A stretch of DNA of 64,000 bases from Minisyncoccia bacterium (GTDB lineage Bacteria > Patescibacteriota > Minisyncoccia > Phycocordibacterales > UBA2100), in contig JBAQUX010000025.1 in assembly GCA_049297775.1 (NCBI GenBank), positions 122,835-186,834 on the forward strand, read 5' to 3'. Every line of letters begins with the position of its first letter. Positions within the stretch are counted from its first letter, which is position 1. Under the pieces are notes generated by a model. That model did no database searches. It was not told the origin of the DNA and saw only the letters and a list, made by a program, of their open reading frames with translations. Of the stretch, positions 1 to 64,000 are shown in pieces. Both the position numbers and the translations under genes were made by a program.

Positions 1-1453
1 TCCTTTCCTTCTTGCCGTTCAAGCTCCGTCTTCTTTGTTGTTGCAGTAATATATTTGCGTACATCTTGTGCGTTACTCAGAAGCCCTGCGTGTGTGAGTG
101 CTTTTGTAACAAAGGGGTGCTCAGGTGCTAAGACCAAACAGGTAGCACCATAGAGCGTGTCAGGGCGAGTAGTAAATACTGGAATGCCGGGTAAAACATT
201 TTGAACAACGAACGGCTCATCACTTGAAGTAAAATGTATCTTTTTTGCTTTCGCTTCATGTATTTTTGCAGATATTTTTTCACTTAAGTACTCTATGTAT
301 TTACCTCGTTTCTCGTTTTCTAGCGAATCAGCAAGAATCTTTCTAAAACCAGCGAGTGATTTAATTTTCTCATAGTCACAGACCATAGTGAATGTTTTCC
401 AAAATGGTCTAGGTTGATCAGGGCTAAAGCGCTCTTCCATGGCCGGGGCAACGAGAATGAGTCCTGCAACCTTTATGTTCAACCGCTCTAGAACCTTCAT
501 TGCAACAACTGCGCCCAGTGAGTGCCCGACGATAATTGTATTTTCATCAATCGTGCATGAATCAATTACATACTGCACCTGCTCAATCTCCCTCGGCTTG
601 TCAGTATTCGGCATTTGAGGGCACTCCACGCTGTGTCCATTTTTCTCTAAAGATTTTTTCAAATTTGGGAGAAAATTTTTATCCGCCCTGCCTGTAAACC
701 CATGCAAAATAACGAAGTTTTCCTTTTTTGCATTAGAATTACTATTTACTACTTGAAAATTTATTTCTGCACCTTCACTTCTTCCAATCCAATTTCTTTG
801 AGAATCTTTAATAGCATCTGGCCAATCGAGTGGCGCGAGATCATCTACCAATCTATCTGCATATTGCGTTATGCGAATGTTCCATTGTGGCATCTCGCGT
901 TGGAGCACGTCACTACTGCATCGTTCACACGTACCTGAAACAACTTGCTCATTCGCAAGCACTGTCTTACATGAAGGGCACCAGTTTGCCATCGTTGGCT
1001 TTCGATACACCAAGCCTTTCTTGTAGAGTTGTAGGAACAAAGATTGTGTCCACTTATAGTATGCAGGATCACAAGTAATCACTTCACGATTCCAATCAAA
1101 CGAGGTACCCATAGACTCAATCTGCTTGCGCATATGCGCAATGTTCTTGTATGTCCATGTACGTGGATTAATGCCACGCTTTATCGCTGCGTTTTCTGCA
1201 GGAAGTCCGAATGCGTCAAAACCTATCGGGTATAGCACGTTCATTCCTTGCATGCGTCGGAAGCGCGTATACATGTCTGGGACTGCAAATGCGTACCAGT
1301 GCCCGACGTGCAAATTGCCAGATGGATATGGGAACTCAACGAGTACAAACTCGTTTTTCTTACCCTTTACGCTATCTTTAGTGGTGTACAATTTTTTCTT
1401 GGCCCATTCCTGCTGCCATTTTTTTTCTACACGAAGATGGTTGTACGATTTCA
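1..1453 (-). CDS. leuS: Leucyl-tRNA synthetase, N-terminal part (C-terminus runs off the window start). An in-frame ~185-aa YdeN/RBBP9-like serine-hydrolase domain (approx nt 200-750) sits between the catalytic-core segment ending RNWIGRSEGAEINFQV and the VFTTRPDT motif that opens the CP1 editing domain.
   Basis: My own minus-strand translation from ATG at 1453: MKSYNHLRVEKKWQQEWAKKK...EFPYPSGNLHVGHWYAFAVPDMYTRFRRMQGMNVLYPIGFDAFGLPAENAAIKRG (class I HxGH region), then ...MANWCPSCKTVLANEQV...QRNWIGRSEGAEINFQV, then ENFVILHGFTGRADKNF...TIIVGHSLGAVVAMKVLERL...GLILVAPA...IHFTSSDEPFV (GxSxG alpha/beta hydrolase), then VFTTRPDTLYGATCLVLAPEHPF. Frame continuity checked codon by codon for nt 1-840. 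The gene is absent from the ORF track because it is open at the window edge. Confidence 0.85.
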
Positions 1454-1460
1454 TACGCAC

Positions 1461-2138
1461 TTATTGTGTTGTTTCTACAAGCGGAGGTGCTTGAATTGTG
1501 CCGTCACAAGTATCTACCACGGTACCATCAGCAAGTGTCTGTATGCCACATTCAGGAGATACCATCTTAATTCCAGCATATTCAGAAATAACACTCGCTC
1601 CCGTAATCACAGCAAGTGTCACAACGATGGACCAGAACATACCCGTAGCAATAGCGGTTGTTGTTGAGCGACGTGTGCCCGCTGTAGCAACCTTAATTGC
1701 TTTATAGTACGCAAAAAATGTAAATGCAGCTGCAAGCACGTACACTGCAACAAGTGAGGGATTAACGAGCGTCTCCATGTATCCGTAATACCACTGGGAC
1801 AGCACATCGAGAATAGACCAGACGAGCGTGCCTGCGGCGAGAATATTCAAAGACTCACTATGAGAAAATCTTTCTGAAATATTTTGAGAAGAATAACGAG
1901 TGATAGCGTACATGAATCCAACGGTACAGCCGAGAGCAACGAGACCGATGCACACTGCATCTATGAGAGGATTTTCAAATAATGGCGGAGTAACATAATA
2001 GTATCCGAGTGCACTACCGATAAACGCGATAATACTGTGCGCTACTGGCCACTCACTATATCGACCGCGCTCGGGCGCCTTGAGCATAATAATTTCTATC
2101 GCTGTTTGGATGAGTTTCATACCTGTACGGTACCACAA
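1461..2138 (-). CDS. Hypothetical integral membrane protein (about 5 predicted TM helices)
   Basis: 225-aa ORF with several hydrophobic stretches and no recognisable family. Confidence 0.5.
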   Translation of the reverse strand: MWYRTGMKLIQTAIEIIMLKAPERGRYSEWPVAHSIIAFIGSALGYYYVTPPLFENPLIDAVCIGLVALGCTVGFMYAITRYSSQNISERFSHSESLNILAAGTLVWSILDVLSQWYYGYMETLVNPSLVAVYVLAAAFTFFAYYKAIKVATAGTRRSTTTAIATGMFWSIVVTLAVITGASVISEYAGIKMVSPECGIQTLADGTVVDTCDGTIQAPPLVETTQ

Positions 2139-2240
2139 AATTGAATATCAGCGCAAACTCATATTCGTCTTGAAACTACTATGACACGACAATTTGAAAA
2201 TGGCCGTGTTTTCACGCATAAAATGCGAAGTTACTGCAGA

Positions 2241-3341
2241 CTAGCTGTGCAAAAATTCCATCACGTCTCCGTCCTGAACTATGTATTCTTTTCCTTCAGT
2301 TCGAATAGCACCTTTTGAACGTGCTTCCGCCCATGAGCCTGCATCAAGTAATTTTTGCCAGTTACATGTTTCCGCTCGAATAAACTTATCTTTAAAATCA
2401 GTGTGTATGACACCCGCTGCTTCTGGCGCTGTTGCACCTACGGGGATTGTCCATGCGCGTGTCTCGACTTCCCCTGTGGTGAAGTACGACATGAGATTTA
2501 AGGTACGGTACCCTGCTTGTATGAGCGCATTCAAACCATCTTCAGTAACACCAAACCCGTCTCTAAACTCTGCACGCTCTGCGACAGACACATCCTTAAG
2601 CGAACGCTCAACACCCACATCTACAGTGACGACGGTTGCGTTACTTTCCTGTAAAAACTTTTGAAGACTCTGCCATCGTTCATCTTTAGTATCATCCAAA
2701 TTTTCTGCACCACTTTTTCTGTTCAGAATATACATGATTGGCTTCATGGTGAGCAGTGAGAGCTTTTTCACTTCGATAACCTCTTTGTCATCCAATGAGG
2801 CAGTACGTGCGAGCTTCCCGGCTTCGAGTACTGCAAATACTTTTGTAAGTGCACCATCAAGGAGCACTGCGTCTTTGTCGCCACGCTTTAAATCTCTACC
2901 ATTCGTCTCTTTGCGCTTAGCGACTGTTTGCATATCTGCCAATATGAGCTCGAGATTTATCACTTCTACATCCTGCATGGGATCAACTTTTCCATGCACG
3001 TGAATAACATCGGTATCTTCAAAGATGCGCACTACTTCTGCAATGGCATCGACTTCACGTATGTTTGCAAGAAACGCATTGCCGAGACCTTCACCTTCTG
3101 AAGCACCTTTGACGAGTCCGGCGATATCAACAAACTCAACAATGGCAGGAACGATTTTTTTGGTGTTTGACATTATCGAAAGCTTGTCGAGTCTTATATC
3201 TGGAACAGCGACAACGCCCACTGATGGGTCAATGGTGCAGAATGGATAATTTTCTGCAGGAACGGACTTCTCGGTGAGAGCATTAAAGAGTGTAGATTTG
3301 CCCACATTAGGGAGGCCGACAATACCAATTTTAAGTGACAT
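2241..3341 (-). CDS. ychF: Ribosome-binding ATPase YchF (Obg-family GTPase with a TGS-like C-terminus)
   Basis: [23 protein letters not shown]... G1 motif, a YchF-type coiled insert, and the C-terminal [14 protein letters not shown] typical of YchF. Confidence 0.88.
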
Positions 3342-3410
3342 AGAAATATATAACGATTATGCAATAACGCCCGTATCGTACGTGATTTTTAAAGATTTAG
3401 CAAAGCAGAT

Positions 3411-3442
3411 ATTAAAAAGAGGTCGCCACGGGTGTAGCGACC
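3411..3442 (-). terminator. Rho-independent terminator (minus-strand sense)
   Basis: Hairpin ggtcgc-cacgggtgta-gcgacc followed on the minus strand by tcttttt. Confidence 0.6.
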
Positions 3443-3678
3443 TCACGCTCACTTCTTTCTCTTACAGCCTTTCGGCTTTGCACCTTTGGTTGGGGGTGGC
3501 CTGGTTTCTACCCAGACCAAGAGACCAAAAAATGCACCATTCAGACAGACGAGCGCTAACAGCCAGCACCACCACATGGCACTAACCCTTTATGCTAAGA
3601 ACTGCCCCCTTACCCTCTTGACCGAAGGGAGTATACGGCTGAGGGGAATGGTACTCCTAACCTACATAGATGCAAGCA

Positions 3679-3709
3679 CAAAAAAGGAGTCACTACGACT
3701 CCTTTTTTC
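3679..3709. terminator. Bidirectional rho-independent terminator
   Basis: aaaaaaGGAGTCactacGACTCCtttttt: 6-bp GC-rich stem flanked by an A-run and a T-run; lies downstream of the 3726..3983 minus gene. Confidence 0.65.
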
Positions 3710-3725
3710 TACACGGTGCACACTA

Positions 3726-3983
3726 TTAAAATGGTCGTATTTTTTGCTGTGGCTGGACACCCATGACTGCCTGTAGTTCTTTTTGATATTTCTTCATCAC
3801 TTCCATCATTGCTGACATCTGATGTTCACCCTTCTTAACTCGCGCGTCCATTTCACCTGCAATCTTTTGGAAAAGTTCAGGATTTTTTTCCACTAATTGC
3901 ATAATCATATTCTGGGTCTCCTCAGGAACACCCTTCATCTGTGATTGAATAACTTTTTTTGTAAGATAACTTTTGATTCCCAT
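3726..3983 (-). CDS. Small hypothetical protein (~85 aa from MGIKSYLTKK...; the track ORF extends to 4070)
   Basis: Charged, helical-looking sequence LTKKVIQSQMKGVPEETQNMIMQLVEKNPELFQKIAGEMDARVKKGEHQ...; followed by a terminator; no family recognised. Confidence 0.45.
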   Translation of the reverse strand: MGIKSYLTKKVIQSQMKGVPEETQNMIMQLVEKNPELFQKIAGEMDARVKKGEHQMSAMMEVMKKYQKELQAVMGVQPQQKIRPF

Positions 3984-4367
3984 ACGAGTAGTATACGTTA
4001 GTAATAATGTTTTAAAAGATAATGATGGTCGCGCAACGTGATGTTGCGCGACCAGTACGCAACAAGTCATTGGACTTACTCGAAAACAGCATCTCTGAAG
4101 ACTGCGGGCATCTCAGTTGGCTCACTCAGTACACCTGACGGTCCGTCACTACCCATACCGAGTAGAAACGTATTGTGCAGGTCATCAAACCCTTGTGGGG
4201 TTATACCGTCCGAGTTTGACCCCGACGGGAGTGGATTCCTGAGTCCTTCTTCAGGTCTACTTTCTGCGAAGCATCTTCCCACGACTATTCTCCGTTGCTG
4301 GCGCGTACGTGCAGTGATAGGCGCACGTACGTGGGAAAAATAGCATGTATTAAATAAACTTCAACAA

Positions 4368-5489
4368 TTACATCCCTGGAGGTGGTAATACCAAACCTTC
4401 GGGCTCGAAATGCACCTCACGCGCACCATTTTCAACAACACCAATATCAACCAAATCATACCCTGCACTCTTACCTATCTCTAATGTGCGCGCTACTTCA
4501 TGTGCAGGAATAAAGAGGTAGTACCCAATTCCCCAGTTAAATGTTTTTACACAATCAAGTAAAGACACCCCGCATCGCTCTTTCACAAACGTAAAGAGTG
4601 GCGGCACCGGCACCCATGAGTGGACGCGGTAGGTATATGGCCTATCATCAAATGCGAGCTTTGCGATACCACTTCCCGTGCCAGGAAGTAACGCAGCAAT
4701 CTCAACATCAGCCTTAAGTAAATTTTCTATGAGAGCCACATATGAGCGTGTAGGTATCAGCACTTCTGCACCAAGAGTATTTCCGTTTTCTAGCTTTGTT
4801 AAAAATTGCTCTGGGAGCTCAAGTGCCTTTTTTATTACGAGCGAAATACCATTTGCGTGAATTCCGGATGACGGTACGCCAATGATGTGACATCCTGCGG
4901 AGAGCTTTTCTCCGGTAATAATTTTTTCTTTTGGTGCAATAATTCCCGTAACACAGCCCGAGAGAGATGGCGCACTTTTTACTGGGGGTTCTGCCTTAAT
5001 GAGATACTTGAGTGCTGGTGACTCGCCCGCTGGTAATGCCATGCCCACCTCTTTACAGACAGAAACAAAACCGCGAGCCAAATCTTGCGCGCGCCGTTCA
5101 TCGGCAAACCATTCACTGTCTCCTGCCGCTACTTCATCGGTATACACCACAGGCATGGCGCCTTGCGCAATAACATCATTCACCGCCATTAACGCCGTAT
5201 CTATTGCCATAGCATCATAATATGTTGGCCCTTCAGGATTACGCGCATACATCCATTCTGCTATCCAGTTCTTATTCCCAAGACCTTCTTGAGTATTACA
5301 CCAGCGATGTGATTGCGTCCCTCTATATTCATAGACACCTCCATGTGAGTGCAGGACGCTTTTGTCGATATATACATCTCGAGCATTAGGAAAATTAAGT
5401 GTTTGTTTTCCTGCAGCAATCATCGCATGCTTGAATGGTTCAAGCTTTGTATAGTCTACTCCTGCTTTTGCGTATTCAGATTGAGCCAT
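4368..5489 (-). CDS. purM: AIR-synthase-related protein, probably phosphoribosylformylglycinamidine cyclo-ligase (divergent PurM)
   Basis: N-terminal YAKAGVDY, a PurM/HypE/ThiL-type fold, 373 aa, and its position inside a pur gene cluster. Confidence 0.6.
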   Translation of the reverse strand: MAQSEYAKAGVDYTKLEPFKHAMIAAGKQTLNFPNARDVYIDKSVLHSHGGVYEYRGTQSHRWCNTQEGLGNKNWIAEWMYARNPEGPTYYDAMAIDTALMAVNDVIAQGAMPVVYTDEVAAGDSEWFADERRAQDLARGFVSVCKEVGMALPAGESPALKYLIKAEPPVKSAPSLSGCVTGIIAPKEKIITGEKLSAGCHIIGVPSSGIHANGISLVIKKALELPEQFLTKLENGNTLGAEVLIPTRSYVALIENLLKADVEIAALLPGTGSGIAKLAFDDRPYTYRVHSWVPVPPLFTFVKERCGVSLLDCVKTFNWGIGYYLFIPAHEVARTLEIGKSAGYDLVDIGVVENGAREVHFEPEGLVLPPPGM

Positions 5490-5491
5490 AC

Positions 5492-6895
5492 TTAATTCTT
5501 AAATTTTGATTTAGCAATTTTTTCAGCAAGACCGATATACGTGACGGGAGTTATTGCGAGCAATTCATTTTTCACTTTTTGTGAGACCGGAAGCGTATGT
5601 ATGAATGTACTGATGCGCTCCAGTGTCATAGTCTCACCACGAGTTAACTCTTTAAGTTGCTCATACGCATTACTAATGCCTTCACGCTTTAATACTGTTT
5701 GCAGTGCCTCTGCGATTACCTCTACATGCTCTCTGAGTACATTTTCTACCAGTGTTGTATTTACTTCTGCTCGACTAAACCCCTTGATGAGGGACGTGAA
5801 CGCGAGCACGCTGTGCGAAAATGCTGTACCAACCGAACGCATGACTGTCGAATCTGAAAGGTCACGCTGGAGACGAGACACGGGAAGCTTTGTAGAAAAA
5901 TGTGTAAAAAGTGCGTTGCCAATACCAAGGTTCCCTTCAGCGTTTTCGAACTGTATCGGGTTTACTTTATGTGGCATTGCTGAAGAGCCAATCTCTCCCG
6001 AAACCTTTTTTTGCACGAGCCAACCATCACTGATGTAGCGCCACATATCCTGAGCACAATCGAGTGCAATAACATTGATGCGACGACACGCATCAAAAAT
6101 TTCTGCGTATGTATCATGCGGTTCAATTTGAGTGGTGACCAAGTTTGGAATAAGAAGTATGTAATTTTTCTTGGTATTCAGGCCATCAATAAATTTCTGA
6201 GTGAATGCAATCCAATCAATCTTAGGGTACGCAACAGCGTGCGCAGCATAGGTACCCGTTGCACCATTTAACTTTGCGTTAATGGTCATGCGTTTTAAAT
6301 TCTGCAATTGCTGAGAAAGGCGCGATTCAAAGACGCGAAATTCCTTTCCGAAAGTAGATGGCGTCGCTGTCTGTCCGTGAGTACGTGAGAGAAAAGGAAG
6401 TCCCGCATACGTAAGCGCTCGTGCATTGAGCTCTGCTCGCACCACCTCGACATGTGGAATATACACTTGCTCAAGCGCGTCACGAATCATGAGTGCGTAC
6501 GCGCAATTATTTATATCTTCGGACGTCAACCCAAAATGTATGAAATGCGCCAACGGCTGTAGCGTAGTCTGTTCAATTTTTAGTTTGATAAAATACTCAA
6601 CAGCCTTCACGTCATGATTTGTTGCGGGTATACCCTTGTACCCGGTACGTTCGATTCTCTGCACACATATACAGTCTTCTAAGGTTGGATGTGCAATTTC
6701 GTCCAGGAGGGTGACCTCACTCTTGGTGAGCGCTCGAGGCGCAACACCTTTTGTCTTCATGAGTAATTTAAAATACGCAATTTCAACAAACACGCGATAC
6801 TGAATCAGTGCTGACTCGCTAAAAAATGGCGCTAATTTCTTTGACTCTTCTGTGTACCGTCCATCAATCGGACTCACGGCAAGGAGTGGGTTCAT
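5492..6895 (-). CDS. purB: Adenylosuccinate lyase
   Basis: N-terminal SPIDGRY motif, fumarate-lyase family length (467 aa), pur cluster context. Confidence 0.88.
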   Translation of the reverse strand: MNPLLAVSPIDGRYTEESKKLAPFFSESALIQYRVFVEIAYFKLLMKTKGVAPRALTKSEVTLLDEIAHPTLEDCICVQRIERTGYKGIPATNHDVKAVEYFIKLKIEQTTLQPLAHFIHFGLTSEDINNCAYALMIRDALEQVYIPHVEVVRAELNARALTYAGLPFLSRTHGQTATPSTFGKEFRVFESRLSQQLQNLKRMTINAKLNGATGTYAAHAVAYPKIDWIAFTQKFIDGLNTKKNYILLIPNLVTTQIEPHDTYAEIFDACRRINVIALDCAQDMWRYISDGWLVQKKVSGEIGSSAMPHKVNPIQFENAEGNLGIGNALFTHFSTKLPVSRLQRDLSDSTVMRSVGTAFSHSVLAFTSLIKGFSRAEVNTTLVENVLREHVEVIAEALQTVLKREGISNAYEQLKELTRGETMTLERISTFIHTLPVSQKVKNELLAITPVTYIGLAEKIAKSKFKN

Positions 6896-6898
6896 ACG

Positions 6899-7846
6899 TT
6901 ATGCAGTAAAATAATTAGTAAGGTTTGACTCAATTCTTGCAGAAATGTCCCCAGTAGCATGCGGAACGAACTGCTCTCCAAGCAACTGCTCGTAAATATG
7001 CATATAACGTCTCGACAGCTCTGTAATCATTTCTGCTGGTGCCTCTGGCAATGGTGCGTCTCCGTACGGATCGCAATTCGCCTTAAACCAGAGTCGTAAA
7101 AATTCTTTGTCGAAATTTTCTGGCTCAAGCCCGGCCGTAATACGTTCTTGGTATGAATGCAGTTGCCAGTAGCGCGATGAGTCTGGTGTGTGAATCTCAT
7201 CAATAAGCATGAGCTCGCCTTCAGGAGTAACGCCAAACTCATACTTTGTGTCGACAAGAATTAAGCCTCTGTCCTTGGCTATGAGTTGACCACGTGCAAA
7301 TAGTTCAAGTGCTACGCGCTCTACCTCACTCCAGAGCGACTCGGGTACATGCCCTTCACTAATAATTTCTTCACGCGTGATTGGCCTATCATGTGTATCA
7401 GACTTCGTTGTTGGCGTGAGTAATGCGTGAGGCAATTGCGCATTTTTTTGCAAACCATCTGGCAGTGTCACACCACCAAAATTTCGCTCACCACTAGTAT
7501 AGAGTGTCCAGAGCGCAGTGCTCGTTACACCGGTAATATATCCACGCACCACCACCTCAATTGGAAGCACAGAACATTTTTTGACTACGATTGCATTTGG
7601 GTCTGGCCAGCCAATAAGATGATTTTGAATAATATTTCGTGTCTTCTCAAACCAAAAATTACTGATGGCTGTAAGGACTGCACCTTTGTGCGGGATGAGC
7701 GCCAAATTTCTATCAAATGCAGAGTACCGATCTGTTGCGACGAGGGTGATAGTATCTTCTTGTATATATACATCGCGCACCTTGCCTTGCACTCGTGTAC
7801 CAAAATTTTTGAAGTCCGTTTTTTCAAGTGTCATAGTCTGTTCCAT
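6899..7846 (-). CDS. purC: SAICAR synthetase (long form, ~315 aa)
   Basis: VRDVY...LVATDRYSAFD...LILVDTKYEFG motifs of PurC. Confidence 0.85.
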   Translation of the reverse strand: MEQTMTLEKTDFKNFGTRVQGKVRDVYIQEDTITLVATDRYSAFDRNLALIPHKGAVLTAISNFWFEKTRNIIQNHLIGWPDPNAIVVKKCSVLPIEVVVRGYITGVTSTALWTLYTSGERNFGGVTLPDGLQKNAQLPHALLTPTTKSDTHDRPITREEIISEGHVPESLWSEVERVALELFARGQLIAKDRGLILVDTKYEFGVTPEGELMLIDEIHTPDSSRYWQLHSYQERITAGLEPENFDKEFLRLWFKANCDPYGDAPLPEAPAEMITELSRRYMHIYEQLLGEQFVPHATGDISARIESNLTNYFTA

Positions 7847-7849
7847 ACA

Positions 7850-8365
7850 TTATATGTGAAGGTATGCATCAACCCCTTTTTCTTTTAGTGAATCGATTTT
7901 TGCGCATACCGCGTCATGCATGTCAGTTCGATACTTTTTTAACGCATCACGAACATGCACATCTGAAACACCAAGGATTTGTGCGGCGAGTATGCCAGCA
8001 TTCTTTGCACCGTTAATGGCGACAGTAGCAACAGGAACCCCTGGTGGCATTTGTACAATTGAGTGCAATGAATCTACTCCTGACAGGCTTTTGGTTTGTA
8101 TGGGTACCCCGATAACTGGAAGATGCGTGAGCGACGCGGTCATTCCAGGTAGATGCGCTGCGCCACCTGCACCGGCTATAATTACTGAAAGCCCCTTTTC
8201 TTCCGCCTGTGTTGCATATGTAAACATGCGCTCGGGTGTCCTATGTGCTGAGACGATAGTAATTTCGTATGGAACACCAAGCACATCAAGCACATCTGCA
8301 GCTTCTTTCATCACAGATAAATCTGAATCTGAACCCATTATTATGCCAATGCGTGGTGAACTCAT
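7850..8365 (-). CDS. purE: N5-carboxyaminoimidazole ribonucleotide mutase
   Basis: [11 protein letters not shown]...[14 protein letters not shown] PurE signature. Confidence 0.9.
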
Positions 8366-8373
8366 AATTGTTA

Positions 8374-9501
8374 TTAAATATGTATTAATTTTCTTGCCAG
8401 CTCTGCTTTCTGTTGTACCTCGCTCAGTGTATCACCCACCACCGTCACATGCCCCATTTTACGCTCAATTTTAGTATCTGCTTTTCCATATATGTGCACT
8501 GATACATTTCCCAGTGCCTCAGCCTCTTCCACGCCAACGGGGTTTGCAGGGGCATTTCTATCACCCAGTATATTTACCATCACGGAAGCAGGGTGTTTTT
8601 GCTGGACGGAACCAAGTGGCAAGCCAGCAACTGCACGGATATGATTTTCAAATTGTGAGGTGTCACATCCTTCAATCGTCCAATGACCGGAATTGTGCAC
8701 CCGAGGCGCTATCTCATTTACTAATACTTTCCCATCATATAAAAACATTTCTACAGCAAATACACCGGCACCTGTAAACGCCGAGAGCACACGTTCAGCG
8801 ATATCATGCGCCTGCTTTGCGATATCTGCTGAAACCGGAGCTGGCACAAGGGTCATGTGACAAATATGATTTTGGTGAATTGTTTCAACGATTGGATACA
8901 CTGCTTTTTGACCATCCTTTGTCCTCACGGCAACAACAGCGAGCTCCTTTTCAAAGGGAATCATTTTTTCTGCGTAGAGAGCTCCGCTACCTAATGCAGC
9001 TATTGTCGTTTCGATAACTTCTGGAGAAGTAACTGTTCTATTTCCTCTACCGTCATATCCGCCACTTCTTGCCTTGAGCACGTACGGGTATCCAAATATT
9101 TCACCTGCACGTAACGCATCTTCCTTAGATGCAATCTGCATAAAGTCACCTACTGGAATACCAGCATTCTGCAGTAGTTGCTTTTGCGTAAGTTTATCTT
9201 TAATGATTAGCAATGTATCTGGGTTTGGATGTACTTCAAATCCTGATGTGACGAGCTCTTGAAGTGCGGGTAGATTTGCAGACTCTATTTCAAACGTCAT
9301 GACGTCACACTGCTTCGCAAGTTCAGTTACCGGTGCATGCTCTGTAAAATTACCCACAACCGCGACATCTGCCACCTGGCCCGCCGGACCACGTGCTGAA
9401 GGGTCTAGGACAACTGTGCGCACGCCTAGAGTACGCGCAGCATCTGCGAGCATTCTTCCCAACTGTCCTCCTCCAACTATACCGACAGTTTTTTCTTTCA
9501 T
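8374..9501 (-). CDS. purK: N5-CAIR synthetase (ATP-grasp)
   Basis: [13 protein letters not shown]... ATP-grasp N-terminus, 375 aa, adjacent to purE. Confidence 0.85.
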
Positions 9502-9502
9502 A

Positions 9503-10309
9503 TTAAAAATTTTTCTTGCAGTATTCGACTGCGTTTCTAAAGACTTTTACACCCGGTCCTTCGGTTGGAATTTTCTTATTCTTTCTTTTGAGTGCATCCT
9601 TCTTGTTTGTCCAGTTAGGAAGTTGAGTAAAAAAGAGTGCACGTTCCGGATGAGGCATAAGTCCAAAAACTCTGCCACCATGCGCTGTTACACCGGCTAT
9701 ATTTTTTAACGCGCCATTCGGGTTTGCAGGTAATGAATACTCATGACACATTTCTCCGCTTACATACTCTCCGGCAATACCACCACTCTTCTTAAGTGCC
9801 TGCATACCTTTTGTATCAATCATATATCTCCCTTCGCCGTGCGCAATCGGTAGCGCGACAGTACCAAGACCCATTGTCCATGGACTCGTGTTTGAGAATG
9901 CGACATCTACCCATCTCGTAAGATAGCGAGCGCCTGTATTGTGTAGCAACACTCCTGGAACCAGACCAAGCGCCGAGATTATTTGGAACCCATTACAAAT
10001 ACCAATAACAAGACCACCTCGTGCGATAAAAGCATCAAGCTCATTTTTTAGCCCTGAAGATACAATGTGTGCATACGCTTTTCCAGAACCCATATGATCA
10101 CCAAATGAGAACCCACCAGGAAACGCGATGATGTGTACCTTTTCTAAAAGTGATGGGTTAGCACAGACATCATTAATATGTCGCACCGTAGCCTCTGCAC
10201 CTACATAGTTAAACGCGTATGCCGTCTCTTCCTCACAGTTAATCCCAAACCCACAGAGCACGAGCACCTGAGGTTTCTTTATTTTTCTACGTGTGCGTGT
10301 ATCTTTCAT
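9503..10309 (-). CDS. purQ: FGAM synthase glutamine-amidotransferase subunit
   Basis: VLVLCGFGINCEEE...GGFSFGD...ICNGFQ...HPER class-I GATase motifs. Start taken as MKDTRTRRK at 10309, directly after the purL stop; the track ORF extends upstream in an overlap frame. Confidence 0.85.
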   Translation of the reverse strand: MKDTRTRRKIKKPQVLVLCGFGINCEEETAYAFNYVGAEATVRHINDVCANPSLLEKVHIIAFPGGFSFGDHMGSGKAYAHIVSSGLKNELDAFIARGGLVIGICNGFQIISALGLVPGVLLHNTGARYLTRWVDVAFSNTSPWTMGLGTVALPIAHGEGRYMIDTKGMQALKKSGGIAGEYVSGEMCHEYSLPANPNGALKNIAGVTAHGGRVFGLMPHPERALFFTQLPNWTNKKDALKRKNKKIPTEGPGVKVFRNAVEYCKKNF

Positions 10310-10310
10310 A

Positions 10311-13274
10311 TTAAAAATCCTTAAAAGTAGAACGGTATGCACGCTCAAGTGATTGCAAAGGAATACGAACAGCTTTTGTAAGACCATTAATCGAGAGTTC
10401 TTTTTTTGTCTGCGTTAGACCAATGTTCGTAAAAGATACACCTTTCATTATTCTTTCAAAATTCTTCACGTTCTTCTTGGGCACGCTTACCAATATTCTA
10501 CCTTGGCTCTCTGCAAAGAATTTTTGTATATCGGTCGTTGCGGAACCGGCAATTTTTTTAATATCTACTCGTGCTCCAAGATTGCCAGCAATGAGCATTT
10601 TTGACAGCGCGACTGCAAAACCTCCCCGAGACACACTGATGGACGATGCGAGTAATTCTTTTGAGATTACCTTTTCGAGAGCACGATACACTCGCACATT
10701 CTTTTTTGCATCAACCTGTGGGACCGCTGTTGCATAGGATACATCTGCATCTGCACTGATCATTCCAAGGTATTCACTTCCTTGGAGTTCATCGTGTGTT
10801 TCTCCAATAAGGTAGAGTACATCTCCTGAAGATTTAGCATCAATTGAAACTGCTCGAGTAACATCTGAAACTACCCCAATAGATGAAATAAGCATGGTTG
10901 GCAATGCAGAAACTGCAACTGGTGAGCCTGTGGCGTCAAACCCTTTAAAATCATTGAACATACTGTCTTTGCCTGAGATGAACGGCGTACCGTAGGCAAC
11001 CGCATAGTCATGACAACCTCGAATTGTTTCTTTAAGTTGATAGAGGCGCTCTGGATCATTCCCTTTGCACCAACAACAGTTATCAAGTATCGCCAATGTA
11101 TCCAAAGTACCCCCTGCGGCTACAATGCCACGAATTGCCGTATCAACTACCGCGCCCGCCATTTTATACGCGTCATGTTCTGTGTATGTCGGTAAGCACC
11201 CTGAAGAAAGGGCGACGCCTTTCTTTGAAGTTAACAAGGGCTTGGTAATCGTAGTATCAGCATTTACTTGCCCCTTGCCTTGTAAGGGTTTAAGTACTGA
11301 ACCGCCTTGCACTTCTGCATCGTATTGTCTCGCGATATATGCAGTACTTGCGATTGATGGTCGTGCCAAGATGTTGAGCAATTCTTTAGAAAGATTTTTT
11401 GTTGTAGGTACAGGACGTCGCATCTCTGTCCGCTGTGGAATACTAGAGATTTGATGTTTCGCTTTTCTTCCGTTATGAAGAAACTCAAGTGACATGTCAA
11501 CGATTTTTTCCCCGTGAGAAGTAACAACACATCGTCCACTATTGGTAAACGTTCCGATGACTGCAGATTCTACCCCGCGAGAAATGAGTAGCTTTTGCAA
11601 TTCCTCCAATGATTCCTTTGGGACTGCGAGAGTCATGCGCTCTTGAGATTCTGATATCCATATCTGCCATGCTGAGAGTCCTGGATATTTCAGCAGAACT
11701 GCATCAAGATCTACTTCACAGCCATCACATTCTTTTGCCATTTCAGCAACCGAACATGAAATACCACCTGCACCATTGTCGGTAATACTCGTAAACAACC
11801 CTCTGTCACGGGCCTCCTTCACAAGAGTGTCACTCATCTTTTTTTGGGTTATCGGGTCTCCAATTTGCACTGCGGTAGCTGGACTGTGAGAATCGAGGGT
11901 TACCGAAGAAAACGTTGCGCCGTGGATACCATCTTGTCCGACTCGCCCACCACACACGAGAATATAGTCGCCCGGTCGCGCTTGTTTTTCATGAGCTAAT
12001 TTTTTGCCAATTTTTTTTGGTATCAAACCTACATTACCAACAAATACCAGAGGCTTACCCCGAAAACGCGGGTGCGTGAGGACAAATCCTTGTGGTGTTG
12101 GTATTCCTGAGCAGTTCCCGCCAACATTTACACCCTGCACAATACCATCAAGTATTCTTCGTGCCGAAAGAAGTGGTGATTGCAACTGTGAGTCTCTGAA
12201 AAACTTGCTTGTATCTCGGGGGTCAGCTACGCAATATCCATACAAGTTAATGACCGGTTTTGCACCCAAGCCAAAACCCATAGTGTCTCTATTCACACCC
12301 ACAATGCCGGTAATTGCACCCCCAAACGGGTCGAGTGCTGACGGACTATTATGCGTCTCAACTTTATGAGTTACGAGGTAATCTTTATCAAAAACAATAG
12401 CTCCTGCGTTATCAGAAAATACAGACACGCAAAAATCTTTTTTTCCCTTCGCGCTACGTATCTTTTTTGTAGCTCCCTTTATGTACGTTCTGTACAGACC
12501 ATCTACTAAATCATCAAGTGGGTCCGAGAAAATAGTGTGCTTACAATGTTCGGACCATGTCTGGGCAATCGATTCAAGTTCAATATCAGTAGGGTTTCTC
12601 TCCTCTTTTTTAAAGTAGTCACGAATGGTATGGAGGCTTTCCATATCAAGTGCAAGCGGTCCGCGACGTGTGCCGTCATTGTTTTCTATACCCATTTTAC
12701 CAATCAATTGCAATTGCGTATCATCGATTGCAAGGTCAACGGTAGTTACTTTCGGGACAGCACCAAGCTGTACCTTTGGAACATATTTTTTTTCGTAGTG
12801 AGCATGCCATTCTTCAAACGATACAACTTGTCCACGCTCAATGAGAGGATTATGCATCGCGAGTGAAATTTTTTCTGCTTCATCTCGGGTTAGTTTTCCG
12901 GTGATGAAGTGGACTTGCGATGTATAGACAAGAGCATCATCATTCAGTGGCGTATCAATAAGCGTGCGCATGCTCTCACGTGCAGTTGCACCAACCGTGT
13001 CAGTAACACCAGGAAGAAACCCTATTTCAATAGCGTACGTGAATTTTTTTGGCGCAAGCGTATATGTAGACGAAACATTTTCTGAAGACGGCTCAGCAAG
13101 TAGTCGTTGAATGCGAGTAAGTGCTGTAGCGGATGGTTCAAAGTCGAGTGTGTAGGCATCGATAAGTTCAAGTGAAGAGATACCACTACCAACACCTGCA
13201 TTCCTCAGAAAATCCCTTTTTACTCGTGCGCGCGTGTCCGCATATTTTGGTGATACCTCAATGCGAATAGTCAT
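10311..13274 (-). CDS. purL: FGAM synthase large subunit with an N-terminal PurS-like extension (PurS-PurL fusion, 987 aa, no glutaminase domain)
   Basis: PurM-like repeat domains (SEHCKHTIF, GDYILVCGGRVGQDGIHGATFSS, ...) preceded by ~230 aa with a PurS-like beta-alpha-beta-beta-alpha-beta pattern; purQ is a separate gene. Confidence 0.85.
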   Translation of the reverse strand: MTIRIEVSPKYADTRARVKRDFLRNAGVGSGISSLELIDAYTLDFEPSATALTRIQRLLAEPSSENVSSTYTLAPKKFTYAIEIGFLPGVTDTVGATARESMRTLIDTPLNDDALVYTSQVHFITGKLTRDEAEKISLAMHNPLIERGQVVSFEEWHAHYEKKYVPKVQLGAVPKVTTVDLAIDDTQLQLIGKMGIENNDGTRRGPLALDMESLHTIRDYFKKEERNPTDIELESIAQTWSEHCKHTIFSDPLDDLVDGLYRTYIKGATKKIRSAKGKKDFCVSVFSDNAGAIVFDKDYLVTHKVETHNSPSALDPFGGAITGIVGVNRDTMGFGLGAKPVINLYGYCVADPRDTSKFFRDSQLQSPLLSARRILDGIVQGVNVGGNCSGIPTPQGFVLTHPRFRGKPLVFVGNVGLIPKKIGKKLAHEKQARPGDYILVCGGRVGQDGIHGATFSSVTLDSHSPATAVQIGDPITQKKMSDTLVKEARDRGLFTSITDNGAGGISCSVAEMAKECDGCEVDLDAVLLKYPGLSAWQIWISESQERMTLAVPKESLEELQKLLISRGVESAVIGTFTNSGRCVVTSHGEKIVDMSLEFLHNGRKAKHQISSIPQRTEMRRPVPTTKNLSKELLNILARPSIASTAYIARQYDAEVQGGSVLKPLQGKGQVNADTTITKPLLTSKKGVALSSGCLPTYTEHDAYKMAGAVVDTAIRGIVAAGGTLDTLAILDNCCWCKGNDPERLYQLKETIRGCHDYAVAYGTPFISGKDSMFNDFKGFDATGSPVAVSALPTMLISSIGVVSDVTRAVSIDAKSSGDVLYLIGETHDELQGSEYLGMISADADVSYATAVPQVDAKKNVRVYRALEKVISKELLASSISVSRGGFAVALSKMLIAGNLGARVDIKKIAGSATTDIQKFFAESQGRILVSVPKKNVKNFERIMKGVSFTNIGLTQTKKELSINGLTKAVRIPLQSLERAYRSTFKDF

Positions 13275-13303
13275 AGGGCAATGGTATCACTCTCCAAAAA
13301 TAA

Positions 13304-14110
13304 TTACCAGCGTGGCCACCAAAAATGTACTAGGCCGAGCAAAGACCTTCTTCTGCCGATTTTTGTACGTTTAATTGAGAGCGCTACTGCATGTGAACCG
13401 AGTGCATGCCCCACCTTTTCTGACAGTGTGCGCATGTAGGCCCCGCTTCCCGACACGACACGTATACGTACTATTGGAAATTGCATATCCGTATCCTTTA
13501 ACAATGCATGCCATTTGAGCAGAATTTCTTTTCTGCGAAAGTCGTTTCCGAGCACTTTAGTTGAAGCCGTTACCGTCGTAATAAGTGATATCTTTTTTTC
13601 TATATACTCCATAAGTTTTTCACTATGCACCGCATCTACGCCAAGATATTCAAGTTCGTGAATACGCGTATCTGTTTTAGGTATTTCAATTTCATGCAAC
13701 TTCCCTTCAAGTGCCCACACAAAGAGTGGCTTGCCATTTACTGGTTTTGAAGAGTACGGAGGAAACGGCCAAGGGAATCTCCCAATAAAGCCCTTCAGCA
13801 CTCTTTTTAGTTGCACAGTGGGTGGCAATTCTGGGATATCTTCGAGTGTTGCCATACCAAGAACATCAGCAGTGTCAGTGCGTACTCCAAGCAAAATTTC
13901 TACCTCATACTCCTTATCAAGATTTCTGTAGAACTCTACTTGCTTACACTCATCTCCCACCAAGACCAAAATTTTTCCTTCTGCCATAGGATCAAGTCGT
14001 CCCGCATATGCAAGCGGCACATCATGTAAAATGACATGGTCGAAACGAAAACGCTGCAATGCTTCCAACGGGGTTTCTCCAATGTTCTTATACACTACTC
14101 CTGTTTTCAT
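13304..14110 (-). CDS. truB: tRNA pseudouridine synthase, TruB family
   Basis: Motif AYAGRLDPMAEGKILVLVG matches the catalytic xGTLDPxAxGvL region; 268 aa. Confidence 0.65.
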   Translation of the reverse strand: MKTGVVYKNIGETPLEALQRFRFDHVILHDVPLAYAGRLDPMAEGKILVLVGDECKQVEFYRNLDKEYEVEILLGVRTDTADVLGMATLEDIPELPPTVQLKRVLKGFIGRFPWPFPPYSSKPVNGKPLFVWALEGKLHEIEIPKTDTRIHELEYLGVDAVHSEKLMEYIEKKISLITTVTASTKVLGNDFRRKEILLKWHALLKDTDMQFPIVRIRVVSGSGAYMRTLSEKVGHALGSHAVALSIKRTKIGRRRSLLGLVHFWWPRW

Positions 14111-14125
14111 TTTTTTAGTCTACCT

Positions 14126-14440
14126 TTATTTGCCAATTTTCGCGAGCGCATCAAAAGAGTCGCTTTTGTGAGTACGATTTCTTTTTTTGTGACCACATTT
14201 TTCGCAGGTGTTTACCAGTATCCACTCACCTTTTTCAATTTCTGCACCTGTCGGCTTCATCATCCCTCCACATTCAGACATTCTATCTCCTGGATAGACA
14301 TCTACGTGTTTACTCCATAGACATTTTGGGCAATGATTAGTATAGCCATCACCTTTCACTGCTGTTGCGCAGTGCTCGCACACAAAATCCTCCTTCATGC
14401 GAACAAATGTTTTAGGGGTGAGATTACTACTCATACTCAA
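14126..14440 (-). CDS. RNHCP-domain zinc-ribbon protein
   Basis: CEHC...YTNHCPKC...CEKCGH: eight cysteines including the diagnostic (R/T)NHCP motif. The start may be internal (MKEDFVCEHC) because the track ORF overlaps the guaA 3' end. Confidence 0.6.
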   Translation of the reverse strand: MSMSSNLTPKTFVRMKEDFVCEHCATAVKGDGYTNHCPKCLWSKHVDVYPGDRMSECGGMMKPTGAEIEKGEWILVNTCEKCGHKKRNRTHKSDSFDALAKIGK

Positions 14441-15956
14441 TCGTTGCTGGTGGCTTTTGTGTCACATCGTAGAGCACACGGTTAACCCCCCGCACTTTTC
14501 CGATAATTGCACTTGATATTTTCTCTAGTAACTCATGAGGCATTTTGTGCCAATCGGCAGTCATGCCATCTACAGAATCTACGGCGCGTAATGCAAGAAC
14601 ATATTCATAGGTTCGCGCATCACCCATGACACCTACCACTTTAAGAGGTAGAAGTGCCGCAAATGCTTGCCAAATTTTTTCGTACTCACCAAACTTCTTG
14701 AGCTCGTCGAGATACACCGCATCTGCTTCCTGAAGGATACGTACACGCTCAGGTGTTACTTCGCCAACAATACGAATCGCAAGTCCCGGTCCCGGAAACG
14801 GATGTCGATACACCAATTCTCTTGGTAGTCCGAGTGCCATGCCTACTTGGCGCACCTCATCTTTGTATAAATCCTTAAGTGGCTCAAGTACTTTGAGTTT
14901 CATTTTTTCTGGTAGCGCAAGGTTATGATGAGTTTTTATTTTTGACGCCGTTTTTGAAGGTGCCGCAGACTCAATACGGTCAGGATATATTGTTCCTTGC
15001 GCAAGATAGGTAATATTATATTTTGCCTTCATCTCTTCAACCTCTTTTTCAAAAATTTCTATAAATGCATGCCCGATAATCTTGCGCTTTTCCTCCGGGT
15101 CAGTAACGCCTTTTAAACGAGAAAGATACATCTCTCCCGCACTGACTACTTTCAATGTTTTAAATCCATTTTTCTTGAGATAACTCGCAACTTGAGCAAC
15201 CTCATCTTTTCGCAGAAGCCCGGTATCAACAAAAAGTCCATGCATGCGATTACCAATTGCTTCATGCAGTAACGTTGCAGCGACAAGCGAGTCAACACCG
15301 CCAGAAAGTGCAACGAGGACATGTTCCTTGCCTACTTCATTTCGTATATCATGTACGATAGATTTTGCGACAGAATTAATCTGCCAATTTTTTTTTGCTT
15401 TACAGATCGTACGTACGAAATTTTTAAAAATTTGCTCACCATATTCAGTATGCGAAACCTCTGGATGAAATTGTAATCCAAATATTTTTTGCTTTTCGTC
15501 GGCGTACACTGCGTGGGCACATGCTTTTGTAGACGCATTCGTCGTAAATCCATCTGGAAGTTTTGACACCTGATCACCGTGAGAGAACCACACAATCTGC
15601 TTTTTTGGCACTTTGGCGAGAAGTGCCGTTGCCTTTTTTGTAACGACAATTTCTTTCCCAAATTCATGGTGGATACCTTTTACAACGATACCTCCCAACA
15701 TATCAGCAATAAGCTGATGCCCATAACAAATACCGAGTACAGGGATACCAAGAGTGAGGAGTGCATCTTCAGCGCGTGGGCCACCTTCTATAACTGACGA
15801 GGGACCACCAGAAAAAATTATTCCTATTGCGCCCATTTCATGAACTTCTCGTGCCGTAATAGTATGCGGAACAATTTCTGCTTTCACTCCAAGCGCACGA
15901 ACTCGTCTTGCAATTAAATGCGCAAATTGACTACCGAAATTGAGTATAAGAATCAT
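14427..15956 (-). CDS. guaA: GMP synthase (glutamine-hydrolysing)
   Basis: N-terminal GATase (ILILNFGSQFAHLIARRV...CYGHQL), ATP-PPase SGGVDS motif, and C-terminal dimerisation domain ending ...PPATIEYE. Confidence 0.92.
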   Translation of the reverse strand: MILILNFGSQFAHLIARRVRALGVKAEIVPHTITAREVHEMGAIGIIFSGGPSSVIEGGPRAEDALLTLGIPVLGICYGHQLIADMLGGIVVKGIHHEFGKEIVVTKKATALLAKVPKKQIVWFSHGDQVSKLPDGFTTNASTKACAHAVYADEKQKIFGLQFHPEVSHTEYGEQIFKNFVRTICKAKKNWQINSVAKSIVHDIRNEVGKEHVLVALSGGVDSLVAATLLHEAIGNRMHGLFVDTGLLRKDEVAQVASYLKKNGFKTLKVVSAGEMYLSRLKGVTDPEEKRKIIGHAFIEIFEKEVEEMKAKYNITYLAQGTIYPDRIESAAPSKTASKIKTHHNLALPEKMKLKVLEPLKDLYKDEVRQVGMALGLPRELVYRHPFPGPGLAIRIVGEVTPERVRILQEADAVYLDELKKFGEYEKIWQAFAALLPLKVVGVMGDARTYEYVLALRAVDSVDGMTADWHKMPHELLEKISSAIIGKVRGVNRVLYDVTQKPPATIEYE

Positions 15957-16024
15957 ACTGTGTGTAAGTGTACATATAGCATAGCGCGCTAAACGCGAAA
16001 AGCTACCTGAGACAGAAAGGATTA

Positions 16025-16261
16025 CTAAATTAGAATCGAGGCAACGCTATTTGACACCTCAAGTACGCCTTGAGTTACAGGAAAGGTAAATTTTTCTTTT
16101 CCAACAGTCACAGTAACTACGCCTGACTTAAGTGTCGTAATAAGTGGTTCGTGGTTTGCAAGAATTCCCATTTCTCCACCTGTTCCTGGTACAAGCACAC
16201 TATCTGCCGTCCCGTCAAAAAGGGTGTCACTTACAGTTGCGATGGTGACGTGCAAACTCAT
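16025..16261 (-). CDS. atpC: ATP synthase F1 epsilon subunit, beta-sandwich domain only (78 aa)
   Basis: Last gene of the atp operon; the sequence matches the N-terminal domain of epsilon, and the C-terminal helical hairpin is absent. Confidence 0.75.
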   Translation of the reverse strand: MSLHVTIATVSDTLFDGTADSVLVPGTGGEMGILANHEPLITTLKSGVVTVTVGKEKFTFPVTQGVLEVSNSVASILI

Positions 16262-16263
16262 GG

Positions 16264-18578
<2,315 letters not shown>

Positions 18579-18603
18579 TTTCTAATGATTAGTTACTCGT
18601 AGA

Positions 18604-20166
18604 CTATTTAAGCAATTCTGGGTGTGAGTCGCGGAAAGTTCCGAACACATTATCAAGGCGCTTCTTGGTCTCATCCTCAAGCTTAGTACTGTCCTTAATT
18701 ACAGTAAGGATATCAGCGTGCTGACCTTCCATAAATTCTACAAGCTTTATTTCCATTGGGCGCACGTTCGTTACTGGCATGTTGCCAAAGACTCCTGTAA
18801 TCGCTGCGTACAGTACAACCACTTGTGATTCAAATGACATAGGCTTGCCGTTTGATTGCTTGAGTGCTTCAACCATACGACGACCTGAATCAATACGCTT
18901 TGATGTTGCCTCGTCGAGATCTTGAGCAAATTGCATAAATGCTTCAAGTTCGCGGAACTGCGCGAGCTCAAGACGAAGTGTACCTGCAACACCTTTCATA
19001 GCTTTTGTTTGCGCAGAAGAACCGACGCGAGAAACTGAAAGTCCTACGTCAATCGCCGGACGAATACCCTTGTTGAAGAGCCCTGCATCCAAGAAAATTT
19101 GACCATCAGTGATTGAGATGACGTTTGTAGGAATGTACGCAGAGACGTCACCTTCTTGAGTCTCAATAATTGGGAGTGCTGTAAGTGAACCAGCTCCTTT
19201 TGCGTCAGAAAGTTTTGCAGCTCGCTCAAGAAGACGTGAGTGTAAGTAGAAAATATCTCCCGGATATGCTTCGCGTCCCGGTGGTCGGCGCAACAAGAGA
19301 GAAAGTTCACGATATGCAACCGCCTGCTTTGAAAGATCATCATACACCACGAGGGCGTGCATGCCCTTGTCCATAAAATATTCACCAATTGCAGCACCAG
19401 TAAACGGCGCAAGGTATTGCATTGCTGCTGGGGCTGATGCTGGAGCAGAGACGATAACCGTATATTCCATAGCACCTGCCTCTTGTAGCTGTGCCATAAT
19501 GCGCGCTGTTTTACTTTCTTTCTGTCCAACAGCAACATACACACAAATCGGTCGCTTTTCTTTTGGTTCGTTTCTTTGGTTTATGATAGTGTCAATCGCA
19601 ATAGTCGTCTTTCCTGTTGAACGGTCACCGATAATGAGCTCACGCTGACCACGTCCGATTGGAATCATTGAGTCAATTGCTTTGATACCCGTGTGCATTG
19701 GTTCATGCACTGATTTTCTATCCATAACGCCATATGCCTGACGTTCAATTGGCACAAATTTTGGATTTGCGATTGGCCCCTTCGCATCGATTGGCTCAGC
19801 AAGTGCAGAGACGACGCGACCAACTACATTTTCTCCAACAGGAATAGAGAGTACTTTCCCTGTTGATACAACCTTCATACCTTCAGATACACGACTTACC
19901 TCACCCAACACCACCACTTTCACGGTATCTTCTTCCAAGTTTAGAACCAATCCAAAGAGAGTGTCTGTATCGCTCATTGCCTCCTTGAGTGACTTCTTAT
20001 CAGAAGTTTCAAATCGCACCATTTCCATCATCATGGCATTAGTGAGACCTTCAACCTCTGCAACGCCGTCACCAACACGTACAACAGTACCTATTGTTTC
20101 AGCTGTGCCTGTATGCGCAAACTGCGCAATTTCTTTTTTTATTTTTTCTAAAATAATCGTGTCCAT
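18604..20166 (-). CDS. atpA: ATP synthase F1 alpha subunit
   Basis: [15 protein letters not shown] Walker A; 520 aa. Confidence 0.95.
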
Positions 20167-20197
20167 GGTGTGTTATTAATCTTCTAAGGTATGTCTA

Positions 20198-20590
20198 TTA
20201 AATATCTCCATTCGTTATATTTCGATATAAGCGAAGCAATGCCGACTTGTAACTCTGTGATAGGCGTCGGCCCTTATGCTCCACATTAAATCCTCCAATG
20301 AGTGTATCGTCGTATTGAACCTGAATATCATCTGGGGTGATGCCAGGAAATGTGGCGAGTGCCACCTCCACTGCGCGAGAAGTATCTTTTCGCTTCGCAA
20401 CTACAATGCGTGGCAAGTTTCTGTTCTTTACCATAACGATACGCTCATACGCAGTTGCGATGCGAGGCAATAGTCTTGTTGCACCACGTTCCTTTAGGGT
20501 ACGGAGCAAGCCAGCAAAAACAGCATCAGGCTCTTGCCCCGCCATAAGTTGGTCACTGACTGCGTGTGCTACTGTCTCGGCATCCATCAT
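20198..20590 (-). CDS. atpH: ATP synthase delta (OSCP) subunit, short form (130 aa)
   Basis: Its position between atpF and atpA, and a C-terminal region ...IQVQYDDTLIGGFNVEHKGRRLSQSYKSALLRL that matches the OSCP C-domain; the N-terminal domain is reduced. Confidence 0.75.
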   Translation of the reverse strand: MMDAETVAHAVSDQLMAGQEPDAVFAGLLRTLKERGATRLLPRIATAYERIVMVKNRNLPRIVVAKRKDTSRAVEVALATFPGITPDDIQVQYDDTLIGGFNVEHKGRRLSQSYKSALLRLYRNITNGDI

Positions 20591-20596
20591 ACTACA

Positions 20597-21067
20597 TTAT
20601 TTAGTTACGCTTTTTACAGACTCTTTTTCACCGCGCAAGACCTTTTCGGCTACAAGAATTGCTGCTTTTGCAATCTCTTCTCTACTCTCGCGTAGAGCCT
20701 TATCCTTTGTCTCTTGGGCACGGAGTGCCGCATCGTTTGTTAGTGATTGCGCACGCTTTTCAGCATCAGTAACAATGAGCGCACCTTTTTCCTCTGCACG
20801 GAGTGCCGCTTTAGCAACGATTTGCTCACCAGTGAGTGACGCTTCGGCAATAACAGCTTTTCTTTCGATTTCTGCATCAGCATTTTTTTTCGCGGCCGCT
20901 TCAGCATCTGCGATTCCCTGTGCGATTTTTTGCTTTCTCTCTTCAAGCATTCCCATAACTGGCTTAAACAAGAAATATTTAAGCGCAACGAGAAGCACGC
21001 CGAAGTTAACCATCTGAATAATCAGAAGTCCCCAGTTCAGCCCAAATGTACTAATAAGCTCTCCCAT
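20597..21067 (-). CDS. atpF: ATP synthase Fo b subunit
   Basis: N-terminal TM helix followed by a long charged alanine-rich helix (AEAAAKKNADAEIERKA...). Confidence 0.88.
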   Translation of the reverse strand: MGELISTFGLNWGLLIIQMVNFGVLLVALKYFLFKPVMGMLEERKQKIAQGIADAEAAAKKNADAEIERKAVIAEASLTGEQIVAKAALRAEEKGALIVTDAEKRAQSLTNDAALRAQETKDKALRESREEIAKAAILVAEKVLRGEKESVKSVTK

Positions 21068-21075
21068 ACGTAGTA

Positions 21076-21312
<237 letters not shown>

Positions 21313-21381
21313 TTAACTTTTAATAATTAATTGCGCGAACTCTATCACAGAGACGCACTACTATCTACCGCACGGTAAACA

Positions 21382-22296
21382 CTAGTGCACCTCCGTTGTC
21401 GCCAGTTTTATAAAGAACAAGGTCAGCAACATAAATATTGCTCCCTGAACCACACCAACGAACATTTCAAACGCCATGAGTGGTACCGGAAGAATGTACG
21501 GTACAAAGTACGTGACGACACCTATCAAAACCTCTCCCGCGAAAATATTTCCAAACAAACGGAAGCTAAACGATACAACACGAGCCAACTCACCTACCAA
21601 TTCAACAATACCCACGAAAAAGTTGACTGGGGATGAGAAGTTAACGAACTTACTCATGTAGTGCCAAAAACCGAGGGCAACGATACCCGCTGCTTCAATA
21701 ACCACAACGACAATAATCGTCAGTGCGAGGGTTGAATTAAGGTCTGTGTTTATACTTCTGAAAAGTGGAATAAATTCATGTCCCTTATAGAAACCGACAG
21801 AGCCGACGCCTGGTATAAATTCTGCAAGGTTAGAAATGGCCACGAACAGGAATATACTCATGAGAAGAGGGAAATATCTTTTTGCGAGTTGCGCATCTTC
21901 AAGTGTTGCAGATACAAAACTTTCAACATATGAAAATATTTCTTCCATAAGCAATTGAATCTTTCCCGGAACCATCTTTACTGAACGTCCAATGAGCCAT
22001 CCGAAAAATATAAGTGCAGAGGACACAACGAGTGACGTGACGAGCGTGTTAGTTACAGGTATCCCCATCCACGTTCCCAATTGTTCCGCTTTAAGTGCAA
22101 CGTGTATGCCACCTTCTTTGTGCGCTGGTTCAGTTACATGCGTAGCGGTAGCATTGTGTTCATCGATAGGTGCAACGAGTGCCTGGGCACCAGTAGTGGT
22201 ATCCGGTGCATGTACTACACCATCACGTTCGGTTGGCAAAACATACGCTACATGTCCGGTTGTTTGTTCCATAAAATCGGGATAAACATAGCACAA
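21382..22296 (-). CDS. atpB: ATP synthase Fo a subunit (with an unusual ~100-aa N-terminal extension, or a later true start)
   Basis: The C-terminal two-thirds is polytopic with a conserved Arg-containing helix (FSFRLFGNIFAGEVL); it is the first gene of the atpBEFHAGDC order. Confidence 0.85.
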   Translation of the reverse strand: MCYVYPDFMEQTTGHVAYVLPTERDGVVHAPDTTTGAQALVAPIDEHNATATHVTEPAHKEGGIHVALKAEQLGTWMGIPVTNTLVTSLVVSSALIFFGWLIGRSVKMVPGKIQLLMEEIFSYVESFVSATLEDAQLAKRYFPLLMSIFLFVAISNLAEFIPGVGSVGFYKGHEFIPLFRSINTDLNSTLALTIIVVVVIEAAGIVALGFWHYMSKFVNFSSPVNFFVGIVELVGELARVVSFSFRLFGNIFAGEVLIGVVTYFVPYILPVPLMAFEMFVGVVQGAIFMLLTLFFIKLATTEVH

Positions 22297-22363
22297 ACTG
22301 TAGCTTTTGTGTAGTGGCGCTATACAAAAAAATAGTGTCTAGTATCTAAGCCTCTATGTAAGG

Positions 22364-23053
22364 CTATTTCTGTAACGAAGCGGTAACACGAGCAAAATCT
22401 GCAGCGTCGGTTATTTGTGTCCAGTCATGACTCGGCACAAGTTTTACAGGCGTTGTGCGTGCCATCGTAACAATAGTTTGTGGAAGGCCAAATTCTGCAC
22501 CATCTTTAATTGCAACAAGTGGGTAGTTAAAAATCTCAGGCGTAAGTACATAGACAGCAGCATTTACATATCCCTGCCCTTCAGTATGAGTTCCTTCAAG
22601 AACAGCGGTCAGCTCTTGCGATTCGTTCATTACCATCTTCCCTCCGGTAAACGTGCCTGCAACCGCTTTAACCAAAATGCCATTATCTCCGGCACCGAGG
22701 AGTGCAGTAATATCTCGTGACGAATGTAAATCGTCAGCCATCATCACCATAAATCGTCCCGAGAGTAACTTTTGACACTCAAACAGTGCATGTCCTGTGC
22801 CGAGAGGTTTTTCTTGAACTACATATCGTATACGTCGTCCCTCAAAAAAATCACCGAAATAGTCCATGATTGATTCTTTCAGATACCCGACAACAAGAAT
22901 AACCTCGTCTACGTCTTGAGGGAGCACGGCAAGAATATGCTCGATGATTGTTTTGCCGTCGATTTTCAACATCGGTTTTGGCACATGCTCTGTGAGTGGA
23001 CGCATGCGTTTCCCTTCTCCTGCAGCAAGTATGACAATTTGCATAAGTGGCAT
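22364..23053 (-). CDS. Sugar-phosphate nucleotidyltransferase (NTP_transferase family)
   Basis: VILAAGEGKRMRPLT...KPLGTGHAL signature of NDP-sugar pyrophosphorylases. Confidence 0.8.
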   Translation of the reverse strand: MPLMQIVILAAGEGKRMRPLTEHVPKPMLKIDGKTIIEHILAVLPQDVDEVILVVGYLKESIMDYFGDFFEGRRIRYVVQEKPLGTGHALFECQKLLSGRFMVMMADDLHSSRDITALLGAGDNGILVKAVAGTFTGGKMVMNESQELTAVLEGTHTEGQGYVNAAVYVLTPEIFNYPLVAIKDGAEFGLPQTIVTMARTTPVKLVPSHDWTQITDAADFARVTASLQK

Positions 23054-23085
23054 TTATAGCACAACACACATATTGAGCAAAAGAT

Positions 23086-23640
23086 TTATATATATGCAGA
23101 AAATGAATGACGAACAGGTATATCATGTGACTCTCGTGGCAATTTTTCTGCAAACGCGAAATCGGGTACGACGCACAGTGTTGAGAGTGCGCTTCGAGAT
23201 GAAAGAAATTTGTCATAGTACCCTTTGCCATGGCCAAGTCGTACACCCTCCCTACTTAATGCGAGTGCTGGCACGAACATACATGCGGTACTCACATCTT
23301 CGTCCCAGACAACCGCAGATACTTCCGGCTCTTGAATCCCAAATGTCCCCGTACTCAATTCGCTGAGTGCGGTGACGTGGTGGAAAGTCATTGACCCATC
23401 TACAACAGATATGCGAGGAAAGTAATACTGCTTATTAGGAAATGCATGCATGATGAACGCTATGTAGGGTATTTCAAATCGATTGAGAGGTGCAAATGCA
23501 AGCACGTGTGCTGCACGCAAAAAATCAGGTGCATGGGTGAGTAATTCGAAAGCGTGAACGGTGTAGGCACAAATGTCCTTTTTTTTGTACATATCAATGT
23601 ACATCGTTCTTAACTGTTCTTTTTCCATGATAGTAGTCAC
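23086..23640 (-). CDS. 5-formyltetrahydrofolate cyclo-ligase
   Basis: GVRLGHGKGYYDKFL motif characteristic of MTHFS/YgfA. Confidence 0.8.
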   Translation of the reverse strand: MTTIMEKEQLRTMYIDMYKKKDICAYTVHAFELLTHAPDFLRAAHVLAFAPLNRFEIPYIAFIMHAFPNKQYYFPRISVVDGSMTFHHVTALSELSTGTFGIQEPEVSAVVWDEDVSTACMFVPALALSREGVRLGHGKGYYDKFLSSRSALSTLCVVPDFAFAEKLPRESHDIPVRHSFSAYI

Positions 23641-23742
23641 TGTACCATTGTATCTGATTGCGTATAGTGCATTTTGAAGACAGCACTAGATACAACAGCG
23701 AAATACGTGATACATTATAGGTATACTTAATAAATAGTTACT

Positions 23743-24894
23743 ATGATTACCACAGAACAAAGCAGTTGGACTGAGAAAGATGGCTGGAAAAATATTGAAA
23801 CTAGAACACTCGCTGGAGATGCGCAGTGGGTTATGGTATTTGGCGGTAGACGACTTCTCGAAGACAACACACTCTTCAAGCAGGTGCGCGACAAGTACCC
23901 AAGTGCACAGATGGTAACATGCTCGACTGCGGGAGAAATTTTTGATACGAATGTTTCAGATAACTCTCTGTCAGTCACCGCGATTCACTTGGAAAAAACA
24001 ACCCTTGCATTTACCACGACCGAGATACGAACATACGCTGAGAGTTACGATGCCGGCAAAAGACTTGCAGGGCAACTCTCACATGAGAATCTTGTACACG
24101 TTATGGTTTTTTCTGACGGAAGAATTGTAAACGGCACACAGCTCGTTTCTGGGCTAAATAGCTTTCTTCCTACGTCTGTTGCGGTCACTGGCGGCCTTGT
24201 TGGCGATGGTGCAGAATTCAAAAAAACACTTGTAGGATTTAATGAACCGGGACGCGAAGGCAATATCGTCGCTATTGGTTTTTACGGTTCTGCTCTTCAT
24301 GTTGGTTATGGATCATTTGGTGGATGGGATTCATTTGGCGCTGAACGAACAATTACCAAATCGCATAACAATGTTCTGTACGAACTTGACGGACAACCTG
24401 CACTTGCGCTCTACAAGGAACTCTTAGGAGATCAGGCAGCAGGATTGCCGAGCACAGCACTTTTGTTCCCACTCAGATTACGCATGGTAACTAACGGCAA
24501 AGAACATGAAGTGGTGAGAACCATTCTCGGCATCGATGAGGCTACGCAGAGCATGACATTTGCCGGTGATATGCCAATCGGTATTCAAGCAACACTGATG
24601 AAGGCAAACTTTGAAAGACTTATCGACGGAGCTTCAAGTGCTGGTTCAATGAGTATTGAAGCATTAGGAACTCAGAAGCCTGAGCTAGCATTACTCGTGA
24701 GTTGTGTCGGGCGAAAACTCGTACTCCAGGAACGCTCAAAAGAAGAGACCGAAGCGGTCCGTGCAATTCTTGGTGATGTTGCTGCAATGACAGGATTTTA
24801 CTCTTACGGTGAGCTCTGTCCGGTTACTTCTACTGAGAAGAAATGCGAATTGCACAATCAGACAATGACTATTACCACCTTTAGAGAAGAGTAG
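23743..24894 (+). CDS. FIST-domain protein (FIST_N plus FIST_C sensory domains, no output domain)
   Basis: 383 aa; internal VMVFSDG; C-terminal MTGFYSYGELCP matches the FIST_C terminal GFYxYGE motif. Confidence 0.7.
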   Translation: MITTEQSSWTEKDGWKNIETRTLAGDAQWVMVFGGRRLLEDNTLFKQVRDKYPSAQMVTCSTAGEIFDTNVSDNSLSVTAIHLEKTTLAFTTTEIRTYAESYDAGKRLAGQLSHENLVHVMVFSDGRIVNGTQLVSGLNSFLPTSVAVTGGLVGDGAEFKKTLVGFNEPGREGNIVAIGFYGSALHVGYGSFGGWDSFGAERTITKSHNNVLYELDGQPALALYKELLGDQAAGLPSTALLFPLRLRMVTNGKEHEVVRTILGIDEATQSMTFAGDMPIGIQATLMKANFERLIDGASSAGSMSIEALGTQKPELALLVSCVGRKLVLQERSKEETEAVRAILGDVAAMTGFYSYGELCPVTSTEKKCELHNQTMTITTFREE

Positions 24895-24913
24895 TTTTGG
24901 TACGACGTGAGAG

Positions 24914-25483
24914 CTAGCGCTCAGTAACCTTACTGAGAAGTTCCAAGAGAATACGGGATGACATTCCCGTGATTGTTTCTGCGTCGCCGGAAGTGACAAT
25001 ATAGTCTGTAAGGATAGGGTCATTAATATCAAAACCACCTGCAGTTCCCTGTTCAAAACCATTACGACTCGCAACTGCAAGCACATCTTCTGGTAATTCG
25101 GAAAGATAGACGCACCCTGCATCGGTGTTTTCTGCAGATGCATCTGTCTCAGTATTTACGACAAGAAGCGAAGTAATGACAGAAACTTTTTTCCCAACAA
25201 AATGTAGTAGAAAGCTCCGAGACTCCTCTACACTTGATGACTTTTCGAATATCTTCCCTTCACATTCGACAACGCTGTCAGCGGTAATCACTAACCCATG
25301 GCCACCCAACCTTGCTCGCACTGCGCGTGATTTTGCATGTGCCAACTCGCGCGTAAGCGTTTCGGCAACATCATGCCGTATGCTTTTTTCGTCGATATCT
25401 GCGGGAACAACTTCAAAGTCCAGGCCTAGCTTGGTGAGTATTTTTTTACGCCGTGGCGATGCTGAACCTAAAATTATTTTCAT
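24914..25483 (-). CDS. maf: Maf-like nucleoside triphosphate pyrophosphatase
   Basis: MKIILGSASPRRKKIL N-terminus. Confidence 0.9.
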   Translation of the reverse strand: MKIILGSASPRRKKILTKLGLDFEVVPADIDEKSIRHDVAETLTRELAHAKSRAVRARLGGHGLVITADSVVECEGKIFEKSSSVEESRSFLLHFVGKKVSVITSLLVVNTETDASAENTDAGCVYLSELPEDVLAVASRNGFEQGTAGGFDINDPILTDYIVTSGDAETITGMSSRILLELLSKVTER

Positions 25484-25500
25484 ACAACCTACTATTGAAG

Positions 25501-26352
25501 TTACTTTGCAAATAAGCTCAAAAATTTCTGCGGATCGACAGAAGCGCCATTGATACGCACACTTAAGTGAAGATGCGGTCTTTCTGCATAGCCAGTTTTT
25601 CCTGAGTATCCTAAAACAGTACCTTGCTCAACAAGTTGACCGTGCGCTACCTTTAATTTCGACAAATGCATGTACAGCGTTTGCACACCGAGTCCATGGT
25701 CAATGATAACGGTATTGCCATAGACTGTAAATTTTTTCGATAGACGCACGATACCCTTATTCATGGCGATAATCGGAGTACCTTCTTTCGCTCTATAGTC
25801 AGTTCCTTTATGGGTAATGGTAGAGGCGGAACCAGTACGTATATATCCAAATGTATCAGTCACTATCGGTGCAAGTAGTGGTGGCACAAATCCATTTTTC
25901 CACAACACCTTGGGTTGCGTAAAGAGGTTTGAGATAGCAAAGTTTTCCTTCTCCAAAACACTCACGATGCGCAACTCATTCTTCACCCCATTCCCTCCCA
26001 ACTTTACAGGAACTGGCGGGTTTACACGCGTTTCTTTTATGAGAGGATTAATTATTAGTTCGTGCGTAACTGCAGTTCCATTAGAAAGCTGTGCTGTAAT
26101 TGTGCGGGAACCAACGGTACCCGTGAGTGGAACGCCAAAGAGTGCTGATGGTATAGACTGATAGGTAAAAACAGGTACTGAGGTTGCACCAATAGTTACG
26201 CGAGAGACAGTGCTCCCAGCCGGTACATCATGTACGCGAATAAGCACAGGAGACCCTTGCTCAATCACTTCTGGCATCACGGATATACTCACTGCAAGAA
26301 CCGGTGAAGCGACAAAGAAAAGCGAGAGTGATGCGATATATATGAGCCTCAT
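25501..26352 (-). CDS. M23 family metallopeptidase (LytM-like), secreted
   Basis: Signal-like MRLIYIASLSLFFVASPVLA; C-terminal HKGTDY...IDHG...YMHLS...GYSGKTGYAERPHLHLS M23 motifs. The track ORF extends further 5' to 26517 with a non-hydrophobic N-terminus. Confidence 0.85.
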   Translation of the reverse strand: MRLIYIASLSLFFVASPVLAVSISVMPEVIEQGSPVLIRVHDVPAGSTVSRVTIGATSVPVFTYQSIPSALFGVPLTGTVGSRTITAQLSNGTAVTHELIINPLIKETRVNPPVPVKLGGNGVKNELRIVSVLEKENFAISNLFTQPKVLWKNGFVPPLLAPIVTDTFGYIRTGSASTITHKGTDYRAKEGTPIIAMNKGIVRLSKKFTVYGNTVIIDHGLGVQTLYMHLSKLKVAHGQLVEQGTVLGYSGKTGYAERPHLHLSVRINGASVDPQKFLSLFAK

Positions 26353-26530
26353 AGGACTAGTATAGCAAATCACTTTGACATCTGTTCTTCTAAGGAGTAC
26401 GCTCAAGGTTGGTCCGTGCGGAAAAAACTCCCGTCCTCCCCGGTGGCAGTCCGCATGTAGTTGCTCACACGAGCAAGACCCGGGGTACACACTTCGCGCC
26501 CGTAGCGTGTACCCCAAATTTCTTTTCTTA

Positions 26531-26558
26531 AAAAAAATCTGCCCGAAGGCAGATTTTT
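26531..26558. terminator. Rho-independent terminator downstream of typA (bidirectional)
   Basis: aaaaaaaATCTGCCcgaaGGCAGATtttt. Confidence 0.75.
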
Positions 26559-26560
26559 AA

Positions 26561-28345
26561 TTATCTCTTAGATTTATTTCTGTCGTTTTCTGTAAGTCCT
26601 TGCTTACGGATACGTGTGAAGTTTGGAGTAATTTCCAAATATTCATCGTCGTTCATAATTTCAAGTCCTCGCTCAATAGTGATGGTAAATGGCGGTGTCA
26701 GCTTTACGGCCTCATCAGTTCCAGATGCGCGCATGTTAGTGAGTTGCTTACCCTTAATTGGGTTCACAACCATCTCCTCTCCTTTCGAAGTGTTTCCGAT
26801 GACCATACCCTCATATACTTCTACTTGTGGACCAATGTACAAAAGTCCACGGTCTTGCAAGTTCCATAATGCGAATGAGATTGATGTTCCTGACATCATA
26901 GAAATCATTGAACCTACTACACGCTTTTGAATAGTACCGGTGAAGTGCTTGAAACCAATGACTTGTGAAGAAAGAATACCCTCACCCTTTGTATCAATGA
27001 CGAATTGCCCGCGGTATCCAAGAAGTCCACGTGTTGGTCCTTCAAGGGTGATGCGTGTAGTCGTATCCTTCATCACCATGTTAGTGAGCATGAATCCACG
27101 CATACCGAGGCGCTCAATAATTGCACCTTGGTACTCATTTGGAGTATCAATAGTCACCTCTTCAAACGGTTCAACTTTTTGTCCATTCTCTTCACGAGTA
27201 ATAACACGTGGCTGAGATACCTGCATTTCAAATCCTTCACGTCGCATCTGCTCGAGGAGGATCGCAATATGTAACTCGCCACGTCCAGAAACTTCAAATG
27301 CATCTGGCGACGTAAATACTACTTTCAATCCAACGTTGATTTCAAGCTCACGCTCAAGTCTGTCGCGAATTTGACGTGAAGTTACAAACTTTCCATCTTT
27401 ACCAGCAAACGGTGAGTTGTTAACCAAAAAGTTAAGTGAGATCGTTGGCTCATCAACATGAATTGGTGGCAATGGCACTGCACCGTCTCGGTCACTGACA
27501 GTTTCACCAATAGTAATATCAGGAATACCGGCAATCATCACAATATCTCCTGCACCTACAGTTTCCGCTTCAACGCGCTCAAATCCTTTGAAAGTGAACA
27601 TCTTCGTTATCTTTCCTTTACGGGTCACTCCTTCATTGTTTGTGATTACAACGGTCGATGCTGTATTCAATACACCGTCGTATACGCGTCCGACTGCCAT
27701 ACGCCCAAGAAAGTTGTCGTACGCGAGGTTAAACGTCTGGAGGCGAAGTGGTACTGAAGCATCACTTTGTGGCGCTGCAGGAACATGCTTTAACACTTCA
27801 TCGAGAAGTGGGTTCAGATTTGTTGATTCGTCTGCAAGATTTTTCTTTGCGATACCTTGTCGTCCAATAGCATAGATAACCGGAAACTCTGCTTGCTCAT
27901 CAGATGCGCCCAATTCAACAAATAAATCAAATACTTGCTCTTCACAGAGTGCAGGGTTCGCAGCTGGTTTATCAATTTTGTTGATGACAACGATTGGCTT
28001 AAGTCCGAGTTCGAGTGATTTTTTCAAGACGAAGCGCGTTTGTGGCATTGGACCTTCTTGAGCATCCACAATCAAAAGCACGCAGTCAATTGAACGCAAT
28101 ACACGCTCTACCTCAGAACCGAAGTCTGCGTGACCTGGTGTATCAACAATGTTGATTTTTGTGTCTTTATAAAAAAGTGCGGTGTTCTTTGCGTAAATAG
28201 TAATACCACGCTCTTTTTCAAGAGTATTTGAGTCCATAGATGCACTCGCGTCAGATACAGCACCGTTCTGGCGCAAGAGTGCGTCAGTAAGAGTTGTCTT
28301 TCCGTGGTCAACGTGCGCGATGATGGCAATGTTTCGAATATCCAT
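26561..28345 (-). CDS. typA: Translational GTPase TypA/BipA
   Basis: MDIRNIAIIAHVDHGKTTLTDALL...; 594 aa with EF-G-like domain order. Confidence 0.92.
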   Translation of the reverse strand: MDIRNIAIIAHVDHGKTTLTDALLRQNGAVSDASASMDSNTLEKERGITIYAKNTALFYKDTKINIVDTPGHADFGSEVERVLRSIDCVLLIVDAQEGPMPQTRFVLKKSLELGLKPIVVINKIDKPAANPALCEEQVFDLFVELGASDEQAEFPVIYAIGRQGIAKKNLADESTNLNPLLDEVLKHVPAAPQSDASVPLRLQTFNLAYDNFLGRMAVGRVYDGVLNTASTVVITNNEGVTRKGKITKMFTFKGFERVEAETVGAGDIVMIAGIPDITIGETVSDRDGAVPLPPIHVDEPTISLNFLVNNSPFAGKDGKFVTSRQIRDRLERELEINVGLKVVFTSPDAFEVSGRGELHIAILLEQMRREGFEMQVSQPRVITREENGQKVEPFEEVTIDTPNEYQGAIIERLGMRGFMLTNMVMKDTTTRITLEGPTRGLLGYRGQFVIDTKGEGILSSQVIGFKHFTGTIQKRVVGSMISMMSGTSISFALWNLQDRGLLYIGPQVEVYEGMVIGNTSKGEEMVVNPIKGKQLTNMRASGTDEAVKLTPPFTITIERGLEIMNDDEYLEITPNFTRIRKQGLTENDRNKSKR

Positions 28346-28369
28346 ACTACTAATTTGTGTTAAATCTAT

Positions 28370-28397
28370 AAAAAGAAAACCTCCGAAACATGGAGGA
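28370..28397 (-). terminator. Rho-independent terminator after the YccA-like gene
   Basis: On the minus strand CCTCCatgtttcGGAGG followed by ttttcttttt. Confidence 0.6.
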
Positions 28398-28470
28398 AGT
28401 CGCGAGTAGCATACGCGACTTAGCCCATTTGGTCAATACGGCTTACTGTATAGAATTTTACACGTGAGAC

Positions 28471-29133
28471 TTACTCTCGGTCGCCGGCAAGATTCAAAAG
28501 ATTTTGGAAAATCATAATGAAGTTTATGTACATGTGCAATGCACCCAGTGTTATCGCCTTTCCTTGCTGTTCGACACTAGTCAGTGTCGCGTGGAGGTGT
28601 TTGTAGTACTGTGCGTCATACACGGTAAGTGCAGAAAATACCAGCAATGCACCCGCAGAGATAATCATGTCTAGGAGGCTATTTTGGAAGTACATGTTTG
28701 CGAGTGATGAGAAAAAGATGCCCCACACTGCCACAAAAAGAAATGTACGCCAGCCACTCATGTCATGCTTTGTTATGTGACCAAGAAACGCGAGTGCAGT
28801 AAATGCTGAAGCGGCAACAAGGAAAATAACAACAACGAGTGAGAAGTTTTTTGTGAGGAAGTAGAGAAGAAATCCTGACATGGTAATACCGTTAAGTGCA
28901 GCATACGCGATGAAGAGTCCAGACGCAGTAGCGGTAGATATTTTATGTATTGCCATTTGCACACCAAACATAAGTGCAAGTTCAACTGCAACAATTCCAT
29001 AAAAAAGAACGGGTGTTTGCAGTACTGCAATAAGCGGAGAATGTACGGTAAGCCATGCAGTACCCGCAGAGAGCACGAGTGCTGCCGCCATCCGACCGTA
29101 GATACTACTAAGGTATGTGTTGAGTGAGACCAT
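28471..29133 (-). CDS. Bax-inhibitor-1/YccA family membrane protein
   Basis: 7-TM profile and the family motif LTVYDAQ. Confidence 0.75.
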   Translation of the reverse strand: MVSLNTYLSSIYGRMAAALVLSAGTAWLTVHSPLIAVLQTPVLFYGIVAVELALMFGVQMAIHKISTATASGLFIAYAALNGITMSGFLLYFLTKNFSLVVVIFLVAASAFTALAFLGHITKHDMSGWRTFLFVAVWGIFFSSLANMYFQNSLLDMIISAGALLVFSALTVYDAQYYKHLHATLTSVEQQGKAITLGALHMYINFIMIFQNLLNLAGDRE

Positions 29134-29155
29134 ACGTATATTTTAAAGTTATAAA

Positions 29156-29536
29156 TTAGCCGAGCTGGGCATGAATCTTTTTTGCAATCTCTGCAAGTTT
29201 AGTTTCATTTTTTACGCAATATTCAAGCACTTGCAAGTCAGTTGCCTTTTGTCTCGCGTCTTTATTTTCAAGATTGGTAAGAACAATGACGGGTACGGTT
29301 GCGCCCCAACTATCCTTTCTCAATTCCTCAAGCATTTCAAGACCGCTCATATTCGGCATGACAACATCAAGCAAAATTATCTCTGGTTTGTTGTCTAGAG
29401 CTTCAGTAAGTCCTGCGTCACCAGTTCGTGCAGTAACAATTGCAAAGCCTTCACCGAGTAGCTTTGTTTTCATCGCTCGCGCGAGGTCATCTTCATCTTC
29501 TACTATAAGTATTGTCTTCTTTCGTGAGTGATCCAT
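29156..29536 (-). CDS. Single-domain response regulator (CheY-like receiver only)
   Basis: ILIVEDEDDLARAM...ILLDVVMPNMSG...LTNL receiver motifs with phospho-acceptor Asp; 126 aa. Confidence 0.85.
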   Translation of the reverse strand: MDHSRKKTILIVEDEDDLARAMKTKLLGEGFAIVTARTGDAGLTEALDNKPEIILLDVVMPNMSGLEMLEELRKDSWGATVPVIVLTNLENKDARQKATDLQVLEYCVKNETKLAEIAKKIHAQLG

Positions 29537-29568
29537 GGTATATCTTTCGGTAATAAATAAAGTGAATA

Positions 29569-29949
29569 CTAGCCAAGTTTTTCGCGCACCTTCTTTACCA
29601 CATCTGAGAGCTTCCAGTCACTTTTGACAATATAATCAAACACGCCAAGTTCTGTAGATTTTTGGACAGCTTCCATCTCAGATAGGTTGGTAAGAAAAAT
29701 AACTTTAGCCGTTTTCCCCCAGTCGTCGCCTCGAAGCTTCATTAACATACTCATGCCATCCATTTTTGGCATCACTACATCAAGAAGAATGAGGTCTGGG
29801 TGGTTCTGTACGGCAAGAGCATAGCCTTCTTCGCCATCACGCGCAGCTGTTACGTCAAAGCCTTCATTTATAAGCTTATCCTGCATTGCGCGAGAAATTG
29901 CCGGTTCGTCTTCAACGAGTAAAATTTTCTTTTTTGTGGCTTCTTCCAT
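29569..29949 (-). CDS. Single-domain response regulator, paralogue of the neighbouring gene
   Basis: MEEATKKKILLVEDEPAISRAM...LILLDVVMPKMDG...FLTNL. Start taken at MEEATKKK; the track ORF extends to 30108 in overlap with the kinase gene. Confidence 0.8.
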   Translation of the reverse strand: MEEATKKKILLVEDEPAISRAMQDKLINEGFDVTAARDGEEGYALAVQNHPDLILLDVVMPKMDGMSMLMKLRGDDWGKTAKVIFLTNLSEMEAVQKSTELGVFDYIVKSDWKLSDVVKKVREKLG

Positions 29950-30001
29950 AGTGTTGTAATTATATAGTATTAATACTGGTGTGTCTAAGTAGCATCCATG
30001 G

Positions 30002-31285
30002 TTACGCGAGCTTACGTGCACCGTCCTTTTTTTCCATACCATCAAGTGGCAGAGTGACGAAGAAAGATGTGCCCTTCCCCTCCTCAGATATAAAGGAAAC
30101 CGTTCCATGCGAGTGCTCTATGATTGATTTTACGATATACAAACCGAGACCGGTACCATCCACGTTCTGTGAGCGCACGTTATCTGCTCGAAATAGTTTT
30201 GAGAAAATTCTATCCTTTTGATTTTCTGGAATACCGCACCCTGTGTCAGTAACACGAATAGCAATAGTATTTTTGCGTAAGCCGAGTACCACTTCAAACT
30301 CAACTGCACCACCTTCTGGAGTATATTTTATTGCGTTTGAAAGTAAATTCTGTAATACCATACGCAACAACTTTGTGTCTGCAGGAATCATAGGAATATT
30401 GTCACCAAAATGAGTAGTTAGCTTTTGCTTGCGTTGTGTAATGGTAGGCATCTGTTCGTTTATGACACTGCGTGCCATTTCGACAATATCAGTAGGCACA
30501 GGCTCTACAGAAAAAGTTCCCAATTCGATGCGGGATACGTTCAAGAGCGAGTTTACGAGATCAACCATACGTTGATTACTGTCATACATTTCTTGAATAT
30601 ACTTTTTTTGGTCGGCGTTCAGGGCACCAACATCGCCATCAAGTAACATTTCTGCATACCAGTTTATAGAAGTGAGCGGTGTTTTAAGTTGATGGGACGC
30701 GAGAGAAACGAACTCGGTTTTCGCTCTATCAATTTCTTTCTCGCGAGTAACATCATGCACTGTTCCCTGAATCGAATGTACGAGATGCACTCTGTCTCCG
30801 GGAACGGTGAGTATTTTGCCTTTCAATGTAAGCGAACGAATCGCGCGTGTAGGCAATTCTATTCTATAATTAACTTCAAATTCACCTGACGTTTTCATCG
30901 CTTTTACCATCTCAGCTTTTGCACGCTCTCTGTCTTCAGGTAAAATCATTGCATAAAATTCTTCAAGCGTTGGTGCTGTCCGGTGCATACGCTTATCCGT
31001 TGCGTGGAGTGCATACATTTCATCAGACCAGAAATGTTGGTTGGTTTGGAAGTCCCAAATGAAGCTTCCGAAGTGTCCAATTTTTTCAGCGGCTGCGAGT
31101 CTATTTCTACTTTCTTCAAGATCACCATTAATCGTAGATGAGTATTGATACATCTTGCGACGTGATTGCGTAGAGACATACGCAAGCCCAATAAGTGCAA
31201 GTGCGAGGAGTGCAATAAGTGTTGCAACCGTGATAACTACAAAACCACCGAGGTCTGCAATAAGTGTGTCGAGCGATTCAAGCAT
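30002..31285 (-). CDS. Sensor histidine kinase (N-terminal TM, PAS, HisKA, HATPase_c)
   Basis: ASHQLKTPLTSI H-box, N/G1/G2 boxes (LLSNAIKYT, DTGCGIP, GTGLGLYIVKSI), and a PAS-like region after a single TM. Confidence 0.85.
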   Translation of the reverse strand: MLESLDTLIADLGGFVVITVATLIALLALALIGLAYVSTQSRRKMYQYSSTINGDLEESRNRLAAAEKIGHFGSFIWDFQTNQHFWSDEMYALHATDKRMHRTAPTLEEFYAMILPEDRERAKAEMVKAMKTSGEFEVNYRIELPTRAIRSLTLKGKILTVPGDRVHLVHSIQGTVHDVTREKEIDRAKTEFVSLASHQLKTPLTSINWYAEMLLDGDVGALNADQKKYIQEMYDSNQRMVDLVNSLLNVSRIELGTFSVEPVPTDIVEMARSVINEQMPTITQRKQKLTTHFGDNIPMIPADTKLLRMVLQNLLSNAIKYTPEGGAVEFEVVLGLRKNTIAIRVTDTGCGIPENQKDRIFSKLFRADNVRSQNVDGTGLGLYIVKSIIEHSHGTVSFISEEGKGTSFFVTLPLDGMEKKDGARKLA

Positions 31286-31319
31286 GTCGCCATCATAGCA
31301 AAAAATATGACCTCGTTAT

Positions 31320-31644
31320 GACTGTAACCCACACCTTTGCATTCTATGAAGACGAGGAGTACGATTTACCTGCTTACCAGGAGAAAGGGGTCATCATGAC
31401 TGGAAAAGCTGAAGTGAAAAGCGGAAAGTCCGGATTGGCAAAGCGCGGGAAATCGCGCCAACGCTGGAACGGCATCTGCCATTGCATGTGCGGTAAAGCG
31501 CAAACAGCGATGGTATTCCTCAAAACTTCCGGGAGGAAGTCCAAGGCCTACTTTCTTACAGTAGAGCCGGCGACAAAGGAAGATGTTGCGGAGTTCCTCC
31601 GTGACCAAGCCAAAAAAGAGCCGCGTCCCCCACGTAAGGCTTAA
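31320..31644 (+). CDS. Small basic hypothetical protein (uncertain; an antisense ORF 31366..31686 competes)
   Basis: ORF MTVTHTFAFYEDEEYDLPAYQEKGVIMTGKAEVKSGKSGLAKRGKSRQRWNG... in the divergent region between the kinase and rsuA-like genes. Confidence 0.3.
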
Positions 31645-31740
31645 TAATGGCGGAAACGCAAACACTAAGAGGGCTGCTCGCGACAACGCGTGTGGCCACT
31701 TTTTTTATACGTATACACTGGTGCATGGTATAGTACTTCA

Positions 31741-32436
31741 ATGATTATTATCCAAAAGCATCTTGCAGAACGTGGTATCTGCTCGAGACGCGAGGGCGAG
31801 CGATTGGTACTAGAAAAGAAAGTAACCGTAAACGGTAAGCAGGCACTTATTGGGCAACTTATTGATCCTGAAAAGGATATAGTAAAAGTACTTGGTCACT
31901 CAGAAAAACCAAAAATGACCGTAGCAATACACAAGCCACGTGGCGTTGTCTGCTCAACAAATCCAAGCGAAGGTAAGACCATCGGGCAACTACTCCCCCA
32001 GTTTGCAAATCTCAGTATTGTAGGACGCCTCGATAAGGCAAGTGAAGGATTATTACTTCTCACGAGCGATGGTCTTATTACTCGTGCAGTCACGAGCAAT
32101 GAGCACCTCATAGAAAAAGAATACCTGGTAGGCACACGAGAAAAATTATTTGGCGGACTTTTGAAGGATATGGAAAAAGGTATGAAGATTGACGGCGAAC
32201 AAACGCTTCCTTGTACTACAGAATTACGTGACGACAGACAATCCTTTTTGATTACCCTCCGTGAGGGTAAGAAGCACCAAATTCGCAGAATGTGTGATGC
32301 AAAAAAACTTACGGTCACTATGTTAAAGCGACTGCGCATAGGACCCGTCCGCCTCTTGAAGATGCGCCCCGGCGAGTTTAGACAACTCACTGAGGAAGAA
32401 ATTCAAACCATTAAAAGTACACTTGCTTCTGCATAG
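31741..32436 (+). CDS. rsuA: rRNA pseudouridine synthase, RsuA/RluB family (S4 domain plus catalytic domain)
   Basis: S4-like N-terminus (HLAERGICSRREGERLV) and GRLDKASEGLLLLTSDG catalytic motif. Start taken at MIIIQKH. Confidence 0.8.
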   Translation: MIIIQKHLAERGICSRREGERLVLEKKVTVNGKQALIGQLIDPEKDIVKVLGHSEKPKMTVAIHKPRGVVCSTNPSEGKTIGQLLPQFANLSIVGRLDKASEGLLLLTSDGLITRAVTSNEHLIEKEYLVGTREKLFGGLLKDMEKGMKIDGEQTLPCTTELRDDRQSFLITLREGKKHQIRRMCDAKKLTVTMLKRLRIGPVRLLKMRPGEFRQLTEEEIQTIKSTLASA

Positions 32437-32438
32437 AT

Positions 32439-32894
32439 ATGTATATTCAATTCATTACAACTCAATTCGGTGTAATGAAAGTAACGGCAACGGCAGAAAA
32501 ACTCGTCACAATTACGAAAGTTGCAAAAATAGGACTTGATGTGCCGAACGCCATTACGCGGAAGGTTGCAAAAGAACTTACTGCGTACGCAAAAGGTAAA
32601 TTAAGAAAGTTTACTAGTATCAGCATTCATGCAGGTACGCCATTTGAGGAAGATGTCTGGCGTGCTATTGCGAGCATTCCATATGGGACAACAAAAAGTT
32701 ACGGTGATATTGCACGTGTGATCGGCCGTCCTCAGGCAGTACGTGCCGTAGGAACCGCAACAGGAAAAAATTACTTATGCTTAGCTATTCCTTGTCATCG
32801 AGTCATCAAAAGTGACGGCACCCATGGACACTATGCACACGGGGCAAAAATGAAACGTGAGCTTCTTGCGTTTGAAAAAGCACACTCAAAATAA
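32439..32894 (+). CDS. ogt: Methylated-DNA-protein-cysteine methyltransferase
   Basis: IPCHRVI active-site motif plus the IPYGTTKSYGDIA helix-turn-helix region. Confidence 0.88.
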   Translation: MYIQFITTQFGVMKVTATAEKLVTITKVAKIGLDVPNAITRKVAKELTAYAKGKLRKFTSISIHAGTPFEEDVWRAIASIPYGTTKSYGDIARVIGRPQAVRAVGTATGKNYLCLAIPCHRVIKSDGTHGHYAHGAKMKRELLAFEKAHSK

Positions 32895-32925
32895 AACACC
32901 CACTGGGTGTTTTATTTTGAGTGTG
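32881..32925. terminator. Long perfect hairpin (21-bp stem, 3-nt loop) acting as a bidirectional terminator between convergent genes
   Basis: cacactcaaaataaaacaccc-act-gggtgttttattttgagtgtg. Confidence 0.7.
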
Positions 32926-32935
32926 CGTGTATGTG

Positions 32936-33400
32936 TTAGTTAACAGTATCTGTTGCACTTGCCTGCTCTGAGTATTGTACGCCACATGCTTTAACTGAAG
33001 CATTAAATTGTGTAAACGCTGCGGAGACATCGGCGCGAACGATTCTTCGTGCAGATTCAGTTGTGGTGCGGAATTTATTCCACCCTGCCTGTCGCGCGGT
33101 ACGACGAGTTACTGCATCAGCCTGGTTCCAAGCCGCCATAAGTTCTGTTTTTCTTACGCCAAGCGCTGCAACTACGGCTGTGTTATGAGTAGTTCGAGCG
33201 GCGATAATCATATCTTCGCGAACACCAACTGCTGTCGCGACACAAGAACCATTGTATTGTGGCCGAACCATCTTTTTTTCCATTGGTGCTGGCATCATGC
33301 GGTCAGCAGACGGAAGAGCGCTTGTTTGCGCAAATACAGGCACAACTGCCATAAGGCCAAGTGCTGTTGCCGTTGAAATTGTAGCTAATGTTTGTCTCAT
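32936..33400 (-). CDS. Hypothetical secreted protein
   Basis: Signal peptide ...ATALGLMAVVPVFAQTSA; 154 aa. Confidence 0.55.
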   Translation of the reverse strand: MRQTLATISTATALGLMAVVPVFAQTSALPSADRMMPAPMEKKMVRPQYNGSCVATAVGVREDMIIAARTTHNTAVVAALGVRKTELMAAWNQADAVTRRTARQAGWNKFRTTTESARRIVRADVSAAFTQFNASVKACGVQYSEQASATDTVN

Positions 33401-33650
33401 ATAAAAATATATTACTTTATAATTGGCTTAAGTATAGCCTATAGATATAAAGACGTGAACGGTGGTAATTTCTTACCGTGCATTTCGTATCTTAGCGTGT
33501 CTGAACCGTTGTCGAAGTATAGGTATCTTCGATGGATCGAACCTCCTTACCAAAAACATATCCAAGATAAAAAATCCCCACAAAAAGTACAATTGCTACG
33601 ATTTGTGATGTTGTGGTTACCTTGTTCCAAATGATAGTCATATTATTTTA

Positions 33651-34286
33651 TTATTTGTATAAATCTGCGAGCACGGGGTAAATTCTATCAGCAAATCGCG
33701 CATAACCTGCGTCGTTTGGATGAATGCGATCATCAGACATTAAATCACTCCTCGCCACAATACCCTTCATGATATTTGGAACGAACGCTGTGCCAAATTC
33801 TTCATGCACTGATTCAAACGCTTCGTAGTATGGGTCAGATAAAACACCACCACGTATTCCCACAAGCACAACGACAGCACCACTTTCTTGAATTTTCTTA
33901 ACAATGGTACGTATATTCTTAAATGTTTCTTCCATTTTTACACTCTGTAAAAAATCGTTGCCCCCGATAAGCAAGATTACTGTGTCTGGTCGTACAGAGA
34001 GTACGTCATTTTCTAGCCGTGCAAGCGCCTGTGCTGAAGTGTTCCCACTCACTCCTCGATTAAGTATTGGCATTTCAAGTCGAGCACTAACCTGTGATAC
34101 ATAATCTTGTCCTAATGGTGCACCTACACCGACTGTGAGACTATCGCCAAACGCTACTATCACATCACCGCGCGGAGGAGCATTGGTAATGGCGACGGCA
34201 GAAAAAAATATCCAATATACGAACCAAAAGAACATAAGCGTTCCGAGAGTTACCGTTAGTGGTATATAAAACTTTTGTATTTGCAT
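33651..34286 (-). CDS. SGNH/GDSL hydrolase, membrane-anchored
   Basis: GDSLTVG (block I), GGNDF (block III), DRIHPNDAGY (block V), with an N-terminal TM. Confidence 0.82.
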   Translation of the reverse strand: MQIQKFYIPLTVTLGTLMFFWFVYWIFFSAVAITNAPPRGDVIVAFGDSLTVGVGAPLGQDYVSQVSARLEMPILNRGVSGNTSAQALARLENDVLSVRPDTVILLIGGNDFLQSVKMEETFKNIRTIVKKIQESGAVVVLVGIRGGVLSDPYYEAFESVHEEFGTAFVPNIMKGIVARSDLMSDDRIHPNDAGYARFADRIYPVLADLYK

Positions 34287-34295
34287 AATAACTAC

Positions 34296-34865
34296 CTACC
34301 ACTGAATATCTTTATTTACCTCCCGTCCAAGCATGGCAATAAAATCTTTTGTCTGTTCTGGCGTAAACACTTCGAGCCCAAGTCGTTCCGCGTGCACACG
34401 TAGCTCCGCTTCTGCAACTGAGATATCTTCTGCGCTCGCAACCTCTTTCTCAGCTTCAAAGTAAAAAATATCCGGAGGCGCTTGTACCAATGACCAATGC
34501 ACACCATCAACCGCGTAAACAGTCTTTTTTCTATGCATCCATTGTCCTGTAGTGCAGCCGAAGGCACGCGCGAGCTCCTTCGCTTCTTCAAGTGTCACTT
34601 GAGTGAGCGGGTACGACTTCTCTATACGCGCAGTATTATCAGCAGAGGCTTTTGTCTTCACCATTACTTCACACATACCATTTGTTGAGCGCAGGCGCAC
34701 ATCATTAACGCGAAGCACCGGGTTTGAAGAATATCCAGGAACATCCTTTAGGAGAATCATTTCTCTATCTTGTGTCTCTAAAACAGTTCCGCTCGTCGCA
34801 AATTTAGCATGGAGTTCTTGCGAACGGGCCTCGGTGATGCGACCGCGAATTTCAACTTCTATCAT
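34296..34865 (-). CDS. CYTH-domain protein (CyaB/triphosphate tunnel metalloenzyme family)
   Basis: Begins MIEVEIRGRI (the EIEvK-type start) and has a later ...FYFEAE acidic motif. Confidence 0.6.
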   Translation of the reverse strand: MIEVEIRGRITEARSQELHAKFATSGTVLETQDREMILLKDVPGYSSNPVLRVNDVRLRSTNGMCEVMVKTKASADNTARIEKSYPLTQVTLEEAKELARAFGCTTGQWMHRKKTVYAVDGVHWSLVQAPPDIFYFEAEKEVASAEDISVAEAELRVHAERLGLEVFTPEQTKDFIAMLGREVNKDIQW

Positions 34866-34914
34866 AGTACGAGTATAGCAAAAAAAATATATAACAGAAT
34901 GTTAGTATACGGAC

Positions 34915-35325
34915 ATGCGAACACTTGCTATGGACATCGGAGGCAATCGTGAGTTTACACAAGACTTTTTGCAATATGACAAAATCATTACGGATCGCGG
35001 ATCAGTGTACTCAGTAACGATAGGACGAGTCACCAATAGTAAGGAAATACGAAGTTTTCTAAAGCGAATCAAAAGTAACAGTGACTATGCATCGGCGAGT
35101 CATAATTCATACGCAGTCCGCATTGAACATAACGGCGCACTCTACGAAACGCACGCAGACGACGGTGAAACTGGTGCTGGTAAGATACTGCTCCGTGAAT
35201 TGCAGAAGCACTCGGTTAAGAATGTATGCGTTTGTGTGACACGCTGGTTTGGTGGCGAAAAACTAATGAGCGATAGATTTAAACACATCCAGGATGCTGC
35301 TCGTTATGCTCTTAAAAATAGTTAG
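34915..35325 (+). CDS. yigZ: IMPACT/YigZ family protein (UPF0029 N-domain)
   Basis: HNSYAVRI...ETHADDGETGAGKILL...VCVCVTRWFGGEKLMSDRF matches the YigZ core. Confidence 0.8.
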   Translation: MRTLAMDIGGNREFTQDFLQYDKIITDRGSVYSVTIGRVTNSKEIRSFLKRIKSNSDYASASHNSYAVRIEHNGALYETHADDGETGAGKILLRELQKHSVKNVCVCVTRWFGGEKLMSDRFKHIQDAARYALKNS

Positions 35326-35327
35326 TA

Positions 35328-36791
35328 CTATTTATCCAAATCAAAAACAGTGTCAATGCGAATTTGCTTTACAAACTCTGGTACGTGAGAAACGAGAATC
35401 ATAGCGCCCTGATAAGCGTCCAGTGCCTTCGCAATCTCAGGTATGTGACGAAAATTTATATGGTTCGTTGGCTCATCAAGAATAAGAAGTCCCGGTTGTT
35501 CGAGAACAAGACGCGCAAAGGCTACGAGCCCTTTTTGTCCTTCAGATAAATTTCCTATTTTTGTGTGCATTATTTCTGAAGTAAGTAAAAATCCTGCAGC
35601 GACACTTCGCATGCGCTCTTCGCTGATTTTTTGTGACACACCGTTTAGCGACGAAAGTACTGTTTCGTCGAAGTTAAGCGTTGAAAAGTCTTGACGATAG
35701 TACCCTACGCGCACACCGTTCGTGATAGTACTTCCGGTAGATTTTTCACTTGCAATTGCTTCAAGTAGCGTACTCTTACCGATGCCGTTTGGACCCTTCA
35801 GAAGGAGATGATTATTCCTACGGAGAACAATGCCCACCTTTTTTTCTTCAGGTTTGTGCTTTTTACCAATAATACTGCAGGTCTTTATAGATATGAGGTC
35901 ACCCGAAAGCCCCTCTTGAACTGGAATCGTGAATGGACGAATTGTTTTATCTTCTTTACGTACATCAACCTTCTCCTCTTCCATCTCTTCAGCTTTTATA
36001 CGCATGCGCTTTGCAACCATACGCATCTGGCCACCCTTATTAGCAAAAAAGTTTGCCTTATCTTTATTTTCTTGAATTTCTTTTTCAAGCTGTGCATTTT
36101 TTCTATTTTCTTTTTCTATACGCGCAGCAATATCTTTCTGAACATCTGTGTAGTTTCCAGAGTATTGTTCAATTTTTCTGGTGCGAACATCAAGATAGAG
36201 CACTGTGTCAGTAAATGCATTTAAGAAATGTGCATCGTGCGAAATAACCATCACGGTTTTTGAATATGCTACGAGGAATTTTGTAAGGTGATCAATTCCC
36301 GCATGATCAAGATTATTCGTCGGCTCATCAAGGAGAAGTAGATCAGGATCTTGAATAAGCGCTGAAGCCAAAAGTAAACGCGCCTGTTGTCCACCGGAAA
36401 AACTGCGGACAATGCGGTCGTGCATTTTCGCGTGACCTTTTAAGTTTACAACTTCAAGCACGTCATCAATTTTCGGATCAATGTCGTATACAGGTTTAGA
36501 AAAGCACTTAAGGAAAAAGTCACGCACAGTCAAGTCTAAATCTCCGCGCGGTATTACTTGGCGTGAAAGTGCAATAGTAAGTCCATGAACCTGAGCGATT
36601 TTCCCAGATTCTGGCTCTAAATGTTTTGTGATGAGCTGAAAGAGCGTACTTTTACCAGCCCCATTTTGACCCATGACTGTAATTTTTGCACCGCGCCGAA
36701 TCGGAAAATCAACCGCATCTAAAATTGGCCGGTGTGGACCGTGCTCAAATGATACTTTTTCAAAGGTAAGTATATGTTCTTGTTTTGCCAT
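35328..36791 (-). CDS. ABC-F family ATPase (two ABC domains, no TM domain)
   Basis: Two Walker A sites (GQNGAGKST, GPNGIGKST), two LSGGQ-like signatures, and a charged inter-domain linker. Confidence 0.85.
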   Translation of the reverse strand: MAKQEHILTFEKVSFEHGPHRPILDAVDFPIRRGAKITVMGQNGAGKSTLFQLITKHLEPESGKIAQVHGLTIALSRQVIPRGDLDLTVRDFFLKCFSKPVYDIDPKIDDVLEVVNLKGHAKMHDRIVRSFSGGQQARLLLASALIQDPDLLLLDEPTNNLDHAGIDHLTKFLVAYSKTVMVISHDAHFLNAFTDTVLYLDVRTRKIEQYSGNYTDVQKDIAARIEKENRKNAQLEKEIQENKDKANFFANKGGQMRMVAKRMRIKAEEMEEEKVDVRKEDKTIRPFTIPVQEGLSGDLISIKTCSIIGKKHKPEEKKVGIVLRRNNHLLLKGPNGIGKSTLLEAIASEKSTGSTITNGVRVGYYRQDFSTLNFDETVLSSLNGVSQKISEERMRSVAAGFLLTSEIMHTKIGNLSEGQKGLVAFARLVLEQPGLLILDEPTNHINFRHIPEIAKALDAYQGAMILVSHVPEFVKQIRIDTVFDLDK

Positions 36792-36859
36792 TGCGCCCGC
36801 ACTGTAGCATTCATAGTGCACATATCCAAAAGCGTGTATGACATATACAAAGGTGCAAT

Positions 36860-36889
36860 AAAAAAGCCCCGTCGAAACGGGGCTTTTTT
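36860..36889. terminator. Rho-independent terminator downstream of cspA (bidirectional)
   Basis: aaaaaaGCCCCGtcgaaaCGGGGCtttttt. Confidence 0.8.
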
Positions 36890-36899
36890 ATGTAAGAGC

Positions 36900-37097
36900 T
36901 TACGCTCTTTGAACGTTGACTGCTGAGAGACCCTTTGGACCTTCCTCAACTTCGAAAGTAACTGTTTCGCCAACCTTAAGGTCGTCGAAAGCTACTCCGT
37001 TCAATTCCTTAGAGTGGAAGAAGAGATCCTTCGACTCGCCTTCGCGAGAGATGAATCCGAATCCTCTGTCTGTAAGAGTTTTGATTATACCTTTCAT
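36900..37097 (-). CDS. cspA: Cold-shock protein
   Basis: MKGIIKTLTDRGFGFISREGESKDLFFH RNP1/RNP2 motifs; 65 aa. Confidence 0.92.
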   Translation of the reverse strand: MKGIIKTLTDRGFGFISREGESKDLFFHSKELNGVAFDDLKVGETVTFEVEEGPKGLSAVNVQRA

Positions 37098-37297
37098 AGT
37101 ATTGTTGTTATGTGTAATGATGAACCTGTTTTTGACCCTGCGTTTTTCCTCAAACTTTTTTACTGGTTAGTGGAGAAGCTCTAAAACTTAAGTACAGTAG
37201 CACATAAAAGCAAAAAAGCACAATACGCAACTGCACAAGACGTACATATAGTTTATTATTGGCTTCATTGAGCCTCCAGAAGAACTATCGGTGCACA

Positions 37298-37597
37298 TCA
37301 GCCATCAATCTGAAACGCAAGCGTAATCTTATCCCCTTCAACGATTCCCTCTTTTTTTCTAACGAGCGCTTTAAGTGCAATAAGATAGACTTGTTCTTTC
37401 GAAGACCAAATAAGTACCGTCTTCCATGTTGTCGAGCCGACAGTTGCAACGATTGGCACAAAACCAAACCCTTTCGTCGGCGGTGACTCTTTGCGGACCA
37501 ACTGAGATATTTCTTTTGGTACATAGACAAAATGCCAACCACCAAGTCCTGGGTATATCCATACAACTGCTTTTTTTACGACGTGCACCACACTCAT
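37298..37597 (-). CDS. DUF1905 domain protein
   Basis: GWHFVYVPKEI...TTWKTVLIWSSKEQVYLIALKALVRKKEGIVEGDKI pattern. Confidence 0.55.
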   Translation of the reverse strand: MSVVHVVKKAVVWIYPGLGGWHFVYVPKEISQLVRKESPPTKGFGFVPIVATVGSTTWKTVLIWSSKEQVYLIALKALVRKKEGIVEGDKITLAFQIDG

Positions 37598-37676
37598 TCA
37601 TGCAGGATACCACGCATGATGACACATTAAAAAAGTCGCTTTCGTGACTTTTTTAATATTATTTTTTACTGACGTA

Positions 37677-38396
37677 CTATCGTGTCGTGTTGCGGAGCAC
37701 CAATGCAGTTACCGCTGAGCTTCCAGCTGGGATGTAGCCGAATACGCGCACCACATCGTTTGCTTGGAACGCAGTAAGAGATGTTCCCGCCCAATCTTTA
37801 TTGAGTATTGCTGTGGCAGCACTAATTGAGATTGTTTGGTTTGCGCCGTTTATAACAACAGTAGCTGTAGTTGGGACTGTTGCACCAGGTACTACTGACA
37901 GATACCCTTCAAATATTTGTCGGTCGGTTGAAACTACTGGTGGCGTTACGACTGTTACTTTTGTCATGTCACGTAATGACGTAGCCTTAAGTGCAAGTGA
38001 TGAGCCAGTTACGAATGTGCCTCTAACATTTATTACGTCTCCCACAACGATATCACTTGCCACAATCACTTTACTTCCTCTGTTTAAAAATTGTGTTGCG
38101 CTGTCTGTAGTAATATTCCACGTAAGTACAGCGGTACCAAGTGTAGTTGTTGCAGTATATGTAGACCCTGAAACGCCAGTAACTACCGCAGATTGAACTA
38201 CTGAGGTACCGTTTGAGTTTATTGATACTTCAGGCTTTGGAGTATTCTCCTTTTGGACTTTTACCATTTTTATTTCACGCATCATGCTTCCGATGCCTTT
38301 ATTATGGTCGTTATCCGCGAATGCCGTGCCTGAAGAGGCAACGATTGCGACTAATGCGAGTGCAAGCGAAAACGCTTTTGTATATGTATGCTTCAT
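37677..38396 (-). CDS. Secreted Thr/Ser/Val-rich hypothetical protein
   Basis: Signal peptide MKHTYTKAFSLALALVAIVASSGTAFA; low-complexity beta-rich repeats. Confidence 0.55.
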   Translation of the reverse strand: MKHTYTKAFSLALALVAIVASSGTAFADNDHNKGIGSMMREIKMVKVQKENTPKPEVSINSNGTSVVQSAVVTGVSGSTYTATTTLGTAVLTWNITTDSATQFLNRGSKVIVASDIVVGDVINVRGTFVTGSSLALKATSLRDMTKVTVVTPPVVSTDRQIFEGYLSVVPGATVPTTATVVINGANQTISISAATAILNKDWAGTSLTAFQANDVVRVFGYIPAGSSAVTALVLRNTTR

Positions 38397-38498
38397 GTAA
38401 TATGTTTATTATGTGTATGTAATACGAGTTACCTCGTTACACATGAAGACGCCAAAGATGAAAGCATCTTACACAGAAAAAAAATTAGGACACAAAAC

Positions 38499-39074
38499 TT
38501 ATTGCACAGGAAGTACTCGCAAAATTTCTTGAAAATTTCCTCTGAAGCCATCTACTTCGGCAGACCCCTCATCTACGTCTCCGACACGCACCACCACATC
38601 TTCACCATCCTTAAATATTCCAATCTCGTTTCCACCACCGGCATACCAACACACCACAGAAGCTATTTGATTTGGCAATTTTTTATTTGAAGCATGCTCT
38701 GGAGTATTGAGCGCAAGTTCATTTTCAAAGCAACTACCCGAATACACCCCAAGTGATGCTTCTGTCCCCCGTATTGTGGCGAAGACTTCCGTGTGAGGAA
38801 TTACCTCATCTGTCACACCAGCATCAACAAAACGCCATACAGGCGCATCACCAGAAACAGGAGCTGTAGGACACTCTGCAAAGGCACAGGTAGGACCAGA
38901 ACGCCCAACCGAGCTGCCGTCAGGGCACATCTTTGCTTCCATGGTACAGGCAACGTCTGGTGCTGCAATCCCGCCTAAAGCGGTAGAAATTGTATTGTTA
39001 TATTGTATATACAAAAGTACTAACGCGATGCCTGCGATAAACGTAATAATAGGTGTGATTATGTGAGAATTCAT
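38499..39074 (-). CDS. Membrane-anchored, Cys-containing hypothetical exported protein
   Basis: N-terminal TM helix; 191 aa. Confidence 0.5.
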   Translation of the reverse strand: MNSHIITPIITFIAGIALVLLYIQYNNTISTALGGIAAPDVACTMEAKMCPDGSSVGRSGPTCAFAECPTAPVSGDAPVWRFVDAGVTDEVIPHTEVFATIRGTEASLGVYSGSCFENELALNTPEHASNKKLPNQIASVVCWYAGGGNEIGIFKDGEDVVVRVGDVDEGSAEVDGFRGNFQEILRVLPVQ

Positions 39075-39107
39075 ATCAGCATACTATCACGGAGGATACC
39101 GTAGTCG

Positions 39108-39770
39108 CTACTGATTTTTTTTATACTCAACGTCAATATGAATTTCGTTGCGCAGTATAAATGGAGCCGATGCGGGAGGGTTATACAATGCTGTTAATGG
39201 TAGTGAAAGTTGCGCTACTCCATCTCTAACGAGAGATTCCTGTAGTTCATGTTTCTTTTTTAGAATGCGTGTTTTTGTTGGATACCATGTGAATCGCTTC
39301 ACTGCCACAACTTTGCGTGGTAATACCTTGAGGTGCACCTGTGGGTTATTTGGTTTCGGTATAGTTTCGAGCGTGTATTGTGCAGGCATAACAAATGATA
39401 TATGACGTTGACCACTTTCCTCCACATCCTGTACGGGTACAGTCATGGAAATTTTTGTAGGAGTTGTCTCAAGTGAATCTTGCACAGGGGCCGTCATCGC
39501 AATTGAAGAGGCTGTTGTATTATTTCCAAAAATATAGTCAGCGATTTCTCTAAATCCAGTATTTAAACCTTCGTTATAATCTCCAGTAACAGCAACCTCC
39601 GCGACAATCACTGAATCATATGCGCGTATCTGGTAATCCGTTCTTTGTTCAAGAATAGTGTACGCAGGCTCTTCAAGATTTCTTACGACAAGTAGACTGC
39701 CTATGGTCCATAGTAAGAGTACCAGAGTTACGATAAGAAGGAATACAATCATAGGTTTTTTTAATTTCAT
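39108..39770 (-). CDS. SOUL haem-binding-domain protein, membrane-anchored
   Basis: EEPAYTILE...YQIRAY...MTAPVQ...FVMPAQY family motifs. Start taken at MKLKKPMIVFLLIV. Confidence 0.7.
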   Translation of the reverse strand: MKLKKPMIVFLLIVTLVLLLWTIGSLLVVRNLEEPAYTILEQRTDYQIRAYDSVIVAEVAVTGDYNEGLNTGFREIADYIFGNNTTASSIAMTAPVQDSLETTPTKISMTVPVQDVEESGQRHISFVMPAQYTLETIPKPNNPQVHLKVLPRKVVAVKRFTWYPTKTRILKKKHELQESLVRDGVAQLSLPLTALYNPPASAPFILRNEIHIDVEYKKNQ

Positions 39771-39827
39771 GTTGACGCAACTTTTTACTAAATTACATAG
39801 TAGCATATACTATACGTATAAAATTAT

Positions 39828-40658
39828 ATGAACGATGTAAGACCAAAAATCGGACTTGCCCTCGGCGGTGGAGTGGTGCTCGGTGCGGCGCACATAGGTG
39901 TACTCAGAGCCTTTGCTGAACACAATATTCAGATAGATGCCATTGCAGGCACTAGCGCAGGCGCAGTGGTAGGTGCATGCCTTGCATCAGGTGTGCCACT
40001 TTCCGAAATTGAAAGAATTGCGCAAAACTTAGGCTGGCTCCAAATCGCATCAATGCCAAATTCCATATTAGGAATCGCTACAAATACTAAACTTGGCACA
40101 TTGCTTGAAAACATTCTTCCTGTAAAAAATATTGAGTCTACTTCGATACCGCTTCGCATCCTTGCAACCGAAGTTGCCCGTGGCAGAAAAAAAATATTTT
40201 CCTCAGGCTCTATATCTGAAGCGGTGCGCGCAAGTGCCTGTGTGCCCATTTTCTTTTCACCAGTTGAAATTGATGGCGAACTCTACGTAGATGGTGGGTT
40301 GGTGGAGAATGTTCCCCTGTCTGCATTTGCCGACATGGATCTTGATATATTAATTGGCGTAAATCTCACCGGATACGAGAAAACTTTTGCACCAAAAGCA
40401 CTCCCCGATATGATAGATCTCTGTATATTTCTATTCTCTCAACATCGTGATGTTCCCATGCGTCAACTTGCCCATGTTTTAATCGAACCAGATTTGCAAG
40501 CTTTTGACGTTAAGGATTTCAAGAACCTGCCATTAATTATCCAGGCTGGTTACGACGCTGGTATTCGTGCAATTCCAGAAATCACTCGACTGTATGCTGA
40601 GAAAAATATTAAAGAATCCTTTATAACAAAGTTTTATAAAAAGTACTTCGCACGCTAA
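39828..40658 (+). CDS. Patatin-like phospholipase (RssA-like)
   Basis: GGGVVLGAAHIG oxyanion loop, GTSAG nucleophile elbow, DGG catalytic Asp. Confidence 0.85.
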   Translation: MNDVRPKIGLALGGGVVLGAAHIGVLRAFAEHNIQIDAIAGTSAGAVVGACLASGVPLSEIERIAQNLGWLQIASMPNSILGIATNTKLGTLLENILPVKNIESTSIPLRILATEVARGRKKIFSSGSISEAVRASACVPIFFSPVEIDGELYVDGGLVENVPLSAFADMDLDILIGVNLTGYEKTFAPKALPDMIDLCIFLFSQHRDVPMRQLAHVLIEPDLQAFDVKDFKNLPLIIQAGYDAGIRAIPEITRLYAEKNIKESFITKFYKKYFAR

Positions 40659-40666
40659 AATTTAGT

Positions 40667-41707
40667 ATGAAAGAAACAACCGATGGAAAAGCCGAGAGAC
40701 TTCCGACACGAATCGAGATGGAGATTGCGGCACAAGAAATTGAAAGTTTGCTGAGTATTCCAAAAAATGAACGCGGGACTTCGTGGGACAGTGCATTTGA
40801 TACTGCGCATCGCATTGCATCAGGCCTATCTGCCCCTAAATCACAGAGCGATGCAACGGTGCGGCAGCAAATTCGCTCAATAACAAAATGGCTACAGACC
40901 ATGCATCAGCTCTCAAAGGAAGGTGGCGCGCTGAAAGTATCTACTGACACATCTCTCCAGGGTGTTGAAATTTGGACACATGTTGATACACGTCTTGAAG
41001 GTATGTTCATAAAAAACGAACCGTGGTCATTTTATGGACTTTCTACTCCTGAGGCAGTGCGCGCGCACGTACACGAACAGAATGCTCGTTTCCCGCATAG
41101 CAAAAGTATTGGTGCTGACGTTATGGGTCAAGGCTATCCCTGTGCTGATGCCGGCTGTGCAGAGACTATCGCAATAACTGCTCTCAACCGGCAAAAGCGA
41201 CACACAGTTCCAGAACATCCAATTCATACTGTTGTGGGAAACTTGTATGTAAACACTGTGCGCGCGCAATTCTTACAAGAACTCGATACGCGCATACAAA
41301 AAGACGGGAGACTTGACCTCGTATTTTTTAGACCACTAAGCGGACTTCCAAAGATTAATGACCCCTACGCTCTTGCATATTTATTTGATCATCTTTTCGT
41401 TCCGCTCTACACCAAACTTGCACCCGGCGGAATCATGTTTGTTGAAATGCACGAAATTTATAGCGCGGGAACAATCTTTTTTGAATTGCTCAAAGATGCA
41501 GGTCTCACCATTGAACGACGGTCTGAAAAGAATGGTGATATGGTGAGAGATTGTAATACCTTTTGTATTCGAAAAGTCGAAGGAGCGCCAGAAAGTATCC
41601 CTTCATTACTGAAGCTTGCCCAATCTCACCCAGCATATATTAAAAAATTCTGGAATATGATACATATGGCAGATGACATAGGTATACATCCGCACGGACC
41701 TTTTTAA
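40667..41707 (+). CDS. Hypothetical protein (346 aa), 9 nt downstream of the patatin gene
   Basis: No recognisable motif. Codon usage and length support it as a real gene; the short gap suggests an operon with the patatin gene. Confidence 0.55.
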   Translation: MKETTDGKAERLPTRIEMEIAAQEIESLLSIPKNERGTSWDSAFDTAHRIASGLSAPKSQSDATVRQQIRSITKWLQTMHQLSKEGGALKVSTDTSLQGVEIWTHVDTRLEGMFIKNEPWSFYGLSTPEAVRAHVHEQNARFPHSKSIGADVMGQGYPCADAGCAETIAITALNRQKRHTVPEHPIHTVVGNLYVNTVRAQFLQELDTRIQKDGRLDLVFFRPLSGLPKINDPYALAYLFDHLFVPLYTKLAPGGIMFVEMHEIYSAGTIFFELLKDAGLTIERRSEKNGDMVRDCNTFCIRKVEGAPESIPSLLKLAQSHPAYIKKFWNMIHMADDIGIHPHGPF

Positions 41708-41716
41708 TACTCTTTG

Positions 41717-42202
41717 CTACGCAATTCGCTCAAGTTGTAGCGCCGTATCTTCTGTATGCACATCAGTAATTTTTGGTGCATCGTGTGGTAATCGATATCG
41801 TAATTCGTATTTTTTCATATTGAAATTCGTGTAGGAAACTATAAGCGTCTTTCCAGTCCATGCCTTTTGGCGAAGATTCTTAAAAACCAATGTGCACGAC
41901 TCACCTGGCCCGACATATCCACCACCCTCCTTTCTATCTGGTCCGAATCCAAAAATACGCACATGAATGTCACGCGCCCAGCGGTCGCCCTCTTTAGATA
42001 TATTAGCTATTTTGCAAATTAAAAACTGACCTTCAGGTTTGTAAAAAACTTCAAGCGTAATGACTGGCTTAAACGATATCTCTTCAGCATGCATGACAGC
42101 CTTCCATGAGAAAAAGGCGGTAAGGCATGCACCACCAGCTGCGATCACTTGCAACCATTCTGCCGGCTGAATTTGCGAAAGACCCTCAAGTAGTGATTCC
42201 AT
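41717..42202 (-). CDS. Hypothetical protein with an N-terminal TM
   Basis: 161-aa ORF. Confidence 0.45.
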   Translation of the reverse strand: MESLLEGLSQIQPAEWLQVIAAGGACLTAFFSWKAVMHAEEISFKPVITLEVFYKPEGQFLICKIANISKEGDRWARDIHVRIFGFGPDRKEGGGYVGPGESCTLVFKNLRQKAWTGKTLIVSYTNFNMKKYELRYRLPHDAPKITDVHTEDTALQLERIA

Positions 42203-42213
42203 GCAAATGTACG

Positions 42214-42471
42214 TTACGCTTTCTTACCCTTCCATCGTGGTGCAAACCGAATACACCATGTATAAAATGATGCGAGTATGACATTCATGCCGTGAGCTCG
42301 CATGCTTTCATAACATATTTTTTGAAACTCCTTCACGTCTTCGCCTTCGTAGCATAATTTTCCATCTGTAAAGCAATAGCTACAGTAAGTATCCGACTCT
42401 CGCACTCCTGTGTCTTTACTGAGAGGCATGAGACAACTTTCACAATTGGTGACGCATTTTTTTGTATCCAT
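42214..42471 (-). CDS. Putative zinc-ribbon domain protein (Zn_ribbon_2-like)
   Basis: MDTKKCVTNCESCLMPLSKD...YCSYCFTDGKL.... Start taken at MDTKKC. Confidence 0.55.
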   Translation of the reverse strand: MDTKKCVTNCESCLMPLSKDTGVRESDTYCSYCFTDGKLCYEGEDVKEFQKICYESMRAHGMNVILASFYTWCIRFAPRWKGKKA

Positions 42472-42515
42472 GCTCGATAGTGTACAAGCAATCTTACTTA
42501 TTTTCCAGACTTTTA

Positions 42516-43904
42516 TTACCAAAAGTCTTTATTTCCTGCTTCGTTTGGAATGCCACGTGGAGGGTGTATTGCGTCTTCGTCTCCGCGCTTGCCAAACACA
42601 TGCGTATTGAGTAATACATCATTTGTTTTTGAGTAATCATCAAGTGCAAGCAGTTCACTTGCGCGAATTGGATTTCGTTCCCATGCACGTAAATTAGGTA
42701 GATGCTCAGGGCGCGCAAGAACGACTGTTCTGTTTTTTGTGTCTACATACGCATGAACTTTGTTATGCGCATACGTTATCGGTTGAGAAATAATAAGTGG
42801 ATCAACTTGCGCACCAAACTCTGATGCAACAATTTTGGCAATAGTACGTATACCGTCCCGATATATCTCATCACCAGTTTTTTCTACATGGCTAGTTTCT
42901 GCATCTCTATGTGCACTTTCGTTATGATGAAACTTTCCACCAAAGAGTGTTATCTGAACCGTTCCTGGAACACACACATACGCCAACTCCTTACAGGCCT
43001 TAACGATATTTTTTGCAAATTCTTTAGAAAGTGGATCTGTAACCTGCATGTGCACCGGATTTATATGCGCAAGGAGTGACACCGGCTCCCCTGTTTTTTT
43101 ATCAGTGCCGAATGCCGCGATGCCGAGACAATTCATGTAGCCTTCGGAGTATTTGTCGATAGCATCAACACGTGAAATAACTAAACCTGCGCGTACAGAA
43201 TGTACATCCATTAAGTGTTGCAAATCTTTTTCTTCTGCTGTGCTTAATGCTAACGGAATATATGGCTCTAAATCATCTTCTTCCTCCACACCGTCAAAGT
43301 CATCGTCTTCGAGCGACCCCGGCACCTCTTCCCGATCAATGACCTCATCTTCGTCATCATCCCTTTTATCAATCTGATTCCGCACCCAGCGTTCATGCGC
43401 CTCAAGCGCATCCTCCCTGCGCCTCGTACGTTCATAGAGTTCTCTAAATCTATCGGGAGTCTCTCGCCACGGTGACGGTACATCTCCATCATCTTCCCCG
43501 TAATTTTCGCGCACTTCTCGCTCTTGACGACCCCATCTATCTTCAGGTTTAGGAAAACTTTCGATGACATTATCATGACCATCCACGTCATAATTACCGG
43601 AATGTTCACCGACAACACGAAACCCCTCTTGCTGTAAATATTTTACAATTCCGAAATAGCGAATATGTTTTGGATCTTCCCCATATGCAGCATGCTCAAA
43701 TCGCTCCTTTTTAAACTGTTGCCAGCGTGAGCGCATATTGGGGACGTAACCTCCTGCGTTATCACTTACATACGCAGAAATTTCAGACTTAAGAAGCTCA
43801 ACGTGCATCTGTGGGCCAAGAGTATCTACTTCTGAACTCCCAGTCACCGTGAAGTGTTCGTTCTGTGCTTGAGTGTCACGTTGTTCACCATAACCTCGTC
43901 TCAT
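42516..43904 (-). CDS. Hypothetical protein with a highly acidic D/E-rich central segment (462 aa)
   Basis: Long ORF with no recognisable family. Confidence 0.55.
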   Translation of the reverse strand: MRRGYGEQRDTQAQNEHFTVTGSSEVDTLGPQMHVELLKSEISAYVSDNAGGYVPNMRSRWQQFKKERFEHAAYGEDPKHIRYFGIVKYLQQEGFRVVGEHSGNYDVDGHDNVIESFPKPEDRWGRQEREVRENYGEDDGDVPSPWRETPDRFRELYERTRRREDALEAHERWVRNQIDKRDDDEDEVIDREEVPGSLEDDDFDGVEEEDDLEPYIPLALSTAEEKDLQHLMDVHSVRAGLVISRVDAIDKYSEGYMNCLGIAAFGTDKKTGEPVSLLAHINPVHMQVTDPLSKEFAKNIVKACKELAYVCVPGTVQITLFGGKFHHNESAHRDAETSHVEKTGDEIYRDGIRTIAKIVASEFGAQVDPLIISQPITYAHNKVHAYVDTKNRTVVLARPEHLPNLRAWERNPIRASELLALDDYSKTNDVLLNTHVFGKRGDEDAIHPPRGIPNEAGNKDFW

Positions 43905-43961
43905 GCATATATTGTAGCATTATGTGAGACAAAGATTACGCGTATGCTACAGAAATCAGAA

Positions 43962-44471
43962 TTACGTACTATGTGTATCTTTACGAAAAAACCTCCAGAG
44001 AAATGCAAGGAGAAGTGGGAGAACCATCAGTCCGTGCATATAACTAAATCCAGACTCGCTCATATATCCAGAGACAAGTCCCCAGACGCCAATGTACCAA
44101 AGCAAAATATTGCTCAGCATCATAAGTATCACAGCCTCAACGAAAGAAAAATTAAGAAAAGGTAGGAGGAACGGCGTAAGTGGAAATATCGTCGGGTTCA
44201 TAAGAAAAAACAAAATGCGCCGTTCAATTGGGCGAGCTGGAGGGAAGAATATATGTGCCTGCTTCTTAAGAAATACAAACAGCTTCCTATCTCCATGATT
44301 TTTGAAAACCCAAGAACCTATCGCGTAGCCAGCGAAAATATCGAAAAGAGTCAGCGATACATAGAGCAGATGAATGGTGAGCGAAGAAATTCCATTCGAG
44401 ACTGCGTATCCAATGGCAACTGCAGCAACGAGTGGCTCTTGAAGAAAAAATGCACCGATAAGTCCGAGCAT
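43962..44471 (-). CDS. Hypothetical polytopic membrane protein
   Basis: 169 aa, 4-5 TM helices. Confidence 0.5.
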   Translation of the reverse strand: MLGLIGAFFLQEPLVAAVAIGYAVSNGISSLTIHLLYVSLTLFDIFAGYAIGSWVFKNHGDRKLFVFLKKQAHIFFPPARPIERRILFFLMNPTIFPLTPFLLPFLNFSFVEAVILMMLSNILLWYIGVWGLVSGYMSESGFSYMHGLMVLPLLLAFLWRFFRKDTHST

Positions 44472-44476
44472 ACAAA

Positions 44477-45301
44477 TTATTTTTGAGCTGTAAGTTGCAC
44501 GACTCGCTGTGGCACAGCAAACACTATTCCTTCATCACTGAATCTTTCAGCAATTGTATAGCGAATCTCGCTCAGGATATTTTCATTATAAAAAATTTCT
44601 GTCATCCAAAAACGCAATTCGAATATATATCCATTTTCTCCAAAATCTTTAATGATTGCTGTTGCCTCCGGGGTTTGTTCCACTTTTTGATGTGCATGAG
44701 CACACTGGATAAGGATTTTTTGTACACGCGTCGGGTCAACACCATATGCAACCGAGAGTTTTATTCTAAACCGCGCCGGGCCACGACTGGGTGCGAGGTC
44801 ATGGAGACCCACCGCGAGCACTTTTGAATTTGGCACAATAATGAACTCATTATCAATGGTGAGTAGTTGAGTTGTACGAATACCGATACTATGAATTTTT
44901 CCTTTATATTCACTCGTACTAACTACGTCACCGATATTTATATTTCTATCAAGTAACAAAATAACTCCAGAGATTGAATCCTGGAATAACTGCTGGAGCG
45001 CAAATCCAATACCAACCAAAAGTGCCGCCGAGCCCACAAAGAGGTACGAGAGCGAAACACCAGATACCTGAAATGCGATAATAAGACCGATTCCGTAAAT
45101 AATATATGACGAGAGTTGAGCGAGCGTTTGCCCTTGTTCTTTTCTCAGCTTACCTCTACGAGTTTGTAGAAAAATAAAAAAGCGACTCACCCACCGTACA
45201 CCAATGGCAACAATAATGACACTCAGAAAAACTGCGACTTGCCATGCAGTTATGGTTATATTTGAAACAGTGAGGAGTGGCGTTGAGAATAATGCATCCA
45301 T
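44477..45301 (-). CDS. mscS: Small-conductance mechanosensitive channel
   Basis: TM helices followed by the conserved MscS beta-domain (GDVVSTSEYKGKIHSIGIRTTQLLTIDNEFIIVPNS). Confidence 0.85.
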   Translation of the reverse strand: MDALFSTPLLTVSNITITAWQVAVFLSVIIVAIGVRWVSRFFIFLQTRRGKLRKEQGQTLAQLSSYIIYGIGLIIAFQVSGVSLSYLFVGSAALLVGIGFALQQLFQDSISGVILLLDRNINIGDVVSTSEYKGKIHSIGIRTTQLLTIDNEFIIVPNSKVLAVGLHDLAPSRGPARFRIKLSVAYGVDPTRVQKILIQCAHAHQKVEQTPEATAIIKDFGENGYIFELRFWMTEIFYNENILSEIRYTIAERFSDEGIVFAVPQRVVQLTAQK

Positions 45302-45344
45302 ACCGCATTATATGCGTCACATACACAGATGCAACACGTCGATA

Positions 45345-45827
45345 CTATTCTAATTCTCTCAGCAAACTCGCAACATCAAGTCGCTCGGTAAACATCTCTA
45401 ATTCTCCATCATTTTTTACACGCCATTCTGAACGCGGCCTGTCTGTGTACAGTTCAACACCGATGCCGTCTGGATCATTAAGATACAGCGCCTCAGAGAC
45501 GCCGTGGTCGGCGGTCCCTGTGAGCGGATAGTGTGCATCGGTAATTTTTTTTAATACCTTTGCCAATTCCTTGCGAGAAGGATACAAAATCGCAAAATGA
45601 AAGAGTCCAGAGTGACCTGCTGGCGGTGGTGTCACTCCTTTCCCTGCCCATGTATTAAGACCAATATGATGATGGTATCCACCGGCAGAAAGAAACACTG
45701 CAGAGGCACCGTATCGTGTCGTCACTTCAAAACCAAGTAAGTCGCGATAAAATGCGAGAGAGCGTTCGAGGTCAGCAACCGTTAAATGCACATGGCCAAT
45801 GGCAACTTCTGGATGTACAGCAGTCAT
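45345..45827 (-). CDS. VOC/glyoxalase-family protein
   Basis: IGHVHLTVADLERSLAFYRDLLGFEV...YHHH motifs. Start taken at MTAVHPE. Confidence 0.75.
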   Translation of the reverse strand: MTAVHPEVAIGHVHLTVADLERSLAFYRDLLGFEVTTRYGASAVFLSAGGYHHHIGLNTWAGKGVTPPPAGHSGLFHFAILYPSRKELAKVLKKITDAHYPLTGTADHGVSEALYLNDPDGIGVELYTDRPRSEWRVKNDGELEMFTERLDVASLLRELE

Positions 45828-45834
45828 AGATAAA

Positions 45835-46023
45835 CTATTCGTGCTTGATAAATAGATACAAAAAATAGACTGCGGTAGAGACAAATACTACCCACCACAA
45901 CATAATAAATGGTGCGAGATACTCACTAAAGTAAAGCGCTAAGAGTATGCCACACGATACACAGCATGACTTAAGTAATCCTGCTTGCCACCATGTAAAT
46001 GTCCATGAAGAAAATATGTTCAT
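45835..46023 (-). CDS. Possible small membrane protein (62 aa)
   Basis: Two hydrophobic helices; ends 8 nt upstream of the VOC start. Confidence 0.3.
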   Translation of the reverse strand: MNIFSSWTFTWWQAGLLKSCCVSCGILLALYFSEYLAPFIMLWWVVFVSTAVYFLYLFIKHE

Positions 46024-46089
46024 AGGTACCTGTTATTTAATAATAATAAGTATACCAAGCGGACGCACTTCTCGCTCCCATTATGCACC

Positions 46090-47097
46090 TTACCTGCGCC
46101 CCCGCTCTTGAGGCCCAGCAATGATCGCGTCGTAGCTAGATTGTGAAATATAGACAGGTGTATAGGTACTCCCTAGAGAGTTAAGATTTCGTGTAAATGC
46201 GCGCAAGTGATTACGTGAACCTTTTTGTAAATTACGATATACACTCAAAATATCTTCACGCACAGTTTCCTTCATGCGAACATCAAGATCAAAGGTATCT
46301 AAGTCCTCTACTGTCGCCCCAACGACAAGCGCATCGGTGTTAGAGCGCATACCTTGTTCAAGTAATTTGGTATAGATGTTTTGTAATTGTGGAGATGTAA
46401 AAACTCCAACACTATTTGAGACAACAGGGTCAGAAATTTCATATGCCTGTAACAATCCTCGCACCGCATCAGTATGAGTCTGTTCTGACATAGCTATGTT
46501 TGAAAAAATTTTTGTACCCCACTTTTCTCCGAGCACTGTGTAGATATCGTGTGCCAGTTTTTCTTCTTCGCGCATGTACACGAGACCAGCAATCTCTGTT
46601 TCTGTAAGCACTGAAGGGATAGCTTCTTTTGCTTTTGAAAACGCTCCATTCGCCAGCATGTCACTTGTATCTACAACATACTCATCAACTGTCTGCACAG
46701 AAGTATCTTGCACCAAGGTAATTGTCTGTTCATTACCCGCAATACCACCTGCAAGTTCATAAACTCGAGAAATACCTCCTGAGGTAAACACAGGAAGACT
46801 TTTGTGCGTCCTGCTTCCAGAGCGACAATAGATAAAGTACGTCTTCGCAACGTCAAGTTCGCTCACCTTTTGAGCAAAATTCTCGTCATAGAAATTTATA
46901 TTGAGTGCATCAAGGATATGTCCAGATGCATACTCTTCGGGTGTACGTATATCAATGAGCACTGCATTCTCAGTGCCGTGATATAACTTCATGAACGCTA
47001 CTCCATCAAGTGCAGATGAAGAAGTGGTACCTGGCAAAACAAATGCAATACTTCCAAGAAGAGCAAAAGTGACGAGGGCAAATATATATTTTCTCAT
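46090..47097 (-). CDS. Rhodanese domain fused to a ferritin-like DUF2202 domain, secreted or anchored
   Basis: Rhodanese active-site loop CRSGSRT; C-terminal SEQTHTDAVRGLL...NLQKGSRNHLRAF ferritin-like pairs. Confidence 0.65.
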   Translation of the reverse strand: MRKYIFALVTFALLGSIAFVLPGTTSSSALDGVAFMKLYHGTENAVLIDIRTPEEYASGHILDALNINFYDENFAQKVSELDVAKTYFIYCRSGSRTHKSLPVFTSGGISRVYELAGGIAGNEQTITLVQDTSVQTVDEYVVDTSDMLANGAFSKAKEAIPSVLTETEIAGLVYMREEEKLAHDIYTVLGEKWGTKIFSNIAMSEQTHTDAVRGLLQAYEISDPVVSNSVGVFTSPQLQNIYTKLLEQGMRSNTDALVVGATVEDLDTFDLDVRMKETVREDILSVYRNLQKGSRNHLRAFTRNLNSLGSTYTPVYISQSSYDAIIAGPQERGRR

Positions 47098-47098
47098 A

Positions 47099-47338
47099 TT
47101 AGTTTGATATAAGTGTGTCTAGTAACTCAGGATTAAACCCGACGAGGATTTTTCCATCAATATCAATTACAGGAACTCCCATTTGACCACTTTTTGCAAT
47201 CATCTCTCGAGCGGCCGCATGATCTTTTGATACGTCGATGTCAGTAAATGGCACTTTCATATTTCTAAAGTATTCCTTAGCAAAAACGCAATACGGGCAT
47301 GTAGGGGTTGAATATACGGTTACGGTGTGTGTTTTCAT
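47099..47338 (-). CDS. Glutaredoxin-like protein (NrdH/Grx fold)
   Basis: CPYC active site; 79 aa. Confidence 0.85.
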   Translation of the reverse strand: MKTHTVTVYSTPTCPYCVFAKEYFRNMKVPFTDIDVSKDHAAAREMIAKSGQMGVPVIDIDGKILVGFNPELLDTLISN

Positions 47339-47359
47339 ACAATTTTCTTAAATGGATAA

Positions 47360-47653
47360 TTAGCGATATTTACATATGTGACGCTTCAAATCTCTAATAA
47401 AACTTTCATGTGAAAGCGAGTAATATTTATGTTTACCTTCACGCTCTGCTATGAGCACACGCTCTCGAACCAGCACTTGTAAGTGGTGAGACGTTGTAGC
47501 AACGGTCATCTCAGTACGCCCCGCAATATCCGACACACATGCACGTGTATGTGTAATAAGCGTGCAGAGTATACGCAATCGCCCCTCGTCACCTACAGTG
47601 CGGAGCTGTTTTGCAAGTAAACGCATTTTTTCTTCTGAGGAAGCCGTTGTCAT
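47360..47653 (-). CDS. ArsR/SmtB family transcriptional regulator
   Basis: LRILCTL...CVSDIAGRTEMTVATTSHHLQVL winged-HTH. Start taken at MTTASSEE. Confidence 0.85.
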   Translation of the reverse strand: MTTASSEEKMRLLAKQLRTVGDEGRLRILCTLITHTRACVSDIAGRTEMTVATTSHHLQVLVRERVLIAEREGKHKYYSLSHESFIRDLKRHICKYR

Positions 47654-47655
47654 AA

Positions 47656-47690
47656 ATAATACATTCAAATGTATGTTTGAATGTTATATG
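47656..47690. promoter_or_regulatory. Overlapping dyad repeats in the arsR / ypfJ-like divergent promoter region (candidate ArsR operator)
   Basis: aatacattcaaatgtatgtttgaatgttat contains tacatt-ca-aatgta and cattcaaa-N6-tttgaatg inverted repeats. Confidence 0.45.
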
Positions 47691-47752
47691 ACGAAGTCAT
47701 ACTTGTCAACGTACCATAGACACCTGTAAAAAAGCAGTGTACTCTTTCACCC

Positions 47753-48553
47753 ATGGCAAACTGGGACAACATAGAATCAAGAGGTACGGTGCAGGACCGA
47801 CGAGGCTCCAGCGCACGTGTAGGTGGTAGTATCGGCGTTGCAGGTGTCGCTGTCCTCCTCTTAATTAATTATCTGCAAACAGGTACGGTAGATGTACAAA
47901 CGCTTGCACAGGAACTCAATCAAATGCAGGAACAAAGTGCACACAGTCAAACAGTGGACACAAAGGAATTTGAAGGAGTGGATAGCTATGAACGCTTTGC
48001 CTCTACAGTGCTCGGTTCTACAACTGACACATGGGCAAGTATTTTTGAACAAAGTAATGCCCCAACATATACTCCTCCAGGATTTGTACTCTTTAGAGAC
48101 GCAACCGATTCTCGCTGTGGTGGTGCCTATGCACAAATTGGCCCACACTACTGCCCTGCTGATGAAACGGTATACCTCGACGAAACATTTTTTGAGGAAC
48201 TCCAAACACGCTTCGGTGCATCAGGTGACGTAGCACAAGCATATGTCATCGCGCACGAAGTAGGACATCACGTCCAAACACTTCTTGGTATTGAACAAGA
48301 ATCTGTGACTCAGGAACTACAGGCAGATTGTTTTGCGGGCCTGTGGGCATTTTCTATACGAGATCAGAATGTGTTTAACCCAGGAGAGATAAAAGAAGCG
48401 CTTGATGCAGCGTCTGCAGTTGGTGATGACCACATCCAAGAAATAACGACTGGAGAAGTACATCCAGAAACATGGACTCATGGCTCTTCAGAACAACGTG
48501 TTGCTGCGTTTAATCGTGGCTACACATCAGGCATATTACAAAAGTGTCTGTAA
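47753..48553 (+). CDS. Neutral zinc metallopeptidase, YpfJ family, with an N-terminal TM
   Basis: HEVGHH zinc-binding motif in a YpfJ-like context. Confidence 0.75.
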   Translation: MANWDNIESRGTVQDRRGSSARVGGSIGVAGVAVLLLINYLQTGTVDVQTLAQELNQMQEQSAHSQTVDTKEFEGVDSYERFASTVLGSTTDTWASIFEQSNAPTYTPPGFVLFRDATDSRCGGAYAQIGPHYCPADETVYLDETFFEELQTRFGASGDVAQAYVIAHEVGHHVQTLLGIEQESVTQELQADCFAGLWAFSIRDQNVFNPGEIKEALDAASAVGDDHIQEITTGEVHPETWTHGSSEQRVAAFNRGYTSGILQKCL

Positions 48554-48569
48554 AAAATAAATATACGTT

Positions 48570-49091
48570 ATGGAAAAAAATATACTCAACAGCATAGGAG
48601 AAACACTGTTCAAGCTACGATTTCTCATGTCATTCTTTTATGTCGGCTTAGTTGTGATTCTTGTTGCGGTACTATTAAAATTTGGAGTTGAAATCGTACA
48701 CCTACTTACCTATCTCATTACAGAAGATATCTCAAAAATAAGTTTAATCATCAAAGTACTTGAACTTGTAGATATGACCATGGTCGCCCAACTTGTATGG
48801 GTCGTCGCCTTGGCTGGTTTTTCTTTGTTTGTGACAAACGACCACTTCGAAGGAAAAGATGTGCAGAAACCTGACTGGCTTGAACGCGTAAACACCTACA
48901 ACCTAAAATTAAAGCTAGCCTTTGCGATGATATCTATTTCTGGCGTTCATGCACTAAAGACATACCTTGAAGGTAGCTTACCTAAATACGATATTGCAAT
49001 TATCGCGGGGATACATATGATGTTTGTACTTGCAGCAATTGGTATAGCATTTGCTGAGTATTTGACTCTTTCAAAAAAGGGCGACCACTAG
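48570..49091 (+). CDS. yqhA: UPF0114/YqhA family membrane protein
   Basis: Clear co-linear similarity to E. coli YqhA along the full length (LKF..EI.H.L...DMT.V..L...). Confidence 0.8.
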   Translation: MEKNILNSIGETLFKLRFLMSFFYVGLVVILVAVLLKFGVEIVHLLTYLITEDISKISLIIKVLELVDMTMVAQLVWVVALAGFSLFVTNDHFEGKDVQKPDWLERVNTYNLKLKLAFAMISISGVHALKTYLEGSLPKYDIAIIAGIHMMFVLAAIGIAFAEYLTLSKKGDH

Positions 49092-50038
49092 CGTTCACGC
49101 ACCTGCCCGCACGGGACACTATCTTCTGCAGTACCCAATGCGATTACAAAATGACTGGTCGTTTCTTTGGTAGCAACATCATGCAACAATCGTGCTGCAT
49201 TTGTATGTGATAAAAATCTTTGATGCGAAAATCCTTGCACTTGCGCAACCGAAAGCACAGTAGCAAGACACTGGGGGCAATCGCTTTGTTGTGGATTAAG
49301 GAGTGCTCGAATTTTTTCAATATCACCTGAACATACGGTGTCAGTAGTTAGAGCATCCATAACGTCAGACTCACTGAGAGTAAGGTAATGCGAGAAGTCT
49401 GAGCTCACCACCAGCACGGTATCTGGTGCAGACATCAACTCTCCGACTAATTTCTGAAAACGAATTTGGTCATCGCGCGTTTCATTTTTTCGCACAGAAA
49501 GCATAAAAGGCACAATGCGCGCATCGGGAGCGTAGTGTGCGATATACGGCACAATACTAAATACTCCATGTTCTGTAATGAATCCATGAGAAAGTGACAC
49601 ATAGCCTCCACTCTGACGAGCCTGAGTAATTAATCCTGAGGCAACATGCGTTGTGCCAAAGAAAGTGGTGAAATGCCCGTACGTCGTACACACATATGTT
49701 GGACACTGCTGAAAGTGATCTGGCGAGATAAGAATGACTGTGTTTGGGCGAGCACGAGTTACTACAGACACGCCACGTGCAAGTGCCTCTGTAGCAACAA
49801 GATGGTGCGGGACTACGACAGCGCGTACATCTCCGAAAACAGTATCGTTCTCTTTCTGCGCAACCTTTTTAATGCCAGCAACGACAGCCAAATCTAGTTG
49901 TGCATCTGATGCGCGGTACGAAAAATCTTCAGGTGCGCGCAAAAAAGATACACCCACATATAAAAGTATGCAGGTGATTACTACTACTGCTACCGCGTAC
50001 CAACGAGCTCTGTATACCATGCGGGGATGAGTGGCCAT
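49088..50038 (-). CDS. MEMO1-family protein (AmmeMemoRadiSam system protein B-like) with an N-terminal TM
   Basis: VVPHHL...ILISPDHF...SHGFITEHG...DFSHY motifs. Confidence 0.7.
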   Translation of the reverse strand: MATHPRMVYRARWYAVAVVVITCILLYVGVSFLRAPEDFSYRASDAQLDLAVVAGIKKVAQKENDTVFGDVRAVVVPHHLVATEALARGVSVVTRARPNTVILISPDHFQQCPTYVCTTYGHFTTFFGTTHVASGLITQARQSGGYVSLSHGFITEHGVFSIVPYIAHYAPDARIVPFMLSVRKNETRDDQIRFQKLVGELMSAPDTVLVVSSDFSHYLTLSESDVMDALTTDTVCSGDIEKIRALLNPQQSDCPQCLATVLSVAQVQGFSHQRFLSHTNAARLLHDVATKETTSHFVIALGTAEDSVPCGQVRER

Positions 50039-52593
50039 GAATCCTTTGGTTGATACGTAATGCTATAATCACCACCATCATTTGTGTAAAAATTGTCCTG
50101 CCATGCCTCGTCAGTAAGTCGTGTATCAGATAAAAATTCATAGTGCGAGTATGTAAAACCAGTAGTGAGTCGTGCACCATTCGCATCCTTTACCGCAACG
50201 AACAGTACGCGCGGTACTCCAGTTCCCTCCTCTAAAATTCCTTCATCACTCGTGTGTACGTCGGCAACCACTGCTGAGCGCTTATCTTTTATAGGAAGTA
50301 TCGGGCCTTCAACGGGGAGCGGGAGTATGTCACGCATGCGACGAGTAATACCAATGCGCAACTCTTCAGCGCGACTCTGTGCTGCAACGAATGTTCCTTC
50401 TGCATTCCCAACATACTCAACACCAGCGCGTACCACTGATACTGACGGATCGATATATTGCTGCGTACAATTTGGGTCTTTCTCAAGTACTACTTTTTTT
50501 GAAATAGTTGGCTCAGAAAATGCAGTGTTCGCCAATTGCAATGCAGTATACTCCCGAACTACATCAAGAAGCTCTATGTAACTTTTAAGTCGCGGAAGAT
50601 TTTGTAAGGAAATATTACGTCCGCTGTATTCCGCATACAACATGCGTGCTGCATAATGCAAACGGTCATACGCATCTGGTTGTGGTTCTACGTATCCGTA
50701 AGTAGGCTTTGGGATTACCCGTATATCACACGTGTCTGCATCACCGCCCCCTCCCATCTCTGCAAATGATTGCTTTGCATAAAGGATATTTGTATGACGT
50801 AACTCAGTCCAAAAACCAGATGCCGTAAGGAGTGTTTTTGCCCCCCATACCGGTGACTGCATAAATTGTGGGAGTTGTGCACGGTTGTCTTGTCCCCACT
50901 CAAACATGCCAGAAATGGACCACAGGATACTGGTAACTTGATTACTGCTCCAGTAACCAGTACCCCAATTATGTGATTCTTGAGCAAGTTGCATGAGTCT
51001 CGTATCTATCGCCTCTTTATGTTCTTCATAGAACAGAAGCTTCGGTAATTGCGCACGTGCATATTCAGACCCAAGTATACTCATAACCTGCAGTGAAGAA
51101 GCGCTCCGTGGCAACTTCATGCCCGCGACGTCTCCCGCTTCGTCCCCTTGGGTGAGCATCCCCGTCCAGTATGAGTCCGGAATAAACTTTTGACTAAAAA
51201 ATCGCATACCTCGTGTTGCATCAATTACCTCCTTACGGGTAACTACTCCCACCGTGCTGTATGTTGCTGGTAATCCTTTTATGCGAGCAGGTGGCTTTTT
51301 CGAATCTAAAAATGGCAACAATTTTTCTGGCACAAAAGCCTCAGCACCAAGCGTGCCTACAGCATCAGCATAGTCTTCTACGTCTAAATCATCGCTATCG
51401 CCAACCAATTGAGAAAGGAAGCTTGAAAGCGATGTGTACTCCGCACGCAATTCAGGGTGTGTGTACATCAACTCACCAATACGAGTTGCATATGTCGTTA
51501 ACTCAGGACTGCGTGTAAAGAAAGGTATTTGTTGATACCACTGCACTGCTCTAAAATACTGCCGACGCAATGATGAGCTCGTATAAGAACCGCGAACGGT
51601 AAAAAGAGAAAACGGCACAGAGAACTGAATATCGCCTGGGATATGCGTATACTCTTCTTTAAAAATATTTGGTATGGCCTTCGGTGGTGTGCTGTATATG
51701 AGCGCGATATCTGCAATAACCGCGCGCTCACTCTCTGCATCAAGATGAAGATTTTTAACAAACGCAACTACATGTGCTTCTGTATCTACATCCGCATCCT
51801 TTTTATTATGGGCGCGTTGCATGTCCTCAAGCGACATAGTGTTTGATTCCTCAGAATTCCAATATGCTTTGGCATCCAAGGGTGCCTGGACGGTAGCAAG
51901 GAGTGCGTACGGTACGGCAAAATACCTACGTACCTTTTGTGATTCTTGGCGTGTCTGTTCATCGGTAGCTGTAGCAACTTGTACTGAAACATCGTCATAC
52001 AGTTTCTTTGTCGTTGCGTACACTTGTGGATAGAGGTAACTGTTTTCTGTTTCCTTTAATAATTCGAGTGAGAGCACAGAATACAAATGCGTCATCGAAT
52101 CAGCAGAAATAAAAGGTGCATGTGCGGGCGTGCGCGCCTTATAATCACTCTCCCCTTCAATGCTTGCATAGAGGGCTGGAAACTCACGCAATGCATCACC
52201 CACACGGACCGGTGTAAGATTTGTATCTAAGACATTTTTTATGAGAAATTTATTTTTCTCGAGTTTTTCTAAGTCCTGCGGAGAAAAAACCACCCCGAAC
52301 TCCTTTTGCACATCTCCGATATTAGTAATTTCATCGAGTGAAAACTTTTGAGCAATTCCTGGCGCGAGTGTAATCTTTGTTTGCTCGAATGGCACTAAGG
52401 CAGTTCCAGGCAACGAATCAGCATCTTCAGAACTGGTGGTAAACAGATCTGTAACGGTAGAAGTTGGCTGTGTAGCCGACACTCTGCGAAGCGTATCAAG
52501 TCCGAAGTACACCAGTGCACAAAGTGCGCATACACCGATAAGCGTTGCCGTAAGTATTCGTGACGCATGTGGAGCTGTAGTTTCTGGAGGCAT
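49990..52593 (-). CDS. Large hypothetical exported or anchored protein (867 aa)
   Basis: N-terminal TM/signal anchor, then an 800-aa globular region with no recognised family. Confidence 0.6.
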   Translation of the reverse strand: MPPETTAPHASRILTATLIGVCALCALVYFGLDTLRRVSATQPTSTVTDLFTTSSEDADSLPGTALVPFEQTKITLAPGIAQKFSLDEITNIGDVQKEFGVVFSPQDLEKLEKNKFLIKNVLDTNLTPVRVGDALREFPALYASIEGESDYKARTPAHAPFISADSMTHLYSVLSLELLKETENSYLYPQVYATTKKLYDDVSVQVATATDEQTRQESQKVRRYFAVPYALLATVQAPLDAKAYWNSEESNTMSLEDMQRAHNKKDADVDTEAHVVAFVKNLHLDAESERAVIADIALIYSTPPKAIPNIFKEEYTHIPGDIQFSVPFSLFTVRGSYTSSSLRRQYFRAVQWYQQIPFFTRSPELTTYATRIGELMYTHPELRAEYTSLSSFLSQLVGDSDDLDVEDYADAVGTLGAEAFVPEKLLPFLDSKKPPARIKGLPATYSTVGVVTRKEVIDATRGMRFFSQKFIPDSYWTGMLTQGDEAGDVAGMKLPRSASSLQVMSILGSEYARAQLPKLLFYEEHKEAIDTRLMQLAQESHNWGTGYWSSNQVTSILWSISGMFEWGQDNRAQLPQFMQSPVWGAKTLLTASGFWTELRHTNILYAKQSFAEMGGGGDADTCDIRVIPKPTYGYVEPQPDAYDRLHYAARMLYAEYSGRNISLQNLPRLKSYIELLDVVREYTALQLANTAFSEPTISKKVVLEKDPNCTQQYIDPSVSVVRAGVEYVGNAEGTFVAAQSRAEELRIGITRRMRDILPLPVEGPILPIKDKRSAVVADVHTSDEGILEEGTGVPRVLFVAVKDANGARLTTGFTYSHYEFLSDTRLTDEAWQDNFYTNDGGDYSITYQPKDSWPLIPAWYTELVGTR

Positions 52594-52677
52594 AAAATTA
52601 TGTATGAATAAGTCGTATCAGTATAGCAATAAACATGTATGCGGAGATACCTCTGTAAACACCTGCGCGAGTAACAT

Positions 52678-53043
52678 CTACATAGTGCGTGCACGAGCTT
52701 TATTTTCTGCGATTCTGAATTTCACAATTTTTTGTATGAGACCGCGAGGAAGCTTCGTGGTGTACGGAAACTGAATTGTACCCTTGGAGCAGGTGTACTG
52801 CGTAAGCAAGTCCCTAAACTCACTGACACCAGATGACGCCGGAAAGAAACCCAAATGTTTTTTAAATGCACCGAAATGAACGAGATATCTTCCATGCAAC
52901 TTGTAGGACGGGATACCGTATCCGATACATTCCTCGGCATGAGGTGCAGAGGCATGAACCAATGCTCGCATTTCGTTAAGAACAGATTGTATTTCCTTTG
53001 GGTAACTGCGTATATACGCATCTACAGTGGCGTATGCTTTCAT
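52678..53043 (-). CDS. DUF1801 (YdhG-like) domain protein
   Basis: MKAYATVDAYIRSYPKEIQSVLNEMRALVHASAPHAEECIGYGIPSY... pattern. Confidence 0.65.
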   Translation of the reverse strand: MKAYATVDAYIRSYPKEIQSVLNEMRALVHASAPHAEECIGYGIPSYKLHGRYLVHFGAFKKHLGFFPASSGVSEFRDLLTQYTCSKGTIQFPYTTKLPRGLIQKIVKFRIAENKARARTM

Positions 53044-53131
53044 ATATTACTATCGTAACAAATTTTTTCTACTACAAATAGCTGTGCTTTAGTGACTGTT
53101 CTATTACCCTTCTGAGGTGTATAACTAATAC

Positions 53132-53482
53132 ATGAGCATATTTCTCACTGTACGCCTGAGAACTTTTTTCTACGCACTCATAGCGATTGCCTTGCTCTGG
53201 GCATGTCTTGTTGTTGCCATGTGGAGCTGGCGAAAGGATGGTCAACCATATACGTCTGGTGTCGTTATACATACTATGTCTCAGCATATCGTTATTACTC
53301 GGACGAATGGTGACACAGAACAAATACTGTTTGAACCTGGTACTGTCATTCACCGCGGACGCACGCACTCCACAGATGATATTCGCATCGGAGAACACAT
53401 AATTGCGGGTGGTCGCTATGGTCCGGATGGACAATTTCATGCACAAGTGATTCGCGTCATCACCACAGAAACTGCGCAATAA
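53132..53482 (+). CDS. Hypothetical membrane-anchored small protein
   Basis: N-terminal TM plus a ~80-aa soluble domain; preferred over the Cys/Arg-rich antisense ORF 53072..53635. Confidence 0.5.
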   Translation: MSIFLTVRLRTFFYALIAIALLWACLVVAMWSWRKDGQPYTSGVVIHTMSQHIVITRTNGDTEQILFEPGTVIHRGRTHSTDDIRIGEHIIAGGRYGPDGQFHAQVIRVITTETAQ

Positions 53483-53492
53483 ATACACATAT

Positions 53493-54074
53493 ATGCACGA
53501 GACACTCATGAGATACCTCCCCCGATTCATGATTGTTCTCACCGTTTCACTATGTGTAATTTTTACCCTTTTTCTTTCACCAGATACACTTATTGCATAC
53601 ATCGGTGTTGAGAATGGATATCTGCTGGTACTCATTCTCGCATTTATCAGTGGCGTCAGTGTCTTTGGTGTTGCACCGTATCACCTTATGCTCCTTACTT
53701 TAGCTGTTGGTGGTCTCAACCCCTGGTTCCTTGCACTTGCAGCAACTACAGGACTCGGCATCGGCGATAGCACATCATATTTTTTAGGATATCACGGGCG
53801 AAATATTGTCCCTACCACATTAGAACCACTGGTAGAGCGCATGACACATTTTTTTGAACGACACCATGACACCATTCCGCTCTATATTTTCCTGTACGGC
53901 ATGTTCGCACCATTTTCAAACGACTTCGTTGGAGTCACGTTAGGCGTACTCCGTTACCCATTTTTTCGTCTCATGATTCCCCTTCTTTCTGGAACTTTTA
54001 TTTTTAATGCGACCATTGGCCTTTTGGCGCCGAGCATGTACGACACGCTCCTCACGGTCATTTCATATATCTAG
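53493..54074 (+). CDS. DedA/VTT-domain membrane protein
   Basis: GDSTSYFLGYHG motif and multi-TM profile. Confidence 0.7.
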   Translation: MHETLMRYLPRFMIVLTVSLCVIFTLFLSPDTLIAYIGVENGYLLVLILAFISGVSVFGVAPYHLMLLTLAVGGLNPWFLALAATTGLGIGDSTSYFLGYHGRNIVPTTLEPLVERMTHFFERHHDTIPLYIFLYGMFAPFSNDFVGVTLGVLRYPFFRLMIPLLSGTFIFNATIGLLAPSMYDTLLTVISYI

Positions 54075-54160
54075 AACATACTTCCGTTGACTAGTTATCC
54101 CCATTGCGTAACCGTGCAAATACGCCATGATACAAAGACATTATTCAGTAAGAAACATCT

Positions 54161-54796
54161 ATGGAAGACACAGTACGAGACGCACTCACCTGGCGATACG
54201 CAACGAAAACATTTATCAAAGAGAAGCGCGTGCCGAACGAAATTCTAGAATCGATTATTGAAGCGGGACGTATGGCACCAACAGCATATGGCCTACAACC
54301 ATTTCGCATCGTGCACATTGTGAACCCTGCGTTACGTGAACAACTTAAAGCGGTTTCATTTGGACAACCACAAGTAACAGATGCGGGTGATTTGTTTCTT
54401 ATTGCGCGACGAACTGACATCACTGATGCGTTTGTCGATGAGTACGTTGGTCGTATCTCTACAGAACGAGGTGTACCACTCGAAAACCTGAAAGGATTCG
54501 GAGATATGATGAAGGGCGACATTATCGGACGCGACGAAGCAGGACGCGCAATGTGGGCAGGGCGCCAAGCATACATCGCACTGGGCGCCATGATAGAAAC
54601 TACTGCACTCCTCCACGTAGACGGCTTTCCGATGGAAGGGTTCATGCCTGGCAAGGTTGATGAAGTGCTCGGCTTACCTGCCTTGAACCTCGCAAGCTTG
54701 GGATATTTTGCTGTAGGCTACCGTGACGAAAGCGATGTTGTTGCGTCATACAAAAAAGTTCGTGTATCTCGTGCAAACATTGTTGTAGAAAAGTAA
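54161..54796 (+). CDS. Nitroreductase-family NAD(P)H flavin oxidoreductase
   Basis: RYATKTF...PTAYGLQPFRIV N-terminus; 211 aa. Confidence 0.8.
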   Translation: MEDTVRDALTWRYATKTFIKEKRVPNEILESIIEAGRMAPTAYGLQPFRIVHIVNPALREQLKAVSFGQPQVTDAGDLFLIARRTDITDAFVDEYVGRISTERGVPLENLKGFGDMMKGDIIGRDEAGRAMWAGRQAYIALGAMIETTALLHVDGFPMEGFMPGKVDEVLGLPALNLASLGYFAVGYRDESDVVASYKKVRVSRANIVVEK

Positions 54797-54811
54797 TTGC
54801 AGATAGTAGTA

Positions 54812-54848
54812 AAAACACCCGTGGACTTCGTCCACGGGTGTTTTTATA
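54812..54848. terminator. Rho-independent terminator (bidirectional)
   Basis: aaaaACACCCGTGGActtcgTCCACGGGTGTtttt. Confidence 0.8.
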
Positions 54849-54853
54849 TACCT

Positions 54854-56053
54854 CTACTTCTTTGCACAACCCTCAGCCAATTTTGCGCGAGTCATTTTCC
54901 CCACACCGCTTACCGTGGTAACAAAACTCATGCCATGCGCCTTTTGCCAAAGTACAACTGCGCGCGCGGTTTTTTGTCCGTAATATCCAGTTACCCCTGT
55001 ATCGCTCCCGAAAATAAATTTTTGTAACTTTGAAACTTCGCCCTTCGTGCGTGCATCTGTAGATCCGAGTACCAAGTTTTGTGTGAGCTCAAGACAACTT
55101 GTTGTGGTCGGTACCTGTGTATCTTTTCGCAATCCTGCAATCGTACGCGCGAGTATCGCGTGGTAATGATCATCACGCATTAGCTGTATACGCACGCCGG
55201 TAATAGTAGGAAACTGCCGTAATGTCTTCTCGATTGATTCATATACGATATTTGAAAGATCGGCGCGCTCAAAGAAAACTTCAGCACGAGAATCAAAATT
55301 AATGGTAGCAATACCGTTTTCAAGTGAGATACCTTGATAGTACACATCAAGATGTAAATCACGATACGTTACGTCATATTTTGGATGCGCAAGGTCAGCT
55401 GTTTTGAACCAGTCAATGTTGATGCCCATCTCACGACTGAGCGCATACGAACTGAAAGGATTGAAGGCGACAGCAGTATCAAATTGTCCGCCACCACCGA
55501 GTAATATTCGGAGCGCTTGGTCTGCAACACGCGGTGTATATTTTGGCGCAGGATAACTCGTAAGTGATAGAAATCCTCCATTCTTTTTTGGATAGTACAG
55601 AGTATACGTGACGGTTGGTGCATCACCGGAGCCAATACGGTCCCCACGTGCATTTGTTGCGTTTGAGCACAATATATTTACCACGCGCATCGTTTTAGGA
55701 CCAATACTTCCCGCCTCAACATCCATGCGATCAGTGATGATGCCGTGCTTTAACTGCCACATTGCGAGCAGTGCACGTGTCGGTTCATCAAACACACCAG
55801 GAACGCCTGGACCCATACCACCCAAATTAAATGTATTTACCACATCTGATTCACCAATCATTTGCTGTAATCCCACTATCGGACCAATGTCACTCTCGTT
55901 CATGTCTTTGTCGCCCAATTTTAAGGTTGACCAACCCTGTGCATGATCACACGGCCCAAGCATGGTCGCCTGTGCTGTGGTTGGCATTCCGCCCTGTAAC
56001 ACAAAAATGAGTGCGAGTAATGAGAGCGCGGAGAAGATGCGGTGTTGTATCAT
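54854..56053 (-). CDS. Exported protein with two peptidoglycan-binding (PG_binding_1) domains flanking a GerMN-like domain
   Basis: The C-terminal VSKLQKFIFGSDTGVTGYYGQKTARAVVLWQKAHGM and an N-terminal ...DEPTRALLAMWQLKHGI match the PGBD helix-bundle pattern. Signal peptide MIQHRIFSALSLLALIFVL. Confidence 0.6.
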   Translation of the reverse strand: MIQHRIFSALSLLALIFVLQGGMPTTAQATMLGPCDHAQGWSTLKLGDKDMNESDIGPIVGLQQMIGESDVVNTFNLGGMGPGVPGVFDEPTRALLAMWQLKHGIITDRMDVEAGSIGPKTMRVVNILCSNATNARGDRIGSGDAPTVTYTLYYPKKNGGFLSLTSYPAPKYTPRVADQALRILLGGGGQFDTAVAFNPFSSYALSREMGINIDWFKTADLAHPKYDVTYRDLHLDVYYQGISLENGIATINFDSRAEVFFERADLSNIVYESIEKTLRQFPTITGVRIQLMRDDHYHAILARTIAGLRKDTQVPTTTSCLELTQNLVLGSTDARTKGEVSKLQKFIFGSDTGVTGYYGQKTARAVVLWQKAHGMSFVTTVSGVGKMTRAKLAEGCAKK

Positions 56054-56091
56054 ATATATTGTTACTACGTAATACGAGAATGGTAGCATAG

Positions 56092-57345
56092 CTATTTCTC
56101 TTCTGACACTTCTCTCGTAAGACGGGTACTATCCCGAAGTGTTGCGCGAATATTAGAAACCAATGCTCGTGTTACTTTGTCGTAGCGCTTTTTAAATGCT
56201 ACGCGATTCTCTCGATATGCACGCGTTTGTGTGTATGCCTGCTTCCAATGCTCTTCAGGAACCTCCAATATTTCTTTTCTCCACATAATTATATTTTTCA
56301 GTGCACGAACCAGTATCTCAGTATCTGTCGCATTAAACGGTGGCCCCTCACGCAACAAGCGTTCGGCATCAGCAATAAAACGCGTGCGCATGTATTTGTA
56401 CTGATCACCGAGGAGTACTCCTGAGTTAGGTAATGCACTTCTGTCTGCATGCGGGACGGTCAGTACTGAGGTGTGCAGTGGTAGTGACTCGTGCTCGTTT
56501 ACATATGTTGCAGCAGAAATACGATGCGGGACAGTTCGCTCTGCGACATCACGAGTGATATCAAGACGCTCATGCACTGACGCCATGTTACGAAGGAGTC
56601 TGAGCATACCCTCACCTCCTGCACGCTCCACGCGTCGCGCAAGTGTCCTAAAGGAAAGCACACCCAGAAACGTGCGGTACACATCGTCACGAACTGCCTC
56701 ATACGGAACTTGTTCATGTTTAGCAAGCACAGATATTACATCACGCACCGTATCCACTTGGTCTGGGTATTCCATGCGTACCTGCCAAAACATATCAAGT
56801 CGTCGCTCCATAGGCGTCTCTTCACCATATGGAAGAACAGAGAGGTAACGTTCAAAAATGCGCGCCGCATATTTTCGTAGTATGTGTTGTGTGAGTCCCT
56901 CAACGACACCTTCATCTACTCCCATCCAGTAGCGTCCACGGCGAATCTGAATAAACATATGATGAATAAATTCATGTATGACAATTTCAAGCTTCCTATG
57001 GACATCGTCTGTTTGTGCAAGGCGCACTAATTCAGCTTTACGGTCATGATGACCGCCGGCGCCAGAACCAAGGTTCGGTACTTGGGATATTTTCACCATA
57101 TCAGGTCCCATTTTTTCTGCGCGCTCGGTTACTCGTTCATTCAGTGCCCCCAAGTGCAAAAGCTCGTCACGAATCAAATCGGCAGCAAACTCAAAGAGTT
57201 CTTTTTCTTCAGGTGTTGGGTCCTTCACCAGTTTTTTAGCAAGGTCTGCCAGGTAACTATTGCGAAAATCTCTGAATGACTCAATCGGTGCACGTACAAT
57301 ATCCGTACCAAAGTCCTTCAACGCCTGAAAACGCTCACGAATCAT
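56092..57345 (-). CDS. Hypothetical protein with an HExxH motif (HEFIHH), a possible metallopeptidase
   Basis: 417-aa ORF; the only recognisable feature is IVIHEFIHHMF. Confidence 0.5.
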   Translation of the reverse strand: MIRERFQALKDFGTDIVRAPIESFRDFRNSYLADLAKKLVKDPTPEEKELFEFAADLIRDELLHLGALNERVTERAEKMGPDMVKISQVPNLGSGAGGHHDRKAELVRLAQTDDVHRKLEIVIHEFIHHMFIQIRRGRYWMGVDEGVVEGLTQHILRKYAARIFERYLSVLPYGEETPMERRLDMFWQVRMEYPDQVDTVRDVISVLAKHEQVPYEAVRDDVYRTFLGVLSFRTLARRVERAGGEGMLRLLRNMASVHERLDITRDVAERTVPHRISAATYVNEHESLPLHTSVLTVPHADRSALPNSGVLLGDQYKYMRTRFIADAERLLREGPPFNATDTEILVRALKNIIMWRKEILEVPEEHWKQAYTQTRAYRENRVAFKKRYDKVTRALVSNIRATLRDSTRLTREVSEEK

Positions 57346-57404
57346 GTCATAAGTATATCAGAGCAACATCTGAGAAAAACATCTACATGCACCACTATTC
57401 AAAC

Positions 57405-57836
57405 CTACTGCTCGTACAATACAAAATGAGGAATCCTGTCGAGACCAATGTAGTTGAACATCTTGTAATTTGCACGACGCGCTGTAGGCGGTAGCTGGCG
57501 CATCTTGAGATGCCGTTTAGGAATAAATGGATAAAAATGAATTACCTGTCGTTCCTTCCCTTTTTCTTTCCAGGTAAAGTTGGCGATAAGTGCGGGGGTC
57601 ATGTACCCGGATTTCAAAACCTTTTCCATAATATCCCACCCAGCCCCGAAGATGACTGGCGTGGGCTTCTTGTTATTCGTCTTTACCTGCGCACGGAACG
57701 AACACCCGACGCACTGCACATCGTAGAGAGGGTAGTTCTTGGGGAGTCGCATAAGTCTCTTCCCACAGTTCGGACACGGCACGAGCGCAACTACCTGATC
57801 TTCACCTTTGTCGCCAGCATCTTGGTTTTTAGACAT
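57405..57836 (-). CDS. Zinc-ribbon protein with a possible PD-(D/E)xK-like nuclease core
   Basis: CPNCGKRL...CVGC four-Cys ribbon; an E...D...QVK spacing resembles a nuclease core. The assignment is speculative. Confidence 0.4.
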   Translation of the reverse strand: MSKNQDAGDKGEDQVVALVPCPNCGKRLMRLPKNYPLYDVQCVGCSFRAQVKTNNKKPTPVIFGAGWDIMEKVLKSGYMTPALIANFTWKEKGKERQVIHFYPFIPKRHLKMRQLPPTARRANYKMFNYIGLDRIPHFVLYEQ

Positions 57837-57935
57837 ATGTCTATTAGATCACTTTGTGGCATGTACCACAAACAGTATTAAATAACAGGAAAAGTTATGA
57901 TAAAATACTGCAATTACTATCAACAATTCAAAAAT

Positions 57936-58277
57936 ATGAAAAAGTTTATTGTTCTCTATTGCATGCCAAGTACAGGATTACAGGATTGGATGAAACTCCC
58001 CGCTGAGGAACGTCAGGCTGAAGAAAGCAAACTCAAGGCGCTTTGGGATACATGGGCATCGGCACAAGGCGCATCCCTACTCCTTACTGCAGCTGCAGGT
58101 AAGAACACTCGGGTCACAGCTGAAGGTGCTACAGAAGCGAGTAACGACCTCATGATGTACTCATTGGTTGAGGCAGAAGATAAGGAAAAGGCAACGGCAA
58201 TGTTTGTGGGACACCCACACCTTCAAATCCCGGGCGCATGGATTGATGTCATGCCTGCGACAAAAATGGGAATTTAA
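57936..58277 (+). CDS. Small hypothetical protein (~113 aa from MKKFIVLY)
   Basis: ORF followed by a terminator; no family recognised. Confidence 0.5.
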   Translation: MKKFIVLYCMPSTGLQDWMKLPAEERQAEESKLKALWDTWASAQGASLLLTAAAGKNTRVTAEGATEASNDLMMYSLVEAEDKEKATAMFVGHPHLQIPGAWIDVMPATKMGI

Positions 58278-58454
58278 TTATAATCTACCGCACACTTAAA
58301 AAGACCCCATGGGTCCTTTTTAAGTTATGTTTATGTTTGCGTAATGTAGACATTGCTTGTATTGGGGTGCTCACTTGATACAATATTTAATATGAGCACA
58401 ACAGATTCAGAAATAGCACTTAATAATATTATTAAAAATTTTTCAGGTAATGGT

Positions 58455-59270
58455 ATGAATTCATTTAAAAAAATAATCCTTCTCGCCATTGCAGGCATAG
58501 TACTCTTTAACACATTTGGCATTATCCAAGCTGGCGATAGAGGCGTGAAGACACGTCTCGGAAAAATAGTTGGGATAGTTCAGCCAGGACCGTATTTTAA
58601 AATCCCTGTGCTCGAATCCATTTCAACAATGGACGTTCGTACGCGCACCATCAACTACGATAGAAATGGTAATGAAGGCGACGCAGCAGACACATCACAA
58701 ATTTTTGGCGCATCTAAAGACCTCCAAGATGTGAAGATAGGGGTTGTGGTTAACTATCACACAGACCCAGACAAAGTTACGGATATTTTTGCTCAGTACA
58801 GTTCTGTACAAAACTACGAAACAAATGTGCTCGAATCGATCGTCAGGAAGACAGTGAAATCTCTTTCCGCTTCCTACACAGCTGAAGAACTTGTAACAAA
58901 ACGAGCAGAGTTTAACGATAAGGTAACTGAAGACCTTACAGCTCAATTTTCTGAAAAATGGGCAATACTCGAAGCTGCCAACATAACCAATTTTGAATTT
59001 TCTGCAGATTTTACAAAAGCTATTGAAGCAAAAGTTACTGCGACACAAAACGCAGAAGCTGCACGAAATAAGCTCGAACAAGTAAAATTTGAAGCGCAAC
59101 AACAAATTGAAAGCGCAAAAGCCCAAGCCGAAGCGATACGTATACAAGCACAGGCTATTAATAGCCAAGGTGGTGCAGACTACGTAAACCTAAAAGCTGT
59201 AGAAAAGTGGGACGGTAAGTTACCAACTCAAATGATACCAGGATCTACTGTGCCGTTCTTACAACTATAA
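58455..59270 (+). CDS. SPFH/band-7 (prohibitin/HflC-like) membrane protein
   Basis: N-terminal TM, then the VQPGPYFKIPVLESISTMDVRTRTI SPFH core, then an Ala/Gln-rich coiled-coil tail. Start taken at MNSFKK. Confidence 0.8.
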   Translation: MNSFKKIILLAIAGIVLFNTFGIIQAGDRGVKTRLGKIVGIVQPGPYFKIPVLESISTMDVRTRTINYDRNGNEGDAADTSQIFGASKDLQDVKIGVVVNYHTDPDKVTDIFAQYSSVQNYETNVLESIVRKTVKSLSASYTAEELVTKRAEFNDKVTEDLTAQFSEKWAILEAANITNFEFSADFTKAIEAKVTATQNAEAARNKLEQVKFEAQQQIESAKAQAEAIRIQAQAINSQGGADYVNLKAVEKWDGKLPTQMIPGSTVPFLQL

Positions 59271-59401
59271 TTTCTAACTGAAATTTCTTAAAGAGACCCG
59301 TCCGGGTCTTTTTAAGTTAATAATATAATGCTAGATATTATGTAAAAGCAATACGCACCTTTAGCATGCGACAGCTTAGCTTCGACAGATGTCATTCTAT
59401 T

Positions 59402-59653
59402 TTATTCTCGATGCGGACAACCTGGCCAGCAACACGGACGGCGCTTACCTTGCGTTATTTCAGCATGAAGTCGTGTAATGTGCTCTTTTCTCGTCTCTGG
59501 TTTTTTAAACGAGATTACCCAGCATATCCACTCGTTGCGACCAAGCGGTGTGAGACTATTCCATGCATTTGCTACCTTTTCAGAAGATACGAGAACTTTT
59601 CGCAGGTCGGCAGGTACGCGGTGCACAACACCAGAAGATAGTGTTTTTGTCAT
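59402..59653 (-). CDS. YdeI/OmpD-associated family protein
   Basis: ...EWICWVISFKKPETRKEHITRL...CWPGCPHRE matches the family core. Confidence 0.65.
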   Translation of the reverse strand: MTKTLSSGVVHRVPADLRKVLVSSEKVANAWNSLTPLGRNEWICWVISFKKPETRKEHITRLHAEITQGKRRPCCWPGCPHRE

Positions 59654-59675
59654 AGTGTCATTTTAGCATATTCGG

Positions 59676-59795
59676 GAATGAGTTCACGGCTTTGATTACA
59701 ACGCGCAACGTGCCTATGCACGTTACTTCGGGCGCAAAAAATGCTCCGCTTTTTTTGCTGACTGACTCAGTCTGGAACCTCACACCTTGAGACCT
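59676..59795. repeat. Direct repeat copy 1: ~58-nt hairpin-containing element plus ~35 nt resembling a degenerate tRNA-Gln 3' half
   Basis: 59703-59760 gcgcaacgtgcctatgcacgttacttcgggcgcaaaaaatgctccgctttttttgctg is near-identical to 63461-63516. The following cagtctggaacctcacaccttgagac parallels the tRNA sequence cagacttggaatcgaaccaagattgagag. Confidence 0.7.
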
Positions 59796-59933
59796 TGTAA
59801 GGGTTCTTCGGGTACTTTTAGTGTAGCAAATTGAGACGTCTCAGTCTGGTCTCAATAGACACGATAGACACTATAAAAAGAGCTTAGGGAGTGTCTTGTG
59901 AGACCGTTTAAGGGTATTTACAGCTTTGACAAC

Positions 59934-60464
59934 CTAGCCGTAATAAATGCACAAACTGCTCAAAATCGGGAACATTACTTGGTACAACTGCCAGAGGAAG
60001 ATCCCCACAAAGAGCGCAAATGGTACAAGAAAAAACCATGGGTTCTTCCCCTTGTTTACCTCCTTCATCCTCTTAGTTTGACTAGTCACTTCCTTATACA
60101 AAGATTTAAAGAAATCAAAACCTAGGTAAATGATACTGAACGTCAAAAGCGTCTTAAGAGCATCGTTACCAGATTGCGTGAGATTCGATGCGTCACAATA
60201 TGACTGTGCAAGAAAGATAATAAACGATAGACTAGCACCTACCAAGAAAAGGGACTTCATGACCGCATGTCCAGCAAAAGCCCAAGCAACCATAGCAAGG
60301 ACTACGAGTTCAATTAGAAGTATCGTCCATCCTATTGTTTGGAATGTATCTTTAAAAAAAGTCATTCCTACAAACACAAGTGCAGACAACACCAAAAAGA
60401 TACTAAACTGAATTAGCTTTTCTTTGCTGCTTGCAAGTTCTCTAATCATTTCTTTTATTTTCAT
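59934..60464 (-). CDS. Hypothetical membrane protein (4 TM), co-directional with and 20 nt downstream of the KAP NTPase gene
   Basis: 176-aa ORF with four hydrophobic helices. Confidence 0.55.
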   Translation of the reverse strand: MKIKEMIRELASSKEKLIQFSIFLVLSALVFVGMTFFKDTFQTIGWTILLIELVVLAMVAWAFAGHAVMKSLFLVGASLSFIIFLAQSYCDASNLTQSGNDALKTLLTFSIIYLGFDFFKSLYKEVTSQTKRMKEVNKGKNPWFFLVPFALFVGIFLWQLYQVMFPILSSLCIYYG

Positions 60465-60484
60465 AGACTAATACTATCGGGGAT

Positions 60485-63295
60485 TTACTCGTTGAATTCT
60501 TTAACTACGAGATCACCGAAATCTTTTGAGTTTTTAGAGACAAAGCTGGCTATCGCCTGCTTGTGTGGTTCAGACAAAGTTCTTACTTGTCTCAGTTTTT
60601 GTACAAACGCATCTACTTGGTCTGGCTGAACACCCAACCTAGAAATTGCGTCGATCCATTTAGTGAGCAAGTCTGTGTCGGAAAAAGCGCCAGCATTAAT
60701 CATTCTCAATACAATGTTCTTTAAGAAGTTTGGATCTCCCGAACGTTCAGCTGGAACACTGTACCCAACGTACTCTAAGAATGCGAGAGCTTCATTCTCA
60801 TTTACAACTAGGTTAGCAAAAATATCAGCCTTCTCCTCATCTGAAAGTTTTCGCTTTAGAGGTAACTTACTTAATAGATCGAGCGTTACTCTGCTTCTAA
60901 ACATTAAACCCGTTCGAGCATTCTCATCATTAGTAAGAAAATCCTTGCCCAGTGTCTGCAAAATAGTATCAGCAGTATTGGCATTTTCAATAATATAGCG
61001 ACGAATCCATGAGGCGGGCTCTTTGTTAATAGTCAAATTAACTTTTTGGAAAATCTTTACGCATAGAGCTTTTTCCTCAGCAGACTTATTAGCAGAGTAC
61101 CAAAAAGATATTGTTGAAGTGAATGCGTTTAGGATCGTTCCCACTCCGCCGTCACCGGAGGTTGGCGGACCTGATTTCTCAAGAAATTCTAAGCTTTGCT
61201 TTAAGACCTCAAGCCGAACATTGTCGACTTCGACAATGGGTTGCCACCGAAGTAAATAATCGAACAAGGTTAGGCCCACTGAATAGTACTCGCTCGTTGT
61301 TGGGCCAAGTGTAGTCAGTATCGATAAAATATCATCTAGGATATCCTTGCGGAATTTATCTGACTTCTCTGCATCAGGAAAAAGCTCATCCAGCCTGAGA
61401 TGTCTAATGAAATTCTTTTTTGCCTCGATTATTTCAATTCTTTTGTTCTTAAAATTATCCTTATTCTCGTCATCATGGACAATCTCAAAAAGTTTTCTGA
61501 CATTCTTTATCATATTTCTTTCAACAAGGGTATCTACTGCAATATTGCTTAGTATTACAACGAGATTTTGACTAAAATTCTTCTTATTAGCAGGTGACAC
61601 ACCGTCAAGACCTTTACTAAACATTTTCGATAGATCTATCCTATCGATTGCCGATTTGAATTTACCGCTTCCAGCATTTTTAAACGTGAGATGCACGACT
61701 TCTTGAAAATGTTTTAAATCTTCAGGTGTAATTATTTTATGGACTGTAATAAATATATTGAACAGTAAATTTTCATTCCGCATGTGTCGTCTACAGTAAT
61801 CAGCCATAAGTTGTCCAAGATTCGACAGCTTGTCAGCTGATTTAACAGTGTTATATATTTTTTCAGCATCCTGTTTTCGCCCCTCGATTAGAGAGAGCAC
61901 GAAGCTATTCCATTCTGGGACAGTCTTTTGTGCGTCACTTTGTCGTAATGAGAAATATATATCCTGAGCCTCGTCGTCATCAATATGTGAAGTGACTCGT
62001 AAAAATTCTTCTATTTTCTTTTTTTCTTCCTGTTCATCATCATGTAACTTCGAGACAATCTCACTAAGCTTGTCGCCAGTCCTTAGCACCCTATCCTCAA
62101 TTTTGCTATAAGATTTTGGCCATTTAACGCGTAGGACGAGTACCTTCGCAAGAAAGGCAACGTGTTCCTTTTTGATAATTTGCTCAATACCCCTTTCTTT
62201 TGCAAGTAGATACAAAGAAATAAGCGAATTAATGAACTGGATGATTTCTCGTGGATTGTTTCTAAACGCATAACTTAGAATGAACACCAGATCATAGTTA
62301 TCCTTAAATTCTGGAATTTGCGTCGTATTGAGTTTACGAACTATGAAATCATCGAGCTCTATGTTAAGAAATTTAGGGATCTGAATGGAGTGATTAAAAA
62401 ACTTCCTTAAATATTCCTCAGTATCAAAATTATCACCGTACTCCTTAAGGAGTTGGTCGTTGATTGCTTTGTTATCACAAGGGATTACAAAGACCGTTCT
62501 ATTATTCACATTTTTCCCATCAAGAGAGTAATCCTCGTCAGAAAGGAAAGTCTTGATATCACTCAAGAGATTTACTGCTTTTTCACTCGAAAGTCGATCA
62601 AGGTTGTCAATTATCACTAATAAATCGTTATTTTTTATTTCTGCAAGTGCTTTTACAAAGTGCTCCTCGAAACCCTCAGCTGAATCTGTTTTATCTATTA
62701 CTTTCTCTCCATTAACTTGTTTTATCGTATCCGAGATAAAAGTTAGGAGTATTCCAATTACTCCTAAGTCAATAACTCTCTTTGCAATGCCTATGTAATC
62801 CTCTGAAAGCAATAAGGGTAGGATGCTTTGTCTAAAAATTATAATAACTACTAGGGCAACAATGATTAAGAACACACTCCTAAACAGAAGGCTCCCAAAC
62901 GAAGCCTTTAGACTATCGAACCAGCTTAGATTAAAAGGAACCGATAATGATTGGTTAAGGGTTTCCTTATAGTTCAGTCCTAGATTTAGTTTCTGGTCGA
63001 GACTTATAAGAAATTGTCTACGGAATGAATCTCTTTCGTACTTCCAGGTATCAAAATATAGAACCTCGTATTTTTTCTCATTATTTAACCCATCTTCAAT
63101 AAGTTTACAAATCGTACTTTTACCCACTCCCCACTGACCATATATTCCAATATTAAATGGGCGCGGAGCTTTTCTTATTATTTCTATAACACTATTCGCT
63201 ATTTCTCCATGCCCAAAAATATCACTCTCTCCACTTTCGAGAGGTTTGTCTTCGAGAACTGTAAAATCTTGTTTGTGTGATTCTTTTTCTTCCAT
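60485..63295 (-). CDS. KAP-family P-loop NTPase (937-964 aa) with two TM helices inserted in the NTPase domain
   Basis: FNIGIYGQWGVGKSTICKLIE Walker A, YFDTWKYERD, an intra-domain hydrophobic pair (FRSVFLIIVALVVIIIF / VIGILLTFISD), then Walker B LLVIIDNLDR. Start taken at MEEKESHK; the longer track ORF to 63379 would translate through a tRNA-derived fragment. Confidence 0.8.
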   Translation of the reverse strand: MEEKESHKQDFTVLEDKPLESGESDIFGHGEIANSVIEIIRKAPRPFNIGIYGQWGVGKSTICKLIEDGLNNEKKYEVLYFDTWKYERDSFRRQFLISLDQKLNLGLNYKETLNQSLSVPFNLSWFDSLKASFGSLLFRSVFLIIVALVVIIIFRQSILPLLLSEDYIGIAKRVIDLGVIGILLTFISDTIKQVNGEKVIDKTDSAEGFEEHFVKALAEIKNNDLLVIIDNLDRLSSEKAVNLLSDIKTFLSDEDYSLDGKNVNNRTVFVIPCDNKAINDQLLKEYGDNFDTEEYLRKFFNHSIQIPKFLNIELDDFIVRKLNTTQIPEFKDNYDLVFILSYAFRNNPREIIQFINSLISLYLLAKERGIEQIIKKEHVAFLAKVLVLRVKWPKSYSKIEDRVLRTGDKLSEIVSKLHDDEQEEKKKIEEFLRVTSHIDDDEAQDIYFSLRQSDAQKTVPEWNSFVLSLIEGRKQDAEKIYNTVKSADKLSNLGQLMADYCRRHMRNENLLFNIFITVHKIITPEDLKHFQEVVHLTFKNAGSGKFKSAIDRIDLSKMFSKGLDGVSPANKKNFSQNLVVILSNIAVDTLVERNMIKNVRKLFEIVHDDENKDNFKNKRIEIIEAKKNFIRHLRLDELFPDAEKSDKFRKDILDDILSILTTLGPTTSEYYSVGLTLFDYLLRWQPIVEVDNVRLEVLKQSLEFLEKSGPPTSGDGGVGTILNAFTSTISFWYSANKSAEEKALCVKIFQKVNLTINKEPASWIRRYIIENANTADTILQTLGKDFLTNDENARTGLMFRSRVTLDLLSKLPLKRKLSDEEKADIFANLVVNENEALAFLEYVGYSVPAERSGDPNFLKNIVLRMINAGAFSDTDLLTKWIDAISRLGVQPDQVDAFVQKLRQVRTLSEPHKQAIASFVSKNSKDFGDLVVKEFNE

Positions 63296-63337
63296 AAATT
63301 TATACAGGCAAATACTCACGTATCTTAGCATATGGTG

Positions 63338-63358
63338 GCTGCCAGACTTGGAATCTTT
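63338..63358 (-). repeat. Exact 18-nt copy of the tRNA-Gln 3' end (gattccaagtctggcagc on the minus strand)
   Basis: Identical to the T-loop/acceptor 3' strand of the tRNA at 63516-63586; lies just upstream of the KAP NTPase gene. Confidence 0.7.
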
Positions 63359-63391
63359 TTGGTAAAAGTGTTGACTCACTTTTCCAAAAAC

Positions 63392-63418
63392 CGTACCTCG
63401 CGGTTTTTGCCTTGTGGA
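63392..63418. terminator. Hairpin with T-tract (bidirectional) between the tRNA-Gln repeat and the KAP gene
   Basis: ccAAAAACCGtacctcgCGGTTTTTgcc. Confidence 0.5.
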
Positions 63419-63442
63419 TTACCACAAACAAAAACATCGCTC

Positions 63443-63516
63443 CGGTCTTCGATTCACAAGGCGTAACGTGCCTATGCACGTTACTTCCGGCGCGAAAAAT
63501 GCTCCGCTTTTTTTGC
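63443..63516. repeat. Direct repeat copy 2, immediately 3' of tRNA-Gln
   Basis: See copy 1; carries the same aacgtgc-ctat-gcacgtt hairpin. Confidence 0.7.
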
Positions 63517-63586
63517 TGCCAGACTTGGAATCGAACCAAGATTGAGAGCTTCAAAGGCTCCTGTCCTACCTTTAGACGATCTGGCA
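63516..63586 (-). tRNA. tRNA-Gln (anticodon UUG), CCA not encoded
   Basis: Minus-strand fold done by hand: acceptor TGCCAGA/TCTGGCA (U1-A72 as in bacterial tRNA-Gln), D-stem GTCT/GGAC, anticodon stem GGAGC/GCTCT with loop CTTTGAA (anticodon TTG), T-stem CTTGG/CCAAG with loop TTCGATT, discriminator G. Confidence 0.8.
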
Positions 63587-63702
63587 ATGTGGTGTGGGAC
63601 TGTTGCACCCGTGGCGCACAGTATACACATTTTTGTTTTTTTCTCTACTGTTCCTGGGTAAAATGTAGGCAGAGCCTCTCCAAAACCATGCTACAGTTAT
63701 TT

Positions 63703-64000
63703 TATGAAAAAAGTGCCGAATGATGTTCCCCCGCATGAATACGAGCTTGACCCGTACGTTTTTACCCTTATTGCCATTGTGTTTCTTCTTGGCGCGAACT
63801 GGCTTTATGCCTTCTCAAAAGAGCGCCCTGCGCTACAGGCCGTTACCCTCCCGAGCGAAATACTGACCATTACTGAAACCCCGCTCGTCAACCCTGCACT
63901 TCGTGAAAAAACACGCATGGAAGAGATGCTTGCCGTATACGTGAATCATACCGAGAAAATAAACCCTTTAGACTATGCAGACCCGGTAGAGCCAGAATAT
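63703..64000 (+). CDS. Hypothetical membrane protein, 5' part (runs off the window end)
   Basis: ATG at 63703: MKKVPNDVPPHEYELDPYVFTLIAIVFLLGANWLYAFSKERPALQAVTLPSEILTITETPLVNPALREKTRMEEMLAVYVNH...; open to the end of the window. Confidence 0.5.

What the first reader, a model, noticed from the sequence alone, without database searches (positions are those of the whole stretch)
1..1453. Leucyl-tRNA synthetase with an in-frame YdeN/RBBP9-type serine-hydrolase domain at the catalytic-core/CP1 junction
The minus-strand reading frame of leuS is continuous (checked codon by codon over nt 1-840) through a ~185-aa segment, about nt 200-750. That segment has the hallmarks of the small Ser_hydrolase alpha/beta-fold family (B. 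subtilis YdeN, human RBBP9): ILHGFTG oxyanion region, TIIVGHSLGA nucleophile elbow, GLILVAPA, a C-terminal IHFTSSDEPFV acid-residue strand, and the intervening QMPNTDKPREIEQ and CDYEKIK that parallel YdeN. It sits exactly where bacterial LeuRS has only ~15 residues, between ...RNWIGRSEG(A/V)EI(N/T)F and the (V/Y)TTRPDT motif that opens the CP1 editing domain. I do not know of a described aaRS with a serine-hydrolase module. Aminoacyl-tRNA is an ester, so a serine esterase beside the editing domain could be an auxiliary deacylase or proofreading module, or a moonlighting activity. Either would be mechanistically new.
Basis: partly seen in the sequence, partly recalled or inferred. Interest (0 to 1): 0.88.

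Follow-up and report, generated by a model that had tools for sequence, protein, structure and literature searches.

The report
Serine hydrolase nested inside leucyl-tRNA synthetase
An essential translation enzyme (leucyl-tRNA synthetase) of an ultra-small CPR/Minisyncoccia bacterium carries a complete, apparently active RBBP9/YdeN-type serine hydrolase spliced in-frame into one of its surface loops. This is one case of a widespread pattern, not found in the searched literature, in which these bacteria nest small hydrolases inside large housekeeping proteins.

Summary
The minus-strand ORF starting at nt 1454 is the first 484 aa of a bona fide bacterial LeuRS. Residues 237-421 (nt 192-746) are a complete RBBP9/YdeN serine hydrolase: Pfam PF06821, AF2 pLDDT 92, and best fold matches 1UXO and RBBP9. 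It sits in the beta-hairpin just before the CP1 motif TTRPDT.

The triad is Ser312-Glu379-His407.

It is not a misassembly. An independent Logan assembly gives the identical gene, and more than 60 other LeuRSs from metagenomes and MAGs carry the same domain.

The full-length protein (1131 aa) also has a NUDIX domain inside CP1. In other CPR LeuRSs the hydrolase sits at three or more other sites. It also occurs inside IleRS, ValRS, AlaRS, TsaD, UvrA and SecA. LeuRS and IleRS also host NUDIX, Ham1, HAD, GNAT and phosphatase domains, sometimes swapped between near-identical hosts.

The CP1 editing motifs remain intact. The most likely reading is therefore an autonomous, interchangeable "guest" enzyme, not a geometrically coupled second editing site. 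An aminoacyl-ester or tRNA deacylase role is not excluded. I found no published description.

The parts
1..1454 (-). The first 484 codons of leuS. The ORF runs off the window start. The full protein is 1131 aa (P0010 = NCBI MFZ2594052.1 / MFZ2707492.1, Minisyncoccia MAG).
   Evidence: TIGR00396 920.8 bits for the full length.
747..1454 (-). LeuRS catalytic N-half, residues 1-236. It includes the HIGH motif HVGH (residues 49-52, nt 1299-1310) and the ZN1 four-Cys knuckle (CPSC...CERC).
   Evidence: PF00133 1e-32; aligned to 1H3N residues 1-237.
192..746 (-). Nested RBBP9/YdeN-type alpha/beta serine hydrolase domain, residues 237-421. The folded core is residues 246-420. It is flanked by a 12-residue N-linker of low confidence (NSNSNAKKE) and a short C-linker (LPGIP).
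699..704 (-). Oxyanion-region His251-Gly252 (the HG of VILHGFTG).
   Evidence: The column is 43/43 H and 42/43 G in embedded copies.
519..521 (-). Catalytic nucleophile Ser312 (GHSLG).
   Evidence: 43/43 in embedded copies. It aligns with RBBP9 Ser75.
318..320 (-). Triad acid Glu379 (DSLENE). It occupies the column of RBBP9 Asp138.
   Evidence: embedded copies: D 41, E 21 of 68.
234..236 (-). Catalytic His407 (KIHF), the position of the GHF motif of stand-alone YdeN proteins and of RBBP9 His165.
   Evidence: Invariant, 43/43 and 68/68.
1..191 (-). Start of the CP1 editing domain, residues 422-484. It includes the threonine-rich editing motif TTRPDT (residues 428-433, nt 156-173).
   Evidence: (PF13603).
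1461..2138 (-). Upstream co-oriented gene for a 208-225 aa protein that looks by eye like a membrane protein. Its stop lies 7 nt before the leuS ATG. It is context only and not part of the fusion.

Best explanation
The insert is a complete, independently folding and most likely active RBBP9/YdeN-family serine hydrolase (Ser312-Glu379-His407). It is nested on flexible linkers in the turn of the beta-hairpin that leads into the CP1 editing domain of an otherwise normal, functional LeuRS.

It is one of a set of interchangeable 'guest' enzymes: YdeN hydrolase, NUDIX, Ham1, HAD, GNAT and small phosphatases. CPR/Minisyncoccota bacteria insert these into permissive surface loops of large housekeeping proteins, above all the class Ia synthetases.

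In this reading the hydrolase does its own small-molecule job, hydrolysing an ester, amide or thioester, possibly an alpha-aminoacyl one as in RBBP9. The fusion gives it obligatory co-expression and co-localisation with the translation machinery. It does not create a geometrically coupled second editing site.

Shown: the architecture, the fold, conservation of the triad, the spread across hosts and sites, the variety of guests, and intact CP1 motifs. Inferred: catalytic activity, autonomy of action, and the reason for the fusion.
For: - Fold and family.
- Triad: Ser 43/43, His 43/43, oxyanion H 43/43 and G 42/43, and an acid (D or E) in 34/43 embedded copies. This points to selection for catalysis.
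- Linkers: both have low pLDDT (block means about 60).
- Sites in LeuRS: the same domain sits at four or more sites. Site A is at 236/422. Site B follows the HCxxC knuckle near residue 768. Site C is near residue 975. Site D is the CP1 loop that holds NUDIX in this protein.
- Other hosts: AlaRS, ValRS, IleRS, UvrA, SecA, TsaD, a formyltransferase, thioredoxin and inositol monophosphatase.
- Other guests in LeuRS and IleRS: NUDIX (this protein and L001), GNAT, Ham1, HAD, tandem YdeN, His_Phos_1 and LMWPc.
- Guest swapping: the near-identical IleRSs L009 and L021 differ by NUDIX versus LMWPc in one slot.
- NUDIX is present in some of the window's closest LeuRS relatives and absent in others.
- Host and guest identities are discordant. 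The closest hosts (70-75% identity) carry hydrolases only 37-55% identical, while distant hosts (45-52%) carry hydrolases 49-59% identical.
- Stand-alone homologues are interleaved with embedded ones in the domain tree. One checked stand-alone copy is not next to leuS.
- CP1 motifs TRxDT and AHDxRD are intact in 57 of 60 hydrolase-bearing LeuRSs.
- Embedded domains are on average acidic (net charge -3.0), so they show no general RNA-binding signature.
Against: - The host range is strongly biased. LeuRS dominates: about 55 of the top 150 cluster representatives and 33 of 80 metagenome loci.
- Most other hosts handle tRNA or aminoacyl-tRNA: IleRS, ValRS, AlaRS, an Fmt-like protein and TsaD. All four synthetases are editing enzymes for aliphatic amino acids.
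- In IleRS the domain sits at the homologous spot, just before the CP1 threonine-rich motif.
- The family's only characterised chemistry acts on alpha-aminoacyl groups.
- These points fit a synthetase-linked function. The bias may partly reflect seeding the searches with a LeuRS insert, and the large size and loop tolerance of these hosts.
- No activity data exist.
Confidence: 0.5

Rival explanations
1. Auxiliary quality-control module. The nested hydrolase works with LeuRS on aminoacyl (thio)esters or anhydrides generated at the synthetase. Candidates are mischarged tRNALeu, released non-cognate aminoacyl-adenylate, or reactive editing by-products such as homocysteine thiolactone. It would be a second, CP1-independent hydrolytic site.
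For: - RBBP9 traps single Leu/Ile/Met/aromatic residues as acyl-enzyme and needs a free alpha-amine. The authors allow ester or thioester substrates.
- RBBP9 activates valacyclovir (reference); that this drug is an L-valyl ester of a nucleoside analogue is from my own knowledge.
- There is a strong bias towards LeuRS, and the other synthetase hosts are all editing enzymes (IleRS, ValRS, AlaRS).
- The placement in LeuRS site A and in IleRS is homologous, directly before the CP1 threonine-rich motif.
- The triad is invariant.
- The CPR clade has a conserved basic motif (D-R-x-R-P-F) in the cap where RBBP9 has Glu108. This could bind phosphate, but it rests on alignment alone.
- That LeuRS, IleRS and MetRS edit homocysteine to its thiolactone, and that alpha/beta hydrolases such as BPHL hydrolyse it, is from my own knowledge and was not checked here.
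Against: - The same domain is nested in SecA, UvrA, thioredoxin and inositol monophosphatase.
- It occupies four or more structurally unrelated sites in LeuRS, on flexible linkers.
- LeuRS also hosts chemically unrelated guests, some of them swapped.
- CP1 is intact, so nothing needs replacing.
- RBBP9's alpha-amine anchor and hydrophobic cage are not conserved. In the window they are R349, E381 and K382.
- The domains are mostly acidic.
Confidence: 0.25
2. Amino-acid supply. The domain is an RBBP9-like serine aminopeptidase or amino-acid esterase. It releases hydrophobic amino acids from scavenged peptides next to the synthetase that consumes them, which would be useful to an auxotrophic episymbiont.
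For: - RBBP9 is an aminopeptidase for hydrophobic and aromatic N-terminal residues.
- The synthetase hosts are specific for Leu, Ile, Val and Ala.
- CPR bacteria generally lack amino-acid biosynthesis (my own knowledge).
Against: - RBBP9's specificity residues are not conserved, and the window's pocket positions are charged.
- The non-synthetase hosts argue against it.
- A free amino acid would diffuse away, so proximity gives little benefit.
- The other guests (NUDIX, Ham1, HAD) do not fit this logic.
Confidence: 0.12
3. Non-catalytic module. The hydrolase fold is retained as a structural, regulatory or protein-binding spacer (a pseudo-enzyme).
For: - In this subgroup the acid is Glu rather than Asp, and the residues after it have diverged.
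- The domain evolves faster than the LeuRS core.
- Its GC content is 39% against 44-47% in the host gene.
Against: Ser, His and the HG oxyanion motif are invariant or nearly so in 43 embedded copies spread across very divergent hosts. The fold is modelled as complete with high confidence.
Confidence: 0.06
4. Artefact: a chimeric assembly, or two genes joined by a sequencing error.
For: None was found. The only weak hint is P0001, a frameshifted fragment in one low-coverage Logan contig.
Against: - The gene is identical in an independent assembly.
- Two NCBI MAG protein records hold it.
- More than 60 divergent LeuRSs have the same junctions, with a uniform insert length of 576-597 nt.
Confidence: 0.01

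Closest known systems
RBBP9 / YdeN serine hydrolase family (Pfam PF06821; PDB 1UXO, 2QS9, 7OEX)
   Same: It has the same roughly 185-aa minimal alpha/beta-hydrolase fold (TM about 0.8), the HG oxyanion motif, the GHSxG nucleophile elbow and a GHF-type His loop. Sequence-profile E-values are 4.8e-59 to YdeN and 1e-32 to RBBP9.
   Different: It is nested inside another enzyme rather than stand-alone. The acid is Glu, not Asp. It has a clade-specific cap motif (xFxDRxRPF). RBBP9's Glu108, Phe140 and Leu141 substrate contacts are not conserved.
Canonical bacterial LeuRS with CP1 editing domain (T. thermophilus 1H3N, E. coli 4AQ7)
   Same: HIGH and KMSKS motifs, ZN1, the CP1 motifs TTRPDT and AHDERD, and the anticodon-binding and C-terminal domains are all present. 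It passes TIGR00396. Like CP1 itself, the guest is a hydrolytic domain nested in the Rossmann-fold body.
   Different: It has two extra nested enzymes: the hydrolase between Tt 237 and 241, and NUDIX between Tt 364 and 376. It lacks the leucine-specific domain (Tt about 579-637).
Synthetases with accreted accessory domains, e.g. NCBIfam NF040702 'isoleucine--tRNA ligase, N-acetyltransferase domain-containing', and eukaryotic aaRS appended domains
   Same: An aaRS carries an extra enzymatic or accessory domain. The NCBIfam model shows curators already recognise one bacterial case, IleRS with GNAT.
   Different: Here the guest is a serine hydrolase. It is inserted internally rather than appended. 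It occurs at several sites and hosts, alongside a repertoire of alternative guests.
Free-standing aminoacyl-tRNA trans-editing factors (AlaX, YbaK/ProX, DTD)
   Same: If the rival reading is right, it would share their function: hydrolysis of an aminoacyl ester outside the synthetase's own editing site.
   Different: There is no sequence or fold relationship. Pfam finds only alpha/beta-hydrolase families in the insert.
Inteins in housekeeping proteins
   Same: A self-contained module is inserted in-frame into conserved essential proteins (aaRS, SecA, UvrA), with patchy presence among close relatives.
   Different: There is no Hint/intein domain hit. The junctions have no Cys/Ser/Thr+1 or His-Asn (they read INF|QVVN and PGIP|VFTT). 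The guest is a metabolic enzyme with a conserved active site, so it is presumably retained in the mature protein.

Membership tests
Bacterial leucyl-tRNA synthetase (TIGR00396 leuS_bact) | Whole-protein score above the curated equivalog cut-off | tested here: met
   The full-length protein P0010 scores 920.8 bits against a cut-off of 548.4. The 484-aa window fragment alone scores 398.7 bits.
Bacterial leucyl-tRNA synthetase (TIGR00396 leuS_bact) | Class I signature motifs HIGH and KMSKS | tested here: met
   HVGH is at residues 49-52 in the window. KMSKS is at residues 910-914 of P0010, outside the window.
Bacterial leucyl-tRNA synthetase (TIGR00396 leuS_bact) | CP1 editing domain with the threonine-rich motif and the conserved Asp (AHDxRD) | tested here: met
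   TTRPDT is at residues 428-433. VPAHDERD is in P0010. PF13603 is matched.
Bacterial leucyl-tRNA synthetase (TIGR00396 leuS_bact) | Leucylation of tRNALeu | not testable with these tools
   This needs an aminoacylation assay.
RBBP9/YdeN serine hydrolase (Pfam PF06821) | Score above the Pfam gathering threshold | tested here: met
   42.8 bits against 22, E=7e-11. Only profile positions 1-97 of 172 are matched by the single sequence. A family profile covers the full length of 1UXO.
RBBP9/YdeN serine hydrolase (Pfam PF06821) | Minimal alpha/beta-hydrolase fold of about 185 aa | tested here: met
   The AF2 model has pLDDT 92.1. The top Foldseek hits are 1UXO and RBBP9, with TM 0.77-0.83.
RBBP9/YdeN serine hydrolase (Pfam PF06821) | Ser-Asp-His catalytic triad in the canonical order | tested here: met
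   S312 and H407 align with RBBP9 S75 and H165. The acid column holds E379 where the family has Asp, a conservative variant shared by this subgroup.
RBBP9/YdeN serine hydrolase (Pfam PF06821) | RBBP9-type substrate pocket (alpha-amine anchor Glu108; hydrophobic cage Tyr99, Leu103, Phe140, Leu141) | tested here: not met
   The aligned positions in the window are A338, a gap, R349, E381 and K382. This rests on a MAFFT alignment only, and the loop region is uncertain. It argues against RBBP9-like specificity, not against family membership.
RBBP9/YdeN serine hydrolase (Pfam PF06821) | Serine hydrolase activity | not testable with these tools
   This needs activity-based probes or esterase assays.
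Intein | Hint domain, with a nucleophile at the first residue and His-Asn plus Cys/Ser/Thr at the C-junction | tested here: not met
   No Hint/intein Pfam hit. The junction residues are Q/V...P|V.
Known aa-tRNA editing or deacylase families (CP1-like, AlaX, YbaK, DTD) | Homology of the insert to one of these families | tested here: not met
   Pfam and NCBIfam scans of the insert return only alpha/beta-hydrolase families.

The most novel reading that the evidence does not exclude
The nested hydrolase is a second proofreading or detoxifying active site that does not depend on CP1. It would hydrolyse aminoacyl esters, anhydrides or thioesters produced at the synthetase, such as mischarged tRNA, released aminoacyl-AMP or homocysteine thiolactone. 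CPR bacteria would then have a modular, cassette-like system that plugs interchangeable small hydrolases (YdeN, NUDIX, Ham1, HAD, phosphatases, GNAT) into editing-type synthetases to tune translation quality control or local metabolite clean-up.
Probability: 0.2. Interest if true: 0.9.

Novelty: new variant of a known kind. Interest (0 to 1): 0.68.

Why it matters
1. It adds an apparently undescribed domain architecture to one of the best-studied enzyme families. It shows that LeuRS tolerates whole enzymes in at least four loops. That is useful for synthetase engineering and for understanding how CP1-type insertions arose.

2. The pattern of one guest in many hosts and sites, many guests in one host, and guest swaps between near-identical hosts points to a general mode of proteome organisation in ultra-small CPR genomes that the searched literature does not describe.

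3. If the hydrolase acts on aminoacyl esters, it would be a new kind of translational quality control.

4. There is a practical consequence. GenBank names this essential LeuRS 'alpha/beta fold hydrolase', so such fusions can make core genes look absent from CPR genomes in metabolic reconstructions.

Tried and rejected
- Intein or other self-splicing element: no Hint domain and no splice-junction residues.
- Misassembly: rejected.
- An 11-nt perfect inverted repeat (nt 168-178 / 743-753) brackets the insert almost exactly and is rare in within-gene controls (1/200). None of 20 related LeuRS loci has anything above chance at the same junctions. I treat it as coincidence, not as a recombination or RNA-structure signal.
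- Compensation for a degenerate CP1: rejected. The editing motifs are intact in 57 of 60. The LeuRSs set aside as lacking the queried motifs, P0033 and L053, have a TTWxHT variant and keep the HDxRD Asp.
- Gene-neighbourhood link between stand-alone homologues and leuS: the one case examined (P0025) follows rmuC.
- tRNA-binding charge signature: the embedded domains are on average acidic. The window's copy is +2, which is not informative.
- Compositional evidence for recent acquisition: only a mild GC dip, 39% against 44-47%.
- A second copy of the hydrolase or NUDIX elsewhere in the window: none.
- The broad alignment A1 was too divergent for the metagenome scan, so a narrower one (A3) was used.
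- The search for homologous proteins recovered almost only short stand-alone proteins and missed P0010. The exhaustive representative search was needed to see the embedded copies.
- I did not predict the full-length structure. The tool returns no coordinates or PAE, so the distance from Ser312 to the editing or synthetic sites could not have been measured.
Full report
**1. What is in the sequence**

The minus strand holds an ORF that starts at the ATG at nt 1452-1454 and runs without a stop to the window edge, 484 codons in all.

Residues 1-236 are the N-terminal half of a class I synthetase (PF00133 1e-32; TIGR00396 leuS_bact 5e-119 for the fragment). They include HVGH and a four-Cys ZN1 knuckle. 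Residues 422-484 open the LeuRS editing domain (PF13603) with VFTTRPDT.

Aligned to T. thermophilus LeuRS 1H3N, query 1-236 equals Tt 1-237 and query 422-549 equals Tt 241-364. About 185 residues (237-421, nt 192-746) therefore replace the turn of the beta-hairpin that leads into CP1.

The full-length protein is in public collections as P0010. It is 1131 aa and 100% identical over the insert. NCBI holds it as MFZ2594052.1 / MFZ2707492.1, 'MAG: alpha/beta fold hydrolase [Minisyncoccia bacterium]'. Minisyncoccia is a class of the phylum Minisyncoccota; from my own knowledge this is the CPR/Patescibacteria lineage. P0010 passes the curated LeuRS equivalog model at 920.8 bits against a cut-off of 548.4.

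**2. The insert is a complete RBBP9/YdeN hydrolase**

- Pfam PF06821 Ser_hydrolase matches at E=7e-11 and 42.8 bits, above the threshold of 22. The single sequence covers only the first half of the profile.
- A 62-sequence family profile hits B. subtilis YdeN (1UXO) at 4.8e-59 and human RBBP9 at 1e-32, over their full lengths.
- AlphaFold2 with that alignment gives pLDDT 92.1 and pTM 0.89. The model has six strands and the expected helices. Only the first 12 or so and the last 5 or so residues have low confidence, and these are the linkers.
- Foldseek against the PDB ranks 1UXO and RBBP9 (7OEX, 2QS9, 9FCR) first, with TM 0.77-0.83.

In alignments of 69-146 family members, the nucleophile Ser (window S312, GHSLG), the His (H407, KIHF) and the HG oxyanion motif are invariant or nearly so in all 43 full-length embedded copies. 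The acid column holds D in most copies and E in the window's subgroup (E379).

It corresponds to GHFxxxDG in stand-alone proteins.

**3. Not an artefact, and not rare**

A Logan assembly of SRR28011841 carries the identical gene (1454/1454 nt over the window part) with the same neighbours: ychF, a small gene whose product looks by eye like a membrane protein, leuS, then a sigma-factor-like gene.

A GTDB MAG contig (L001) encodes a 1136-aa LeuRS with the same insert, 59% identical.

An exhaustive phmmer search of 1.84 billion representatives found 1079 relatives of the insert at E≤1e-3. Of the best 150, about 55 are LeuRSs or LeuRS fragments.

A metagenome scan returned 80 loci:
- 33 nested in LeuRS
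- 2 nested in IleRS
- about 45 stand-alone genes of about 185 aa

At site A the distance between the conserved flanks is uniform, 576-597 nt.

**4. The wider pattern**

(a) The window's own LeuRS has a second guest. This is a NUDIX domain inside CP1, between Tt 364 and 376 (GGIEPGEDVVTAGKREIQEEAGY). It lies beyond the window edge, and L001 has it too. The protein lacks the leucine-specific domain.

(b) The hydrolase occupies at least four different sites in LeuRSs:
- Site A, as in the window.
- Site B, directly after the HCxxC knuckle near residue 768.
- Site C, near residue 975.
- Site D, the CP1 loop that holds NUDIX in the window's protein.

(c) The same hydrolase clade is nested in other proteins:
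- AlaRS, ValRS and IleRS
- TsaD
- a formyltransferase
- UvrA and SecA
- it is also fused to thioredoxin and to inositol monophosphatase

In IleRS (L009, L021) it sits immediately before WTTTPWTLP, the structural equivalent of LeuRS site A.

(d) LeuRS and IleRS host other small enzymes: GNAT, Ham1, HAD, tandem YdeN, NUDIX (once or twice), His_Phos_1 and LMWPc. The near-identical IleRSs L009 and L021 differ by NUDIX versus LMWPc in the same slot. NUDIX is present in some of the window's closest LeuRS relatives and absent in others.

(e) Host and guest similarities are discordant. LeuRSs 70-75% identical to the window's in the N-core carry hydrolases only 37-55% identical. LeuRSs 45-52% identical carry hydrolases 49-59% identical.

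A rough NJ tree, without support values, interleaves stand-alone, LeuRS-A, LeuRS-B, IleRS, AlaRS and ValRS copies. It places one site-A copy (P0130) with canonical stand-alone YdeN proteins.

Together these observations suggest repeated capture, transfer or replacement of guests. Very uneven evolutionary rates are an alternative explanation.

**5. What it most likely does**

The invariant Ser, His and HG residues across very divergent hosts argue for a working hydrolase.

The only family member with defined chemistry is RBBP9. [quoted passage not shown] It has also been identified as a valacyclovir-activating enzyme (Shenoy 2020, cited in PMC7730578). That makes an aminoacyl-ester substrate chemically plausible.

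Several results argue against a geometrically coupled second editing site:
- The sites and hosts are varied.
- The linkers are flexible.
- The guests are varied and can be swapped.
- CP1 motifs are intact in 57 of 60 hydrolase-bearing LeuRSs.
- The embedded domains are on average acidic.
- RBBP9's substrate contacts are not conserved. The window has R349, E381 and K382 at the positions aligned to Glu108, Phe140 and Leu141 (alignment-based).

I therefore favour an autonomous guest enzyme tethered to LeuRS (0.5). The alternatives are a synthetase-coupled proofreading or clean-up module (0.25), an amino-acid-supplying aminopeptidase (0.12), a pseudo-enzyme (0.06) and an artefact (0.01).

The strong bias towards LeuRS and other editing synthetases, and the homologous placement in IleRS, are the main facts that keep the coupled reading alive. 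Part of that bias may come from seeding the searches with a LeuRS insert, and from the size and loop tolerance of these proteins.

**6. Comparison with what is known, and novelty**

Each part belongs to a known family: bacterial LeuRS and RBBP9/YdeN. The membership tests are listed separately in this report.

The combination is not described in the literature I could search: 7.7 million PMC papers plus bioRxiv, using five queries. The nearest curated precedent is NCBIfam NF040702, an IleRS carrying a GNAT domain.

The sequences themselves are public but are auto-annotated, and this one is named only for its guest.

I rate it a new variant of a known kind. The broader 'guest cassette' pattern is the more interesting lead.

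**7. Dead ends**

- Intein: no.
- An 11-nt perfect inverted repeat that brackets the insert in the window is not found in 20 relatives.
- One stand-alone homologue is not linked to leuS.
- There is only a mild GC dip in the insert.
- There are no further copies in the window.

Noticed in passing
Beyond the window start; P0010 residues ~548-708 (L086:7642-8124 approx.); also L001 residues 564-680: The same LeuRS carries a second nested enzyme, a NUDIX domain inside the CP1 editing domain (between Tt LeuRS 364 and 376). It is present in some close relatives (1128-1191 aa) and absent in others (978-995 aa).
   Followed up: partly
L009 and L021 (metagenome contigs ERZ772964 NODE-70 and ODIM01000006.1): Two near-identical IleRSs of 1524 and 1576 aa each carry two YdeN-like hydrolase domains. 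One sits right before the CP1 WTTTPWTLP motif and one inside CP1. A further slot holds NUDIX in one protein and a low-molecular-weight phosphatase (LMWPc) in the other, which looks like a cassette swap.
   Followed up: partly
Proteins P0077, P0103, P0017, P0073, P0016, P0149: Other CPR LeuRS and IleRS proteins carry nested GNAT, Ham1/ITPase, HAD, tandem YdeN, double NUDIX and His_Phos_1 domains. LeuRS seems to act as a general scaffold for small 'house-cleaning' enzymes.
   Followed up: partly
Proteins P0020, P0053, P0112, P0040, P0133, P0065: The same hydrolase clade is nested in AlaRS, ValRS, UvrA, SecA, TsaD and a formyltransferase.
   Followed up: partly
window 1-1454 versus L001, L006-L008, L015, L019-L023, L029: Host and guest identities are discordant. 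The closest LeuRS hosts have the most divergent hydrolase domains, and the reverse also holds. This suggests guest replacement or very uneven evolutionary rates.
   Followed up: partly
window 168-178 and 743-753: A perfect 11-nt inverted repeat (AGTAGTAAATA / TATTTACTACT) brackets the hydrolase insert almost exactly. It is not conserved in 20 related loci and is probably chance.
   Followed up: yes
P0010 / window 1-1454: GenBank names this essential LeuRS 'alpha/beta fold hydrolase', although it scores 920.8 bits on the LeuRS equivalog model. Nested guests can hide core genes in automatic annotation.
   Followed up: yes
P0010 residues ~905-910 versus Tt LeuRS 579-637: This LeuRS lacks the leucine-specific insertion domain that is present in T. 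thermophilus and E. coli LeuRS.
   Followed up: no
window 192-746: The insert has lower G+C (39.3%) than the flanking leuS parts (44-48%) and the whole window (43.7%).
   Followed up: partly
window 1461-2138 (-) and 2241-3341 (-): A gene for a 208-225 aa protein that looks by eye like a membrane protein ends 7 nt upstream of the leuS start. A ychF GTPase gene lies upstream of that. The same order is seen in the independent assembly L086, which also shows purine-biosynthesis genes (SAICAR synthase, adenylosuccinate lyase, AIR synthase) nearby.
   Followed up: no
window 63516-63586 (-): This tRNA gene is the only Rfam match in the 64-kb window at gathering thresholds.
   Followed up: no

What the first reader, a model, noticed from the sequence alone, without database searches (positions are those of the whole stretch)
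59676..63586. Integrase-less genomic islet at the 3' end of tRNA-Gln, flanked by ~100-nt direct repeats that include a degenerate tRNA 3' half
Read on the minus strand, the order is: intact tRNA-Gln(UUG) at 63586-63516; a 58-nt element with a 7-9-bp hairpin (aacgtgc-ctat-gcacgtt) at 63515-63461; a terminator-like hairpin; an exact 18-nt copy of the tRNA 3' end at 63358-63338; a KAP NTPase gene; a 4-TM protein gene; a cluster of gagacc-type short repeats; then a second copy of the 58-nt element at 59760-59703, itself preceded by ~35 nt (59795-59761) that align with the tRNA 3' half but have diverged. This is the classic signature of site-specific integration into the 3' end of a tRNA gene, with attL/attR-like duplication and later decay of the distal copy. 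No integrase, excisionase or transposase remains inside, so the element is probably fixed, or is a satellite mobilised in trans. The extra perfect 18-nt tRNA fragment suggests two successive or nested events at the same att site.
Basis: seen in the sequence. Interest (0 to 1): 0.72.

Follow-up and report, generated by a model that had tools for sequence, protein, structure and literature searches.

The report
Defence islet at a tRNA-Gln hotspot
A 3.5-kb stretch of foreign DNA carrying a likely anti-phage gene pair sits beside a glutamine tRNA gene in an uncultured Patescibacteria chromosome; it is bracketed by copies of the tRNA and of a structured non-coding tail that also follows tRNA genes in related bacteria, and while the islet is ordinary, the tail is unexplained.

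Summary
There is an intact tRNA-Gln(UUG), an exact 18-nt copy of its 3' end 177 nt downstream, a KAP NTPase gene with a 4-TM partner, and a second copy of the trailer 3.76 kb away. The cargo is compositionally foreign: GC 37.5% against 44.1±1.0%. No recombinase turned up among the 48 larger ORFs screened. KAP homologues occur in phage-like and defence contexts, and in one unrelated genome again directly after tRNA-Gln. "Integrase-less islet at a tRNA hotspot" is therefore supported, but no close relative exists, so no empty site could be tested.

Three corrections apply.
- The distal repeat holds a decayed full-length tRNA-Gln, not only a 3' half.
- Divergence jumps at the tRNA 3' end, from 64% to 94% identity, so one duplicated block that simply decayed cannot explain the repeats.
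- The "58-nt element" and the 18-nt fragment belong to one roughly 180-nt structured unit. It runs trailer hairpin, antisense of the tRNA 3' end split by a hairpin, two further stem-loops, then a copy of the tRNA 3' end.

This unit recurs after tRNA-Phe or tRNA-Gln in four other Patescibacteria contigs, sometimes in tandem, with the antisense matching the local tRNA. The islet is a new member of a known kind. The unit has no known counterpart and its function is unresolved.

The parts
63515..63586 (-). Intact tRNA-Gln(UUG). Its 3' end (63515-63532) is the reference copy of the 18-nt repeat.
   Evidence: ARAGORN; Rfam tRNA 60.7 bits.
63492..63514 (-). Module A: A-rich trailer with a weak hairpin. 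In L004-L006 and L010 this position holds a strong terminator-like hairpin.
63447..63491 (-). Module B: imperfect antisense of the tRNA-Gln 3' end (GCCGGAA ... GCCTTGTGAATCGAAG). It is split at the acceptor/T-stem boundary by the conserved 22-nt hairpin GTAACGTGCATAGGCACGTTAC (63463-63484).
   Evidence: Duplex with the cognate tRNA 3' end is -25.0 kcal/mol, against -9 to -13 for non-cognate tRNAs. Only 1 of 4000 random 29-mers does as well. The hairpin plus one flanking base on each side (24 nt) is identical in L004/L005/L006.
63395..63446 (-). Module C: stem-loop with the conserved motif GGAGCGATGT ... CCGCGAGGT, a 3-bp closing stem and a GGA/GA internal loop.
   Evidence: Regex hits only in the tRNA-linked units of five loci. 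Folds. Hand-curated pair table 65/65 paired, 9 of 12 pairs with 2 or more pair types (the alignment was fitted to the structure).
63359..63387 (-). Module D: hairpin TTGGAAAAGT-GAGTCAAC-ACTTTTACCAA. The loop resembles the GAGNNAAC(GAA) loops of L004/L005.
63338..63355 (-). Module E: exact 18-nt direct copy of tRNA positions about 57-74 (T-loop to 3' end). It can pair with module B to close the unit.
   Evidence: B:E duplex -20.2 kcal/mol. MFE of the unit alone closes on B:E.
60485..63331 (-). KAP-family P-loop NTPase: 936 aa from the ATG at 63295, or 948 aa from the ATG at 63331 as called at NCBI. Hydrophobic insert at about residues 128-192 and a C-terminal region of roughly 570 aa with no known domain.
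   Evidence: Pfam KAP_NTPase 2.2e-29. PADLOC QatA 4.9e-27, PDC-S20, PifA. Homologues. Hydropathy.
59934..60464 (-). 176-aa membrane protein (about 4 TM), a conserved partner of this KAP clade.
   Evidence: 31% identical and colinear with the 171-aa gene that follows the KAP in L010. A 176-aa gene also follows the KAP in the P0009 context. No Pfam, PADLOC or PHROG hit.
59829..59933 (-). Non-coding right end of the cargo: an F-like motif (GGTTGTC..N..CTTAAACGG, 59904-59934, overlapping the last base of the TM gene's stop codon), inverted repeats, the 12-nt palindrome TGAGACGTCTCA (59832-59843) and a TGAGACS heptamer cluster.
59757..59828 (-). Decayed full-length tRNA-Gln pseudogene: 49 of 77 alignment columns identical to the functional gene.
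   Evidence: Anchored alignment against random windows: full length 2/5000, 5' part 5/5000, 3' part 3/5000. Identity. Not called by ARAGORN or Rfam.
59688..59756 (-). Distal copy of modules A and B including the hairpin (A', B', hp'). It lacks C, D and E, and its antisense arms no longer match the adjacent pseudo-tRNA.
   Evidence: A through hp 49/52 identical, right of hp 15/19. Duplex with the pseudo-tRNA only -4.1 kcal/mol.
59402..59653 (-). YdeI/OmdA-like gene: the chromosomal flank and first gene beyond the repeats.
   Evidence: Pfam OmdA 7.5e-15. Same neighbourhood in L001-L003.

Best explanation
Region 59688-63586 is an accretion site for horizontally acquired DNA at the 3' side of tRNA-Gln(UUG) in a Patescibacteria (Minisyncoccia) chromosome.

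Shown:
- A 3.5-kb, compositionally foreign, two-gene cargo (a KAP NTPase with a membrane insert, plus a 4-TM partner) lies between two elements. On one side is the working tRNA with a roughly 180-nt structured non-coding unit. On the other is a decayed second copy of [tRNA-Gln + the first ~70 nt of that unit].
- No recombinase is present.

Inferred:
- The cargo is a defence-type module.
- It arrived on a phage-derived or similar integrative element. Entry was by recombination between an element-borne copy of the tRNA/trailer segment and the chromosomal one. This was either site-specific by a recombinase supplied in trans and since lost, or Campbell-type through the ~130-nt homology.
- The redundant tRNA copy then decayed and the mobility genes were deleted. 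What remains is a fixed, or at best trans-mobilisable (CIME-like), islet.
- The small structured unit bounded by the 18-nt tRNA repeats is a separate member of a family of tRNA-targeting miniature elements or ncRNA modules. That family recurs at tRNA-Phe and tRNA-Gln in other Patescibacteria.
- The exact order of events cannot be reconstructed from one genome.
For: Foreign composition: islet GC 0.375 against 0.441±0.010 for same-size windows (z=-6.4). Tetranucleotide distance 0.347 against a maximum of 0.202 elsewhere.

Cargo type and mobility:
- KAP_NTPase hits QatA, PDC-S20 and PifA.
- KAP NTPase proteins with TM helices and an uncharacterised C-terminal region were shown experimentally to block phage (PMC13552941).
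- The closest homologues sit next to terminase, ParB-methylase and GIY-YIG genes (L008 82% identical, L009 70%), next to R-M systems (L021, L033), or in a defence island.

Recurrent site: in L010 (a different genome with different flanks) a 56%-identical KAP and a homologous TM partner again follow tRNA-Gln(ttg) plus a unit of the same architecture. That island also has a low GC (~30% against 41-49%) and an S24 repressor-like gene.

Repeats.

No recombinase: none among the 48 larger ORFs of the window that were scanned.

tRNA linkage of the trailer: across 596 Gb of genomes and the metagenome collection, the hairpin core occurs only directly after tRNA genes (L004, L005, L006), apart from one chance coding hit.

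Serial insertion: L004 carries three, and L006 up to three, extra copies of the tRNA-Phe 3' end (some decayed). These arrays differ between otherwise similar loci. This matches the serial-integration picture described for tRNA islands in streamlined genomes (bioRxiv 10.1101/2020.12.28.424599) and the Islander definition of tRNA islands (PMC4383910 abstract).
Against: - No empty site, circular junction or cognate integrase was found. No close relative is in the collections, and six viral-contig scans were negative or gave only chance hits.
- The distal copy is a whole pseudo-tRNA. The identity step at the tRNA 3' end (64% against 94%, p=4e-5) is not predicted by simple duplication and decay. 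It needs constraint or gene conversion on the trailer, or an already diverged tRNA-like arm in the donor.
- L010 shows no distal repeat within 9.7 kb.
- The 18-nt fragment lies between the unit and the cargo in both the window and L010, and it pairs with the antisense module. It may therefore be a functional part of an RNA rather than an att scar.
Confidence: 0.6

Rival explanations
1. Classic nested integrase events. Two successive tyrosine-integrase integrations with crossover in the T-loop or 3' half of tRNA-Gln each brought a replacement 3' end and displaced the old one. The 18-nt copy and the distal degenerate 3' half would then be the displaced fragments.
For: - Direct copies start at the same tRNA position (after GGTTC of the T-loop) in the window (GATTCC...) and in L004-L006 (GAGCCC...).
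- Tandem copies in L004 and L006 look like serial integrations (compare).
- The last 23 nt of the distal tRNA-like stretch match 16/23 in register.
Against: - Similarity continues through the 5' half of the tRNA (5/5000 random windows), which a 3'-half crossover does not produce.
- The displaced fragment is far more diverged than the trailer that follows it.
- No integrase was found in the window or in any of the five loci.
- No attP-bearing viral contig was found.
Confidence: 0.25
2. The unit is a resident structured RNA, not an att scar. The ~180-nt unit (A-E) would be an RNA gene or 3' extension made on the tRNA strand. Its closing helix is formed by the antisense module and the 3'-end copy. 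The repeats exist because the RNA needs them, and the cargo entered by an unrelated route.
For: - MFE folds of the unit alone close on B:E in all five loci.
- In L010, B and E have diverged from the tRNA yet still pair with each other, with G.U pairs.
- Stems of module C covary (GTGAC/GTCAC, GTGGC/GCCAC, GTTGC/GCAAC; closing stems ACC/GGT, GGC/GCC, GAC/GTC).
- G.U pairs are tolerated only on the tRNA-sense strand.
- The folding z-score of tRNA plus unit is -6.5.
Against: - E is truncated or deleted in L005 and in the first L006 copy, while the rest of the unit is kept.
- A strong terminator-like hairpin separates the tRNA from B in L004-L006.
- No Rfam family matches.
- Only five or six sequences are available, and the pair table comes from an alignment fitted by hand.
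- Tandem arrays and module shuffling look like mobile DNA.
Confidence: 0.2
3. Local tandem duplication. An ancestral pair of tandem tRNA-Gln genes, each with its trailer, was split by later insertion of the KAP/TM cassette, and the second gene decayed.
For: - The distal copy spans the whole tRNA and starts at its 5' end.
- There is no similarity upstream of the two copies.
Against: - It does not explain the 64% against 94% identity step.
- It does not explain the 18-nt fragment, or the same unit-plus-KAP arrangement after tRNA-Gln in the unrelated L010, which has no second tRNA copy.
Confidence: 0.1
4. The 58-nt element is an ordinary dispersed intergenic repeat or terminator (REP/MITE-like) that happens to flank the cargo.
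For: It is palindromic and A/T-flanked. A weak terminator-like site is called on the + strand at 59730-59746.
Against: - There are only two copies in 64 kb.
- The 20-nt hairpin core gave 2 loci in 596 Gb of species-representative genomes and 2 in the metagenome collection. Three of these 4 lie immediately 3' of a tRNA gene and the fourth is a coding-region chance hit.
Confidence: 0.03

Closest known systems
tRNA-integrated genomic islands (Islander-type definition: an integrase splits a tDNA, the island restores it, and the displaced fragment marks the far end; PMC4383910)
   Same: There is an intact tRNA at one end, direct repeats of its 3' part, foreign composition and accessory (defence) cargo.
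   Different: There is no integrase. The far repeat is a whole decayed tRNA plus about 70 nt of trailer, not just the displaced 3' fragment. Divergence is discontinuous at the tRNA end.
Cis-mobilisable elements (CIMEs) and other integrase-less remnants flanked by att sites (reviewed in PMC5704250; catalogued in ICEberg 2.0, PMC6323972). Recalled from knowledge; these papers appeared but their text was not read.
   Same: The cargo is flanked by att-like repeats and lacks recombination and transfer genes, so it would be mobilisable only with help in trans.
   Different: No cognate autonomous element or integrase has been identified, and mobility is untested.
Tycheposon-type tRNA islands in streamlined genomes (bioRxiv 10.1101/2020.12.28.424599)
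   Same: Repeated integration at one tRNA pushes older elements inward and leaves partial tRNAs and degenerate remnants. The genome is small and has few other mobile elements.
   Different: Tycheposons carry a tyrosine recombinase and replication genes, and none is seen here. The remnants here include an antisense tRNA segment and conserved stem-loops that are not described for tycheposons.
tRNA-dependent lysogeny (PMC10865867)
   Same: This is a precedent for an incoming element carrying a complete tRNA gene of the same isotype while the resident copy is inactivated. That would account for one working and one dead full-length tRNA-Gln.
   Different: That system has a phage integrase and a ~10-bp core inside the host tRNA. 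Here no phage genes remain and the repeat extends beyond the tRNA.
KAP P-loop NTPase defence proteins (EF_KAP in PMC13552941; PifA of the F plasmid; QatA of the Qat system)
   Same: There is a KAP domain with a membrane insert followed by a long uncharacterised C-terminal region. It occurs in defence islands and prophages.
   Different: Sequence similarity is limited to the NTPase domain. The QatBCD partners are absent. This clade instead has a ~175-aa 4-TM partner in three contexts. Function is untested.
Folded single-strand attachment sites (integron attC; CTXphi attP(+)). Recalled from knowledge, a resemblance only.
   Same: A sense and an antisense copy of the target, separated by a loop, can fold into a duplex that mimics the target. 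A protruding hairpin resembles the extrahelical features of attC. The units lack an integrase and occur in tandem like cassettes.
   Different: There is no IntI/Xer link, no R/L box consensus and no evidence of single-stranded intermediates. The target is a tRNA gene.

Membership tests
tRNA-integrated genomic island (integrase type) | Intact tRNA/tmRNA gene at one boundary | tested here: met
   tRNA-Gln(ttg) at 63515-63586.
tRNA-integrated genomic island (integrase type) | Displaced 3' fragment of the same tRNA as a direct repeat at the other boundary | tested here: inconclusive
   An exact 18-nt fragment lies at 63338-63355, but on the tRNA side of the cargo. The far boundary has a degenerate full-length copy (16/23 in the 3' part; whole-gene anchored alignment 2/5000 random windows) rather than a clean fragment.
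tRNA-integrated genomic island (integrase type) | Integrase gene inside the island | tested here: not met
   The islet holds only the KAP and the TM ORF. No recombinase family was found among the 48 larger ORFs of the window that were scanned.
tRNA-integrated genomic island (integrase type) | Atypical composition or accessory cargo | tested here: met
   GC z=-6.4 and tetranucleotide distance outside the range of all other windows. Defence-type KAP.
tRNA-integrated genomic island (integrase type) | Empty site in related genomes, or an excised circle | not testable with these tools
   The nearest homologue of the flanking Band_7 gene is 77% identical and not syntenic. Collection scans and contig look-ups were exhausted.
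CIME (cis-mobilisable element) | Flanked by att sites of a known ICE/IME/phage integrase and lacking its own mobility genes | tested here: inconclusive
   It lacks mobility genes (met). The repeats are att-like, but no cognate integrase or autonomous relative was found.
Qat defence system (QatABCD) | QatA KAP ATPase together with QatB, QatC (QueC-like) and QatD (TatD-like) | tested here: not met
   There is a QatA-model hit on the KAP (4.9e-27; best stretch residues 25-87), and the only neighbour is a TM protein with no PADLOC hit.
KAP family P-loop NTPase (Pfam PF07693) | KAP P-loop domain above the gathering score, with a membrane insertion in the domain | tested here: met
   103 bits against a cut-off of 20, residues 31-363. 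Hydrophobic segments at about 128-192.
Dispersed intergenic repeat (REP/MITE-like) | Many copies at unrelated intergenic loci | tested here: not met
   Two copies in the window. The genome and metagenome scans gave 4 loci in all: 3 directly 3' of a tRNA gene and 1 chance coding hit. The complete source genome was not available.
Known RNA families (Rfam 15) | Match to any covariance model over the unit | tested here: not met
   Only tRNA matches, at gathering threshold and at E<=1, in the window, L004-L006 and L010.
Folded single-strand att site (attC / CTX attP type) | Hairpin formed by sense and antisense copies of the target with extrahelical features, recombined by IntI or XerCD | not tested
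   The hairpin geometry is present. The recombinase, strand specificity and single-strand intermediates cannot be addressed with sequence tools.

The most novel reading that the evidence does not exclude
The ~180-nt unit may be a previously undescribed class of miniature, protein-less element (or its RNA) that is addressed to a particular tRNA gene by its own sequence. A bipartite antisense of the tRNA acceptor/T-arm flanks a conserved hairpin handle, and a sense copy of the same tRNA end sits in the unit. Together these would act either as a folded single-strand attachment site that mimics the target, or as a guide for a recombinase supplied in trans. If so, tRNA-Gln and tRNA-Phe genes of Patescibacteria become programmable landing pads where defence cargo such as the KAP/TM pair accumulates.
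Probability: 0.15. Interest if true: 0.85.

Novelty: new variant of a known kind. Interest (0 to 1): 0.5.

Why it matters
Patescibacteria have tiny genomes, few recognisable mobile elements and almost no genetics, so how they acquire defence genes is largely unknown. This locus shows a defence module parked at a tRNA hotspot without any recombinase. It also reveals a conserved structured tRNA-linked unit whose antisense arm tracks the identity of the neighbouring tRNA across lineages. If that unit is an attachment or guide structure, it would explain integrase-less gene gain in these bacteria and might be retargetable. If it is only a scar, the locus is one more decayed tRNA island.

Tried and rejected
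- Empty-site search. The ydeI-like protein is found only on contigs of the same strain (L001-L003). Band_7 homologues are at most 77% identical and lie in unrelated, partly phage-like contexts.
- attP or autonomous relatives in IMG/VR. The hairpin core gave 0 hits. The tRNA-Gln 3' end gave 2 chance hits. The tRNA-Phe 3' end gave 0. The D/E junction and the B/C junction gave only GC-rich coding chance hits. The KAP protein gave none.
- INPHARED phages. Only the tRNA part of the unit matches, and there is one weak KAP hit.
- Rfam. Nothing but tRNA, apart from sub-threshold matches (miRNA precursors over the long L004 hairpin, operon leaders, SAM-II), all far below their gathering scores.
- A distal repeat in L010. 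None was found.
- Automatic RNAalifold on module C failed because MAFFT could not align the variable hairpins. I replaced it with a hand-curated pair table, which is fitted to the structure.
- Ideas rejected on the sequence:
  - Casposon or DDE transposon: no terminal inverted repeats at the unit ends (read).
  - Retroviral-type primer-binding site: the antisense matches the gene's trailer, not CCA.
  - IS110 bridge RNA or TnpB omega-RNA: no such gene is present, and both antisense halves are colinear on one strand.
  - Group II intron domain V, hammerhead and K-turn consensus sequences do not fit.
- The tRNA-Arg gene in L004 has no comparable antisense module (a single control only).

Full report
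**1. What is there**

Read on the minus strand, the region has the following order.
- tRNA-Gln(UUG), 63586-63515.
- A 177-nt non-coding stretch.
- An exact 18-nt copy of the tRNA 3' end, 63355-63338.
- A KAP-family NTPase gene, 63295/63331-60485 (Pfam 2e-29).
- A 176-aa gene for a membrane protein with about 4 TM segments, 60464-59934.
- About 105 nt of non-coding DNA rich in TGAGACS heptamers. Five of the window's 17 copies lie here, together with a 12-nt palindrome.
- A tRNA-like stretch, 59828-59757.
- A second copy of the first ~70 nt of the tRNA trailer, 59756-59688.
- A ydeI/OmdA-like gene.

The trailer occurs only twice in the window. The only coordinate correction is the 18-mer, which is at 63338-63355.

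**2. The cargo is foreign, and there is no recombinase**

The 3.5 kb between the 18-mer and the tRNA-like stretch has 37.5% GC. Same-size windows elsewhere have 44.1±1.0% (minimum 41.6%). Its tetranucleotide distance from the rest of the window (0.347) exceeds that of every other window (maximum 0.202).

The rest of the window is ordinary chromosome. It includes a purine-synthesis operon, guaA, the F-type ATP synthase genes, bipA and a two-component system. No integrase, transposase or recombinase family appears among the 48 larger ORFs scanned. NCBI names the identical proteins as coming from a Minisyncoccia (Patescibacteria) MAG. Locus L001 (GCA_049296875.1) is identical over the region.

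**3. The cargo type and its mobility**

The KAP protein matches the PADLOC models QatA, PDC-S20 and PifA over its NTPase domain. It has a hydrophobic insert and a C-terminal region of about 570 aa with no known domain. Proteins with this layout were recently shown to protect against phage in a Walker-B-dependent way (PMC13552941).

Homologues are abundant in Patescibacteria and occur in changing neighbourhoods.
- Next to terminase, ParB-methylase and GIY-YIG genes (L008, 82% identical; L009, 70%).
- Behind a type ISP restriction enzyme (L021).
- Inside a multi-system defence island, followed by a 176-aa gene.
- Beside a DpnII system (L033).
- Beside a ribosomal protein operon (L020).

In L010 (GCA_027423275.1) the flanking genes are unrelated to those of the window. 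There, a 56%-identical KAP and a homologous 171-aa TM protein (31% identity, colinear) again lie just downstream of tRNA-Gln(ttg). An S24 repressor-like gene precedes them, and the island has ~30% GC in a 41-49% background.

I conclude that KAP/TM is a mobile, defence-type two-gene module, and that tRNA-Gln is a recurrent landing site for elements that carry it. The defence function itself is an inference.

**4. The repeats are more complicated than attL/attR plus decay**

First, the distal tRNA-like stretch is not just a 3' half. An alignment anchored at the trailer covers the whole 72-nt gene. Among 5,000 random windows, 2 score as well for the full length, 5 for the 5' two-thirds alone and 3 for the last 24 nt alone. 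Neither ARAGORN nor Rfam recognises it, so it is a dead gene.

Second, identity changes abruptly at the tRNA 3' end.
- Within the tRNA, 49 of 77 columns are identical (64%).
- From the first trailer base to the end of the hairpin, 49 of 52 are identical (94%).
- To the right of the hairpin, 15 of 19 are identical, after which similarity stops.
- Fisher p=4e-5.

A single duplicated block that decayed neutrally cannot give this pattern. Three explanations remain open: the trailer is constrained or homogenised by gene conversion; the exchange took place at or near the tRNA end or the hairpin with a partner whose tRNA-like arm was already diverged; or the copies differ in age. A precedent for 'one live and one dead full-length tRNA' is tRNA-dependent lysogeny, in which the incoming phage brings a complete tRNA gene (PMC10865867).

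**5. The trailer belongs to a conserved, tRNA-linked structured unit**

I scanned 596 Gb of species-representative genomes and the metagenome collection for the 20-nt hairpin core. This returned three real loci (L004, L005 and L006, the first two labelled Paceibacterota and Saccharibacteria) and one chance coding hit. In all three real loci the hairpin lies directly after a tRNA-Phe(GAA) gene.

Reading those loci, the window and L010 side by side shows one architecture.
- A: a trailer hairpin, terminator-like in four of the five loci.
- B: an antisense copy of the tRNA's own 3' end (T-loop to a few bases past the discriminator), interrupted at the acceptor/T-stem boundary by a hairpin. Together with one flanking base on each side, the hairpin is the identical 24-mer AGTAACGTGCATAGGCACGTTACG in the window and the three Phe loci. 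In L010 a different hairpin sits at the same place.
- C: a stem-loop carrying GGARCGATGT ... CGAG.
- D: a further hairpin, with a GAGNNAAC-type loop in the window, L004 and L005.
- E: a direct copy of the tRNA from the T-loop (after GGTTC) to the 3' end.

B pairs best with its own tRNA. The window gives -25.0 kcal/mol against -9 to -13 for the other loci's tRNAs. L004 gives -51.5 and L006 gives -46.5. L010 is the exception: its B scores -23.1 kcal/mol with its own tRNA but -24.8 with L006's G-rich tRNA end, so specificity is not shown there. An acceptor-stem difference between L004 and L006 (CCCCTCAGCA vs CCCCCCAGCA) is mirrored in B (TGCTGAGGG vs TGCTGGGGG). Only 1 of 4,000 random 29-mers (window) and 4 of 4,000 random 28-mers (L010) pair as well.

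Folded without the tRNA, the unit closes on a B:E helix in all five loci. The stems of C covary. In a hand-curated table all 65 cells pair and 9 of 12 pairs show two or more pair types. That alignment was fitted to the structure, and automatic alignment failed. Several G.U pairs would be A.C mismatches on the other strand, which hints at a structure on the tRNA-sense strand. No Rfam family matches.

**6. Signs that the units are, or were, mobile**
- L004 has three further copies of the tRNA-Phe 3' end in 630 nt of non-coding DNA. Each is preceded by the same ...TGCGCC junction.
- L006 has up to three (two partly decayed or deleted) and L005 has one truncated copy. The tRNA and its upstream gene are nevertheless conserved among the three loci.
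- Only the tRNA-proximal unit keeps the long palindrome A+B.
- L005 has an ~85-nt insertion inside its unit. That insertion carries a motif (GGTTGTC...CTTRAACGG) also found elsewhere in L004 and right after the TM gene in the window.
- The third unit of L006, in a tRNA-Phe array, carries the window-type module C (AAACCGCGAGGT is identical).

This matches what has been described for tRNA islands in other streamlined genomes. There, repeated integration at one tRNA pushes older elements inward and leaves partial tRNAs and remnants (bioRxiv 10.1101/2020.12.28.424599). What has not been described there is the antisense-plus-hairpin module.

**7. Most likely history and mechanism**

Shown:
- Foreign cargo.
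- tRNA-derived repeats of three different degrees of conservation: 100% for the 18-mer, ~92-94% for the trailer and 64% for the pseudo-tRNA.
- No recombinase.
- A tRNA-linked unit family.

Inferred:
- tRNA-Gln is a hotspot where elements have been added more than once.
- The KAP/TM pair is what remains of a phage-derived or similar integrative element. It entered by recombination between its own tRNA/trailer copy and the chromosomal one.
- The redundant tRNA decayed.
- The small unit next to the tRNA is a separate, more recent or functionally maintained member of the unit family.

The islet is now fixed, or movable only with a recombinase supplied in trans (CIME-like). I put this at about 0.6. 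The exact order of events and the type of recombination are open.

**8. What I could not do**

No close relative of this genome is in the collections, so there is no empty-site test. Six scans of viral contigs found no attP-bearing or KAP-bearing relative. The unit family therefore rests on five loci.

**9. Verdict**

As an islet this is a new member of a well-known kind and of moderate interest. The structured, tRNA-matched unit in the repeats has no counterpart that I could find, and it is the part worth following up.

Noticed in passing
window 4368-15956: There is a run of de novo purine-synthesis genes plus guaA in a Patescibacteria chromosome: AIR-synthase-related genes, purB, purC, purE, purK, and FGAM synthase subunits including a 987-aa purL-like gene. 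These organisms are usually described as lacking nucleotide synthesis.
   Followed up: no
window 57405-57836 (-): A solitary DpnI-like methyl-directed restriction endonuclease gene (Pfam DpnI 1.2e-11; PADLOC mREase_II). Its GC3 is unusually high at 0.57, against 0.31-0.43 for the other genes measured.
   Followed up: partly
window 58392-59270 (+); L014-L017: The Band_7/prohibitin gene next to ydeI has low GC (0.40). Its ~70%-identical homologues sit inside phage-like contigs with DNA polymerase B, Thy1 and PD-(D/E)XK genes. The segment between the DpnI-like gene and ydeI may therefore be an older acquired region.
   Followed up: partly
window 59788-59905: A cluster of five TGAGACS heptamers in both orientations, a perfect 12-nt palindrome TGAGACGTCTCA (59832-59843) and a 10-nt direct repeat CCAGACTGAG (59766-59775 and 59840-59849). 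These could be protein-binding sites at the right end of the cargo.
   Followed up: partly
L004 3276-3900 (DALYES010000020.1): About 630 nt of non-coding DNA after tRNA-Phe holds three extra copies of the tRNA 3' end (TGCGCCGAGCCCGCCCCTCA) and a perfect 62-nt palindrome that includes the acceptor 3' strand. Rfam sees the palindrome only as miRNA-like hairpins.
   Followed up: partly
L005 about 6895-6980 (CAZDUC010000010.1): An insertion of about 85 nt (a hairpin plus the GGTTGTC...CTTGAACGG motif) lies inside the unit, flanked by GAAA on both sides. It looks like a still smaller mobile module.
   Followed up: no
L002 and L003 (Logan contigs SRR28011841, SRR28011690): Two independent assemblies of the same strain break inside or just left of the pseudo-tRNA, at window positions ~59797 and ~59880. 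No 31-mer repeat there is obvious. Possible causes are low coverage or population heterogeneity at the islet's right end.
   Followed up: no
window 63296-63337 and 59654-59687: A shared 12-mer ATATGCTAARAT precedes both the KAP gene and the ydeI gene. TATAAAT or TAAAAT boxes lie only 2-6 nt before the ATGs, suggesting leaderless or very short-leader mRNAs. The 12-mer is within chance for the region.
   Followed up: no
L004 1108-1182: tRNA-Arg(cct) in the same contig encodes its CCA end and has no antisense module downstream, unlike the tRNA-Phe 2 kb away.
   Followed up: partly

Follow-up and report, generated by a model that had tools for sequence, protein, structure and literature searches.

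A KAP-family NTPase gene and a small membrane-protein gene with changing defence partners on an integrase-less islet at a Patescibacteria tRNA-Gln

Single-gene KAP NTPases with C-terminal regions that lack a known domain were shown in 2026 to protect against phages (PMC13552941, PLoS Biol). The members shown to be antiphage are EF_KAP and three metagenomic KAPs; these published defences need the Walker B motif as well as the C-terminal region, and that of EF_KAP is not exerted via abortive infection (PMC13552941). PifA of the F plasmid, a KAP-family NTPase that acts at the membrane in T7 exclusion, differs from EF_KAP in that it causes abortive infection; it contains no transmembrane (TM) helices (PMC13001434). 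In Tmn, a single-gene P-loop NTPase defence, two TM helices lie in the NTPase domain, and once it has sensed a phage protein this membrane NTPase acts at the membrane; it is synergistic with Gabija, Septu and PrrC (PMC13001434). Two more systems bear comparison, namely QatABCD, the QatA protein of which is a KAP-type ATPase, and PDC-S20, a computational candidate in PADLOC that consists of a single KAP-like gene.

Little is known of immunity in Patescibacteria, which are ultra-small episymbionts and for the most part uncultured. In a 64,000-nucleotide stretch of DNA (the window) from a Minisyncoccia (Patescibacteria) metagenome-assembled genome, an islet of about 3.7 kb adjoins a tRNA-Gln gene and carries, on the minus strand, open reading frames (ORFs) for a KAP NTPase and for a small membrane protein. 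Our preferred explanation, to which we assign a probability of roughly 0.55, is that these are two separate defence-island genes, a self-contained KAP and a small protein that is not specific to KAP, on an integrase-less, low-GC islet at tRNA-Gln. The features of the KAP gene are as follows.

60485..63295, minus strand: KAP-family P-loop NTPase, 936 aa (Pfam, PADLOC, homologues, AF2); 964 aa from an upstream GTG at 63379
63113..63139, minus strand: Walker A, GQWGVGKST, aa 53–61 (direct reading)
62726..62914, minus strand: membrane hairpin of two hydrophobic helices within the P-loop domain, aa 128–190 (Kyte–Doolittle scan, AF2)
62594..62623, minus strand: Walker B, LLVIIDNLDR, aa 225–234 (direct reading)
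60488..61948, minus strand: C-terminal all-alpha solenoid, aa ~450–936 (AF2 secondary structure)

Read from its first GTG, the KAP ORF spans 60485..63379, and NCBI's own call is 948 aa. We took the ATG at 63295 as the start because homologues are 932–941 aa long and M1 is invariant among them (alignment A6). The first-pass annotation had described a KAP NTPase of 937–964 aa with Walker A, a two-helix hairpin, Walker B and a helical C-terminal region; this architecture is borne out by Pfam, hydropathy and AF2, and the upper length is that from the GTG, but the lower one is not reproduced by the ATG start. Homologues number at least 120 among the matches listed, and those with a named source are mostly from Patescibacteria.

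The Pfam search that the annotation had proposed, for KAP_NTPase (PF07693), returned a match of 103 bits (cut-off 20; E = 2.3e-29) that spans profile positions 3–291 of 293; AAA_22 and NPHP3_N were the only other families returned at E ≤ 0.01. The Walker motifs conform to GxxGxGKS/T and hhhhDxxDR, and across 39 aligned sequences (A6) the G, W, G, G and K of Walker A, and D230, N231, D233 and R234 of Walker B, are invariant. Aravind et al. 2004 reportedly described KAP NTPases as having TM helices between the two Walker motifs, inside the NTPase domain, and two hydrophobic helices occupy that position here (modelled by AF2, at low pLDDT, as residues 125–162 and 168–192). AF2 and Foldseek together give an ORC/Cdc6-like P-loop fold followed by a C-terminal solenoid. 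This C-terminal half is modelled as all-helical (mean pLDDT 83), is poorly conserved, with few invariant columns past aa 465 (A6), and has no sequence match in the PDB. Foldseek matches in the PDB are HEAT/ARM-type proteins together with DSR2 and RdrA, all with weak E-values, and no enzymatic fold was detected in the solenoid with AF2 or with Foldseek against the PDB. Judging from the model, the solenoid is likely a sensor or scaffold.

By its architecture, the protein would be placed in the recently validated class in which a KAP NTPase is joined to a C-terminal region of no known function. In particular, it has the same build as EF_KAP, a KAP domain with membrane helices and a long C-terminal region without a known domain, and both are found in mobile or defence contexts; the likeness drawn here is one of architecture. 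The C-terminal region is an alpha-solenoid of about 490 aa here, whereas that of EF_KAP measures 322 aa and has no known fold, and the two helices within the P-loop domain contrast with one N-terminal and one internal helix modelled in EF_KAP. Moreover, no small serine recombinase is adjacent, and the host is a Patescibacterium, unlike that of EF_KAP. Because single-gene KAP NTPases were validated in 2026, this KAP would be a further example of a known antiphage kind, and the earlier description of the locus as uncharacterised is outdated for its KAP part (PMC13552941). On the strength of its build, the gene would extend to Patescibacteria an antiphage class validated only that recently, in a version with a large predicted alpha-solenoid and no enzymatic fold in the model.

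Among PADLOC profiles, that of PDC-S20 (HMM PDLC04959) matches aa 52–463 in the 964-aa numbering (profile positions 18–395 of 464; E = 2e-21); PDC-S20 proteins are modelled at about 450 aa, whereas this KAP has an extra C-terminal domain of about 490 aa. The QatA and PifA profiles match the N-terminal part only. We rejected an assignment to QatA, the PADLOC and NCBIfam models of which match the N-terminal P-loop region: NF041923 reaches 111 bits where the cut-off is 600, in short stretches, and Pfam and NCBIfam detected no genes for QatB, QatC (QueC-like) or QatD (TatD) in the window neighbourhood of KAP. PifA was likewise rejected, since its 720-position model matches aa 43–131 alone, that is, the Walker A region. 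Tmn resembles this KAP in that its NTPase domain also holds two inserted TM helices, but the NTPase families differ, Tmn has no accessory domains comparable to the large solenoid, and the Pfam scan (E ≤ 0.01) returned no YobI-type domain. Membership in the STAND group (NACHT/NB-ARC) was set aside because NPHP3_N alone matched, at 16.9 bits, under its cut-off of 24.8.

The islet itself is delimited by the following features.

63515..63586, minus strand: tRNA-Gln, anticodon UUG, integration landmark upstream of the islet (ARAGORN; Rfam tRNA, 60.7 bits)
63456..63514, minus strand: about 59 nt after the tRNA, copy 1 of the flanking direct repeat (repeat search)
63338..63355, minus strand: 18-nt stretch identical to the 3' end of tRNA-Gln, an att-like remnant (repeat search, 100% identity)
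59698..59756, minus strand: copy 2 of the ~59-nt tRNA-downstream block, far islet boundary (repeat search)

The repeats extend to 82 nt at 87% identity (59698–59779 and 63456–63537); copy 1, which holds the palindrome GTAACGTGC-ATAG-GCACGTTAC, is 93.7% identical to 59698–59760 over 63 nt. GC content is 37.8%, compared with 44.1% ± 1.0 (minimum 41.9%) in equal-sized windows elsewhere. In the manner of a tRNA island, repeats of the tRNA 3' end flank DNA of foreign composition, but the integrase or recombinase that such an island would encode is lacking: the repeats enclose only two ORFs that have homologues, neither of them a recombinase, and the islet encodes no integrase or other mobility gene. 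The tRNA-derived repeats and low GC support horizontal acquisition, as had been proposed in the first-pass annotation. The 18-nt remnant sits just upstream of the KAP promoter region. Other genes that neighbour KAP in the window include OmdA, SPFH and DpnI-like genes (Pfam).

Downstream of KAP lie the small gene and a non-coding segment.

59934..60464, minus strand: small membrane protein of 176 aa with several passes, from a family that lacks annotation (ORF, alignment A1, AF2)
59757..59933, minus strand: conserved non-coding 3' arm of the small gene (nucleotide comparison with loci L077, L085 and L001)

The small gene begins 20 nt past the KAP stop on the same strand, as had been noted, and the two had been proposed to form a dedicated defence module. 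An obligate two-gene system, in which KAP would sense infection and gate or activate the small protein, which would then disrupt the membrane as an abortive-infection effector, would fit this spacing and a KAP C-terminus that is a solenoid without an enzymatic effector; indeed, the want of a recognisable effector domain in KAP leaves room for a partner, which counts against our preferred explanation. We surveyed nine KAP-clade loci (KAP identity 44–100%), most of them, like the small-gene loci, on short metagenomic contigs. The small gene follows KAP at three: the window, L070 (KAP 56%, small protein 40% identity, with the stop and start of the two genes overlapping) and the locus of P0059 (KAP 62%), where a 176-aa gene was judged by size and position alone. 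The pair is present at KAP identities of 100%, 56% and probably 62%, in two cases beside tRNA-Gln (which precedes it in L070 also), so some functional coupling is possible. Furthermore, in L083 and L084 a 30-nt motif of the arm comes directly after KAP and the small gene is absent, which hints at its secondary loss. Against this, the small gene is missing from six of the nine loci (the closest homologues, at 82, 70, 69 and 68% identity, and those at 51 and 44%), tblastn (E ≤ 1e-3) found this KAP at none of 68 small-protein loci from two collections, the nearest relatives of the small protein follow other genes, and published KAP defences function as single genes (PMC13552941). Conserved adjacency fails in both directions, and we rejected the dedicated two-gene operon. 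An obligate system of this kind is quite unlikely, and the proposed module did not survive the co-occurrence survey suggested for it, in which the small protein was not consistently beside the KAP clade and a conserved neighbourhood was largely lacking.

What surrounds KAP at these loci nonetheless points to defence, as the first-pass annotation had held, or to mobile elements. Neighbours comprise a type ISP restriction–modification (R-M) system with HicA, DpnII R-M, a serine recombinase with SNase, and a methyltransferase with ResIII/TnsA, DUF4238 and AbiEii; (prophage) terminases occur as well.

The small protein is the more novel part. Its family comprises 181 clusters among 1.84 billion representatives, and named members are from Patescibacteria almost throughout. 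Four strong hydrophobic segments appear in a Kyte–Doolittle scan, in keeping with the four TM helices first described; adding a weaker helix at 101–121 and the positive-inside rule, hydropathy and charge make a 5-TM, N-in/C-out protein probable. On that topology, the two invariant cysteines (C90 and C172), found in a family that also conserves an AQSYC motif (A1), probably lie extracytoplasmically. No match was found in Pfam, PADLOC, NCBIfam or PHROG profiles; the AF2 model is all-helical (pLDDT 75) and has no fold match (best Foldseek E-value in the PDB, 0.59), and a profile search of the PDB gave nothing under E = 0.2. Known membrane effectors (S_4TM, SLATT, holins and Sie-type proteins) were rejected on HMM and fold similarity. 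CBASS-type TM effectors such as S_4TM and SLATT are also small multi-pass proteins in defence operons, but the small protein shows no similarity to them, and the CBASS operons that it accompanies have an effector of their own.

Indeed, the small gene keeps very different company from locus to locus. Annotated protein by protein at about 25 loci, with the remainder treated in aggregate, it lies directly downstream of HsdR at two loci and of HsdR plus YgjP at a third, of a Dsr1-like protein at one (L001), of Shedu SduA at four, of Gabija GajB at two (E = 1e-228), of an AAA_13 ATPase at two (L085 among them), and of a NACHT-like ATPase and a distant KAP at one each. At two others (L077 among them) it follows a complete CBASS, in which the CD-NTase has its own patatin or 2-TM effector. 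The gap to the partners listed is always 0–20 nt, and several large partners carry no annotation (for example, proteins of 1154, 713 and 550 aa). The closest relatives of the small protein (74–89% identity) follow AAA_13, CBASS, Shedu, Dsr1-like or distant KAP genes. In aggregate, the 58 upstream neighbours sort into 38 unrelated clusters and the 64 on the downstream side into 52; 45 of the 58 upstream genes are co-oriented with the small gene, 40 of them within 50 nt. The small gene is, then, tightly packed and co-oriented behind a variety of defence genes and operons, of which several are self-sufficient; the apparent defence enrichment is relative to a general expectation for the baseline.

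Such an arrangement might mean that the small protein works as a shared accessory to whichever defence system lies upstream, as a membrane effector or booster of general use. At least eight kinds of defence gene directly precede it, often with overlapping or 1–5-nt junctions that suggest co-translation, and Tmn provides documented synergy with ATP-sensitive systems (PMC13001434). Yet no single signalling output unites the partners (R-M, Shedu and Gabija act as nucleases), CBASS brings its own effectors, about one fifth of upstream neighbours are on the opposite strand (for example, Glu/Gln-tRNA synthetase), and Pfam, PADLOC and a further profile search revealed no homology to known effector TM domains. 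We regard a shared accessory as unlikely.

The same diversity could arise if the small gene were a backbone gene of tRNA-targeting mobile islets, serving maintenance, entry exclusion or transfer, with defence genes as cargo and their adjacency merely structural. The 3' arm speaks for this: it is 94.5% identical to that of L077, 80% to that of L085 and 73% to that of L001, with different cargo, and it ends sharply after ...GTCAGTCAGCA, similarity stopping at the same base in four loci. It holds a 30-nt motif (59851–59880) that is unique within the window and a decayed tRNA-like part of about 76 nt (59757–59832), which ARAGORN and Rfam do not call. In the closest relatives, the small gene and its arm of about 180 nt form a constant end to which different upstream cargo is joined; the window islet is marked by flanking repeats and a GC dip, and neither flank is syntenic across the family. 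On the other hand, this islet encodes no mobility gene, more distant loci have further co-oriented genes downstream of the small gene and no detectable arm, and no copy of the family was found in IMG/VR viral contigs. A backbone role is rather improbable as a separate account, and it overlaps with our preferred explanation rather than competing with it. A joint reading, which we offer tentatively, is that this new, almost wholly Patescibacteria family forms, with its tRNA-like arm, the end module that stays constant in small mobile defence islets, the swappable cargo being KAP, CBASS, type I R-M, Shedu, Gabija, AAA_13 and Dsr1-like genes. In this respect the small gene resembles small serine recombinase baits, constant genes beside variable defence cargo, although, unlike those marker genes, its product has no enzymatic or recombinase function.

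On a further reading, neither gene would be defensive: KAP would be an NTPase that serves in signalling or as a scaffold at the membrane, the small protein would belong to the ordinary envelope proteins, and both would occupy a variable part of the genome; eukaryotic KAP NTPases are signalling scaffolds. We consider this very improbable, as defence and mobile-element genes surround both families consistently on dozens of independent contigs and bacterial KAP proteins are experimentally antiphage (PMC13552941).

Returning to two separate defence-island genes, we infer from the observed domain architecture, genomic contexts, repeats and composition how infection might be sensed and stopped at the membrane, and that the small protein may be autonomous. 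The fast-evolving alpha-solenoid of KAP would recognise a phage component, and recognition would switch the NTPase, with a requirement for both Walker motifs. The hairpin within the P-loop domain would keep the NTPase at the inner face of the membrane, where a nucleotide-driven change, probably with oligomerisation, would act to stop infection. The small protein most likely acts alone at the membrane, with an exclusion or defence function or an islet backbone function, and might be a factor that works autonomously in exclusion or defence at membrane level. Its gene and arm would form the fixed end of the islet, upstream of which, among nearest relatives, cargo is swapped.

The more useful result is that the pairing idea proved negative but left the small gene as a lead, a constant companion of very different defence systems. 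Should a full census agree, the gene would mark, in a simple way, defence islands in genomes of the candidate phyla radiation and point to new defence genes there, and it would offer a tractable case of integrase-less islets exchanging immune cargo beside tRNA genes. It could also be used as a bait for immune systems in that group that have yet to be identified.

One further element lies close to the KAP start.

63301..63322, minus strand: 20–22-nt block, 5 nt upstream of the KAP ATG (blastn 20/20, alignment A9)

This block is identical to the 3' end of an HsdR gene lying ahead of the CBASS cyclase in L077 and, from this match, may be a junction or a remnant.

The first-pass annotation put forward a KAP-family P-loop NTPase and a small membrane protein encoded beside it as a candidate two-gene defence or abortive-infection module, carried by a horizontally acquired islet at a tRNA. 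The features of the window that bear on these proposals are listed here.

63515-63586, minus strand: tRNA-Gln(UUG)
63379 (GTG) or 63295 (ATG) to 60485, minus strand: KAP open reading frame (ORF)
KAP residues 53-61: Walker A motif, GQWGVGKST
KAP residues 80-87: KAP-typical YFDTWKYE
within KAP residues 128-190: two hydrophobic helices
KAP residues 225-234: Walker B motif, LLVIIDNLDR
60464-59934, minus strand: small membrane ORF of 176 aa, beginning 20 nt after the KAP ORF

By every sequence criterion tested the larger protein is a KAP NTPase, as had been proposed. In particular, it covered almost the full Pfam KAP_NTPase profile with a score of 103 bits against a cut-off of 20 (E=2.3e-29), Walker A, the hydrophobic helix pair and Walker B were all present, and the key motif residues were invariant in 39 of 39 aligned homologues. 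Because these homologues are 932-941 aa long and align from the ATG with an invariant M1, a product of 936 aa is the most likely; the NCBI annotation gives 948 aa. An AlphaFold2 model (mean pLDDT 83) consisted of three parts, namely an ORC/Cdc6-like P-loop core, a helical hairpin predicted with low confidence, and an unbroken α-solenoid from about residue 450. When compared with the PDB using Foldseek, the N-terminal part matched Cdc6/Orc1, HslU and RdrA and the C-terminal part matched HEAT/ARM-type proteins (karyopherins, condensin subunits and DSR2); all of these matches were weak (best E=4e-4) and none represented an enzymatic fold. A sequence search of the PDB returned no relative.

Comparison with known NTPase defence families placed the protein as a new CPR-borne representative of a known class. 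QatA is excluded by a score of 111 bits, where the cut-off is 600, and by the absence of QatBCD genes. A Pfam scan ruled out YobI/Tmn and STAND proteins, and likeness to PifA is limited to the Walker A region. The match to the PADLOC candidate PDC-S20 spans the NTPase domain. Work published in 2026 showed that Enterococcus is protected from phages by single-gene KAP NTPases with C-terminal regions of unknown function, for which both Walker B and the C-terminal part are required; for one of them, EF_KAP, abortive infection is not the mode of action (PMC13552941). PifA works at the membrane, and Tmn, a membrane NTPase, detects a phage protein and collapses the cytoplasm (PMC13001434). Borrowing from these published KAP, PifA and Tmn cases, the C-terminal solenoid of our protein would serve as a sensor and the NTPase as a switch, with the effect exerted at the level of the membrane.

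The window comes from a Minisyncoccia MAG, and the proposed location of the gene in an acquired islet at a tRNA was borne out. The last 18 nt of the tRNA-Gln recur exactly at 63338-63355, and an 82-nt block made up of the tRNA 3' end and about 59 nt downstream has a second copy at 59698-59779 (87% identity). The DNA between the repeats has a GC content of 37.8%, as compared with 44.1% ± 1.0 (minimum 41.9%) in equal-sized windows elsewhere, and contains no recombinase. Thus the KAP gene and the small gene reside in a small, foreign, integrase-less islet.

We surveyed the neighbourhoods of nine members of the KAP clade, the window included, among homologue loci from GTDB genomes and metagenomic contigs (designated L001-L085). 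A small gene lies downstream of KAP in three of the nine: the window, L070 and probably the locus of the homologue P0059 (KAP 62% identical), where a 176-aa gene begins 3 nt downstream. At L070 the KAP protein is 56% identical, the small protein is 40% identical over 113 aa (E=2e-23), and the stop and start codons overlap; the order at 4816-9314 (tRNA-Gln, a gene for an S24/LexA-like peptidase, KAP, membrane-protein homologue) is that of the window; this genome is distantly related, its tRNA being 78% identical. The small gene is absent after the KAP homologues of 82, 70, 69, 68, 51 and 44% identity, and a 209-aa gene that follows the 68% homologue shows no similarity that would make it a diverged copy. 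These KAP-clade loci are defence or mobile-element regions containing type ISP and DpnII restriction-modification genes, HicA, AbiEii, DUF4238, a large serine recombinase with an SNase, and convergent terminase genes. Only a few genes separate the 70% and 82% homologues from terminase large-subunit genes in convergent orientation (L069 4263-5675 and L082 5916-7292), and from GIY-YIG genes and N6/N4 methyltransferases. This setting suggests that these two are carried on prophage-like elements of Patescibacteria, yet no copy was found in IMG/VR. Indeed, neither the window KAP nor the small protein had a relative in that database, and a viral origin of either gene was rejected on that basis.

Scans for the small protein across GTDB species genomes and JGI metagenomes yielded 68 loci, none of which contained a relative of the window KAP (tblastn, E<=1e-3, with a positive control). 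The genes upstream of the small gene fell into 38 unrelated clusters and those downstream into 52; synteny is thus lacking on both sides. Of 58 upstream genes, 45 are co-oriented with the small gene, and 40 of these overlap it or lie within 50 nt. The variability of both flanks, together with the lack of a tRNA in L001-L010, led to rejection of the idea that the small gene is a syntenic core gene beside a hotspot. The genes annotated upstream include the following.

Genes directly upstream of the small gene, by locus (for L003, upstream)
L001: 1000-aa protein with a Dsr1-like C-terminal region
L002, L007, L059: HsdR of type I restriction-modification (L059 by blastp clustering)
L003: HsdR and YgjP
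L011, L079-81: Shedu SduA
L012: distant KAP
L019: CBASS cyclase
L027, L032: Gabija GajB (E=1e-228)
L042: 1368-aa NACHT-like ATPase
L077: 2-TM protein, itself after a CBASS cyclase
L078, L085: 785-aa AAA_13 ATPase

Downstream genes included those for SNase, AAA_15/AAA_21, OLD-TOPRIM, PD-(D/E)XK, reverse transcriptase and DUF4238 proteins. The defence context put forward in the first-pass annotation is well supported, with defence and mobile-element genes at the loci of the KAP clade and of the small gene alike; a dedicated partnership between the two proteins is not. The closest relatives of the window small protein all have partners from outside the KAP clade (AAA_13 at 89% identity, CBASS at 87%, Shedu and AAA_13 at 84%, Dsr1-like and Shedu at 79-80%, and a distant KAP at 74%), and the adjacency of KAP and the small gene is thus recurrent but not specific. 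Nor is the small protein a CBASS effector, because the two CBASS operons carry effectors of their own, a patatin fragment with DGGxWANNP (L019) and the 2-TM protein (L077), which makes the small gene an extra there. For the small protein, autonomous action at the membrane or a role in the islet backbone is favoured over that of a KAP-specific effector. Large unannotated proteins of 1154, 713 and 550 aa, plus two of 381 and 362 aa, also lie directly upstream of the small gene (L035 1683-5147, L030 2-2143, L018 2-1654 and L009 5774-8004); they have no Pfam or PADLOC match and are candidates for as yet unknown Patescibacteria defence genes.

Of the two proteins, the small one is of greater interest: it belongs to an unannotated family, almost confined by its named sources to Patescibacteria, that trails many unrelated defence systems. 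It had no match in Pfam, PADLOC, NCBIfam, PHROGs or the PDB, and 18 family members searched at E<=1 against the first four gave only scattered, inconsistent hits. An exhaustive profile search of 1.84 billion representatives found only 181 clusters (50% identity), nearly all of 165-195 aa, two having N-terminal extensions. Four strongly hydrophobic segments, a weaker fifth helix (residues 101-121), K/R-rich stretches at residues 1-19 and 122-142, and the lack of K/R in the loop at 89-100 and in the C-terminal tail point to a protein with five TM helices, an inner N-terminus and an outer C-terminus. On this prediction the family's two invariant cysteines, C172 and C90 (part of a conserved AQSYC motif), would both face outward. 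The one exception among the named sources is L003 (CAYGIU010000054.1): this 5.6-kb contig, with genes for HsdR, YgjP and the small membrane protein, was assigned to a MAG labelled Gammaproteobacteria, probably through a binning error. The domain also occurs at the C-terminus of longer ORFs (L023 6798-8525, L026 6744-8495, and proteins P0181 of 575 aa and P0225 of 430 aa), whose N-terminal parts of about 400 aa have no Pfam, PADLOC or PHROG match and which may be fusions or read-through from an upstream gene.

Conservation extends past the small gene into a non-coding arm. The gene plus the following 177 nt (59933-59757) is 94.5% identical in nucleotide sequence at L077, 80% at L085 and, in part, 73% at L001, and at all three the similarity breaks off at the same base, after ...GTCAGTCAGCA, beyond which each locus differs. 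At this sharp end lies a tRNA-sized, tRNA-like sequence.

59757-59832, minus strand: window
7634-7710: L077
about 4625-4703: L085
9487-9563: L001

Over its last ~76 nt the arm looks like a decayed tRNA: a D-loop-like CTAAAAGTA is present, as are GGTTC and an anticodon-loop-like CTTACAA, which would read UAC. Candidate identities for this end are a degenerate tRNA, an att site and a small RNA. A known RNA was rejected, as Rfam gave nothing at E<=1 and ARAGORN found no tRNA or tmRNA. The RNAalifold structure from four sequences was weak (-11.4 kcal/mol, two compensatory pairs, thin covariation) and does not suffice for calling an RNA gene. A TATAGT box at 59870-59875 may give rise to a discrete RNA of ~105 nt from the arm. 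Beyond the arm, the window has the second copy of the block found downstream of the tRNA. A 30-nt arm motif, CTCTTTTTATAGTGTCTATCGTGTCTATTG, is unique in the window and 100% identical at L083 7410-7439 and L084 6001-6026, where it lies 39 nt past the stop codon of a 69% KAP homologue that has no membrane gene. The single IMG/VR match of a 19-nt arm motif falls within coding sequence rich in His on a T4-like contig and is a chance one. Shortly before the KAP start, a stretch of 20-22 nt (63301-63322, minus strand) is identical to L077 5138-5159, where an HsdR gene that lies upstream of the CBASS cyclase ends in the codons REYLPV*. This identity may mark a cassette junction or a remnant; a decayed HsdR gene was rejected, as only the last six codons and stop match and nothing else in the window does. 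Together, the shared end-module and these short identities suggest, on the basis of four to six loci, a family of islets whose junctions stay constant while the cargo can be exchanged, and whose fixed end would be the small gene with its tRNA-like arm.

About 2 kb from the islet, a 143-aa ORF (57405-57836, minus strand) matches the DpnI/Dam-replacing family in Pfam (E=1e-11, profile positions 24-152 of 183) and the PADLOC model for a type II methyl-directed REase (positions 28-151 of 256), and appears to encode a short or truncated methyl-dependent restriction enzyme. An SPFH/Band7 gene (58353-59270) is bracketed by two similar terminator-like hairpin palindromes (AAAAAGACCCnnnGGGTCTTTTT) at 58294-58327 and 59287-59319 and is separated from the islet by an OmdA/YdeI-like gene (59402-59653).
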